64,000 nt of DNA from Eledone cirrhosa (Eukaryota): positions 58,032,001 through 58,096,000 of the forward strand of contig OZ024745.1 in assembly GCA_964016885.1 (NCBI GenBank), in the 5' to 3' direction. The notes below the pieces were generated by a model. That model did no database searches. It saw only the letters and a list, made by a program, of their open reading frames with translations, and had not been told where the DNA came from. The translations under genes and the position numbers were made by a program. Below, piece by piece: positions 1 through 64,000 of the stretch; within the stretch, counting starts at the first letter, position 1; every line of letters begins with the position of its first letter.

Positions 1-2625
1 CGGTTGTCCGGTGAGGAATACGTAGAGGTGCCGTAGCCTTAATGCGTGTTTACGCATCATTAGCCACGGCATCCCCAGCCCTCCTTTCGAAGGGTGTTGA
101 CAGCAGATGGATCTCCTCACCATAGGAGCCCGCCCCTTCCAAAGGAATTGGAAGAGCGCGCGCTCCATCTTGGTGAGGGTTTCCCTTGGGCAGGGCACTA
201 CGGTCAGGCGGTAGTAGATGACGGACGCTATATAAGTGTTCGCCACCTCCGCCCGACCTTTCAGGGATAGTTTGCAACTGGCCCACTTCTGGGTCAGTGC
301 AAACACCCTGTTCGTAACCTCCGCCCAGTTTTTCTCCACCTGGAGGTCCGGTCCGAACCAGACCCCGAGCAACTTCACCGGGCCCTCCGTCCAGCGTCCG
401 ACGACGCCATCGGAGGGCATCGGTCTGCCCCTCCACGTGCCGAGTTGCAAACCGATCGACTTGTCCCGGTTCAGCTTAGCCCCTGTGAACTTTTCGTACT
501 CCTCCAGTAAGTTGCCGACCGCCTCGATTTCGGAGGCCGTCGACACCATTACTGTCACATCATCGGCGTAGGCCGACACCGCTTTCCGCAATCCCGGTTC
601 CAAAGGGATGCCCTGCAACAACTCCAACTTCCGCAGTAGTGGCTCGAGAGTCAACACATACAGAAGGGAGGAGAGAGGGCACCCTTGTCGGATGGACCGC
701 GCGATTTTGAACGGCTCCGAGAGGTAGCCGTTCACCTTGACCCTAGAGCAGATGCGGCTGCTGTGCATAGCAGTGATCCAGCCCCTGAAAACGGGTCCGA
801 AGCCTGCCGCCGCTAGCACCGCATTCAGGTAACCATGGTCGACCCTATCGAACGCCTTAGATTGATCCAAGTTGATCAGAGCCCCACCAAAGCCGGGTTC
901 GTTCCCAACCCTCTCTATGATGTATCGCATGAGGTGGAGGTTGTCATGGATGGACCTGGACGGGATAGCGCATGTCTGCGCATCTCCCACCAGGTTGCCC
1001 ACGACAAGCGCCAACCTCTTTGCTAGCACCTTGGCCAAAATCTGTAACTCTGTATTTAGCAGAGTTATGGGCCTGAAGTTACTTATTTCGTCCCCCTTGT
1101 TCTCGTCCTTCCTCACTAGCGTGACTACGCCCTTGGTCACAGTACAGGGAATTCTCCCGTTCTGTTGCCAGTTGCAGTAGACCGCCTCGAGGAGATCGGG
1201 GAACAAGTCCGGCATAGCTAGATATAATTCGTAAGGAAGACCATCGAGACCCGGGGATTTGCGTTTGCCGCATTGGCCCAGCACGTCCTCTATCTCAGCG
1301 GCCGAAATCGGCTCCTCGCAAGACTTCGCCTCCCTGTCCGAGAGGCGCGGCAGGCCGTCGAGGTATGGACCGAAGTCCACGTTTCCAACCGGCTCCCCGC
1401 CCCTCCCGAACAGTCGGGCAAAGTGCCTTTGAAAGGCCTCACACATCTGCTTAGGCTCAAGAATCGCCCGTCCATCCAGGTCTCGCAAAGACCGGATGGT
1501 GGATTTAGTTCCACTGTTGGCCTCTGTCACGCGGGCCCAGCTAACAGCTTTGGCCCCCTCGTTCCCTAGAGCACGTATTTTACTTCGGACAACGCAGCCT
1601 TCGTGCTTCGCGTCGAAAAACTGGCTCAAAGCCGTTCTCGACGCTAGCACTCTGGCCACGTCGCCGCTTCTAATTGCCTCTTCTACTCTATCTATTAGCT
1701 CCCTTTCCTTCCTATTCCTATCCGCAGCTAGAACCTTACTAAATTCAATCGAGACTACTCTAATCTCTCTCTTTAGAGATACCCACCACCTGCTGTTGAC
1801 GATCGCTCCAGTCAACCGTTCCTTAACTAACGTACTAATCCGATTCCTGTAGGCTCTACTTGCCGGCAAGGACAAGTTGAGCTTCCAGTAACCGGGGCCC
1901 TGTCTATGCGTTCTATCAAGGTTGACCATGCAGGTCACCAACTTGTGGTCTGAATAGCCAACCATGAGCATTTCTGGACAACTTAAAAAGTCCCTGTCCT
2001 TATTTCTAACTAAAAATCTGTCTAGGTACGATCTAGATGATCCGCTGCGATTTGACCAAGACCAGGTTGGCACCGTCGGAAAATCTAGTCGAAATCTATC
2101 GGCCAGGTCAAATCGGCCGAGTAACCCCTTGAGGCTGTTGCACCCCTCTCTATCGGGACATGCCCCTGCATAGTCCCAACGTGCATCCAGGATACCATTC
2201 CAATCCCCCACTAAAAGCAGGGAACGGGACGTCCCTAGAAAAGACTCCAGACGCTGGAAAAAGTCGGGCCGCTCTGTCCCAAAAGGGGCATATGCGGCTA
2301 TCAGCCTAAGGGCTCTACCTTCACCACTGCCAAGGTCCAGCACCACCAGTCGACCCCCTGGGTCCAAGTGAACTATCTGTGTTGCAAGGCCCATATGTTT
2401 TTGCAGCAGAACGACAACCCCACCCCCACCTCCGGGCTGACAGAGAGATGCGTGCATCTCAAAGTCGTCAAAGGTGGGGGCTAGCTGTCGCATGCTGCTG
2501 ATCCGGGCCTCGCAGATAACCATCACATTTATAGATTGTGACCTGAGGTCATTTAGAAGCATTGCTTGCTTCCAAGACGAGCCCAGGCCACGCGCATTTA
2601 GACACCCTACTCTTAGCACAGCCAT
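1..2625 (-). CDS. ORF2 (APE endonuclease + reverse transcriptase), partial, runs off the window start
   Basis: Same sequence as ORF2 of A2. ATG (MAVLRVGCLNARGL) at 2625; GDWN and SDHK endonuclease motifs; QGCPLS and YADD RT motifs. Confidence 0.92.
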   Translation of the reverse strand, partial: MAVLRVGCLNARGLGSSWKQAMLLNDLRSQSINVMVICEARISSMRQLAPTFDDFEMHASLCQPGGGGGVVVLLQKHMGLATQIVHLDPGGRLVVLDLGSGEGRALRLIAAYAPFGTERPDFFQRLESFLGTSRSLLLVGDWNGILDARWDYAGACPDREGCNSLKGLLGRFDLADRFRLDFPTVPTWSWSNRSGSSRSYLDRFLVRNKDRDFLSCPEMLMVGYSDHKLVTCMVNLDRTHRQGPGYWKLNLSLPASRAYRNRISTLVKERLTGAIVNSRWWVSLKREIRVVSIEFSKVLAADRNRKERELIDRVEEAIRSGDVARVLASRTALSQFFDAKHEGCVVRSKIRALGNEGAKAVSWARVTEANSGTKSTIRSLRDLDGRAILEPKQMCEAFQRHFARLFGRGGEPVGNVDFGPYLDGLPRLSDREAKSCEEPISAAEIEDVLGQCGKRKSPGLDGLPYELYLAMPDLFPDLLEAVYCNWQQNGRIPCTVTKGVVTLVRKDENKGDEISNFRPITLLNTELQILAKVLAKRLALVVGNLVGDAQTCAIPSRSIHDNLHLMRYIIERVGNEPGFGGALINLDQSKAFDRVDHGYLNAVLAAAGFGPVFRGWITAMHSSRICSRVKVNGYLSEPFKIARSIRQGCPLSSLLYVLTLEPLLRKLELLQGIPLEPGLRKAVSAYADDVTVMVSTASEIEAVGNLLEEYEKFTGAKLNRDKSIGLQLGTWRGRPMPSDGVVGRWTEGPVKLLGVWFGPDLQVEKNWAEVTNRVFALTQKWASCKLSLKGRAEVANTYIASVIYYRLTVVPCPRETLTKMERALFQFLWKGRAPMVRRSICCQHPSKGGLGMPWLMMRKHALRLRHLYVFLTGQP

Positions 2626-2649
2626 GTTGGTGGTAAAGAGAAAAGGCAC

Positions 2650-4298
2650 TTACCTCTCTGCGTCCCGGGAAACGGGCCGCTCAATTTCCATGCTGGTTGG
2701 GGATGGGTTGTTGGGTGGGGTGGTGGTTTGTGGAAGTGAAGGGGCATCGGTGTGTTGTGGGGTTGGGGTGTTTGTCGTTGAGTGGGTGTCTGGGTGGGGT
2801 GGGGGGGTGAAATTTTTTAGGAGGACGCGGTTGATTGGTTTGGCGCAGGGGGGGCCCACGTCCTCCGTGAAATTTATTTTCAGTGTTTTGTACAAGTGCA
2901 TTGGGACTTTTATCATTTTCAAATGAGGTAGTCCCACAGCAGTTATAAAGTTTGGCCCTTCAGTTTGGACCGAAGGGTTTGCTGAAATTGTTTTCCGTAA
3001 TTCTTTGTTGTCTGTGTTCATGTATGTGTATTGTAAGGTCTTTTTTTGTGTAGCAGTTAGTGTTGTGTGACAGGGAGGGGTGGTTTGTGTGTAGTTTGTG
3101 TTCTCTTGGGGGGGGTTAAAGTTAACATGTGTGTCTGTGGTGCGTCTCCTCTTCTTTCTTTTTACTTGTTGGAAGGGATCTTTTTCGTCTTGCGACGAAA
3201 GAGGTTCGTCTTCCTTGTTGGGTGGGAGGGGTATGTTTTCTGGTAGTGTTTGCGGTGTGCGTGTTTTTGTATTTGTTTTGGGTGGGGAGGGATTGGGTGG
3301 GACAGTATTCTGTGTTATTTTTTCACGTGTTTGTTGTTGTTGTTGTTGTTGTTGTGGTGGTGGTGGTGGGGTTGTTGGTTTTTGTTGTTGTTGTGGTTGT
3401 TTTTGTTGTTGTAGTTGGGGTGGTGTTGGTGTTGGTAGCAGTGTTTTTTTCTGTGTGAGCTGGGGACAGGCAGCCCTCAGGTGACCTCTATTGCCACAGA
3501 GGTAACAGGAGGGACGCCTACCCTCCACAATAATGTTGAGGTGGGTACGGTCATCCAGCATGACGCGCTCAGGGATTTGGGCGATGCGTTCTGGCCTTAT
3601 TTGGGTCAGAACTTCGAGGCTCGTTCCACTGAACGCGTCGCCGGATGCCTTCCCTATTGAGATGAGGTTGTCCTCGTCTAAATTGAGGAAACCGGTTAGT
3701 AACCACCAGTAGTTTATGTTTGGGGTGATGGTGGTTATCCATATCCTCTGGGTTTTTTTACCCATGTAGGTGGGGAAGAAGGTGTAGTGTGTGGACCGAA
3801 TTGGCGACACAGAGTATTTTTTTGCCGCCAATTCGTCTTTCATCAATATGGATAAACTCCCATAGAGTTTATCCTTTTGTATGAAAGTGATGTCTCTCAT
3901 CGCGTCTTTCAAGACTAACTGAGTTTCCGTTTGAGATGGTTGCGCTGGTTTCTTTGTTTTATTTAAAATTGTTCGGAATACGACAGTTCGTAATTCCGTC
4001 TGTCTTTTTAGCTCCGGAGGTGAATGTATAGAAAACGATCCGTTTTCGCCAAAAGACACATATTTCTTGGCTTTTTCCAGCATTTCTTTTGCTTTTGAAA
4101 TATCTTCCAGCACATAAGCGACTGATAATTTAGCCGTTTGTGCAAAAGATATTTTGTTTTCGCTTTGGATATTAGTATTGTTTTGTTTCTCGTCGTTTGC
4201 GTTGTTTTCATCTTTGTTGTTGTTGTTGTCTTTCTCGTTTCGTGTGTGGATACTTGTGACGTTTGTGTTGTTGTTGTTTTTGTTGTCTTTATTGTTGC

Positions 4299-4329
<31 letters not shown>

Positions 4330-4509
4330 GTTGTTTTCAAATTCTTGTGTAGTTGTGGCTACATCTAGTGGTCGGTCAACAGGTGAAGACAATTCTTCCT
4401 CTCTCTGACCTCTGCCTTTGGCATCTGCTGCTGTGACAGTGGCAGGGGGAAGCTGTGAGTATGACTTCCCTTTTCTTTCTTTGATTGATGGTGAAGATGC
4501 TTCAGCCAT
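2650..4509 (-). CDS. ORF1, gag-like nucleic-acid-binding protein with CCHC zinc knuckle
   Basis: 622-aa ORF in track (2650..4518), first ATG at 4509. Knuckle CYLCGNRGHLRAAC = CX2CX4HX4C; flanks are rich in N, Q, P and T. Confidence 0.9.
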
Positions 4510-4728
4510 TTTTCTCAAAATAGGGTTTTTCGAAGTTTTTCGAAAGATAAAATGTTCACAATACTATTTCGCCCAAAGGCGCAGAATATTTTGAGAGACC
4601 GACCAGATCAAAATTTGACCTGGCAGTCCCTCTACAAAATGATACAAAAATGAAAGTTTACAGTTTACAATTTCCGTATGAATTTAAACAAAAACTTACC
4701 GAGCGAGCTCAGCACATGTGTCCATCGT

Positions 4729-4734
4729 AGAGAG

Positions 4735-4791
<57 letters not shown>
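4729..4791. repeat. (GATA)n microsatellite spacer between Tx1 units
   Basis: Direct reading. Confidence 0.97.
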
Positions 4792-7405
4792 TGTTTCTTT
4801 ATTAGCCACAGGGGCAAAAAAGAATGGATCGTGTGATATGGAACGGCTCCGACAGGTAGCCGTTCACCTTGATCCTTGAGCAGATGTTGCTGTTGTGCAT
4901 TGCAGCAATCCAGCCCCTGAACACGGGTCCGGAGCCTGCCGCTTCGAGCACCGCATCCAGGTAACGATGGTCAACCCTATCGAAAGCCTTAGACTGATCC
5001 AAGTTGATCAGGGCCCCACCGAAGCCTGGTTTACACCCTACCCTCTCTATGATGTATCGCATGAGGTGGAGGTTGTCATGTATGGACCTGGTCGGGATTG
5101 CGCATGTCTGCGCTTCTCCCACCAGGTTCTCGACGACAAGCGCCAGCCTCTTTGCCAACACCTTGGCCAAAATCTGTAACTCTGTGTTTAGCTGAGTTAT
5201 GGGCCGGAGGTTGCCTATGTCATCTCCCTTATTCTCGTCCTTCCTGTTCACACATCCAACTCTTATATTGGCCATGTTGGTGCTGAAATTTAAAAGAGGA
5301 AAAGAGATCACTCACCCTTCGCCTCCTGGGGACCAGGCCGCACTATTTCCATGGGGGTGTTGGAGGGGTTGTCTGGATGGGTGGTGGTTTCCGGCGGGGT
5401 GGGGACGCAGATGTTTGGTTGGGTGGGGTCTGGTGGGATGGGGATGTCTGGAGTGGGGAGACATTTGAGAAGGACGCGGTTGAGTGGTTTCACGCAGGAA
5501 TTCCCCACATCCTTCTCAAATGTTTCTTTTAGGGACCTATAAGTTTGTATAGGGACCCTAATCAGTTTTAGGTTCAGTTTTTTGCTATTTTTTATAGAGT
5601 GGGCGAAAGTTTTCCCTTCGGTTTTCACCGAAGGGTCGTTCGTGATGGTCTCCATTAGTGTTTTGTTTTCAGTGCTTATGTAAGTGTAAGTGTAATTTTC
5701 TTGTGTTGTGTTTGTTTTTGTCTGTAGTTCTTGTGTGTGCTTTCGTTTTGTTGTAGGTATTTTGTTTTCAGGAGGTGGGGGTTTTGTTTGTGATATTTTT
5801 GTTGTTTGTGTTGGTGGTTGTATGTTTGTGGTAGTGTTTGCTGGTTTTTTGCTTTTGTGATGTCTTTTCTTTCTTTTCCAGCGATGGGGTTCTCCCTCGT
5901 CTTCACTGGGTGATGGCGAGATAGCCTCATCTGTTGTATCGTCTGTGTGATTGGGGAGGGGTATGTCTTGGGGAGCTGTTGTGTCTGTATGTGATTTTGC
6001 AGTGGTTTTAGGTGGAGTGGGGTTGGGTGGGACTGTGTTTGTTGTGGTTATTTTTGTGTGTTGGTGTTGTTGTTGTGGTGGTGTTGGTGGTTGTGTTGTT
6101 TTGATGGGTGTCGGCAGAAGAGCCTTTTTTTGGAGGACAGGAAGCCCTCAGGTGACCCCTGCTAAAGCAATGGTAACATGAAGGCCGCCTACCCTCAACC
6201 GAAAGGTTTATGTAGGTAAGTCCGTCCAGGAGTACACGCTGTGGGATCATTTGCACTAGAACTTCAATGCTAGTCCCATTGAATACATCTCTGGGGGACT
6301 TTCCTACTGACAGTATTCTGTCTTCATCAAAATTGATGAAGCCGCACAGTATCCACCATATGTTCACCTTTGGTGTGACACTTGTGATTCTGATCTTTTG
6401 TGTCCTTTTTCCCATGTATGTAGGGAAAAGGGTGTACAGGTTGGATACAATTGGCGACACAGAGTAATTTTGTGCCGTCAATTGATCCTTCATCAGTACC
6501 GAAATACTCCCAAAAAGTTTGCTTCTTTGAATGAATGCAATATCATTCATTGAATCTTTGAAAACCAGTTCAATATCTTTCTGTGACAATTGGACTGGTT
6601 TTCTGGTAGAATTGGAAACTGTCCTAAAAACTATCGTTTTGGGAGCAGTTTCCTTGCGAATTTCTACCGGAGAATTGATGCTGAAAGCACCATTTTTTTC
6701 GAAGGTGACATATCTCTTAGCGTCCTTTAAAAGGTGTTCAGCATTTGTTATGTCGAGATATATCAATTGTTCTTTCTTTTGAACTTTCTCCGCAAAGGAG
6801 ATTTTTGGTTTCTTTGTGGAATCCGTATTGGTGGTGTTGTCATTATTGTTGTTATTTTTGTTGTTATTCTTGTTGTCACCGATGTTGGTATCATCCGTAT
6901 TTTCCTTGGTGTTGTTGTTGTCTTTGATGCTGGTGTTATTGGCGTTGTCTTTATTTTTTTCTTTGTTGTTGTTATCATGTTGCTTTTATCATCATTATTG
7001 GTTTTGCTGTTATTTTTGTTGTCATTGAGCTGTTTGGTGTCATTTGTGTTGTTTGGATGTGAATTCGTTTTTTTATTTTCATTTTGTCCTTCCATCTCTA
7101 TAGTATCTAGTGAAGAAGACGTTGTTGACTGCGAGCTTTGTAGTCTTACCGCCTCTCCACCACCATTATCGTTGGACGCAGCGTTCATAATTTAATCAAA
7201 ATTTTACAATATTTTTTCCAAGATTCGATGGAGAAAATTTTTTTAAATGGAAATTCCGCTCCTGAAGGGGCGAAAATGAGTTGACCCACCACCTGAAGGT
7301 CCAGACGGGTGGTCAAGTTACACAATGATGTACAATTTAACTAAAAACTCACGTTTTTTTCTTACATAAATTAACGGAAACTTCTCCGCGAAGTGACACA
7401 CGACT
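4791..7405 (-). mobile_element. Internally deleted non-autonomous Tx1 derivative, family B, copy B1 (~2.6 kb)
   Basis: Keeps the 5' UTR and a frameshifted ORF1 (6763..7188, 6008..6766, 5308..5655). ORF2 start MANIRVGCVN is fused in frame to RKDENKGD...HITRSI, then jumps to the last ~31 nt with AATAAA. Confidence 0.9.
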
Positions 7406-7429
7406 GATAGAGAGATAGATAGATAGATA
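7406..7429. repeat. (GATA)n spacer
   Basis: Direct reading. Confidence 0.9.
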
Positions 7430-9566
7430 TATTTCTTTATTAGCCACAGGGGCACAAAAGAAGGGGACAAATACAAAGGGGGAAGTTTACATACAATAAA
7501 AACGTGTAAAATGTTATCACAGATGGAATTTAAAAGTTAGTCGATTTTCCCCAATAGAGGGAGACAGTTTATATGGGTAACACAGACCCCCGAAAAAAAT
7601 GTGCAACCCTCATCTCCAGGAGTACGAAGAGCTTGTACTCCTTTCCTCTCCTCCTCCTTTTCCTCAACCTACAGGCTGATATAGAGAGAAGGCCCATTCA
7701 CTCGGGCCATTCTCGCCACTTTCACCCACCTTTCATAAAACTTGCTGGGGTACAGCACCTCTCTCTCCATCCTGATTCTTCTTCCAAAGTGGTATTTGAA
7801 AAAAAGAATCAGTTGTTGGCCGGAGAGAAAGGTGTCTGACCTCAGCCCTTTCAACCTTGTCCACCATACAACCTCTTTCGCCATAGCTATCACACAAAGG
7901 AAAACCGCCTCTCCTTCGTTTTTGAAGGAGGGTGGCGGTTTGATCATGACAATGGACTCGGTGGTCAACTGGATTGGTCCCACCCGCGACAATAGTCGTT
8001 CCACATAGCCCCACAGGTCAGTGACGCCCGGGCAGTGTATGAATGCGTGCGCGACGGTTTCTTCGTCTCGCACGCACCTCGGGCAGATCTTTTTTGCAGG
8101 GTCCCTGCCCGGGCGCCCATGTCTGTAGAGCTTGTCTCGAACTGGTAGAGCTCCTCGGTAGCACTGCCAGGCCAGGGACTTTTGGAAGTTGTCCATCGGT
8201 CCCGGGCGGAAGGTCCTACCGAACAGACTGGCCAGTTCATCTTCCTCCACGCCTAGAGTTTCACCGAGCGCGTCGTCGCACTTGCTGCGGACCAACCCTC
8301 TATAGAATGACGAAGTGGAGTCTCCACTGATCGCCGGGTCCGCCTGCCAGAGGGCTGTGAGCGCCTGAGCACATTCGATGTGCCAGTCGCCCATTTTCCT
8401 CGGTCTCTGCTTGACCCAGGACTGCAGCTCGGTCAGCGAGACGAGTCGTGGGAAGGCTCGCCTCACGAACGGGGCCCACACCGGTTGTCCGGTGAGGAAT
8501 ACGTAGAGATGCCGCAGCCTGAGCGCGTGTTTGCGCATCGTCAACCACGGCATCCCCAGCCCTCCGTTAGAAGGGTGTTGGCAGCAGATGGATCTTCTTA
8601 CCAAAGGAGCCCGCCTCTTCCAAAGGAATCGGAAGAGGGCGCGCTCCATTTTGGCGAGCGTTTTGGCTGGACAAGGCACGACGGTCAAGCGGTAGTAGAT
8701 GGCGGACGCTATAAAAGTGTTCGCCACCTCCGCTCGACCTTTCAAGGATAGTTTGCACTCGGCCCACTTCTGGGTGAGTGCAAACACCTTGGCCGTCACT
8801 TCGTTCCAGTTCTTCTCCACCTGGAGGTCCGGACCAAACCAGACCCCGAGCAGCTTTACCGGTCCTTCCGTCCAGCGTCCGACGACGCCATCGGAAGGCA
8901 TCGGTCTGCCTCTCCACGATCCGAGTTGCAAACCGATGGACTTGTCCCGGTTCAGCTTCGCTCCTGTGAGACTTTCGTATTCCTTTAGTAAGGTGCCGAC
9001 TTCCTCGATTTGCGAGGCGCTCGACACCATTACTGTCACGTCGTCGGCGTAGGCCGACGCCGCTTTCCGCAGTCCCGGTTCCAGAGGGATGCCCTGCAAT
9101 AGCTCCAGCTTCCGCAGTAGTGGCTCGAGAGTCAGTACGTACAGAAGGGAGGAGAGAGGGCATCCCTGTCGAATGGATCGCGTAATATGGAACGGCTCCG
9201 AGAGGTAACCGTTCACCTTGACCCTTGAGCAGATGTTGCTGTTGTGCATTGCAGCAATCCAGCCCCTGAACACGGGTCCGAAGCCTGCCGCCTCGAGCAC
9301 CGCATCCAGGTAACGATGGTCAACCCTATCGAAAGCCTTAGACTGATCCAAGTTGATCAGGGCCCCACCGAAGCCGGGTTTACACCCTACCCTCTCTATG
9401 ATGTATCGCATGAGGTGGAGGTTGTCGTGTATGGACCTGGTCGGGATCGCGCATGTCTGCGCTTCTCCCACCAGGTTCTCGACGACAAGCGCCAGCCTCT
9501 TTGCCAACACCTTGGCCAAAATCTGTAACTCTGTGTTTAGCAGAGTTATGGGCCGGAAGTTGCCTA
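7430..9566 (-). mobile_element. 5'-truncated Tx1-like element (copy C, undeleted 3' half of family B)
   Basis: RT segment VVENLVGEAQTCAIPTRSIHDNL...GCKPGFGG and 3' terminus match the B derivative. Full 3' UTR present. Confidence 0.9.
7669..9564 (-). pseudogene. 5'-truncated ORF2 (RT + C-terminal CCHC finger), open frame without a start
   Basis: QGCPLS, YADD, CPRC...HAFIHC; frame open from GNFRPIT at 9564. Confidence 0.88.
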
Positions 9567-9833
9567 GATAAGTTTCTTTTATTTGCCACTAGGGCATCAA
9601 AAGTGGGACAAGTACAAAGGGGGGAGTTTACACAAAAAGGCGTCCTCAATAAGGAGGAGGCAATAACAAAATATAAAAATAAAATAAGATATAACAAAAA
9701 TAAAATTTTTAACAAAATCCTCAATAGAGAGGAGGCGCCTTGGGGGGTCGCACACACCCCCGAAAAAAGTGTGCAACCCTTTTCCTCAGGAGCACAGAGA
9801 GGGGGTGCTCCCTCGTTCCTTCCTCTTTTCCAC

Positions 9834-12800
9834 CTACAGGCTTATGTAAAGAGAAGGCCCATTCACACGGGCCATTCTCGCCACTTTCACCCACCTTTCA
9901 TAAAAACGACTGGGGTGCAGCACCTCTCTCTCCATCCTGATCCTTCTTCCGAAATGATATCGGAAGAAACGGACCAGTTGTTGGCCAGAGAGAAAGGTGC
10001 CTGACCTCAGTCCTTTCAGACGCGTCCACCATACAACCTCTTTCGCCATGGCTATTACGCACAGAAACACCGCCTCTGCTTCATCTTTGAAGGGGGGAGG
10101 CGGCTTGATCATTACAATAGACTCGGTGGTCAACCGGATCGGTCCCACCCTTGACAGCAGTTGTTCGACATAGCCCCACAGATCGGCTACGCCCGAGCAG
10201 TGTACCAATGCGTGTGCAACGGTTTCCTCGTCGCACACGCATCTGGGACAGATCTTTTTGGCGGGGTCCCTACCCGGGCGCCCGTGTCTGTAGAGCCTTT
10301 CTCGAACGGGTAAAGCCCCTCGGTAGCACTGCCAGGCCAGGGACTTCTGGAAGTTGTCCATAGGTCCCGGGCTGAATGTCCTACCGAACAGGCTGGCCAG
10401 TTCGTCCTCCTCCATGTCTAGGGCTTCTCCGAGGGCGTCGTCGCACCTGCTGCGTACCAGCCCTCTATAGAATGTTGCGGTGGAGTCTCCACTGATAACC
10501 GGATCCGCCTGCCAGAGGGCGGTGAGCGCCTGGGCACACTCAGTGTGCCAGGCGCCCAGTTTTCTCGGTCTTTGCTTGACCCAGGATTGCAGCTCGGTGA
10601 GTGAGACGAGTCTGGGAAAGGTTCGTCTCACAAACGAGGCCCACACCGGTTGTCCGGTAAGGAATACGTAGAGGTGCCGTAGCCTTAATGCGTGTTTACG
10701 CATCATTAGCCACGGCATCCCCAGCCCTCCTTTCGAAGGGTGTTGACAGCAGATGGATCTCCTCACCATAGGAGCCCGCCCCTTCCAAAGGAATTGGAAG
10801 AGCGCGCGCTCCATCTTGGTGAGGGTTTCCCTTGGGCAGGGCACTACGGTCAGGCGGTAGTAGATGACGGACGCTATATAAGTGTTCGCCACCTCCGCCC
10901 GACCTTTCAGGGATAGTTTGCAACTGGCCCACTTCTGGGTCAGTGCAAACACCCTGTTCGTAACCTCCGCCCAGTTTTTCTCCACCTGGAGGTCCGGTCC
11001 GAACCAGACCCCGAGCAACTTCACCGGGCCCTCCGTCCAGCGTCCGACGACGCCATCGGAGGGCATCGGTCTGCCCCTCCACGTGCCGAGTTGCAAACCG
11101 ATCGACTTGTCCCGGTTCAGCTTAGCCCCTGTGAACTTTTCGTACTCCTCCAGTAAGTTGCCGACCGCCTCGATTTCGGAGGCCGTCGACACCATTACTG
11201 TCACATCATCGGCGTAGGCCGAAACCGCTTTCCGCAATCCCGGTTCCAAAGGGATGCCCTGCAACAACTCCAACTTCCGCAGTAGTGGCTCGAGAGTCAA
11301 CACATACAGAAGGGAGGAGAGAGGGCACCCTTGTCGGATGGACCGCGCGATTTTGAACGGCTCCGAGAGGTAGCCGTTCACCTTGACCCTAGAGCAGATG
11401 CGGCTGCTGTGCATAGCAGTGATCCAGCCCCTGAAAACGGGTCCGAAGCCTGCCGCCGCTAGCACCGCATTCAGGTAACCATGGTCGACCCTATCGAACG
11501 CCTTAGATTGATCCAAGTTGATCAGAGCCCCACCAAAGCCGGGTTCGTTCCCAACCCTCTCTATGATGTATCGCATGAGGTGGAGGTTGTCATGGATGGA
11601 CCTGGACGGGATAGCGCATGTCTGCGCATCTCCCACCAGGTTGCCCACGACAAGCGCCAACCTCTTTGCTAGCACCTTGGCCAAAATCTGTAACTCTGTA
11701 TTTAGCAGAGTTATGGGCCTGAAGTTACTTATTTCGTCCCCCTTGTTCTCGTCCTTCCTCACTAGCGTGACTACGCCCTTGGTCACAGTACAGGGAATTC
11801 TCCCGTTCTGTTGCCAGTTGCAGTAGACCGCCTCGAGGAGATCGGGGAACAAGTCCGGCATAGCTAGATATAATTCGTAAGGAAGACCATCGAGACCCGG
11901 GGATTTGCGTTTGCCGCATTGGCCCAGCACGTCCTCTATCTCAGCGGCCGAAATCGGCTCCTCGCAAGACTTCGCCTCCCTGTCCGAGAGGCGCGGCAGG
12001 CCGTCGAGGTATGGACCGAAGTCCACGTTTCCAACCGGCTCCCCGCCCCTCCCGAACAGTCGGGCAAAGTGCCTTTGAAAGGCCTCACACATCTGCTTAG
12101 GCTCAAGAATCGCCCGTCCATCCAGGTCTCGCAAAGACCGGATGGTGGATTTAGTTCCACTGTTGGCCTCTGTCACGCGGGCCCAGCTAACAGCTTTGGC
12201 CCCCTCGTTCCCTAGAGCACGTATTTTACTTCGGACAACGCAGCCTTCGTGCTTCGCGTCGAAAAACTGGCTCAAAGCCGTTCTCGACGCTAGCACTCTG
12301 GCCACGTCGCCGCTTCTAATTGCCTCTTCTACTCTATCTATTAGCTCCCTTTCCTTCCTATTCCTATCCGCAGCTAGAACCTTACTAAATTCAATCGAGA
12401 CTACTCTAATCTCTCTCTTTAGAGATACCCACCACCTGCTGTTGACGATCGCTCCAGTCAACCGTTCCTTAACTAACGTACTAATCCGATTCCTGTAGGC
12501 TCTACTTGCCGGCAAGGACAAGTTGAGCTTCCAGTAACCGGGGCCCTGTCTATGCGTTCTATCAAGGTTGACCATGCAGGTCACCAACTTGTGGTCTGAA
12601 TAGCCAACCATGAGCATTTCTGGACAACTTAAAAAGTCCCTGTCCTTATTTCTAACTAAAAATCTGTCTAGGTACGATCTAGATGATCCGCTGCGATTTG
12701 ACCAAGACCAGGTTGGCACCGTCGGAAAATCTAGTCGAAATCTATCGGCCAGGTCAAATCGGCCGAGTAACCCCTTGAGGCTGTTGCACCCCTCTCTATC

Positions 12801-13271
12801 GGGACATGCCCCTGCATAGTCCCAACGTGCATCCAGGATACCATTCCAATCCCCCACTAAAAGCAGGGAACGGGACGTCCCTAGAAAAGACTCCAGACGC
12901 TGGAAAAAGTCGGGCCGCTCTGTCCCAAAAGGGGCATATGCGGCTATCAGCCTAAGGGCTCTACCTTCACCACTGCCAAGGTCCAGCACCACCAGTCGAC
13001 CCCCTGGGTCCAAGTGAACTATCTGTGTTGCAAGGCCCATATGTTTTTGCAGCAGAACGACAACCCCACCCCCACCTCCGGGCTGACAGAGAGATGCGTG
13101 CATCTCAAAGTCGTCAAAGGTGGGGGCTAGCTGTCGCATGCTGCTGATCCGGGCCTCGCAGATAACCATCACATTTATAGATTGTGACCTGAGGTCATTT
13201 AGAAGCATTGCTTGCTTCCAAGACGAGCCCAGGCCACGCGCATTTAGACACCCTACTCTTAGCACAGCCAT
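9834..13271 (-). CDS. ORF2: APE endonuclease, reverse transcriptase, C-terminal zinc finger (~1145 aa)
   Basis: Track ORF 9834..13295, first ATG at 13271. Motifs LNARGL, GDWN, SYLDRF, SDHK, GPGYWKLN, KSPGLDG, RPITLLN, DQSKAFDRV, QGCPLS, YADD, CPRC..H..C are typical of Tx1/L1 ORF2. Confidence 0.95.
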   Translation of the reverse strand: MAVLRVGCLNARGLGSSWKQAMLLNDLRSQSINVMVICEARISSMRQLAPTFDDFEMHASLCQPGGGGGVVVLLQKHMGLATQIVHLDPGGRLVVLDLGSGEGRALRLIAAYAPFGTERPDFFQRLESFLGTSRSLLLVGDWNGILDARWDYAGACPDREGCNSLKGLLGRFDLADRFRLDFPTVPTWSWSNRSGSSRSYLDRFLVRNKDRDFLSCPEMLMVGYSDHKLVTCMVNLDRTHRQGPGYWKLNLSLPASRAYRNRISTLVKERLTGAIVNSRWWVSLKREIRVVSIEFSKVLAADRNRKERELIDRVEEAIRSGDVARVLASRTALSQFFDAKHEGCVVRSKIRALGNEGAKAVSWARVTEANSGTKSTIRSLRDLDGRAILEPKQMCEAFQRHFARLFGRGGEPVGNVDFGPYLDGLPRLSDREAKSCEEPISAAEIEDVLGQCGKRKSPGLDGLPYELYLAMPDLFPDLLEAVYCNWQQNGRIPCTVTKGVVTLVRKDENKGDEISNFRPITLLNTELQILAKVLAKRLALVVGNLVGDAQTCAIPSRSIHDNLHLMRYIIERVGNEPGFGGALINLDQSKAFDRVDHGYLNAVLAAAGFGPVFRGWITAMHSSRICSRVKVNGYLSEPFKIARSIRQGCPLSSLLYVLTLEPLLRKLELLQGIPLEPGLRKAVSAYADDVTVMVSTASEIEAVGNLLEEYEKFTGAKLNRDKSIGLQLGTWRGRPMPSDGVVGRWTEGPVKLLGVWFGPDLQVEKNWAEVTNRVFALTQKWASCKLSLKGRAEVANTYIASVIYYRLTVVPCPRETLTKMERALFQFLWKGRAPMVRRSICCQHPSKGGLGMPWLMMRKHALRLRHLYVFLTGQPVWASFVRRTFPRLVSLTELQSWVKQRPRKLGAWHTECAQALTALWQADPVISGDSTATFYRGLVRSRCDDALGEALDMEEDELASLFGRTFSPGPMDNFQKSLAWQCYRGALPVRERLYRHGRPGRDPAKKICPRCVCDEETVAHALVHCSGVADLWGYVEQLLSRVGPIRLTTESIVMIKPPPPFKDEAEAVFLCVIAMAKEVVWWTRLKGLRSGTFLSGQQLVRFFRYHFGRRIRMEREVLHPSRFYERWVKVARMARVNGPSLYISL

Positions 13272-13295
13272 GTTGGTGGTAAAGAGAAAAGGCAC

Positions 13296-14944
13296 TTACC
13301 TCTCTGCGTCCCGGGAAACGGGCCGCTCAATTTCCATGCTGGTTGGGGATGGGTTGTTGGGTGGGGTGGTGGTTTGTGGAAGTGAAGGGGCATCGGTGTG
13401 TTGTGGGGTTGGGGTGTTTGTCGTTGAGTGGGTGTCTGGGTGGGGTGGGGGGGTGAAATTTTTTAGGAGGACGCGGTTGATTGGTTTGGCGCAGGGGGGG
13501 CCCACGTCCTCCGTGAAATTTATTTTCAGTGTTTTGTACAAGTGCATTGGGACTTTTATCATTTTCAAATGAGGTAGTCCCACAGCAGTTATAAAGTTTG
13601 GCCCTTCAGTTTGGACCGAAGGGTTTGCTGAAATTGTTTTCCGTAATTCTTTGTTGTCTGTGTTCATGTATGTGTATTGTAAGGTCTTTTTTTGTGTAGC
13701 AGTTAGTGTTGTGTGACAGGGAGGGGTGGTTTGTGTGTAGTTTGTGTTCTCTTGGGGGGGGTTAAAGTTAACATGTGTGTCTGTGGTGCGTCTCCTCTTC
13801 TTTCTTTTTACTTGTTGGAAGGGATCTTTTTCGTCTTGCGACGAAAGAGGTTCGTCTTCCTTGTTGGGTGGGAGGGGTATGTTTTCTGGTAGTGTTTGCG
13901 GTGTGCGTGTTTTTGTATTTGTTTTGGGTGGGGAGGGATTGGGTGGGACAGTATTCTGTGTTATTTTTTCACGTGTTTGTTGTTGTTGTTGTTGTTGTTG
14001 TGGTGGTGGTGGTGGGGTTGTTGGTTTTTGTTGTTGTTGTGGTTGTTTTTGTTGTTGTAGTTGGGGTGGTGTTGGTGTTGGTAGCAGTGTTTTTTTCTGT
14101 GTGAGCTGGGGACAGGCAGCCCTCAGGTGACCTCTATTGCCACAGAGGTAACAGGAGGGACGCCTACCCTCCACAATAATGTTGAGGTGGGTACGGTCAT
14201 CCAGCATGACGCGCTCAGGGATTTGGGCGATGCGTTCTGGCCTTATTTGGGTCAGAACTTCGAGGCTCGTTCCACTGAACGCGTCGCCGGATGCCTTCCC
14301 TATTGAGATGAGGTTGTCCTCGTCTAAATTGAGGAAACCGGTTAGTAACCACCAGTAGTTTATGTTTGGGGTGATGGTGGTTATCCATATCCTCTGGGTT
14401 TTTTTACCCATGTAGGTGGGGAAGAAGGTGTAGTGTGTGGACCGAATTGGCGACACAGAGTATTTTTTTGCCGCCAATTCGTCTTTCATCAATATGGATA
14501 AACTCCCATAGAGTTTATCCTTTTGTATGAAAGTGATGTCTCTCATCGCGTCTTTCAAGACTAACTGAGTTTCCGTTTGAGATGGTTGCGCTGGTTTCTT
14601 TGTTTTATTTAAAATTGTTCGGAATACGACAGTTCGTAATTCCGTCTGTCTTTTTAGCTCCGGAGGTGAATGTATAGAAAACGATCCGTTTTCGCCAAAA
14701 GACACATATTTCTTGGCTTTTTCCAGCATTTCTTTTGCTTTTGAAATATCTTCCAGCACATAAGCGACTGATAATTTAGCCGTTTGTGCAAAAGATATTT
14801 TGTTTTCGCTTTGGATATTAGTATTGTTTTGTTTCTCGTCGTTTGCGTTGTTTTCATCTTTGTTGTTGTTGTTGTCTTTCTCGTTTCGTGTGTGGATACT
14901 TGTGACGTTTGTGTTGTTGTTGTTTTTGTTGTCTTTATTGTTGC

Positions 14945-14975
<31 letters not shown>

Positions 14976-15155
14976 GTTGTTTTCAAATTCTTGTGTAGTT
15001 GTGGCTACATCTAGTGGTCGGTCAACAGGTGAAGACAATTCTTCCTCTCTCTGACCTCTGCCTTTGGCATCTGCTGCTGTGACAGTGGCAGGGGGAAGCT
15101 GTGAGTATGACTTCCCTTTTCTTTCTTTGATTGATGGTGAAGATGCTTCAGCCAT
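13296..15155 (-). CDS. ORF1, gag-like protein with CCHC zinc knuckle
   Basis: Identical translation to ORF1 of A1; ATG at 15155. Confidence 0.9.
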
Positions 15156-15374
15156 TTTTCTCAAAATAGGGTTTTTCGAAGTTTTTCGAAAGATAAAATG
15201 TTCACAATACTATTTCGCCCAAAGGCGCAGAATATTTTGAGAGACCGACCAGATCAAAATTTGACCTGGCAGTCCCTCTACAAAATGATACAAAAATGAA
15301 AGTTTACAGTTTACAATTTCCGTATGAATTTAAACAAAAACTTACCGAGCGAGCTCAGCACATGTGTCCATCGT

Positions 15375-15380
15375 AGAGAG

Positions 15381-15441
<61 letters not shown>
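15375..15441. repeat. (GATA)n spacer
   Basis: One unit longer than the 4729-4791 spacer. Confidence 0.97.
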
Positions 15442-18055
15442 TGTTTCTTTATTAGCCACAGGGGCAAAAAAGAATGGATCGTGTGATATGGAACGGCTCC
15501 GACAGGTAGCCGTTCACCTTGATCCTTGAGCAGATGTTGCTGTTGTGCATTGCAGCAATCCAGCCCCTGAACACGGGTCCGGAGCCTGCCGCTTCGAGCA
15601 CCGCATCCAGGTAACGATGGTCAACCCTATCGAAAGCCTTAGACTGATCCAAGTTGATCAGGGCCCCACCGAAGCCTGGTTTACACCCTACCCTCTCTAT
15701 GATGTATCGCATGAGGTGGAGGTTGTCATGTATGGACCTGGTCGGGATTGCGCATGTCTGCGCTTCTCCCACCAGGTTCTCGACGACAAGCGCCAGCCTC
15801 TTTGCCAACACCTTGGCCAAAATCTGTAACTCTGTGTTTAGCTGAGTTATGGGCCGGAGGTTGCCTATGTCATCTCCCTTATTCTCGTCCTTCCTGTTCA
15901 CACATCCAACTCTTATATTGGCCATGTTGGTGCTGAAATTTAAAAGAGGAAAAGAGATCACTCACCCTTCGCCTCCTGGGGACCAGGCCGCACTATTTCC
16001 ATGGGGGTGTTGGAGGGGTTGTCTGGATGGGTGGTGGTTTCCGGCGGGGTGGGGACGCAGATGTTTGGTTGGGTGGGGTCTGGTGGGATGGGGATGTCTG
16101 GAGTGGGGAGACATTTGAGAAGGACGCGGTTGAGTGGTTTCACGCAGGAATTCCCCACATCCTTCTCAAATGTTTCTTTTAGGGACCTATAAGTTTGTAT
16201 AGGGACCCTAATCAGTTTTAGGTTCAGTTTTTTGCTATTTTTTATAGAGTGGGCGAAAGTTTTCCCTTCGGTTTTCACCGAAGGGTCGTTCGTGATGGTC
16301 TCCATTAGTGTTTTGTTTTCAGTGCTTATGTAAGTGTAAGTGTAATTTTCTTGTGTTGTGTTTGTTTTTGTCTGTAGTTCTTGTGTGTGCTTTCGTTTTG
16401 TTGTAGGTATTTTGTTTTCAGGAGGTGGGGGTTTTGTTTGTGATATTTTTGTTGTTTGTGTTGGTGGTTGTATGTTTGTGGTAGTGTTTGCTGGTTTTTT
16501 GCTTTTGTGATGTCTTTTCTTTCTTTTCCAGCGATGGGGTTCTCCCTCGTCTTCACTGGGTGATGGCGAGATAGCCTCATCTGTTGTATCGTCTGTGTGA
16601 TTGGGGAGGGGTATGTCTTGGGGAGCTGTTGTGTCTGTATGTGATTTTGCAGTGGTTTTAGGTGGAGTGGGGTTGGGTGGGACTGTGTTTGTTGTGGTTA
16701 TTTTTGTGTGTTGGTGTTGTTGTTGTGGTGGTGTTGGTGGTTGTGTTGTTTTGATGGGTGTCGGCAGAAGAGCCTTTTTTTGGAGGACAGGAAGCCCTCA
16801 GGTTACCCCTGCTAAAGCAATGGTAACATGAAGGCCGCCTACCCTCAACCGAAAGGTTTATGTAGGTAAGTCCGTCCAGGAGTACACGCTGTGGGATCAT
16901 TTGCACTAGAACTTCAATGCTAGTCCCATTGAATACATCTCTGGGGGACTTTCCTACTGACAGTATTCTGTCTTCATCAAAATTGATGAAGCCGCACAGT
17001 ATCCACCATATGTTCACCTTTGGTGTGACACTTGTGATTCTGATCTTTTGTGTCCTTTTTCCCATGTATGTAGGGAAAAAGGTGTACAGGTTGGATACAA
17101 TTGGCGACACAGAGTAATTTTGTGCCGTCAATTGATCCTTCATCAGTACCGAAATACTCCCAAAAAGTTTGCTTCTTTGAATGAATGCAATATCATTCAT
17201 TGAATCTTTGAAAACCAGTTCAATATCTTTCTGTGACAATTGGACTGGTTTTCTGGTAGAATTGGAAACTGTCCTAAAAACTATCGTTTTGGGAGCAGTT
17301 TCCTTGCGAATTTCTACCGGAGAATTGATGCTGAAAGCACCATTTTTTTCGAAGGTGACATATCTCTTAGCGTCCTTTAAAAGGTGTTCAGCATTTGTTA
17401 TGTCGAGATATATCAATTGTTCTTTCTTTTGAACTTTCTCCGCAAAGGAGATTTTTGGTTTCTTTGTGGAATCCGTATTGGTGGTGTTGTCATTATTGTT
17501 GTTATTTTTGTTGTTATTCTTGTTGTCACCGATGTTGGTATCATCCGTATTTTCCTTGGTGTTGTTGTTGTCTTTGATGCTGGTGTTATTGGCGTTGTCT
17601 TTATTTTTTTCTTTGTTGTTGTTATCATGTTGCTTTTATCATCATTATTGGTTTTGCTGTTATTTTTGTTGTCATTGAGCTGTTTGGTGTCATTTGTGTT
17701 GTTTGGATGTGAATTCGTTTTTTTATTTTCATTTTGTCCTTCCATCTCTATAGTATCTAGTGAAGAAGACGTTGTTGACTGCGAGCTTTGTAGTCTTACC
17801 GCCTCTCCACCACCATTATCGTTGGACGCAGCGTTCATAATTTAATCAAAATTTTACAATATTTTTTCCAAGATTCGATGGAGAAAATTTTTTTAAATGG
17901 ATATTCCGCCCCTGAAGGGGCGAAAATGAGTTGACCCACCACCTGAAGGTCCAGACGGGTGGTCAAGTTACACAATGATGTACAATTTAACTAAAAACTC
18001 ACGTTTTTTTCTTACATAAATTAACGGAAACTTCTCCGCGAAGTGACACACGACT
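15441..18055 (-). mobile_element. Internally deleted Tx1 derivative, copy B2
   Basis: Near-identical to B1 (offset 10650). Confidence 0.9.
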
Positions 18056-18062
18056 GATAGAG

Positions 18063-18104
<42 letters not shown>

Positions 18105-18105
18105 T

Positions 18106-18166
<61 letters not shown>
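18056..18166. repeat. (GATA)n spacer with one GTTA variant
   Basis: Direct reading; GTTA at 18104. Confidence 0.97.
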
Positions 18167-18167
<1 letters not shown>

Positions 18168-20781
18168 TGTTTCTTTATTAGCCACAGGGGCAAAAAAGAA
18201 TGGATCGTGTGATATGGAACGGCTCCGACAGGTAGCCGTTCACCTTGATCCTTGAGCAGATGTTGCTGTTGTGCATTGCAGCAATCCAGCCCCTGAACAC
18301 GGGTCCGGAGCCTGCCGCTTCGAGCACCGCATCCAGGTAACGATGGTCAACCCTATCGAAAGCCTTAGACTGATCCAAGTTGATCAGGGCCCCACCGAAG
18401 CCTGGTTTACACCCTACCCTCTCTATGATGTATCGCATGAGGTGGAGGTTGTCATGTATGGACCTGGTCGGGATTGCGCATGTCTGCGCTTCTCCCACCA
18501 GGTTCTCGACGACAAGCGCCAGCCTCTTTGCCAACACCTTGGCCAAAATCTGTAACTCTGTGTTTAGCTGAGTTATGGGCCGGAGGTTGCCTATGTCATC
18601 TCCCTTATTCTCGTCCTTCCTGTTCACACATCCAACTCTTATATTGGCCATGTTGGTGCTGAAATTTAAAAGAGGAAAAGAGATCACTCACCCTTCGCCT
18701 CCTGGGGACCAGGCCGCACTATTTCCATGGGGGTGTTGGAGGGGTTGTCTGGATGGGTGGTGGTTTCCGGCGGGGTGGGGACGCAGATGTTTGGTTGGGT
18801 GGGGTCTGGTGGGATGGGGATGTCTGGAGTGGGGAGACATTTGAGAAGGACGCGGTTGAGTGGTTTCACGCAGGAATTCCCCACATCCTTCTCAAATGTT
18901 TCTTTTAGGGACCTATAAGTTTGTATAGGGACCCTAATCAGTTTTAGGTTCAGTTTTTTGCTATTTTTTATAGAGTGGGCGAAAGTTTTCCCTTCGGTTT
19001 TCACCGAAGGGTCGTTCGTGATGGTCTCCATTAGTGTTTTGTTTTCAGTGCTTATGTAAGTGTAAGTGTAATTTTCTTGTGTTGTGTTTGTTTTTGTCTG
19101 TAGTTCTTGTGTGTGCTTTCGTTTTGTTGTAGGTATTTTGTTTTCAGGAGGTGGGGGTTTTGTTTGTGATATTTTTGTTGTTTGTGTTGGTGGTTGTATG
19201 TTTGTGGTAGTGTTTGCTGGTTTTTTGCTTTTGTGATGTCTTTTCTTTCTTTTCCAGCGATGGGGTTCTCCCTCGTCTTCACTGGGTGATGGCGAGATAG
19301 CCTCATCTGTTGTATCGTCTGTGTGATTGGGGAGGGGTATGTCTTGGGGAGCTGTTGTGTCTGTATGTGATTTTGCAGTGGTTTTAGGTGGAGTGGGGTT
19401 GGGTGGGACTGTGTTTGTTGTGGTTATTTTTGTGTGTTGGTGTTGTTGTTGTGGTGGTGTTGGTGGTTGTGTTGTTTTGATGGGTGTCGGCAGAAGAGCC
19501 TTTTTTTGGAGGACAGGAAGCCCTCAGGTTACACCTGCTAAAGCAATGGTAACATGAAGGCCGCCTACCCTCAACCGAAAGGTTTATGTAGGTAAGTCCG
19601 TCCAGGAGTACACGCTGTGGGATCATTTGCACTAGAACTTCAATGCTAGTCCCATTGAATACATCTCTGGGGGACTTTCCTACTGACAGTATTCTGTCTT
19701 CATCAAAATTGATGAAGCCGCACAGTATCCACCATATGTTCACCTTTGGTGTGACACTTGTGATTCTGATCTTTTGTGTCCTTTTTCCCATGTATGTAGG
19801 GAAAAAGGTGTACAGGTTGGATACAATTGGCGACACAGAGTAATTTTGTGCCGTCAATTGATCCTTCATCAGTACCGAAATACTCCCAAAAAGTTTGCTT
19901 CTTTGAATGAATGCAATATCATTCATTGAATCTTTGAAAACCAGTTCAATATCTTTCTGTGACAATTGGACTGGTTTTCTGGTAGAATTGGAAACTGTCC
20001 TAAAAACTATCGTTTTGGGAGCAGTTTCCTTGCGAATTTCTACCGGAGAATTGATGCTGAAAGCACCATTTTTTTCGAAGGTGACATATCTCTTAGCGTC
20101 CTTTAAAAGGTGTTCAGCATTTGTTATGTCGAGATATATCAATTGTTCTTTCTTTTGAACTTTCTCCGCAAAGGAGATTTTTGGTTTCTTTGTGGAATCC
20201 GTATTGGTGGTGTTGTCATTATTGTTGTTATTTTTGTTGTTATTCTTGTTGTCACCGATGTTGGTATCATCCGTATTTTCCTTGGTGTTGTTGTTGTCTT
20301 TGATGCTGGTGTTATTGGCGTTGTCTTTATTTTTTTCTTTGTTGTTGTTATCATGTTGCTTTTATCATCATTATTGGTTTTGCTGTTATTTTTGTTGTCA
20401 TTGAGCTGTTTGGTGTCATTTGTGTTGTTTGGATGTGAATTCGTTTTTTTATTTTCATTTTGTCCTTCCATCTCTATAGTATCTAGTGAAGAAGACGTTG
20501 TTGACTGCGAGCTTTGTAGTCTTACCGCCTCTCCACCACCATTATCGTTGGACGCAGCGTTCATAATGTAATCAAAATTTTACAATATTTTTTCCAAGAT
20601 TCGATGGAGAAAATTTTTTTAAATGGATATTCCGCCCCTGAAGGGGCGAAAATGAGTTGACCCACCACCTGAAGGTCCAGACGGGTGGTCAAGTTACACA
20701 ATGATGTACAATTTAACTAAAAACTCACGTTTTTTTCTTACATAAATTAACGGAAACTTCTCCGCGAAGTGACACACGACT
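18167..20781 (-). mobile_element. Internally deleted Tx1 derivative, copy B3
   Basis: Tandem copy of B2, period 2726. Confidence 0.9.
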
Positions 20782-20788
20782 GATAGAG

Positions 20789-20826
<38 letters not shown>

Positions 20827-20827
20827 T

Positions 20828-20892
<65 letters not shown>
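20782..20892. repeat. (GATA)n spacer with one GTTA variant
   Basis: Direct reading; GTTA at 20826. Confidence 0.97.
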
Positions 20893-20893
<1 letters not shown>

Positions 20894-22928
20894 TGTTTCT
20901 TTATTAGCCACAGGGGCAAAAAAGAATGGATCGTGTGATATGGAACGGCTCCGACAGGTAGCCGTTCACCTTGATCCTTGAGCAGATATTGCTGTTGTGC
21001 ATTGCAGCAATCCAGCCCCTGAACACGGGTCCGGAGCCTGCCGCCTCGAGCACCGCATCCAGGTAACGATGGTCAACCCTATCGAAAGCCTTAGACTGAT
21101 CCAAGTTGATCAGGGCCCCACCGAAGCCTGGTTTACACCCTACCCTCTCTATGATGTATCGCATGAGGTGGAGGTTGTCATGTATGGACCTGGTCGGGAT
21201 TGCGCATGTCTGCGCTTCTCCCACCAGGTTCTCGACGACAAGCGCCAGCCTCTTTGCCAACACCTTGGCCAAAATCTGTAACTCTGTGTTTAGCTGAGTT
21301 ATGGGCCGGAGGTTGCCTATGTCATCTCCCTTATTCTCGTCCTTCCTGTTCACACATCCAACTCTTATATTGGCCATGTTGGTGCTGAAATTTAAAAGAG
21401 GAAAAGAGATCACTCACCCTTCGCCTCCTGGGGACCAGGCCGCACTATTTCCATGGGGGTGTTGGAGGGGTTGTCTGGATGGGTGGTGGTTTCCGGCGGG
21501 GTGGGGACGCAGATGTTTGGTTGGGTGGGGTCTGGTGGGATGGGGATGTCTGGAGTGGGGAGACATTTGAGAAGGACGCGGTTGAGTGGTTTCACGCAGG
21601 AATTCCCCACATCCTTCTCAAATGTTTCTTTTAGGGACCTATAAGTTTGTATAGGGACCCTAATCAGTTTTAGGTTCAGTTTTTTGCTATTTTTTATAGA
21701 GTGGGCGAAAGTTTTCCCTTCGGTTTTCACCGAAGGGTCGTTCGTGATGGTCTCCTTTAGTGTTTTGTTTTCAGTGTTTATGTAAGTGTAAGTGTAATTT
21801 TCTTGTGTTGTGTTTGTTTTTGTCTGTAGTTCTTGTGTGTGCTTTCGTTTTGTTGTAGGTATTATGTTTTCAGGAGGTGGGGGTTTTGTTTGTGATGTTT
21901 TTGTTGTTTGTGTTGGTGGTTGTATGTGTGTGGTAGTGTTTGCTGGTTTTTTGCTTTTGTGATGTCTTTTCTTTCTTTTCGAGCGATGGGGTTCTCCCTC
22001 GTCTTCACTGGGTGATGGCGAGATAGCCTCATCTGTTGTATCGTCTGTGTGATTGAGGAGGGGTATGTCTTGGGGAGCTGTTGTGTCTGTATGTGATTTT
22101 GCAGTGGTTTTAGGTGGAGTGGGGTTGGGTGGGACTGTGTTTGTTGTGGTTATTTTTGTGTGTTGGTGTTGTTGTTTCCTTGCGAATTTCTACCGGAGAT
22201 TTGATGCTGAAAGCACCATTTTTTTCGAAAGTGACATATCTCTTAGCGTCCTTTAAAAGTTGTTCAGTATTTGTTATGTCGGGATATATCAATTCTTCCT
22301 TCTTTTGAACTTTCTCTGCAAAGGAGATTTTGGTTTCTTTGTGTAATCCGTATTGGTGGTGTTGTCATCATTGTTGTTATTGTTGTTATTCTTGTTGTCG
22401 CCGATGTTGATAGTATTCGTCTTTTCCTTGGTGTTGTTGTTGTCTTTGATGCTGGTGTTATTGGTGTTGTCTTTATTTTTTTCTTCGTTGTTGTTATCAA
22501 TGCTGCTTTTATCATCATTATTGGTGTTGCTGTTATTTTTGTTGTCATTGAACTGTTTGGTGTCATTTGTGTTGTTTGGATATGAATTCGTTTTTACATT
22601 TTCATTTTGTCTTTCCATCTCTATAGTATCTAGTGAAGAAGACGTTGTTGACTGCGAGCTTTGTAGTCTTACCGCCTCTCCACCACCATTATCGTTGGAC
22701 GCTGCGTTCATAACGTAATCAAAATTTTACAATATTTTTTCCAAGATTTGATGGAGAAACATTTTTTAAGTGTATATTCCGCCCCTGTAGGGGTGAAAAT
22801 GAGTTGACGCACCACCTGAAGGTTCAGACGGGTGGTCAAGTTACACAATGATATAAAATTTAACTAAAAACTCACGTTTTTTTCTTAGATAAATTAACGG
22901 AAACTTCTCAGTGAAGTTACACACGTCT
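20893..22928 (-). mobile_element. Internally deleted Tx1 derivative, copy B4, with an extra ~0.58-kb ORF1 deletion and a more diverged 5' part
   Basis: Same two ORF2 deletion junctions as B1-B3. An additional junction near 22175 removes the zinc-knuckle region. Confidence 0.88.
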
Positions 22929-23160
22929 GATAGATAGATAGATATATTTCTTTATTTACCATAAAGGCATAAAAGAAGGGCCAAATACAAAGGGGGAGTT
23001 TACATACAATCGAGTAAAAAGGGTATAAAATGAAAATAATCGAAAACAACCTCAAAAGGGAGGGGACGTGATGGGGGTTGCACACACCCCCGAAAAAGTG
23101 TGCAATCCTTTGCCCGGGGAGCACATGGAGAAGGTGCTCCCCTCTCCTTCACTTCTTTAC

Positions 23161-26100
23161 CTACAGGATGGTATACAGAGAAGGCTCATTTACACGAGCC
23201 ACTCTCGCCACTATCACCCACCTTTCATAAAACTGCCTGTGGTCAAGCACCTCTCTCTCCAATCTTATCCTTCTTCCGAAGTGATATCGGAAGAAGTAGA
23301 CCAGACTATGGCCAGAGAGGAAGTTGCCTGACCTCAGACCTTTCAATCGTGTCCACCAAACAACCTCTTTCAACATGGCTATTACGCACAGAAAAACCGC
23401 CTTTGCTTCCTTTGTGAAGAGGGGAGGCGGCTTGATTGTCATCACGGACTCGGCGGTCAATTTAATCGGCGCCACCCGCGACAGCAGTCGTTCGGCGTAG
23501 CCCCACAGATCAGCTACGCCCGGACATTGCACCAATGCGTGCGCAACGGTTTCTTCGTGACGCACACATCTAGGGCAAATCTTTTTTGAGGGATCCCTGC
23601 CCGGGCGCCCGTGTCTGTAGAGCCTCTCTCGAACGGGTAGAGCCCCCCGGTAGCACTGCCAGGCTAGTGACTTCTGGAAGTTGTCCATTGGTCCCGGGCC
23701 GAAAGTCCTACCGAACAGGCTGGCCAGTTCGTCCTCTTCCATGTCCAGCGACTCTCCAAGGGTGTCATCGCCCCTGCTAGCCACCAGCCCTCTATAGAAT
23801 GATGAAGTGGATTCTCCACCGATGGCCTGGCCCGCTGGCCAGAGAGCCCTGAGCGCCTGGGCACACTCAGTGTGCCAGTCTCCCAGTTTTCCGGATCTTT
23901 GCTTGACCCAGGACTGCAGCTCAGTGAGCGAGACGAGTCTCGGAAAGGCTCGTTTCACGAACGGAGCCCACACCGGTTGACCAGTGAGGAATACCTATAG
24001 GTGCCGTAGCCTTAATGCGTGCCTACGCATCATCAACCACGGCATCCCCAGCCCTCCTTTCGAAGGTTGTTGGCAGCAGATGGATCTTCTCACCATAGGA
24101 GGGCGTTTCTTCCAAATAAATTGGAAGAGCATGCGTTCCATGGTGGTGAGTGTTTCCTTAGGGTAAGGAACGACAGTCAAGCGGTAGTAAGTGACGGACG
24201 CTATGTAAATGTTCGCCACCTCCGCCCGACCTTTTAGGGACAGCTTACACTTGGCCCATTTCTGGGTTAGTGCAAACACCTTGTTCGTAACCTCGTCCCA
24301 GTTCTTTTCCACCTGGAGGTCCGGTCCAAATCAGACCCCAAGCAACTTCACCGGGCCCTCCGTCCAGTGTCCGACAACACCGTCGGGAGGCATCGGTCTG
24401 CCTCTCCACGTTCCGAGTTGCAGCCCGATGGATTTTTCCCGGTTCAGTTTCGCTCCTGACAACCTTTCGTAATCCTCTAGTAAGGTACCGATCGCCTCGA
24501 TCTCCGACTCGGTCGATACCATTACTGTTACGTCATCGGCGTAGGCCGACACCGCTTTGCTCAATCCTGGTTCCAGGGGGATACCCTGCAACAACTCCAA
24601 CTTCCTCAGTAAAGGTTCGAGAGTCAATACGTACAGAAGGGAGGAGAGAGGGCACCCCTGTCGAATGGATCGTGTGATTTCGAACGGCTTCGAAAGGTAG
24701 CCGTTCACCTTGATCCTAGAACAGATGTGGTTGCTATGTAAGGCAGTGATCCAGCCTCTGAAAACAGGACCGAACCCAGCCGCCGCTAGCACCGCATCCA
24801 GGTAACCATGGTCGACCCTATCGAAGGCCTTAGACTGATCCAAGTTGATCAGGGCCCCACCGAAGCCGGGTTTGTTGCCAACCCTCTCTATGATGTATCG
24901 CATGAGGTGGAGGTTATCGTGAATAGACCTGGATGGGATAGCACATGTCTGCGCATCTCCCACCAGGCTACCCACCACAAGCGCCAACCTCTTTGCTAAC
25001 ACCTTGGCCAAAATCTTTAACTCTGTGTTTAGCAGGGTTATGGGCCGAAAATTATTTATATTATCCCCCTTGTTCTCGTCCTTCCTCACCAGCGAGACTA
25101 CGCCCTTGGCTACAGAACAAGGAATTCTCCCGTTCTGCTGCCAATTACAGCAGACCGCTTCGAGGAGTTCGGAGAAGAAGACCGGCATTGCTAAATAAAG
25201 TTCGTAAGGTATACCATCGAGACCTGGAGATTTGCGTCTGCTGCATTGGCTCAGCGCATCCCCGATCTCATCAGCCGAGATTGGTCCCTCGCAGGACTCT
25301 GCCTCATCGCTCGAGAGACGCGGCAGGCCGTCGAGGTATGGACCGAAATCCACGTCCCCTCCCGGACCCTCGCCTCCCCCGAATAATCGGGTAAAGTGCC
25401 TTTGAAAGGCCTCGCACATCTGCTTAGGCTCCCGGATCACCCGTCCATCCTCGTCTTGCAAAGACCGGATGGTGGATCGATTTCTACTCTTAGCTTCTGT
25501 CACGCGGGCCCAGCCAACGGCTTTGGCCCCCTCATTACCTAGAGCACGTATTTTACTTCGAATGACGCAGCCTTCGTGCTTTGCATCGAAAAACTGGTTC
25601 AAGGCCGTCCTCGATGCCAGCACTCTGGCCACATCTTCGCTCTTGATTGCTTCTTCTAATTTACCTGTTAATTCTTTCTCGTTTCTATTCCTATCGGCAG
25701 CTAACATCTTGCTATAACTTATTGATTCTGTTCTAATCTCTCTTTTGAGAGATGCCCACCATCGGTTGTTGACGATGCACCCGTCAACCTCTCCTTAACT
25801 AATCTGCTAATCCGTTTTCTGTAAGTCTCTTTTGCCGGTAAAGACAAATTAAGTTTCCAGTAACCGGGACCCAGTTTATGTGTTTTCTCGAGATTGACTA
25901 TGCAGGTCACTAATTTGTGATCCGTATAGACAACCGTGAGCATTTCTGGACAGCTTAATATGTCCCTATCCTTACTTCTAACTAAGAATCTATCTAAGTA
26001 CGATCTAGATTGACCACTGTGGTTCGTCCAAGTCCAGGTTGGCACAGTTGGAAAATCTAGTCGATATCTATCGACCAAGTTAAAACGGTCGAGTAACCCC

Positions 26101-26597
26101 TTGAGGCTGTTACACCCCCCTCTATTAGGACATGCTCCTGCATAGTCCCAACGTGCATCAAGGATGTAGTTCCAATCCCCCGCTAAAAACAGGGAACGCG
26201 ACGTTCCCAGAAAAGTCTCCAAACGCTGGAAGAAGTCGGGCCGTTCAGCTCCGAAAGGGGAGTAGACGGCGACCAGTCTCAAGGCCGCACCTTCACTACT
26301 GCCAACGTCTAGCACCAACAAACGACCCTCCGGGTCCGAGTGAACAACCTGTACGGCAAGACCCAGGTGTTTTTCCAGCAGTACGACAACCCCACACCCA
26401 CCTCCAGGTTGACAGAGAGATGCATGCACCTCAAAGTCATCGAAGGTAGGGGCCAGCTGCCGCACGACACTGATCCGAGTCTCACAGATAACCATTACAT
26501 TTAGACCACATGACCTGCGGTCATTTAAAAACTTTGCTTGCTTCCAAGTTGAGCCCAGGCCACCAGCATTTAAACATCCTACTCTTAACACATCCAT
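23161..26597 (-). pseudogene. Frameshifted ORF2 (APE + RT + zinc finger) of copy D
   Basis: Fragments 25719..26597, 24331..25707, 23995..24312 and 23161..23973 are collinear with A2 ORF2. Confidence 0.9.
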
Positions 26598-26630
26598 GTG
26601 GGCGGCAGTGACAAAGAAGAGTGTAGAGAC

Positions 26631-28539
26631 CTACCTTTCTGCTTCCCGGGGTTCGGGTCGCACGACTTCCATGGGGTCGGGTATGTTGGGTGAAGGGGTG
26701 TCTTGTGGTGGTGTGGGGTCGTCAGTGTGTGGTGGGGTTGGAGTGTTTGGAGTTGTGTTTGGGGAGGGGAAGGGGAGGGCGAAAGCTTTTAGTAGGACGC
26801 GGTTTATGGGTTTGACAGAGGGTGGTCCTACGTCCTCCTTAAAATCCTTTTTTAGTTTTTGGTAGAGGTTCATTGGGATCTTTATTAAGTTTAAATGTGG
26901 GTAGTTTTCTGAAGAAACAAAGTTTACACCTTCGGTTTGTACCGAAGGATTATTGTTTATGAGTTCATTTAATTTATTATTGTTTCTGTTGATGTAAGTA
27001 TAGTGTAATGTCTTTTTTTCGGATGGTGTGAGTGTTTCGAAGAGGGGAGGGGCAGGTTTGGTTTTGTTTGTTGCTGGAGGGGTGTTTTGTGTTTTGTTGG
27101 ATTGTGTTGACATTTGGGTTGTTTGGCCTTGTGTGTTTTGCACATGTTTTCTTTTTTTCCTTTTAATCTGTCTGAAGGACTCCGTTTCTTCCTCCGAATT
27201 CGTTGGGTTATCTTCAGTGTTGGAGGGAAGAGGTATGTTTGCTGGTAATGTTTCCGTGTTGGTTTTCTTTGTGGGGGAGATGGATGTCACTATGTTAGAC
27301 TGTGTTGTGTGTTGTGGCTGCGGTGGTTGTGTTGTTTTATTGAGTGAGGGGTTGGGTGGGACTGTATTTTGTTTTTGGGTAATGTGTTGTGACTGTTTGT
27401 GTTGTGGTGGTGGTGTAGTTTTACTGAGGGACGGGTTGGGTGGGACTGAGTTTTGTTGTTTGTTTATCTGTTGTGGTGGTGGTGGTGGTGGAGCTGGTGT
27501 TGGTAGCAGGGTTTTCTTTTTGTTGAGTTGGGGACAAGCCGCCTTCAGGTGCCATCTGCCTGCACAGATATGACAGGACGGCCTTCTCCCCTCCACGCTA
27601 ATGTTTATATACCCGTGGCCCTCTAATAGGATTCTGTCGGGTATTTGGGCGATGCGTTCAGGCTTCATTTGCACTACAAGTTCTATACCTGTTCCACTGA
27701 ATGCATTGCCTGTGGTTTTCCCAATGGAAATCACGTTGTCATTCGCTGGATCGATGAAGCCAGCTATGAGCCAGCAGTAGTCCACATCTGGCATCATTGC
27801 ATCCAGCCATATGCGCTGAGTTCTTTTACCCATATAAGATGGATAAAAGGTAAAATTTTTCGAACGAATCGGTGACAAAGCACATTTTTTTGCCGCCGAT
27901 TTGTTCTTCATAATAATCGCTAGGCTTCCATACAGTCTGTCTTTTCTTATGAAAGTGGTTTCATTAAGTACTTCTGTAAGTACTGCTTTGATTTCTGTTT
28001 GTGTTGGCTGTTCAGGTTTTTTAGAAATGTTGTTGATGGTGCGGAAAACGACCGTCCGACTTTCAATGTCTTTGGTGAGTTCTTGAGGCATTTTTACCGA
28101 TAAAATACCATTTTCTCCTTCAGTTATGTATTGTTTGGCGTCTGTAATTCTTTGTGCCACATCTGAAATATTTTCAGGTATATATGTCAAAGATTTCTTT
28201 GTTGTTTGTGCAAATTGAAATATTATTGGTGTTGACTTTGTCGTCTGCTTTGCTTTCTGTTATGATGTAGTTTTCAAATGTTATTTTTGAGTTTGTCGTG
28301 TCTTTGTTTGTGGTGTTAATATTGTCATGCAATTTTTCAAATTTTTTTTTTTCGTTGTTGGAATCAATGTCCAGATTTGTGTTTTCGTCATTTTTCTCCG
28401 CAGATTCGTCTGTTTTTATTTTATTTTTTATTTCCTTCTCTATGACGTTAGTTGGGAAGGAAGGGGGGACTAAAGCGTGCGAGCTTACAACTCTTACCGC
28501 TGTCCCCCCACCACTATTTTCGTTAGCTTCGTTTAACAT
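26631..28539 (-). pseudogene. Frameshifted ORF1 of copy D
   Basis: 28174..28539 plus 26631..28190; knuckle CHICAGRWHLKAAC; collinear with A and B ORF1. Confidence 0.85.
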
Positions 28540-28766
28540 TTCTGTCAGACGATTGAAATTTTTTATGCCACAAAATTTTTAAAAACAGGTTTTTCACCCC
28601 TGGGAGGGGCAAAGATGAGCTGAGCCACCGCCTGACAGTTCAGACGGGGGGTCAAGCTACACAATAGTATCAAAATTAAAATTGAACTTACAAAATTTCC
28701 GCAATAAATTTGAACAAAACTTCTGCGCGAAGTGAATTACATCTACGCTGTAGAACAGACGACAGC

Positions 28767-28872
<106 letters not shown>

Positions 28873-29871
28873 TCTTCAGGTAAGTTCTGTCCCAAGCGCT
28901 TTTGTCTCCAGCTAGGTGTAGCTTGCATTCATCAGACACTATTTCCGACCGAAGAATCGAAACGTAGAACAAATATATTGTTCACAAATATCACTCATGC
29001 TTTAAGTATACACATTCATTACTTTTATTGTTTTCGGTTTTAATTATTTGGCTCTTGACTATATCCCAATACCGTTTAATTGTTAATGCCTCATTGCTCA
29101 AATATCCGCATAGTTGAATTATAACCGAAAAAACATGCTTACAAAACAGGTTTTATTCCACACACACATATCCCTGCACTTGTATTAGTAGTGTTTACAG
29201 TCCCCTGAAATTGCTGGAAGTGGACCAGGATAAGATGTGAAGAGCAGGAATTTTCTATAGACATTAGCTATAAGATTCATGGCTTCTGCTTTTTGATATA
29301 AATATAATACACATTATTTAGTTGTTCTTTGAATTAAAATTTAAAGAGGTATTGTGTGTGTCAGTGGGGAGCACACTATAGCATGCTATGTTTTATTTCA
29401 AACGACTTCGTCTAAAGTATCATTACACATTATAACGTCTTTATATGAGCTTTTAAATACAATTCCAGCTGGAAGTTAAGTGCTCGTGTAATTTCTACTT
29501 TAGTAGAGAAGTTTGTTAAGATTGAAATTAAAGAGCTATCAATAGTAAGAGTCATATAGATCAATAGAGTATGTCCGCTTCCTTAGTGGCGACTACTTGC
29601 TTTCAAAGGCGATAAATAATTTTTGGAGTTGTTTCAACACTCAAGTCTTTGAAAAACCGATTTCATATCACAAGTGTTGAACAATAGTTTTAGGTTGTTA
29701 GCAGGGATGAAAGAATCAAGCACATTCTCACCGCAATTGTTATAAATCCTGGAATTATATAACAATATATAATTCAATCCCGGGAAGGAGATGGGCTCGG
29801 CCAGGTTTTGAAATATCCAAGAGACACCATATGTTAATATAGCGTCCCTACGACCTCCTCGAGAGTTACGG

Positions 29872-30071
29872 NNNNNNNNNNNNNNNNNNNNNNNNNNNNN
29901 NNNNNNNNNNNNNNNNNNNNNNNNNNNNNNNNNNNNNNNNNNNNNNNNNNNNNNNNNNNNNNNNNNNNNNNNNNNNNNNNNNNNNNNNNNNNNNNNNNNN
30001 NNNNNNNNNNNNNNNNNNNNNNNNNNNNNNNNNNNNNNNNNNNNNNNNNNNNNNNNNNNNNNNNNNNNNNN
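29872..30071. other. Assembly gap (200 N) followed by a long (TA)n
   Basis: Run of N. Confidence 0.99.
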
Positions 30072-30198
<127 letters not shown>

Positions 30199-30227
30199 AC
30201 AGCCTCCTGTTATTTCATATATATAAG

Positions 30228-30409
30228 GTGGTGGATTGGCAGTATTGGTAGAGGGTTGGACGCCATGCTTTCCAGCATAGTTACGTCCCTTTATGATCTG
30301 AGTTCAAATCCCGCCGAGGTTGACTTTGCCTTTCATCCTTACGGGGTCGATAAAATAAAGTACCAGTAATGCACTGGGTAATTGCTGGCCTTGTGCCTAA
30401 AGTAGAAAC
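30228..30409 (+). mobile_element. tRNA-derived SINE with probable ~17-bp target-site duplication
   Basis: A-box TGGCAGTATTGG, B-box GAGTTCAAATCC. Central GCCTTTCATCCTTACGGGGTCGATAAAATAAAGTACC resembles the MetaSINE-type domain (from memory). GTTATTTCATATATATA occurs on both sides; several copies in the window. Confidence 0.85.
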
Positions 30410-30412
30410 AGT

Positions 30413-30449
<37 letters not shown>

Positions 30450-33299
30450 CATATATATATATATATATATGAAATAACAGGAGGGTGTTATATATATATA
30501 TATTGTTATTTCTGGCGAAGTTCATACATATATATATATGTATATATATATATATATGTGTGTGTGTATGAACCTCGCCAAATATAACAATATATATATA
30601 TATATATATTATTTATTATTTATTTGTATATGTGTATATTTCTAGAAAGGCTTTGTTTTTGCTGCTGTTTATCTCCGGGTTCAACTCTAATCATGCAAAC
30701 CCGTAATTAATATAATTTTACCGATAGCCATATCGTTTACCCATTAATATAACTTGTAAGACTACAGTATCTTCTGTGTTTTAATTTTCTTTAAATTTTA
30801 TGGTAATATTTGATGAACATATACAATAAATCAATATTTATGTAAATTTGTATTGTTTTAACAAACATTGTAAAGGGACAATATTGATGCAAGACAGCAA
30901 TTAATTTTCTTTCCTATATAGGAATCTCGAATGCAGTTATGGACTGTCTCAGTTCAAGTGGAAAATGTATCTAAACAGTTTCTAGGTATTAACGTAAAAA
31001 CAATTTTGTCGTGATATTCTGTAAAGCATTGCGAAGTACGGAAGAATTGGGTTTGACGTGCAAACAACTGTGTTTCGATTTTCTCCTGAAATCAATTTAC
31101 GAACGAAAGAAATAAACATAGAAAAGACAATGCAAGTCTCACCGTCTAATATTAAGTAAATTTAAAACGTAATATTTTGTGTTTTATGATAAAAATATTG
31201 CTACATTAAATTAATTTTCGATGATGTTTTATGGGTATCAGAACTTCAGATGTTAGATTGCTTAAGGCTGTAGACAACCAAACTAAACATTCAAAATTAT
31301 TGTATTACAGCATATTTTACGCCAAGACACCTACATTTTGAAATATGTTCTCAAGAGTGGTGAATTGGCAGTATTAAGATAGTTGGCTATATTTAGTAAC
31401 GTTTCTGAGTTAAAATCCGGTGATTTCGACTTCTGGATTCAGTGAAATTAAGTAAGAAATATCGCAGTCAATATACCGGATTGCGTGTCTCACAACAGTT
31501 AGAAAATTATAAGACCAGGTATATACGAGATCTAAGAAAAATAAATCTACGAGAGCTAACTGGATAGAAGTAATACAAACGTACAGATATTTCTTCCATC
31601 GCTAGAAATGATTACTAAAACGACTAATTATCCGAAGGATAATACTTCTATAATATAATTCCCCAAGCAAAGTTATTAAACTTAATACATAATCACGATA
31701 CCAATACTAAGAAGCTGAAATTTATCAGAACACAGTCGCCCTCTATCCATTTATAGCTAACAGATGAATTAGCATCCTATGCCCTCTAGTGCCCTATATA
31801 GTTAATCCCATCATGAGTAAAGTCTTTCGTACCAGATACCTTTTAACTGGGATCAGGTTATGATTCTTTCTAACATCACACAACCTAATAACGTCCAAGT
31901 TTAAACGACAGAAATAGAAATACGACACCGCATGCAAACAAACAAAAATGTGGATGATTGTCAAATATTTCGCCGCCCTGGTGCGACAACCATTGGCTCA
32001 CAAACGTGCCGAACATTTTCTATTCCCCTAAAGAATGTTACCCTCATACGCAAGTGCACACACACAATAGAGTTATACACCAAAGTACATATTCATTTAC
32101 ATATGAGAACACATTTGTGCATGTATATATGTACAGTGAGAGAGAGGAAGATATGATGTGAGAGACGCACGTCTCTGCAGTGGTACCAATACTTAATTTT
32201 GTAAATATCTCTGTCGCAGTGTTCGTTTGAAGTGTGTTCGTGTGAGTGTTGATTGCGCACGCACATGTGTTTGTTTACGTGTGTGTCTGTGAGCACATTT
32301 GTGTGTGTGTGTGTGAGTGCGTGCATGATTTTCAGTATGTATAGACAAGTGTTATACGATGCTTATTTAATGAGACGCACGAATACGTCCTACTTTTTCT
32401 CATACTAACGAGATAGGGAAGAAAGTAGTGACATGAAAAATCTCTTTAGTAAAAATTAGAAAAATTGTCAAAATATTTTTTTTCTTCTTTCAACTAGGAT
32501 TTTGTTATCACAATTCACGCACGCGATACACAACCATTAATCTACTCCCATACATAAACCTGCTCATACACACTCTTATATATTGGTTTGAGTCTGAATG
32601 TGAGCTTTCGTTAAAAACTTCATCTACAGGAAAAGCCATTCATATAAGCTGAATTGAATACTTGCGATATGTATGTATGAAAATATTATGTCTCCTGGCA
32701 CAATTCAAAGCGAGTTGCTGGTATGTATAAATGTGTACACACATGCGCATGCACACATATGCACACACACGCACACACACATACACACACATACATACAC
32801 ACACGCACACACACATATATGTGTGTGTGTGTGTGTGCGCGCGTGTGTATGTAGAGAGAGAAAGAGAGAGAGAGGCAAACATATTCATATATACATACAT
32901 GCATACAAAAATATATGCATGGATAAATGCATATTTACATATATACATACTTACATAGATACAAAATATGTTAAAGTACATATTCTGAATATCTGAATAT
33001 GGAGTGTTGGAAATAATTAAGATCACTTGAGACTATCCGCAAAGTAAGACAGTGAGTTCCTATAGACTGAGCGAATACAGTAGTTCGGAACAATTAAAGA
33101 CAATATATATACAATTTATTCAATATACAAGATCTTCCAATGTCATGAACGTCCGTTGATATTATGTAAATATAATTGAGTAGTATATAATAAAAACAAG
33201 ACACACTACTAAAGAGAACAGAAAAAGAAGAAAGAAAATTAATAAGAGAAAAACAATGAAGGATCAAGTGGCTAAAAGGGAAGTGGGGATGGGAAGAGA

Positions 33300-33632
33300 G
33301 TCACTACACCCCAGTTTGAACGGTGCCGCAACCTGGCCCAGTGGATAAAGCGGCAAAAGCATTACCGCGGAGAATGGTCAGAGACAACCACTTCAACTAC
33401 CACCCCACCTCACGAGGCTACCTCCTTAAGCGAGCCACCATCTTTCCGACTTTATGGAGGAAATCAGAAGTGCGGGGACCAAGGACAGATGTTTACCCAG
33501 ACAATGATGTAAAGAAAAGGTCGGTCAAGCGCTTGTATTTACCTATTTTCCTCTCCTCTGTATTGAGGGCAGCGGAGCCTGGGTTTGTGGCCGAAGTGAC
33601 ACGGCTGGAGACAGAGAACGAGTCGCTGCACG
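33300..33632 (-). pseudogene. CRE-clade non-LTR retrotransposon relic, RLE C-terminus
   Basis: Manual minus-strand translation CSDSFSVS...PGSAALNTEERKIGKYKRL...LSLTILRGNA, with stops, matches the CRE-type RLE pattern. Confidence 0.65.
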
Positions 33633-33691
33633 CCGAGGAGTAAACATTTTGTGGGAGCTAAATCCTGAAAGCAAGCGACATATGTTTATGC

Positions 33692-33800
<109 letters not shown>

Positions 33801-33831
33801 TACTGTTCAATGATTCCGTTGAACAGATAAA

Positions 33832-33935
33832 TGTAAAGGTAACATCGGCGGGATTTGAACTCAGAATGGCAAGGGCCGTAATTCTATGCGTCAAAGCATG
33901 GTGTCCGACCCTCTACCAATACTGTCAATCCACCG
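33832..33935 (-). mobile_element. SINE 5' half
   Basis: Reverse complement of the 30228 SINE head (A and B boxes). Confidence 0.8.
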
Positions 33936-34263
33936 GAGTTTAAGAATGATTACAATAAAGTTGCTAAACGAAAATGACAGAGATTAATAAACGTGTTTTT
34001 GTCTTTGCGTGAATTATCCTCGCTTTTTTCCCGTTCATTGCCAGAGAACGTCTTCACGAACCATAGTATCGTCTTCCTGTTTTCCTACGGTTGTAATATT
34101 TTTCGAAATATTTACTTCTGCGTCCACAGATTGATTTTTTTTAGTTTCAGAAGATCCCGTTAATCTTATAATAAATATTTGCTCTACGGGTTTATATATG
34201 ATTTGTATATATATATATAATCCTTATCGAGCTCTCTTCGGATTTTAATCTTCACATTTATTA

Positions 34264-34318
<55 letters not shown>

Positions 34319-34592
34319 CCAGAATTAATAACAGAACACACTCACTGTTTGGGTGGTTTTCGCTTTTCGCTTCTGTGTCTTTTATATCGGTAATCTAATT
34401 TATTCGGTCCTCAATGTTGCCATTGACTGACCAACGGTCAAAAATAATACAGATACAATATAGACACAAACACATATATATAGTTTATCAAAGTTCTTTC
34501 GTTGCACATCTCCAACATCGTCAGTGGTGCTATTGTTTCCTCCCGTTACATTGTATTTTCTACGCCATCTTTATTTAGTCTGTTTATATAAT

Positions 34593-34725
34593 TATTTATT
34601 TGTTTATTTTATTTTGTCTTCTTTGCGCATGCGTTTGCGTGTGTGAATAGTGTTTTGTTTGATCAAACAAAACACTATACACACACCCAAACGCATGCGC
34701 AAAGAAGACAAAATAAAATAAACAA

Positions 34726-34732
<7 letters not shown>
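34593..34732. repeat. ~140-bp near-perfect palindrome
   Basis: Centred on TGATCA (34660-34665), about 2 mismatches, followed by (TA)n. Confidence 0.92.
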
Positions 34733-34809
<77 letters not shown>

Positions 34810-34861
34810 CAGAAATAGCCGTCGAAACGGTTTGAGCTCTGCCCTCAGGGTTAAACCTTTT

Positions 34862-34906
<45 letters not shown>

Positions 34907-35325
34907 ATCTCTGTCTCCCACTCACCTTCTCTGTCTCACTCTCAATCTTTTTTTCTATATATATATATAATAAAGATGAGAATCATTAAATTTATCGTCT
35001 TTCTATGTTTTATGTTTTCAGATACATACGTTCACACCATTTCTAATAATATTTGAAAGATGATGTAACGAAATAACTTTCCTTGGCTATGTGCACATTA
35101 TACAGTACCATAAACCAATACCTCAATACATAAATATAACAAATAATCTATATTTCGTATTCTATTTTACTCTCCAGATCCATTGAATACTAAAACAATA
35201 ACTCCCAGCGAAATAGACTTTACGTTTATGCTTCTGGATGGTTGTTAAATCTGCTAGAAGTAGCAGCGAAATTTCCCCTACATCAAATCCTACCGTTAAA
35301 CATATAGACGAAGTGCATCAAATAA

Positions 35326-35513
35326 TTGTTTCTACATTGGGCACAAGACCAGCAATTATTCAGTGTATTACTGGTACTTTATTTTATCGACCGCGTAAGG
35401 ATGAAACGGAAAGTTAACCTCGGCGGGATTTGAACTCAGAATGGCAAGGGCCGTAACTCTATGCGTCAAAGCATAGCATCCGACCCTCTACCGATATTGC
35501 CAATCCACCGCCC
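35326..35513 (-). mobile_element. SINE, full copy
   Basis: Reverse complement of the 30228 family. Confidence 0.85.
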
Positions 35514-35579
35514 TATACATCAAAAATGTTGTCCTATATGCCCGTAAAAAGAGTAGTTGATAACTGGTGAAATGCCTTT

Positions 35580-36060
35580 CATCCCGCCGAGGTTAACTTT
35601 GCCGTTCATCCTTACGGGGTCTATAAAATAAAGTACCAGTAATACACTGGGATAATTGTTGGCCTTGTGCCAAAAGTAGAAACAATTATTAGGTCCACTC
35701 AGGGCAGTGGATTGGCAGAATCGGTAGAGCATCGGACACCATGCTTTGCAACATAATTTTTCGGCCCTTTATGGTCTCAATTCAAATCCGCCGAGGTTAA
35801 CTTTGCCTTGCATCCTTACTGGGTCGATAAAATAAAGTACCAGTCACGCACAGGGGTCGATTTAATCGACTTTCCCCTCCCCAAAATTGCTGGCCTTGTG
35901 CCTATATAAGAAACCATTATTAGGTCTACTCAAGTGTGGTGGATGGGCAGAATCGGTAGAGCGTCGGACAACACGCTTAGCAGCATAGAGTTATGGCCCT
36001 TTACGTTCTGAGTTCAAATCCCCCCCCCTAAAATAGAAAACGTTATCAGGTCTACTCAAT
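35580..36060 (+). mobile_element. Tandem cluster of three SINE units (3' half, full copy, deleted copy)
   Basis: Units are joined by the linker ATTATTAGGTC(C/T)ACTCA; A/B boxes and central domain are visible. Confidence 0.8.
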
Positions 36061-36099
36061 CAGATTTGAGCTGGGATTAAACATCATATTCATCATCAA

Positions 36100-36122
36100 C
36101 ATCATCAATAACAACAACAACA

Positions 36123-36181
<59 letters not shown>

Positions 36182-36192
36182 AGCTACTACTA
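36100..36192. repeat. (CAA)n-(CTA)n microsatellite
   Basis: Direct reading. Confidence 0.9.
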
Positions 36193-36618
36193 GAGTAACG
36201 TGAGGGTAAGAAGCAATAGCTTATTAGTTCTTCGCTATTATTTTATACGGCTCTCAGTATAAACAGACGCCAACCTATAAACAGTCATATTTAATATTTT
36301 GATGCAACAACATATTTTTCTTCATCATCAAAAGACAAATTACTGAATCATAAATTCAGCAACACTTACGATATTTTTATCACTTTCCGCTCAGATCCTT
36401 ATCTCAACCTTTTACACTTGACTTCAGTGTTGATAAAGTTACAACTCTTCTTAGATGATAATCCAGATACAAAATGCTTCTTCAAATAACCGCTAAGATT
36501 GTTGTTCTTTTATCTTCAAGGTAAAGAAAAACGTAAAAAAAATATCTAAGCATAAAACAATTGCACGCATAGTAAATATTTCGTTTAATAGATGTGTACA
36601 TATATATATATATATAAG

Positions 36619-36683
<65 letters not shown>

Positions 36684-36844
36684 TCGTAAAGTGCTCTAGA
36701 ATGTGGGATGAATCATACATCTCATCGAAAAAGTACAAACATATTTCAAGAGGTAAATATTTAGAATACACACTTCTCAAAAAGCATTTTAATTTCAGCG
36801 TCTTAATTCTAAAACTAAGCGTTCATATAAATATACATAACTAA

Positions 36845-37172
<328 letters not shown>

Positions 37173-37465
37173 TATATACCGACCGCGGCGCCAAGTGGTT
37201 TCGGCTTGCGTTTTCAGAAGCCAAGCGGAGGTGTAGTAATATTTGCAGGGTGTGTAAAAGTAGGTCACTACCATTTGTACTGATTTACGCAAATGTATCA
37301 TAGTTGTAAACTGGGTGGAGTAGGGGTGGTTAGTGGGTACGAATGGAGTAGGGGGATAAGGGGTGTAATGGTCATAAGAATAGGGGTGGAGGGGTGAAAG
37401 GTAAGACTATGTACAGACAGGGATTTGAGATTGAAGGAGTATTTTGAAGAAAAGTATACAGTATA

Positions 37466-37540
37466 AAGGGCGGTGCCCCAGTATGGCCTCAGCCGGATGG
37501 CTGAAACAGGTAAAAGAGTAAAAGAGTAAAAGAGTAAAAT
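37466..37540 (+). mobile_element. 3' end of a second SINE/LINE family with (GAGTAAAA)n tail
   Basis: GGCGGTGCCCCAGTATGGCC...GCTGAAACAGGTAAAAGAGTAAAAGAGTAAAA resembles octopus SINE 3' ends (from memory). Confidence 0.55.
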
Positions 37541-38139
37541 GTGGGTTGTATAGAAGTAAATTGAGGAAATCGTTAAGCAAATTTGTAAGCAGATGAGTTG
37601 TTAGCATAAAATATGATAAAATAAGATCATGTAAAATTTAAGGGTTTAAAATAGATAAAGTGGATAATATGGGCGTGTAACCTGTGATAAAGTGCATGTA
37701 TTATCTGTACGCATACTGCATACACACTAGTACACACAGATATACCGGGGAGTTTTAGAAGGTTTTATATAGAAATGCATGAATAAATAAATCAAGTATT
37801 ACTTTAATGAAAGAAATGGGGCGAGGCTAAGATGGTAGATAGAAGAGTAGTTGAACTATGTGAATTATATACACTGGATGGATAAATGAGTGGATAAAGT
37901 ATACACACACAGCCACAAGCACATTCATACATGTACACATACATACCTCTGTGTACACAAACATATACAAACACACACACACACACACACCATACATGAT
38001 ACATGCACATTCACATACTTTGAGTACTTCCATGATTAATGGTCTCCCCGGTCTCAGTACCGCAGACACTTTCTCTCTCTCCCTCTCTCTCTCTCTCTTT
38101 CTCTATCTTCATATATATATATATATATATATTTCTGCA

Positions 38140-38325
38140 TCATTGCGCCTTCAGCCAGTCTCTCCAAGTTCTCCATAACAATCTTCAGAGTTTTAATATT
38201 GTCTTTTATGACATCCTTAAACCACTTCTTTGGTTTATGCTGAGGCCTTTTTCCTCTGATCAGCTCCCCCATCAAAATTTCAGAAAACCACCAAGTGACC
38301 GTATATATAAAGAATACTGAAGAGT
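38140..38325 (-). pseudogene. RTE-clade LINE C-terminal relic
   Basis: EILMGELIRGKRPQHKPKKWFKDVIKDNIK matches the RTE/BovB C-terminal LYGEL..GKR....KKRFKD pattern. Confidence 0.65.
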
Positions 38326-38784
38326 TTACACATTGAGAAGGGAAAGAAAGAAAGAAGGAAGGAAAGAAAGTAAGAAAGAAAGAAAGAAGGAAAGACAGAA
38401 AGAATAGTAGAAAAACATAGAGGTAGAGCAAACATTATTGTGTAATGTCCATATATGTCTCACTGGATTTCATTTGTTAATTATACGAAAATATCGCCAA
38501 ATCTCTCACCATATATTATAAATACAGTATATGTCATCGGCTGCTAGAGAATCATAAACAAACCATTTTGTTATCGTGTTATCGTGCTATCGTGCCATTG
38601 TGTATCAAATGTTATATGATGAGATATGTAGATGTAAGTCTTCACAAAGGCATTTCTGTCTTGCATTGGTTGGCTTTGCAGTTCTTAATCGAATAGATGT
38701 AGATTTGAGAGAGATTCTGGTGCGCTTCATCTTCTTTTCGTATCTTCGAAGCATGTGGTTATATGACAGTTTCCCATTTCTTTA

Positions 38785-39010
38785 TACAGTTGCATTATTA
38801 TTAAATTCTGCGAGGTCTTTTAAGCTGCACTGGTTGGGTAGTAGAGGGCAAACAAGGCAGTGCTGCATCGTATGGTACTCCTCTCCGCATTCGCAGATGG
38901 TTGGGCCGGTCTTGTAGCCCCATCTGGCTATAGCAGCTTTTGATCATCCCATTCCTGTTCTCAGGTGGTTGAGTGTATGCCACTGATGCGCTTATATTCT
39001 GTGTCCAACA
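38785..39010 (-). pseudogene. Non-LTR retrotransposon C-terminal relic (CxC...H...C), clade uncertain
   Basis: Manual translation WHTLNHLRTGMG*SKAAIARWGYKTGPTICECGEEYHTMQHCLVCP. Confidence 0.55.
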
Positions 39011-39727
39011 ATCGCATATTAAATAATTTCTTCACATATTCTATTATTATATAAATAGTAATTTTATGTGTAAACAAAGTTTCGAATTTCACCGCCTACA
39101 GGTGTCCTAGAGATGTTCTGAATATAACAGGATGGCATAAATATAAAGAAAGATATTATCGGTAAACTTAGATATGAAACAACGGAAGCATGCTGAGTGC
39201 ATCAATAGTTTTACTGATTAACAATGTAACAATACACGCGATATACGGTTCACACTCAACATTGGTGTTCTAAACATAAAATCCAGTATTTTCTCCACAA
39301 ATATCTCGGATTTATATAAATAACAACGATGGTAGCACCTCTAGTAAACGCAGAAACAACAACCGAATATTTAAAAAAAAATCGGCATTGTTTGAATATG
39401 AAGATATGACAGAAATTCCAAGACAACAAAAACAACTACATGGAATTTCGTGTAGTGTTTCCAACTACGTTATATAATTCTTTTTAACATCTTATATAAC
39501 GTTAATTTTCCTACCAACCTCAAATATCTACTTCCTAATAATTTGGCCAGAAAACCCTGCCCAATTACATTAAATGTTGTAATGATATCTTTTCACCCTC
39601 TGGCCGTCTATTATCAGTTCTCATATTAGCCACGAGGCAAAAGATTAAAATATTTGAACAAATCACATTACATAGTTCCTACTTGTTTTTTAACATTTTT
39701 ATGCACAAATGTCCTATTAACAAATGG

Positions 39728-39925
39728 TTTCACAAGGCCAGCAATTTCTTTTGGGGGAAGGGAAAAGTCGATGAAATTGACACCAGTACTTTATTTTATC
39801 GACCCCGTAAGGATGAAAGGCAAAGTTAACCTCGGCGGGTTTTGAACTCAGATCATAAAGGGCCGTAACTCTATGCGGCAAAGCATGGCGTCCGACCCTC
39901 TACCGATACTGCCAATCCACCGCCC
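39728..39925 (-). mobile_element. SINE, full copy
   Basis: Reverse complement of the 30228 family. Confidence 0.85.
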
Positions 39926-41211
39926 TCCTATTAACAAATAATACATTCAATTATTTACTGAAGAAAATACACAAAATTGCGTAAATGCAATATTGTGTTT
40001 GGAGACTAACCATTTAGCAAGCCACATAATACCATCAAGCACTTTATCACAGTTCTGTGAGCTAGGGTCTGTAGCTATTCGGTCCTGCAGACTATGTAGA
40101 TTATAAATCAAGCTCATATTTATATTTTCAATATTAAAAGCCCGGTCCAATTTCTTTAAGGTTAACGTAAATTTGATTTTCGGTTGACTGGGAAATATCT
40201 GCATCAACAGACTTATCAATACGGTAGAAATCATTGAAGGTTCGTGCCCATATGTAACAAAATAAGATAACGTTTTGTGTTTGATCTTGCTTTTTATTAG
40301 AGTAACTTAATCAACTAATGAACCCTTCATCTAATTTGACAGAAACTGAAGATGAGCTACATATATAGTGAAGTAAACTAAGGTGGATTAACATAGTCAC
40401 TAGACTTGTTGCGAGGTTAGATCCTATCTTATTTGATTATATGATAGAGGAATTTCCAGGCCCATTCAAGAAATCTGTGCGTGGAACTCAAATTGTGTGC
40501 TGCATATTTCAAGGGCGTCTTAGGTAAGGCAAGATTTAGATAATTTTTCTAATGTTAAAAGGTTCTTTACTTCTGAAATAATTGATAGTTATACTGACAA
40601 GCCTACATTCACAGAGATAATCACATACTTATACACATATAGAAATATACATATACAAATACTAACGTTAGCACAACGGTCAATGTTTTGAAAAGTTAAA
40701 TGAATATCAGTCACCATATCTCTTTGCACAATAAAGAGATCAGGGTGCAGTATCACGCTCTTGCGATGAACACTATTCAGTGAAGATAGCTTTTCCTTTC
40801 AATAACGTTTCTTTTTAGAGACACCAGTTTGGAGTTTTCCCCTTACACTAGCAGAATTATTTGTTTTCGGTACATTATACTAATATTTCACTCCATTTTA
40901 TATCACACGATTCTGAAGGCTGGAAATAAAGTTTTGAAGCTGTCCTAACTTCCCCAACGACATCAACAGTGTGAATCAATTGAGTTAGTTTCATCTAAAA
41001 AAAGATGTCGAAGTGTAGATGCGTCTTCCTAGAAGCTAACTGCGTTTCCTGGCCATACGTCAGAAAAATTAGAAAAAAAACATACTTTCGTAGCTATGAG
41101 TAGGTATGAAAATTTCAGAAAGAAAATGGAAAATGGAATGAATTTCTAACAAATTTGAAAATTTAGAAAAAAGTTACTTCAAGTATTTAAGGATTAATCT
41201 CATTCAAAATA

Positions 41212-41368
<157 letters not shown>

Positions 41369-43229
41369 CAAAACAAAATTCTGATGAATTTAGTTGCTTC
41401 ATAAATAATGGCTGAATAGCTAGTAGACATTTTTTAAAAATATTATTCATTTCTTTTATTCAATTCAAAACAGAGCAAAATCAAAACGAAGTAAAATATA
41501 GTTTGACTCATTATTGAAAATACAATATTCTTTCTTTCTATGTATAGTTTGTTCTAAGTATTTTTAAATTACTATTTTCCACTAATATTCTTTAGTGTGT
41601 ATATTGTTGGTTATATAATTCTAGATACGTTGTGTAGAACACTGCGGAGATATTATATGTAGAACAGAACGAGAGCTGATATGAAAGAGATTTTTAAATC
41701 TGATGAAGAGTGTCACAATGATAATACTTGACAATATTTTGTACCTCCAATTGAGGGTCAGTTTGCCAAAGTCTCATTTATAAAGCATTTAAAGAAATAC
41801 GAACAATATCTCGAATATTGAAATAGTATTGTTAAATCTAACATATGACACTAGATAAAATACAAAATAAATGGTATTCTCATATCGCTCTATATTATTT
41901 AGATCATTTAAAGGGGTTACATTTTCACTCACAGAAAATATTTACTTTCATTCAAGTATATCCACAGCATTCAAGTATATCCAAAAATTATGTGAAACTT
42001 GGCATTTGCACTCTCTACTCAGGCATCTCCTTCAGTTTCCACATTCTATTACGAGATTTTATGCATTTAACATTGGTCAGTTCATTTTAGTGATTAGCTT
42101 CTGTCTATGGAAAGGTTAGCATTTATTTTAATTCTAAGATGATATATGGGTAGTTTCTTTTTAACTTGGGTTAGTGTAACTTTCACAAAGCTATAAGCAA
42201 ATACATTGTATTTATAGAAGTCAAGCTCTAAACAATGACCGTCCAGGTCGTTAAAAATTTGATAGGACATATATTGGGATTACGTGTTCCTTTATTTCAA
42301 AGCGAAACCATTAACTGTAAGATATTATGAGCTACTTAAATCTCTATCCCTACATTTTAGTTTTATAATATTTGATTTTGTTGCCTTTCGTTTTATTTAA
42401 ATGGACATTCATCAAATTTATCGTGACTCTTGTTGACCTGCATTTTATTACGAAATAGCCAATAAAACTTTTCTTCAAGAAGGTATGAGGCTTGTGATAG
42501 AATATATTTCCTATGAATCCAGATACTCATTAATTATCATATGAATATTTAATATTTCCTCTTTGTAATCTTTCATATTTCCACCTTCTTGGCCTGTTCG
42601 CTATCGTCAAGAAATAAATGCAAGCTACATAGAAACATTCCTAGTTAGGAAATATATATTGCCCATCTTCATATCCATTAATTCTTGAAATATTTTGTGA
42701 AACTAAGAAACTTTCAGCCTAACACATATATCTCGCTCAGTCTGTGTTATGTTATCCTCGTGTGCTATTGAAATTCCTACTAACATTGCAACGTGACATT
42801 AGTTTCAGCTACTCACAAATTTCTAAACATGTCAGTATCAAGCACTACATTAAGTCATGATACAACGTTATATTAAAAGATTTTTCAATAGAATGTATAT
42901 ATATATATATATATAATAAACATGAGAAGAAAGAAGAATATATATATATATATATCTTGATGAATATGGTTTGAATTGAAGAATGGTGATTTGGCTGTTA
43001 ATAGCGAGGGAAAGCATTTTGAATGCTTCGTCTGAAAGAAAGACATTATATACATTGTCAAAGACTTTTGATTATAGATTTTCCTCATAATGCGCGTCTG
43101 TGGAGAGTCTAAAACAAATATAGTCGTACGATTATGGCTTGAACTAATCTTTTGTGCGGGTTGTTTATGGAAGTATTTTTTCATGTCAATAATTTGTGAC
43201 ATGTAACGCTTAATCTCACAAAGAGCTTC

Positions 43230-44330
43230 TCCTGTTGCCAGCCGGCACTATCAAAGCAAACATTTTAGATTAGGCGATGCCAACACGATCCGAAAAGGAG
43301 CGGGCTGAGTTCGTCCCTATTGCTGGACACTTGTGGCGATGGTGATCCGTTTAGCAGCAGACATGATAGAGCTGGATGTCTCATGAGAGAGGTATGTGAG
43401 ATGGTGCAACAGTGTAGCACGGCTTAGACGCATCTCTGAAACGTAATCCCATCTAACGCGGTTGAAAGTGTTACGCATGACCAGCTTCACTACGAGATGA
43501 AAGGACAAAGGAAGCTTGTGCTTTATGAAGTGTCTGGCCGCATGAGCAGCCACCTCACTTCCGGACAACTCATACTTCGAGCTGGACAGGGCTGACTACC
43601 TCGTCCAGGTCTTCAACCTAAAGGCTATCATGGCTGCATGTCGCAGAAATATGTTACCTACTGCAATGGATCACATGCCACCGTTACTATTTTTCAACGT
43701 CGTCTAGCTGGTTGAAAATAGAGGATCACGGGCATGACGAGGCAGTTCGGCACGAAGAAACCTACCAGGAAGAGCGCTTATGGACCGTAGCAGCGGTGCT
43801 CCCCCCTCAGCGGAGTGTGATGAGATCAAGTCTCTAAGGTAGCCGGGTCGCAGGCCATCCACTCCACCACTAACGTTCACTAAGAAGGATCTGAGAGCTG
43901 CCAGACCTAGACTAGGCGGCAACACTGTCTGATATCTGGAAGTCTCTGATATTGGCCGGTGGCTTGGGGTAATTGAGAAGGAAAGTGACCCATGGCCTCC
44001 CGTGCGGGATGAAATAATGCTTCGCTCTAGAACAGCATACGCATCGTAGCAGTAGCGTTGTTCTCGATTAATTTGCAGTCGAGTCAGTCACAGAGCCGTT
44101 TCACTAAATCAGAAAGGGACTCCGTGCGCAGCGTTGGCGTAGGTGGGAGAAGCAAGAAGCTGATTGGTGAAGGGTATTAGAAGTTGTCTCTGAGCCTCAA
44201 AGTCAAGATGGGGACTGAACTTTTCCTCGTCATCGGGATCCCAAGTATAAGCGACGCACAATTGAAGAGCTTGTTCCAATCTTGCGGTCTGTTTGTATCG
44301 AGCGCGTGCTCGATTAGAACCCAGTAATTT
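43230..44330 (-). pseudogene. CRE-clade reverse transcriptase relic
   Basis: GGVDGLRPGYLRDL, GGM*SIAVGN, GSEVAAHAAR, KLVMRNTFNRVRWD and TSVQQ are decayed versions of CRE RT motifs (GGIRPIAVG, KLDF.NAFN, GVQQGDP). GC-rich island; ends approximate. Confidence 0.7.
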
Positions 44331-46358
44331 GTGATTAGAAAGCGAACTTCTTATAGCAACATATGTAGCAACAATTGTTTAAATAAGATGATTGTGATAA
44401 AGGATAAAAAAAATATTTTAACCAGTTAGATGTGAACACGTAGTGTTGCATACACTATATCTTTCGTATTTACTGGTAAAGAATGAAGCTAAAATAAATT
44501 ATGATAATATTATAATCATTAATAATATGCGTCGAGAAAAAAAAGTAACAAGTACATAAAAAGAAACAGTCAACTTCAAAGAGTTCACATAATATTTGAA
44601 GCAACACAAAAAGTATATATAATGAAAAGTACTAATATAGTATCTATTTTCAAAGAAAGAGGAAAAAATTTGGCGTCTACGGTTTTAATATATGGTTAAT
44701 TATTGCATTATTGACTATTAAACTAATTAGCGAATGAGAGATAATTTTCATAAGCCATAAGAAACTCATATCTTTGTCTTTTTCTTTTTTTCTGTAATTT
44801 TCACACTTCCTCCAATTCTCTCTCTCCTTAGTCTCCTTTACTTTTCCTCCTCCCATCTCTCTCTATATATATTTATCTGTATCTCTTTCTAAAATAGAAT
44901 ACACACGCACACACGCAAACACGCACATATAATCTCATATATACACAGAAAAGAAAGGAACATAATACATAAAACAGATTTTTATATTTATTGGAAAACA
45001 ATTTACGAACTCATGCTATCGTTACCGGAGTTTAATATAGTCGCATACAGTAGGTATGTTTTTACTGTCGTTCAGACGATATCGTGAAAGATAATGGAAG
45101 ATCTATAAAGTTGGTTCTCCTTGATTAAGGTGTATCGCATAATTGAATTTGTTTCAGAATGCAAAGCCACTGGTTTTGAGTAGTTGTCTCGCAAAGGGAT
45201 GTAAATTAGGGAAATTACTTCACTGTATAAAAGCTGTTTTTAGAGACAATAATTTAATGCTATCGGTCATGATGTTTGATCATCCGCGAATAATAGAATT
45301 GTTTCAAGCGAAAGATCCAGCGTTCGTGACAATTAGATAATACATCTGAGCGCATGTTAAGAGATATCGCGTATTTTTTTCAGTATTTAGAACTTTCCAC
45401 TCAGACATATTCTATAGTTCTCTTACCCTTTAAGGTATGGCTTGTGACAATTGTTGATGTTCTGTACCATTGCTGGGCATATGAGTTTCTGTTACCTGAC
45501 TATCTGTAGAAGATAAATCGAAATTTACTTGTTTCGTGACCTGAATGTGTGAAGATGTTCAAGAAAATCATCCGTGAATAAACTTTAAGTTAGATGACGT
45601 ACACATATTTTCGATGATATACAGAGGGGTTTGGTGGCACGGTACATCATATTAATATCCATGTTCAGATACATGAAAATGTTTTGACAGCTGTGGGTTG
45701 TTTTATGGGATGGTGTTGTTTAGGATTATCTTGTGATTTTGGAAAAGATATGGTGTCCATACATGAATAAGTGACTTTAAGTTTGTGTAAGTTTAAAAAA
45801 TCAAAGTATTTGCGTATGAATAGGAAGTGTGTTCATATTAGTATTACGAATATATGGCTATGGACGTGGTTAATTGTAGGCTGTATGGTCTATTAGATCG
45901 CAGTACATTCTTCTTCAAGGTTCTGTTCTGAGGTGTGATGACTTGAGTCTTATTCGATTTGTAACTAATTGTAACTAAAGCCAATCCTGGCTTAACCGCC
46001 CTTATAACAAGTAGCTGGTCTATTGAATACATCGCCAAATATATATTCTTATTAACCTTTTCTGAAATGTAAGAATCCGCTAATGATTTCTCAACTCAAC
46101 ATGATTAAAATATTGTAATTGGTCACCGAGCGATGTACATGGATCATTAAGTATATGGGGAGAGGTCATACGTATAAACATATGCTGAAGTTGGGGGTCG
46201 TAGAAATCGAGTAGAAAAGAATAGAAAAGAGAGGCTAAAATTTGGGAAGTGTATAGAGGAAGGGGTATATATATATATAGCATATATCTTTTATTTTAGC
46301 ACTGTTTAGTGCTAAAACAGTGCTAAAATAAAAGATATATGCTATATATATATATATT

Positions 46359-46419
<61 letters not shown>

Positions 46420-46424
<5 letters not shown>

Positions 46425-46620
46425 AACGAGTAGGACCCCGACGGCTAAGTTCAAGCCGTTTCGGCGGCTAATTCTGGACTCAGTCCAGAGTTAGCCATCG
46501 AAACGGCTTGAGCTCAGCCGTCGGGGTCCTACTCGTTCCTATTTCCCACTCTACTACCCTAAGTATTGATTACTTTGGTGCGTTATGGTCCATCTGGTTC
46601 CTTACCACATTTCCTTCGTT
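46420..46620. mobile_element. ~200-bp repeat with terminal ~122-bp hairpin inside (TA)n, copy 2
   Basis: Inverted homolog of 36879-37074. Confidence 0.75.
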
Positions 46621-46627
46621 ATATATA

Positions 46628-47293
<666 letters not shown>

Positions 47294-47496
47294 AATAATA
47301 CATAACTGACTCCATAATTCTAGAGCAATTATTATTATTGTTTTTATTTTCTTTCATTATTGTTTCTGAGATATATGCCGAGTGTCTTCCTGACATCTAG
47401 GGCAAATAAATTCACAGTGTGCATTGGTAAGCCAATTAATACAGCACATTGATTATAATTTTTTAAAAAAAGAAGAAAAAAAAGAAAAGAAAAAAA

Positions 47497-47538
<42 letters not shown>

Positions 47539-47539
<1 letters not shown>

Positions 47540-48375
47540 TTTCAGTCTCAGTCATGTATATTATTTAACTGGAAAGTTTGTTGAAATGAATATCAAGCCG
47601 CTACCTGCAGCTTCAGATATTCAGGAAGGATCCGAGGGTTCTTGCTGTTCCCAGCATACATGCCTTTTGAAGTTTTCCAAAAAGCGAGGCTGGACTAATC
47701 TTCTTTAACCATCCTTGGAAACTCTTTGAGATAGTACCTATTGCTCCTATGACAATCGAGACCACTTTGACTTCATGGCAGTTCCAAATCCTTTTTACCT
47801 CCCACTTTAAGTCCTGGTATCGGTTAATTTTCTCCCTCTCCTTTTCTTGCACTCTCGTGTCGAATGAGCAGGCTACATCTACAATCAGGCATGATCTTTT
47901 TTCCTTGTCCAAAACCACCAGGTCAGGTCTATTGTGTTCCAGTCTCTTGTCCGTATGTATCCTAAAATCCCACAGCACCTTCACCTGATCGTTTTCCATC
48001 ACCGACTCTGGCTTATGCTCATACCACTTCTCAGAATGTGGTAAATTGTTTACTTTGCATAGATGCCAGTGGATCACCCTGCCCATCACATCATGTCTCC
48101 AGCCTTTATAGTGAGTCTGGGCTAGCTGTTTACACTCGGATACAATGTGAGCCACAGTCTCCTCTCTCTCTCCACAGATCATACAGTGGGCTAGCCTCCT
48201 CCTTGTAAATATGGCGTTTCACCCACGTCGTTCTGAGGGCCTGATCTTGCGCATCCATTAGCATTCCTTCTGTAGCCTTTTTAAGGTCTCCTCTTTTTAA
48301 GCAGTTCCATGTCTGTGGATCTCTAAATTCAGTTTTCTCAAAGAAGCTACTATGAAGGTATGCTATTCCTCCTTG
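47539..48375 (-). mobile_element. R4/Dong-like RLE retrotransposon, family F, 5'-truncated copy F1
   Basis: CCHC remnant ETVAHIVSEC, RHD, RPDLVVLD..LIVDV, KINRYQDL. 3' end abuts (ATT)n 47497-47538. Confidence 0.87.
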
Positions 48376-48436
48376 CTGTTTTTTCCTATTAATATTATTA
48401 TTATTATTTCCTATTATTATTATTGTTATTGTTATT

Positions 48437-48743
48437 CCTTGAATCTCAGTCATTGATGTTGGTTAACTGGAAAGTCCGTTGGATTGAATATCAAGCCACT
48501 ACCTGCAGCCTCAGATATTCAGGACGTATCGGAGGGTTCTTGCTGTTCCAAGCAAGCATGCCTTTTGAAGCGTTCCAAAAAGCGTGAAGGGGCCGATTTT
48601 CTTTAACCATCCCTGGAAACTTTTGGAGATAGTCCCCAGTGCGCCTATGACAATCGGGATCACTTTGACTTCATGGCAGTTCCAAATCCTTTTCACCTCC
48701 CACTTTAGGTCCTGGTATCGGTTAATTTTCTCCCTCTCCTTCT

Positions 48744-48745
<2 letters not shown>
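48437..48745 (-). mobile_element. R4/Dong-like family F, short 3' fragment F2
   Basis: Same C-terminus and 3' UTR as F1, F3 and F4; (ATT)n on both sides. Confidence 0.85.
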
Positions 48746-48795
<50 letters not shown>

Positions 48796-48796
<1 letters not shown>

Positions 48797-49191
48797 AGTT
48801 ACATTTATCTTGCTTTATGTTCATACGAGTTATCACCAAGTCACAACCAGTGACCTCAAGAGACAACAAGGTCCGCCATGTTCAAGAAAGAACATACATA
48901 CACACAAATTCATTTAGACTTGTGATGTACTTATATTGACAGAATCTTCCTTAGTATATGGGAAGTTCCCATTAGTACTATCTTTTGTATTTCTCCTATA
49001 CGCGGGTTTCCTGGGATTTGCGATAAGTAATCATTAGACTCCTTAGGTATCATTCCTAGAGCCCTTACAACCACTGGTATTGTTTAAAGTTCTCAATTTC
49101 CACATATTTCCAATTTCTATCTCCAGGTCCTTATACTTGCTCAATTTTTCAAATGTTTTTATAGATACATTCTTGTCTATTGGAACGGATA
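48796..49191 (-). mobile_element. R4/Dong-like family G, 3' fragment G1
   Basis: Homologous to the 3' ends of G3 and G4. Confidence 0.82.
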
Positions 49192-49206
49192 TTATTATTA
49201 TCATTA

Positions 49207-62179: not shown

Positions 62180-63300
62180 AATACTCTTTAGTCCAGATCT
62201 ATTTCTAGATAGCAAATATCAAGGCAGCTGTTAGGAACTTTGCTCAGTATTTGTGAATATTGTGAGACTTACATATCGTTTGTATTTGAATCGTAACTGG
62301 TAAGGCTGCGAGGGAATCGCGTGCGTGTGCCGATCTCAGTTGAATGATTTGTTTGTGTTGTTTTGTTTTGCCATGGCAGTTGACAGGTTTAGCTGGTAGT
62401 AATAATTTTCCTAATATGGTGGTGGTGGTGGTAGTGGTGGTGGTGATTGGTCGGTGGTTATTGTTTTGTGGCAGGTGAATGGCAAGTAGTATTTGGCCAT
62501 CCGTGTGTTATACACTTAGCTTTTGTCATTAGATTACTGTCAACTTTGTTTGTGGCTTTAGTTATGCTGATGGAAGAAATAGGCTGTCCTATTTGCTGGA
62601 AGTCGAGAAGACGAAGAGATCTGGTGTCATGGTTCCACTATGAAATGATTGTGGTCATTTCTATTTTCGAATTTCTCATATATATTGTTGGCCCTCTCAT
62701 GGGAGGGGAGGAAGTAAAAGTGAGGATGGCAACAACATATATCGTGAAGAAGGCGGGGGAATGAAATGTATGTTTATGATGTCGGATAGAATCTGTCTGA
62801 TGTCGGTAACGTTAGATTGAAGCATATAGATTAGCAGATATGACACATTCTCTCAATATGTCAACAGCCAGGATTGTGGCTACCGAGGTAAAAGGACATA
62901 TCGTCGAGCCTGAAAGCATACATATTATGTTTAGGAGATTTAGGTTCTAGTTGGTGGAGTCGCTTAATGACATATTGATGTGTCTCGAGAAGGTGAATAA
63001 CGAGTTTAGGACTAGAAAATGAGCTATAAAATATTATACAATGATCCTTCAACGCTGGACATGGGCTTGAGGTGATCAAATTTGGGTGGCTTGCTGTTCT
63101 GTGTCCCAAAACTGGTTTTGAATCTCTTTGAGAGTTTTCGCAATTTGCAGATATTGCTCCATGCGATGTTGATTTGGCCCTTGATCTGCATTGGTGTGAG
63201 TCTCATGACCTTTTAATATAAACCAATTGAGATGCTTGTGTTGTGAAGATGCAGTATGATAGCTGCATTTTTCAGAAGATTAGCAGATCAGGCACTATCG
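62180..63300 (-). pseudogene. Possible highly decayed Penelope-like element (RT / GIY-YIG)
   Basis: Weak motifs in the expected order (YAFRLDD, LLHDICC, YQLRF..RYVSLT); many stops. Confidence 0.35.
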
Positions 63301-63603
63301 AAAATTTCCATAACTCCTTGGCCGTGTAGATTGAAAAGTATCAGATACATTTTAACATGTGACGCTTAGTCGATCGGCTGTCTTTGTGTATGACCATTTT
63401 ACGGATCACCATATTCTTTCATTTATATGGAAGGTCCGCTTTCCACTACCTGGAGGATTTTTTGGTGAAATGAGAATCGACTTAATGTTTGCAGAATGCA
63501 TATCTCTCATTGGTTTAGTTTATTATATATTTCATTTTTGTGTTTAATAATTTTGCGGCAAATAAATGCAATATCTGCTATTAAAGAGGTATCCCACTAC
63601 AAA

Positions 63604-63654
<51 letters not shown>

Positions 63655-64000
63655 GGGAAGAAGACGCACGAGGTGACGGAGGTCATGAAATCGCTCCCGT
63701 AAGTTTTGAATTTTTAACATATTTAAATCATTTGTGAAATAACAACTCTTAGTACAAATGCTACGTAAAGCACCCGGCTTGAGCCCCCAAAAATTCGGAC
63801 CCAAAATATATTGTTATAAGGCTCAAATATTCAAATATTCAACTTTGTATTGTACACTGTATATCCAAAAAAGAAAATGGCTATAAATGGAAGAAGAACC
63901 CCCCCCCCTCCTCTCCTCTGGCTACACTATATAGGACAGCTAAACTCACCAACACCAGAAACTAGATACACCACCCACCCCATCATCTGTGTACACTAAA

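Follow-up and report, generated by a model that had tools for sequence, protein, structure and literature searches.

Five copies of a doubly deleted LINE in a (GATA)n run: a probable dead relic, likely multiplied by unequal exchange in a tandem array

The systems closest to the locus studied are described here, and compared below, as presented in the available parts of the sources cited. A degenerate R2 of Bacillus rossius was most likely multiplied by unequal recombination (PMC4370867), and target preference produces tandem transposable elements, which can expand (PMC5932611). Kibi and Koshi are Tx1-clade LINEs targeting the microsatellites (TC)n and (TTC)n, respectively (PMC4494074). HAL1 (half-L1), HeT-A and Ag-Sponge are bipartite non-autonomous LINEs with an ORF1 (PMC5753468, PMC5786205).

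The window (the whole stretch of DNA analysed, 64,000 nucleotides) contained doubly deleted LINE copies of 2.0-2.6 kb each (B1 to B4), all on the minus strand. A fifth copy, B0, was found just left of the window (G000:C5:58028270-58030884), adjoining a full-length parent copy (P0). The initial annotation had reported four copies; B1 to B4 were found over the span it gave, but the total was five and B4 was structurally distinct. B4 was not a simple fourth copy, its first 755 nt differing from B0-B3 at 44-47 of 751 sites. B0, B2, B3 and B4 each had substitutions of their own (2-9 among B0-B3). B is very probably the relic of a dead LINE, whose five copies likely arose by unequal DNA exchange in a tandem array and not by retrotransposition. 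The members of the array were:

1..4729 (beginning 1,079 nt left of the window), minus strand: A1, full-length LINE of a sister family, 2 substitutions from A2
4791..7405, minus strand: B1, doubly deleted; hybrid, 5' half as B0, 3' half as B2
7430..9566, minus strand: C, very young parent-family copy, truncated at its 5' end
9567..15375, minus strand: A2, full-length sister-family LINE, ORF1 and ORF2 open (EN, RT, zf-RVT)
15441..18055, minus strand: B2, doubly deleted; two frameshifts in ORF1
18056..18167, unstranded: (GATA)n spacer with a GTTA interruption, 112 nt; 3' flank of B3
18167..20781, minus strand: B3, tandem copy; 2 substitutions from B2
20782..20893, unstranded: 112-nt (GATA)n spacer, again interrupted by GTTA; 3' flank of B4
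20893..22928, minus strand: B4, triply deleted; haplotype of the older subfamily throughout; 611-nt ORF1 gap at 22176/22177
22945..28760, minus strand: D, decayed full-length LINE of a third related family; array end

The deletions were measured against L044, a full-length parent copy of 5,845 nt. Each B copy lacked parent positions 2197-3678 (1,482 nt, the endonuclease; in frame, 1-nt microhomology) and 4101-5811 (1,711 nt, from YADD to the 3' UTR; TTC/GAA microhomology). With the endonuclease and YADD (ORF2 aa 686 in the parent) deleted, functional ORF2 was absent. Parent positions 1-2196 and the last 31-34 nt were kept, both parent ends thus being present, with 31-34 nt left of the 240-nt 3' UTR and a tail of 31 nt after the microhomology of junction 2. 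The joins and the frame that they create were located as follows:

15896..15897, minus strand: junction 1 in B2, joining ORF2 codon 10 in frame to about codon 505 after loss of 1,482 nt
5246/5247, 18622/18623 and 21348/21349, minus strand: junction 1 in the other copies, same join as B2
15472..15475, minus strand: junction 2 in B2, RT to 3' tail via TTC/GAA; 1,711 nt lost
near 4824, 18200 and 20926, minus strand: junction 2 in the other copies, same join as B2
4802..5275, minus strand: 157-aa fused frame in B1, 10 ORF2 codons, RT fragment and 6 residues; found in every copy

The fused frame (157 aa) comprised ORF2 aa 1-10, about aa 505-645 and then 6 out-of-frame residues, and aligned to positions 4-106 of 205 of RVT_1 (Pfam). 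These measurements agreed with the initial annotation on the loss of the endonuclease and YADD, on the in-frame fusion of 10 ORF2 codons to about 140 RT codons, and on the jump via a GAA microhomology to the last ~31 nt. Junction 1 had one chance in three of being in frame, and the 157-aa frame was open in all five copies; both were counted against B being a relic. Splicing was rejected as the origin of the deletions, with no GT..AG at any placement of the three large deletions on either strand.

Neighbouring copy C had been taken as the undeleted 3' half of the same family, by which the breakpoint could be mapped. It was of the same family (99.9% to L044, 97% to B), but began 29 nt 3' of junction 1, so that only junction 2 could be mapped with it. 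It is not the source of B.

ORF1 was broken in all B copies. B0-B3 had lost 1 nt at codon 71, 21 nt (in frame) at codon 314 and 11 nt at codon 360; B4 carried a different 1-nt frameshift plus the 611-nt gap, which removed the CCHC knuckle (aa 345-358). Read from its ATG, ORF1 gave about 141 aa of 638 in all five copies, without the zinc knuckle. The 5' region and the ORF1/ORF2 junction were retained as first described, but an intact ORF1 was not. In B1 the lesions were:

6763..7188, minus strand: truncated ORF1 reading, about 70 in-frame codons, frameshift, stop after 141 aa
6133..6251, minus strand: 11-nt frameshift (6133/6134) and in-frame 21-nt loss (6250/6251) in ORF1; same in B0, B2 and B3

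The 1-nt and 11-nt deletions were not among the commonest family states listed (57 copies). Programmed frameshifting at the A-run of ORF1 was discarded, the shift being an 11-nt deletion relative to the parent.

The parent family had 6,335 exact 3'-end and 425 exact 5'-end matches in the assembly, and both ORFs were full length in 13 of 56 fetched copies. Many near-identical intact copies indicate that it was recently active. Parent ORF2 contained Exo_endo_phos, RVT_1 and zf-RVT (Pfam), its best solved relative being L1 ORF2p (E 2.6e-51). Parent ORF1 had a CX2CX4HX4C knuckle at aa 345; a Pfam search with it returned no match, and zf-CCHC occurs in its look-alikes (scores 0.90-0.92), which is no more than a lead. 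At least two TATC occurred within 30 nt upstream in 56/56 copies and downstream in 46/48, and also at 25 of 30 family 3' ends taken in genome order. We take the parent to be a Tx1-like LINE from its architecture, its target habit and general background; a protein search with it returned no named Tx1 reference. The literature searched, with Repbase and most subscription journals outside its scope, yielded no description of a LINE with a (GATA)n target. The parent is a useful by-product of this analysis, being recently active and strictly (GATA)n-targeting, with thousands of copies and intact members, and is of possible use in the study or engineering of target-specific insertion.

B1 and B0 differed at just three B positions (2170, 2463 and 2589), and B1 and B2 at just four (146, 154, 976 and 1252); B1 is a B0/B2 hybrid, 5' from B0 and 3' from B2. 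B0-B3 were mosaics of a younger-subfamily 5' part and an older-subfamily 3' part, with the putative breakpoint at:

16276..16304, minus strand: inferred crossover in B2 from the younger 5' part to the older, deleted 3' part, at the corresponding place also in B0, B1 and B3

B4 differed from B2 at 7/433 sites 5' of the crossover and at 2/851 sites 3' of it (Fisher p = 0.009). B0, B3 and B4 had 3' spacers of 112 nt each with one GTTA each, an interruption found in 1/104 flanks of other family copies. The shared flank variant, hybrid B1 and the young-5'/old-3' structure of B0-B3 appear to result from unequal exchange within a tandem array of LINEs. A locally amplified relic, one of the two options first proposed, was supported by the restriction to one locus, by the flank variant and by the mosaic haplotypes.

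A possible order of events is as follows. Target-specific insertion would have stacked related LINEs head to tail in one microsatellite, where an older-subfamily copy would have lost two pieces of ORF2 by short-microhomology joins, at insertion or later in DNA. A crossover near parent 1790-1815 may have joined the 5' part of a younger neighbour to the deleted copy to give B0-B3, with B4 presumably retaining an older 5' part. Misaligned exchange would have multiplied the 2,726-nt unit including its spacer, A would have inserted into one of the spacers, and crossing over of B0 with B2 would have duplicated the A-containing block, yielding hybrid B1. Site 5819, where B4 grouped with B1-B3 against B0, calls for one exchange more than this order includes.

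The copy number could in part be an assembly effect, although this is unlikely: two haplotypes, with and without C, would have been joined via the B repeats, generating the A1/A2 duplication and hybrid B1. A1 and A2 differed at 2/5,809 sites, B1 was an exact B0/B2 hybrid, C occurred in one of two blocks only, and the three GTTA spacers were equal in total length despite a shifting position of GTTA (9/17, 11/15 and 10/16 units), all of which would fit. However, with their private substitutions B0, B2, B3 and B4 represent too many states for two haplotypes, B4 has a structure of its own, and a genuine unequal crossover looks identical. An assembly effect would alter the count of B, not the conclusion that B is a relic.

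Mobilisation in trans by the parent ORF2 protein, with B as a non-autonomous HAL1- or SIDE-like element inserted serially in neighbouring (GATA)n or at loci that this assembly lacks, is very improbable. The initial annotation had proposed searching for the junction k-mers at unlinked loci, holding that their restriction to this tandem array would refute the parasite. In the 3.0-Gb assembly (one assembly searched), junctions 1 and 2 each had 5 matches at up to 2 mismatches, all within 25 kb (C5:58.028-58.053 Mb) and solely in this array; neither junction was found at an unlinked locus among the 6,335 exact family 3' ends. Polymorphic or unassembled copies, or any in withheld stretches, would escape a search of this one assembly. 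The same search found no 5'-truncated B copy, and, since junction 2 is only 31 nt from the 3' end, short 5'-truncated retrocopies would also have been detected. In three DNA searches with parts of B (best 40 candidates scored in each), only the known B copies exceeded 98%. A closer unsampled parent was rejected both for the RT part (best outside match 97%, best 40 of 1,569 candidates) and for the ORF1/ORF2 junction (98%, best 40 of 1,925 candidates).

Contigs of four public runs, compared with B2, were of parent type at junction 2, in their letters as well as in their loose ends. No listed contig piece from these runs spanned junction 1, which does not amount to absence because contigs drop rare variants. 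One 58-nt contig of run X2 covered junction 2 with no differences and, having <31 letters on each side, was not counted as bridging it. RAD reads of X15 (14 reads) and X16 (10 reads) departed from B at junction 1 into parent sequence.

Since B keeps both ends, nothing shown forbids its transcription or mobilisation in trans. The target repeat is also retained, intact parents exist (the 13 of 56 copies above), bipartite non-autonomous LINEs are known (PMC5786205, PMC3414825, in the parts available), and a template switch could likewise explain the young-5'/old-3' mosaic. Private coding changes of B showed a slight synonymous excess, with 9 non-synonymous to 9 synonymous, whereas 57 other copies had 528:206 (Fisher p = 0.06; p = 0.04 in a one-sided binomial test). 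This is a weak hint of earlier selection and counts against B being a relic; descent from an unsampled active sub-lineage would equally yield it. For ORF1 by itself, private changes common to the B copies numbered 5:6 vs. 394:159 in controls (p = 0.09), and its frameshifts speak against purifying selection. Against mobilisation stand the broken ORF1, the short remnant of the 3' UTR, the GTTA variant common to B0, B3 and B4, and the recombinant B1, in addition to the single locus and the missing truncated copies. No marks of new TPRT events were seen in the B copies, target duplications being unreadable inside a microsatellite. In this assembly, mobilisation in trans is already largely refuted. 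The parasite mobilised in trans, the other option first proposed, was thus unsupported, and with it falls the proposal that the retained parts define minimal cis signals. The analogy with HAL1 failed on its defining feature, a coding ORF1.

Copies of the parent family often carry internal deletions. Six of 30 family 3' ends (the first 30 on C1) had an internal jump of their own within 1.5 kb, and 7/56 5'-anchored copies had a gap of 50 nt or more. An independent derivative, consisting of the ORF1 region plus tail, occurred in 6 copies, all in three duplicated arrays (C1:211.9-213.0 Mb); its ORF1 was broken in 6/6, and matching slots of one array were undeleted. L138 and L144 had an odd structure in common and were rejected as a mobile derivative, since their flanking DNA was also common (97.6% over 2.2 kb), indicating duplication. 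It is hardly probable that arrays of this LINE incubate parasites, with the family generating 5'-plus-tail derivatives at a high rate (about one in five 3' ends), the arrays multiplying and recombining these, and B being an incipient HAL1- or SIDE-like element already mobilised in trans with its 31-34 nt tail at sites that this assembly lacks; if true, this would imply that a microsatellite-targeting LINE can recognise a very short 3' signal.

The suggestion that the predicted 157-aa endonuclease-less RT fragment acts as a dominant negative, extended here to an array kept because the fragment is made and inhibits the parent, is the least credible proposal and found no support. The frame is open in 5/5 copies with its own ATG and upstream context, and its private changes (3 non-synonymous, 3 synonymous) are too few to weigh, but it contains no more than roughly the first half of the RT domain and no catalytic motif, private F517L (1/73 copies) and L522Q (0/73) alter residues nearly invariant in the family, five B copies face hundreds of 5'-complete relatives, the parent was recently active regardless, and the B copies diverged too recently (2-9 changes) for selection to be visible in an open frame.

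As a relic multiplied at the DNA level, B would be ordinary genomic debris, a product of decay and local duplication that matters little as found. It cautions against inferring a non-autonomous family from several near-identical deleted copies that share a window, and the locus illustrates cleanly how unequal exchange works in a LINE array that built itself.

Compared with known systems, again as described in the parts of the sources available, the parent resembles Kibi and Koshi (PMC4494074) in its two ORFs, APE-type endonuclease with RT and zf-RVT, ORF1 CCHC knuckle and strict microsatellite target, and differs in targeting (GATA/TATC)n; its placement in the Tx1 clade is putative. Like HAL1, HeT-A and Ag-Sponge, B is an internally deleted two-ORF element of L1 type in which the 5' part, the ORF1 region and the 3' end survive, but HAL1-type elements encode ORF1p and form families spread by transposition, whereas in B ORF1 is broken, a stray RT fragment remains and all copies are at one locus. 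Like R2 SIDEs (PMC3414825), B derives by internal deletion from a target-specific non-LTR element and lies within an array of the target; SIDEs show marks of TPRT (variable 5' junctions or target duplications), whereas B copies show common flanks and crossover marks. With tandem transposable elements that seed satellites (PMC5932611), B shares site preference leading to head-to-tail tandems and expansion by recombination, and common internal deletions; the host and family are others, and there are only five units of 2.7 kb. In how it works, the closest match to B is the degenerate R2 of Bacillus rossius, a "dead element replicating" (PMC4370867): both are dead, have no 5'-truncated forms and were likely multiplied by unequal recombination in a tandem array, which is the rDNA in Bacillus rossius and, for B, the LINEs themselves in a (GATA)n run.

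The doubly deleted LINE copies B0-B4 very probably represent a dead, locally amplified relic. In the 3.0-Gb assembly, the left half of the window (C5:58032001-58096000) and 10 kb past its left edge were made up of related non-LTR retrotransposons, arrayed head to tail in minus-strand orientation throughout, with (GATA)n runs between elements. In plus-strand order these were:

P0, minus strand: full-length parent-family copy
B0, minus strand: doubly deleted copy, left of the window
A1, minus strand: full-length sister-family element
B1, minus strand: doubly deleted copy
C, minus strand: 5'-truncated parent-family copy
A2 (window 9567-15375), minus strand: full-length sister-family element, ORF1 and ORF2 both open
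B2, B3 and B4, minus strand: doubly deleted copies
D, minus strand: decayed third-family LINE

An assembly gap of 200 N lay at window 29872-30071, ~1.1 kb from the array end and beside a long (TA)n run. A second nest (window 47494-58263) held minus-strand fragments of another RT-bearing LINE type, arranged in local duplications of ~0.9 kb and 2.7 kb, and two plus-strand 3' halves (~49.2-51.2 and 52.0-53.9 kb) from an element more distantly related to the array families (72-75%).

With B2 as query, many 97% matches were found on other chromosomes (scoring covered 40 of 5,991 candidates). Retrieved at full length, these proved to be 5,845-nt elements with ORF1 of 638 aa (CCHC knuckle at aa 345) and ORF2 of 1,145 aa (endonuclease, RT and zf-RVT; closest solved structure, L1 ORF2p). 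The 3'-end 22-mer of this parent family had 6,335 exact matches in the assembly and the 5'-end 24-mer 425. The family is target-specific for (GATA/TATC)n: TATC repeats were immediately upstream in 56/56 and downstream in 46/48 fetched copies; both ORFs were full length in 13 of the 56, a set selected for similarity rather than randomly. Intact copies that were nearly identical to one another were numerous across the genome and frequently lay head to tail, indicating recent activity, for example:

L044, G000:C28:32182763-32188607
L051, C1:63.92 Mb
L056, C11:44.09 Mb

A poly(A) tail was absent in 30/30 sampled 3' ends, and at least two sister families (A and D; ~80-87% alike in ORF2) used the same target.

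Parent 2197-3678 and 4101-5811 were missing from all five B copies, the former in frame (1-nt microhomology) and the latter at a TTC/GAA microhomology, with 31 nt of tail remaining; neither deletion is a splice. The resulting 157-aa fused frame was open in all copies and lacked YADD. Alignment with the parent bore out these features of the initial annotation, which had counted four copies (B1-B4); B0 is a fifth. Its claim of a retained ORF1 failed: B0-B3 had deletions of 1 nt (codon 71), 21 nt (codon 314) and 11 nt (codon 360), and B4 a different 1-nt frameshift plus a 611-nt gap, leaving ~141 aa readable from the ATG, half of these residues being out of frame in B0-B3. The 1-nt and 11-nt deletions were not among common states listed for 57 family copies.

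Exact junction patterns had 5 and 4 matches in the assembly. With ≤2 mismatches each junction had 5, all at C5:58,028,286 to 58,053,361, the confinement to the array that the initial annotation had set against mobility; reversed patterns had 0. Truncated B retrocopies (5') would have been counted, since only 31 nt separate junction 2 from the 3' end. When three parts of B were used as DNA queries, no match >98% was found elsewhere (40 candidates scored each). Copy C started 29 nt past junction 1 and shared 99.9% identity with the young parent; it is therefore a later, independent insertion.

On the 3' side of B0, B3 and B4 alike lay a 112-nt spacer with one GTTA interruption, an interruption seen in 1/104 flanks of other family copies; this indicates that the flank was copied with the element:

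window 18056-18167
window 20782-20893
G000:C5:58028159-58028270

GTTA stood at differing repeat numbers within this constant length, for which misaligned exchange or consensus polishing may account. B0-B3 were 2-9 substitutions apart over 2,615 nt, in a single clade (100/100). B1 was identical to B0 over the 5' half and to B2 over the 3' half, and A1 differed from A2 at 2/5,809 sites, as would be expected from a B0 x B2 crossover across A or from an assembly haplotype join. At 57 diagnostic sites, B4 carried the older-subfamily haplotype throughout and B0-B3 mostly young states, then old states from ~parent 1790-1815; B4 differed from B2 at 7/433 sites before the switch and 2/851 after (p = 0.009). 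Spacers, hybrid and switch are marks of homologous exchange between neighbours. The precise sequence of these exchanges is inferred, site 5819 needing one further exchange to fit it. Because a haplotype join would also yield the B1 hybrid and the A1/A2 similarity, there is a small chance, compatible with the other readings, that part of the copy number is an assembly artefact.

Internal deletions are ordinary in the parent family. Gaps ≥50 nt occurred in 7/56 5'-anchored copies, every one of which belonged to the older set of 40. When the first 30 3' ends on C1 were examined (one without alignment), six had their own, differently placed jump within 1.5 kb, some of which may be truncated insertions joined to a neighbour:

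L214, L220, L225, L232, L236 and L238, C1:12-30 Mb

In L225 and L232 the ORF1 region was fused directly to the last 300-350 nt. In both L138 (G000:C2:55.50 Mb) and L144 (54.30 Mb), parent 1-1535 was joined to 240 nt of unrelated sequence and to the 3' half of a relative; their common flanks point to segmental duplication. Spacings of ~2.7 kb among 5'-end matches pointed to a second derivative of ORF1 region plus tail, independent of B, with 6 copies in three arrays at C1:211.9-213.0 Mb only:

L240-L244 and L248-L250, in duplicated LINE arrays at G000:C1:211.92-212.98 Mb

It had nested deletions from parent 2567 and 51-141 aa of readable ORF1 in all six copies. The arrays had a common downstream flank (>99% alike), and the third held two matching slots with the same 108-nt ORF1 gap and undeleted ORF2. 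Since this derivative is also confined to duplicated arrays, the same local process ran twice.

Between the alternatives of the initial annotation, single-locus junctions and exchange marks favoured the locally amplified relic. Mobilization of B in trans is improbable, with no unlinked junction (≤2 mismatches, one assembly) and no TPRT-type junction variation. Private coding changes of B2 count against the relic: 9 N : 9 S vs. 528 : 206 in 57 other copies (Fisher p = 0.06; neutral expectation near 75% N), which could trace earlier selection or an unsampled active source lineage. The open 157-aa frame also counts against it and favours a dominant-negative fragment, which is scarcely credible.

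HAL1-type elements encode ORF1p and are dispersed (PMC5753468, PMC5786205); B has neither a coding ORF1 nor dispersed copies, and the proposed likeness falls. R2 SIDEs have TPRT-type junction variation (PMC3414825) that B lacks. The parent resembles Tx1-clade Kibi and Koshi (PMC4494074) in architecture and target habit, and may already be named in published supplements. Target preference builds tandem transposable elements (PMC5932611), a setting like that of B, and B would work like the degenerate R2 of Bacillus rossius, whose copies were most likely multiplied by unequal recombination (PMC4370867).

Follow-up and report, generated by a model that had tools for sequence, protein, structure and literature searches.

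UnaL2 of the eel and ZfL2-1 and ZfL2-2 of zebrafish, which belong to the L2 clade, end in a conserved 3'-terminal element and a short tandem-repeat tail, and the stem of this element is longer than 3-4 bp. In the available excerpts of the zebrafish study, the ZfL2 ORF2 protein binds its cognate stem-loop (PMC4176376; the "TX1" of that text is the name of a mutant and not of a clade). Stringent LINEs are described, as far as the accessible parts of three papers go, as recognising a 3' element next to the tail (PMC4176376, PMC3472496, PMC3747384). Stringent members have also been reported within the L1 clade, namely the maize and sorghum LINE1-1_ZM lineage and L1-1_CR of Chlamydomonas (Ohshima 2012, PMC3472496). 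In the available part of that paper, the last ~45 nt of these plant and algal elements are conserved far above the rest and can form a hairpin with compensatory changes, and the conserved tails are taken as evidence of stringent recognition inside the L1 clade. Moreover, target-specific LINEs of the Tx1 clade include Tx1L, Keno, Kibi on (TC)n, Koshi on (TTC)n and crocodilian Tx1 elements on (TTCC)n/(TTTC)n and Mariner, and the crocodilian SINEU elements, which Tx1 is believed to mobilise, have poly(A) (excerpts of PMC4494074 and PMC3812793). According to an excerpt of a further paper, all vertebrate L1s end in AATAAA and poly(A) (PMC5381506). Within the openly available full-text literature searched, no description of a 3' hairpin or conserved 3' box was found for Tx1-type elements.

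Here we analysed a 64-kb stretch of DNA from Eledone cirrhosa (the whole stretch is referred to as the window) together with the organism's own 3.0-Gb genome, in which many LINEs end in a common 3'-terminal box. As in UnaL2 and ZfL2, a conserved 3'-terminal element is joined to a short tandem-repeat tail, the loop sequence is conserved, and reverse transcription begins in the tail. The present carriers differ in being L1/Tx1-like elements with APE, RT and zf-RVT domains, of another clade, and in having a stem of 3-4 bp that abuts AAUAAA, with no partner SINE among ~130 loci and no Rfam match. Plant and algal stringent L1s, as described in the available text, have poly(A) ends and a tail shared with SINEs, whereas the copies analysed here are without poly(A), no SINE was found, and the tails consist of microsatellite or satellite; the genome, at 3 Gb, is of animal size, and compensatory changes are far fewer. 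With the Tx1-clade LINEs of the excerpts cited above they have in common the domain set and the insertion into specific repeats or microsatellites, which makes them candidate members of that clade. Finally, they resemble mammalian L1, which is relaxed and poly(A)-dependent, in the AATAAA hexamer at the very 3' end, but differ from it in that the copies inspected are without poly(A), the hexamer is preceded by a conserved box, and the template passes on the repeat tail. Judging from sequence comparisons, we consider it an evenly balanced question whether a 13-nt element, as the core of a ~45-nt box with ~30,000 copies, serves as a cis signal for RT recognition and positioning in TPRT, in the form of a small hairpin with two C-G clamp pairs.

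Copies of the box in the window

The window is a head-to-tail array, in which positions 1-7429 repeat 10647-18079 at 99.87% identity. The preliminary description had quoted four stem-loops, named A, B/C, D and E, and all of them were located on the sense strand. In copy A, the stem-loop TGCC-CTAGT-GGCA (9584-9596, minus strand) has 4 bp and a 5-nt loop. It is followed by the terminal AATAAAAGAAA (9573-9583, minus strand), which is longer by one A than the family norm AATAAAGAAA, and then by a brief TATC remnant and a 5'-truncated neighbouring copy. The upstream part of its terminal block, composed of GTAAAC, a C-run, TTTGTAYTTGTCCC and a Y-rich stretch (9597-9631, minus strand), is common to the C and D families. 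Copy C has TGCC-CCTGT-GGCT (7442-7454, minus strand), with 3 bp and an outer U.U mismatch, followed by AATAAAGAAA (7432-7441, minus strand), TA and (TATC)n. The same stem-loop is present in copy B, an internally deleted element (4804-4816, minus strand), with identical duplicates at 15454-15466, 18180-18192 and 20906-20918 (minus strand). Its AATAAAGAAA lies at 4794-4803 (also at 15444-15453, 18170-18179 and 20896-20905; all minus strand), and CA and (TATC)n at 4731-4791 come next. Because the outer pair of B and C is U.U, their stem is one of 3 bp.

Copy D has TGCC-TTTAT-GGTA (22957-22969, minus strand), in which the second pair from the outside (pair 2) is G.U; its AATAAAGAAA (22947-22956, minus strand) is followed by TA and (TATC)4, and the TATC repeat is found again at its 5' flank (28767-28872). 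The stem-loop of copy E, AACC-CTTGT-GGTT (51447-51459, plus strand), has A-U at both outer pairs, and it is followed by AATAAAGAAA (51460-51469, plus strand) and by (ATT)n at 51472-51520, with (ATT)n at 48747-48795 on the 5' side. A decayed second E-like copy, ATCC-CTTGT-GGTT (54136-54148, plus strand), is followed by AATAATGTAA and (ATT)n. The E stem could alternatively be aligned with the GTAAAC..TTTGTA that precedes the stem in A, C and D, but this was rejected, as a comparison of more families showed that E has its own upstream TGTACTGTCC block. Among the window stems only the two outer pairs differ, and the two inner C-G pairs are invariant. In total, the window has 8 occurrences of AATAAAGAAA, where 0.41 would be expected, and 7 of the 8 stand directly after a box, the eighth, at 62097, being without one.

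Two further features of the window were recorded. A 200-N assembly gap (29872-30071) adjoins a long (AT)n tract. From 54187 onward, an unrelated repeat starting AAAGTACCAGTAATG[C/T]ACTG[G/A]... adjoins (ATT)n, as it also does at three loci elsewhere (L090, L125 and L132), and it is possibly another element that uses the (ATT)n microsatellite.

The B element forms tandem units of 2,726 bp (15381-22176) with (GATA)n between the units. The four B copies arose by segmental or tandem duplication and are 99.3-99.9% identical, and for this reason they are not independent observations. The preliminary description had also placed the stem-loop within the only ~31 nt of 3' UTR retained by the deleted B copies, and a reading of these copies as a natural experiment with a minimal 3' end was rejected. 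The deletion junction occurs only 5 times in the genome, always within the single array at C5:58,028,284-58,052,943, so the variant spread by local duplication only; it is therefore uninformative on the 3' sequence sufficient for mobility. No dispersed deletion derivative with the box was found among the ~130 loci sampled, the B variant being confined to this one locus.

Carrier elements and their targets

The ORF2 of these elements is a 1153-aa ORF with the domains Exo_endo_phos, RVT_1 and zf-RVT, that is, the APE, the RT and the C-terminal zinc knuckle expected of the Tx1 clade of L1-like LINEs. An upstream 622-aa ORF without a Pfam match is in frame with it, with a single stop codon between the two (13293-13298, and also 2647-2652, minus strand), and this arrangement hints at expression of ORF2 by read-through or re-initiation. 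Insertion is target-specific, since D and E are each flanked on both sides by their own repeat, one family has a fixed satellite site, and the tails differ by family. The carriers are thus L1/Tx1-like by domain set and target specificity and putative members of the Tx1 clade; a homologue search gave no named relative. The preliminary description had considered the lineage to be without poly(A), and this was borne out: at 30 ORF2-anchored loci, AATAAA followed by A10 was seen in none, and the tails are microsatellite or satellite. Genomic copies ending in poly(A), as expected of a relaxed, poly(A)-dependent L1, were therefore not encountered among them.

About 130 loci were inspected for family and tail assignment, and at least 15 LINE families among them end in the box. 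Named by the two sides of the stem, they include TGCC/GGCA (with loops CTAGT or CTGGT, one of these families sitting at a fixed site in a ~72-bp satellite), D (TGCC/GGTA), TGCC/GGCT, CGCC/GGCA and CGCC/GGCT, E (AACC/GGTT), AGCC/GGCC, and several deep lineages with GGCC/GGCC and GGCC/GGCT. As tails they carry (TATC)n, (ATT)n running in either direction, the ~72-bp satellite, or a repeat containing GGTGGATTGGCCGTATCG. In the satellite-site family, TGCC-CT[A/G]GT-GGCA is always followed by CCACTCTATATATACTATTG..., the start of the ~72-bp tandem satellite (L031-L033, L040, L041, L069 and C1:4,228,978-4,259,391), and at the last of these places six copies form an array with a spacing of 5.7-7.1 kb. 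Copies that target (ATT)n were seen in both orientations, with tails TAATAATAA... (L081, L083) and CCATTATTATT... (L082, L094). Another group ends in AATAAATGAAA and not in AATAAAGAAA (L107, L113, L116, L118, L119, L130, L133, L135); its stems are GGCC/GGCT, with an outer G.U, or GGCC/GGCC, and its tails are (ATT)n. In five copies of GGCC/GACC type (L035, L055, L068, L089, L098), a GGTGGATTGGCCGTATCGATAGAG-like sequence recurs within 10-40 nt on the 3' side, which points to a further repeat or transposon being targeted specifically.

No partner SINE was present among the ~130 sampled loci, and those without an ORF2 match are 5'-truncated LINE copies or tiny stumps. Rfam gave no family at gathering level in the window and nothing at the box up to E=1; matches in one further locus (L103) fell below the cut-off and were set aside as AT-microsatellite artefacts. 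A metagenome scan for the box returned 35 loci, all of them chance matches without the upstream block or repeat tails. Contigs of a second organism are 85-99% like the 3' UTR and box of the D family, so that the families are common to at least one relative, and the family is highly repeated in the contigs examined.

Abundance in the genome

The motif CC-N5-GG-NN-AATAAAGAAA, searched as the pattern DNNCCNNNNNGGNNAATAAAGAAA, gave 29,133 matches in the 3.0-Gb genome against 10 for the reversed control. The main patterns demand CC and GG, that is, the inner two pairs. A stem-free pattern (TGTCC-N15-40-AATAAAGAAA) gave 28,643 matches against 662 for the control. Among the first 100 of these, tallied by hand as were the other samples of 100 rows, 86 keep CC-N5-GG, 12 show the box with one substitution or indel, and 2 are apparently unrelated. 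The terminal variant AATAAATGAAA adds at least 442 matches (1 in the control), a lower bound because the first letter of the pattern left out C. Furthermore, we took a sample that was blind to the box, consisting of the 30 best zf-RVT matches, and searched 1.5 kb downstream of each: the box is intact, at a distance of 600-700 nt, in 25 of the 30, decayed in 3 and absent from the 1.5 kb in 2. The box is a sharp annotation marker, in that one 24-nt pattern leads to ~30,000 element ends with ~10 false matches.

Conservation of the box

The 3' terminus is conserved well beyond the remaining 3' UTR, as it is in stringent-type LINEs, and this holds across families with different targets. Similarity between groups is restricted to the final ~45-60 nt of the 3' UTRs. 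The ORF2 C-terminal identity, meanwhile, is 28-65% per aligned piece (L084, L091, L092 and L103 against A and E), and the ORF2 proteins of box families are as low as 30-50% identical, which together argues that the box is under selection. An alignment of 31 hand-picked representatives shows no variation in the columns of CC, GG and AATAAAGAAA, and the loop ends in T in at least 90% of them. The consensus CC-YYNGU-GG-NN-AAUAAA(G/UG)AAA is present in every family sampled, irrespective of the target. Dead copies, on the other hand, do decay at the four clamp positions, with a substitution or indel in 12 of 98 related rows. Since dead copies lose clamp bases, the invariance of the clamp at the level of families points to selection in the propagating lineages. 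These sequence data show the conserved 3' box to be real, present in very many copies and under selection.

Evidence for pairing

The preliminary description had held that the stem changes in sequence while its pairing is kept. This finds some support at pair 2, which went from G-C to A-U in two lineages, but not in the rest of the stem, as the outer pair is often mismatched and the inner pairs are invariant. In the alignment of the 31 representatives, pairing exceeds that of shuffles, and the RNAalifold covariation is close to zero. In the terminal 61 columns, RNAalifold returned the hairpin as the sole consensus structure (-4.35 kcal/mol), with nearly all of the energy from folding and a covariation term of 0.04. 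Paired cells make up 88.7%, compared with 79.9% in shuffled alignments (0 of 500 shuffles reach 88.7%) and 8-57% for slid partners, and the covariation score is 0.211 against 0.094 in shuffles, a control that disregards the relatedness of the representatives.

In the genome as a whole, pair 2 is G-C in 17,396 copies, A-U in 10,558, G.U in 2,008 and A.C in 739, and it is thus canonical or wobble in 97.6% of 30,701 copies. The A.C rows are scattered, and many of them are CACC, the CpG-decay product of CGCC. The lineages were placed on a tree of ORF2 C termini (52 rows, a quick IQ-TREE run on tblastn-anchored fragments of decayed copies). GGCC/GGCC occupies deep branches in each of the two major groups. 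E falls within GGCC/GGCC lineages as sister to AGCC/GGCC, while D, with its G.U, is nested within the TGCC/GGCA clade; 8 of the first 100 D copies listed have TACC, that is, A-U. On this tree, A-U at pair 2 arose twice, once in the E clade and once within the D clade via G.U. Both of these 5'-side G-to-A changes occurred in the only two clades with U (T) as the 3' partner, and such clades account for 6.0% of the tree length (12.8% of the internal length), from which the chance can be put, roughly and post hoc, at 0.004-0.016. With only 2-3 independent contrasts for pair 2 and 3-5 for pair 1, the sign test lacks power (p=1).

Among the first 100 of the 29,133 copies, 48 have no outer pair, and the outer bases are A.C in 50 of 100 rows with C or G as the 3' base (both hand tallies). 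The outer pair is mismatched in the abundant families AGCC/GGCC, TGCC/GGCT, CGCC/GGCA and CGCC/GGCT (A.C, U.U, C.A and C.U, respectively), and in the CGCC clade the 3' outer base toggles between A and U and pairs in neither state. The inner two pairs (3 and 4) yield no covariation information, because they are invariant. The helix can be extended by pairing U(G/A)U with the AUA of AAUAAA, and the three pairs form in 29 of 31, 20 of 30 and 26 of 29 representatives; here the 3' side is invariant, so covariation cannot bear on this pairing. The free energy of the hairpin ranges from -1.0 to -6.4 kcal/mol. In a 125-nt context, the pair probability exceeds 0.8 in 15 of 26 representatives, and a competing fold wins in 11 of the 26. 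Unless a protein is bound, a stem of 3 bp would be marginal. From the alignments, a core of 3 bp to which a fourth pair may be added is plausible, with some real backing from one pair.

The box could also act as a linear single-stranded motif in which the hairpin is incidental, namely as a 3'-processing module (UGU/UGUA-like elements and AAUAAA), a linear protein site, or both, leading to cleavage and polyadenylation in the flanking repeat. We regard this as possible, though on the whole unlikely. AATAAA is both invariant and terminal, the stem is preceded at 1-4 nt by a conserved U(G/A)U, and further up there are TGTA-like motifs; AAUAAA with a U/UGUA-rich upstream region is the make-up of a canonical poly(A) signal, and the majority of the 31 representatives have UGU just upstream. 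Sequence conservation extends over CC, GG and most loop positions, which makes covariation impossible there, and the frequent mismatch of the outer pair and the near-zero RNAalifold term fit a linear motif as well. It accounts poorly, however, for pair 2, which is kept canonical or wobble almost throughout (97.6%) and has changed on both sides in two lineages. Moreover, the genomic copies are without poly(A), so that any polyadenylation is not what gets copied, and generic poly(A) signals are not known to need an invariant CC-N5-GG abutting the hexamer. Weighing the comparisons above, we find a hairpin with a role in RT recognition plausible, with the arguments for and against it close to level.

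Repeat tails and a possible mechanism

The bases that follow the terminal GAAA track the subfamily and not the locus. The D tail begins with TCT- in 12 of 14 copies of one subfamily and in 3 of 11 copies of the other (Fisher p=0.005), and the junction bases are likewise distinct for each of C, E, AGCC and the satellite family. As in stringent-type LINEs, the tandem-repeat tail, (TATC)n or (ATT)n, thus belongs to the template: since its first bases are inherited with the subfamily, the template extends past the box, and reverse transcription starts inside the tail. Two extreme 5' truncations (L090 and L098) are stumps of 23-25 nt, consisting of the box alone within plain (ATT)n, as expected from priming at the 3' end. 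Because one box serves four unrelated targets, it is not a sequence that anneals to the target. The box, a short spacer and a template-copied repeat tail together resemble the anatomy of stringent LINEs.

These features are best read as a stringent-type 3' recognition and initiation box that adjoins a template-copied repeat tail. In such a mechanism, transcripts would read through the element and end in the flanking repeat, where AAUAAA would direct cleavage. The repeat part of the transcript would then anneal to the nicked target repeat, and ORF2p would bind the adjacent box or hairpin, in a stringent mode like that of UnaL2 and ZfL2 and unlike that of the poly(A)-dependent mammalian L1.

A role of the box at the DNA level, be it as part of a preferred landing site beside copies already present or in the synthesis of the second strand, would account for the head-to-tail arrays, which are common both in the window and elsewhere (for example, the six copies at C1:4.229-4.259 Mb), but it is improbable. 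Arrays are expected anyway, as each insertion regenerates the target repeat, the same box is found across four unrelated targets, and its position at the 3' end of every copy, even of the 23-25-nt stumps in (ATT)n, is the signature of a template end. More improbable still is a box without function, shared by recent common ancestry and paired by chance: although many families are closely related and a random 13-mer has an estimated ~5% chance of 3 pairs in register, the box is kept in deep lineages whose ORF2 identity is 30-50% and whose 3' UTRs cannot otherwise be aligned, and the decay of the clamp in dead copies (12/98) marks its invariance among families as selection.

Discussion

Returning to the reading of the box as a stringent-type recognition signal, we tentatively propose, with some reserve, an animal L1-clade (Tx1-like) superfamily in which stringent recognition would proceed via a minimal C-G-clamped hairpin fused to the poly(A) hexamer, and in which the read-through target repeat would serve as the primer-annealing tail. 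This RNA-recognition module would have remained constant as the endonuclease moved between at least four targets. If this is true, stringent recognition would be the ancestral state of the L1 clade, and this would apply to animals no less than to plants.

Should the box prove to be the recognition signal, the Tx1 branch of the L1 clade would gain a very small, defined cis element of ~24-45 nt, and the way in which an L1-type ORF2p chooses its template without poly(A) would become directly testable. Whether the relaxed recognition of mammalian L1 is derived, and how target specificity and template specificity evolve separately, would then become testable as well.
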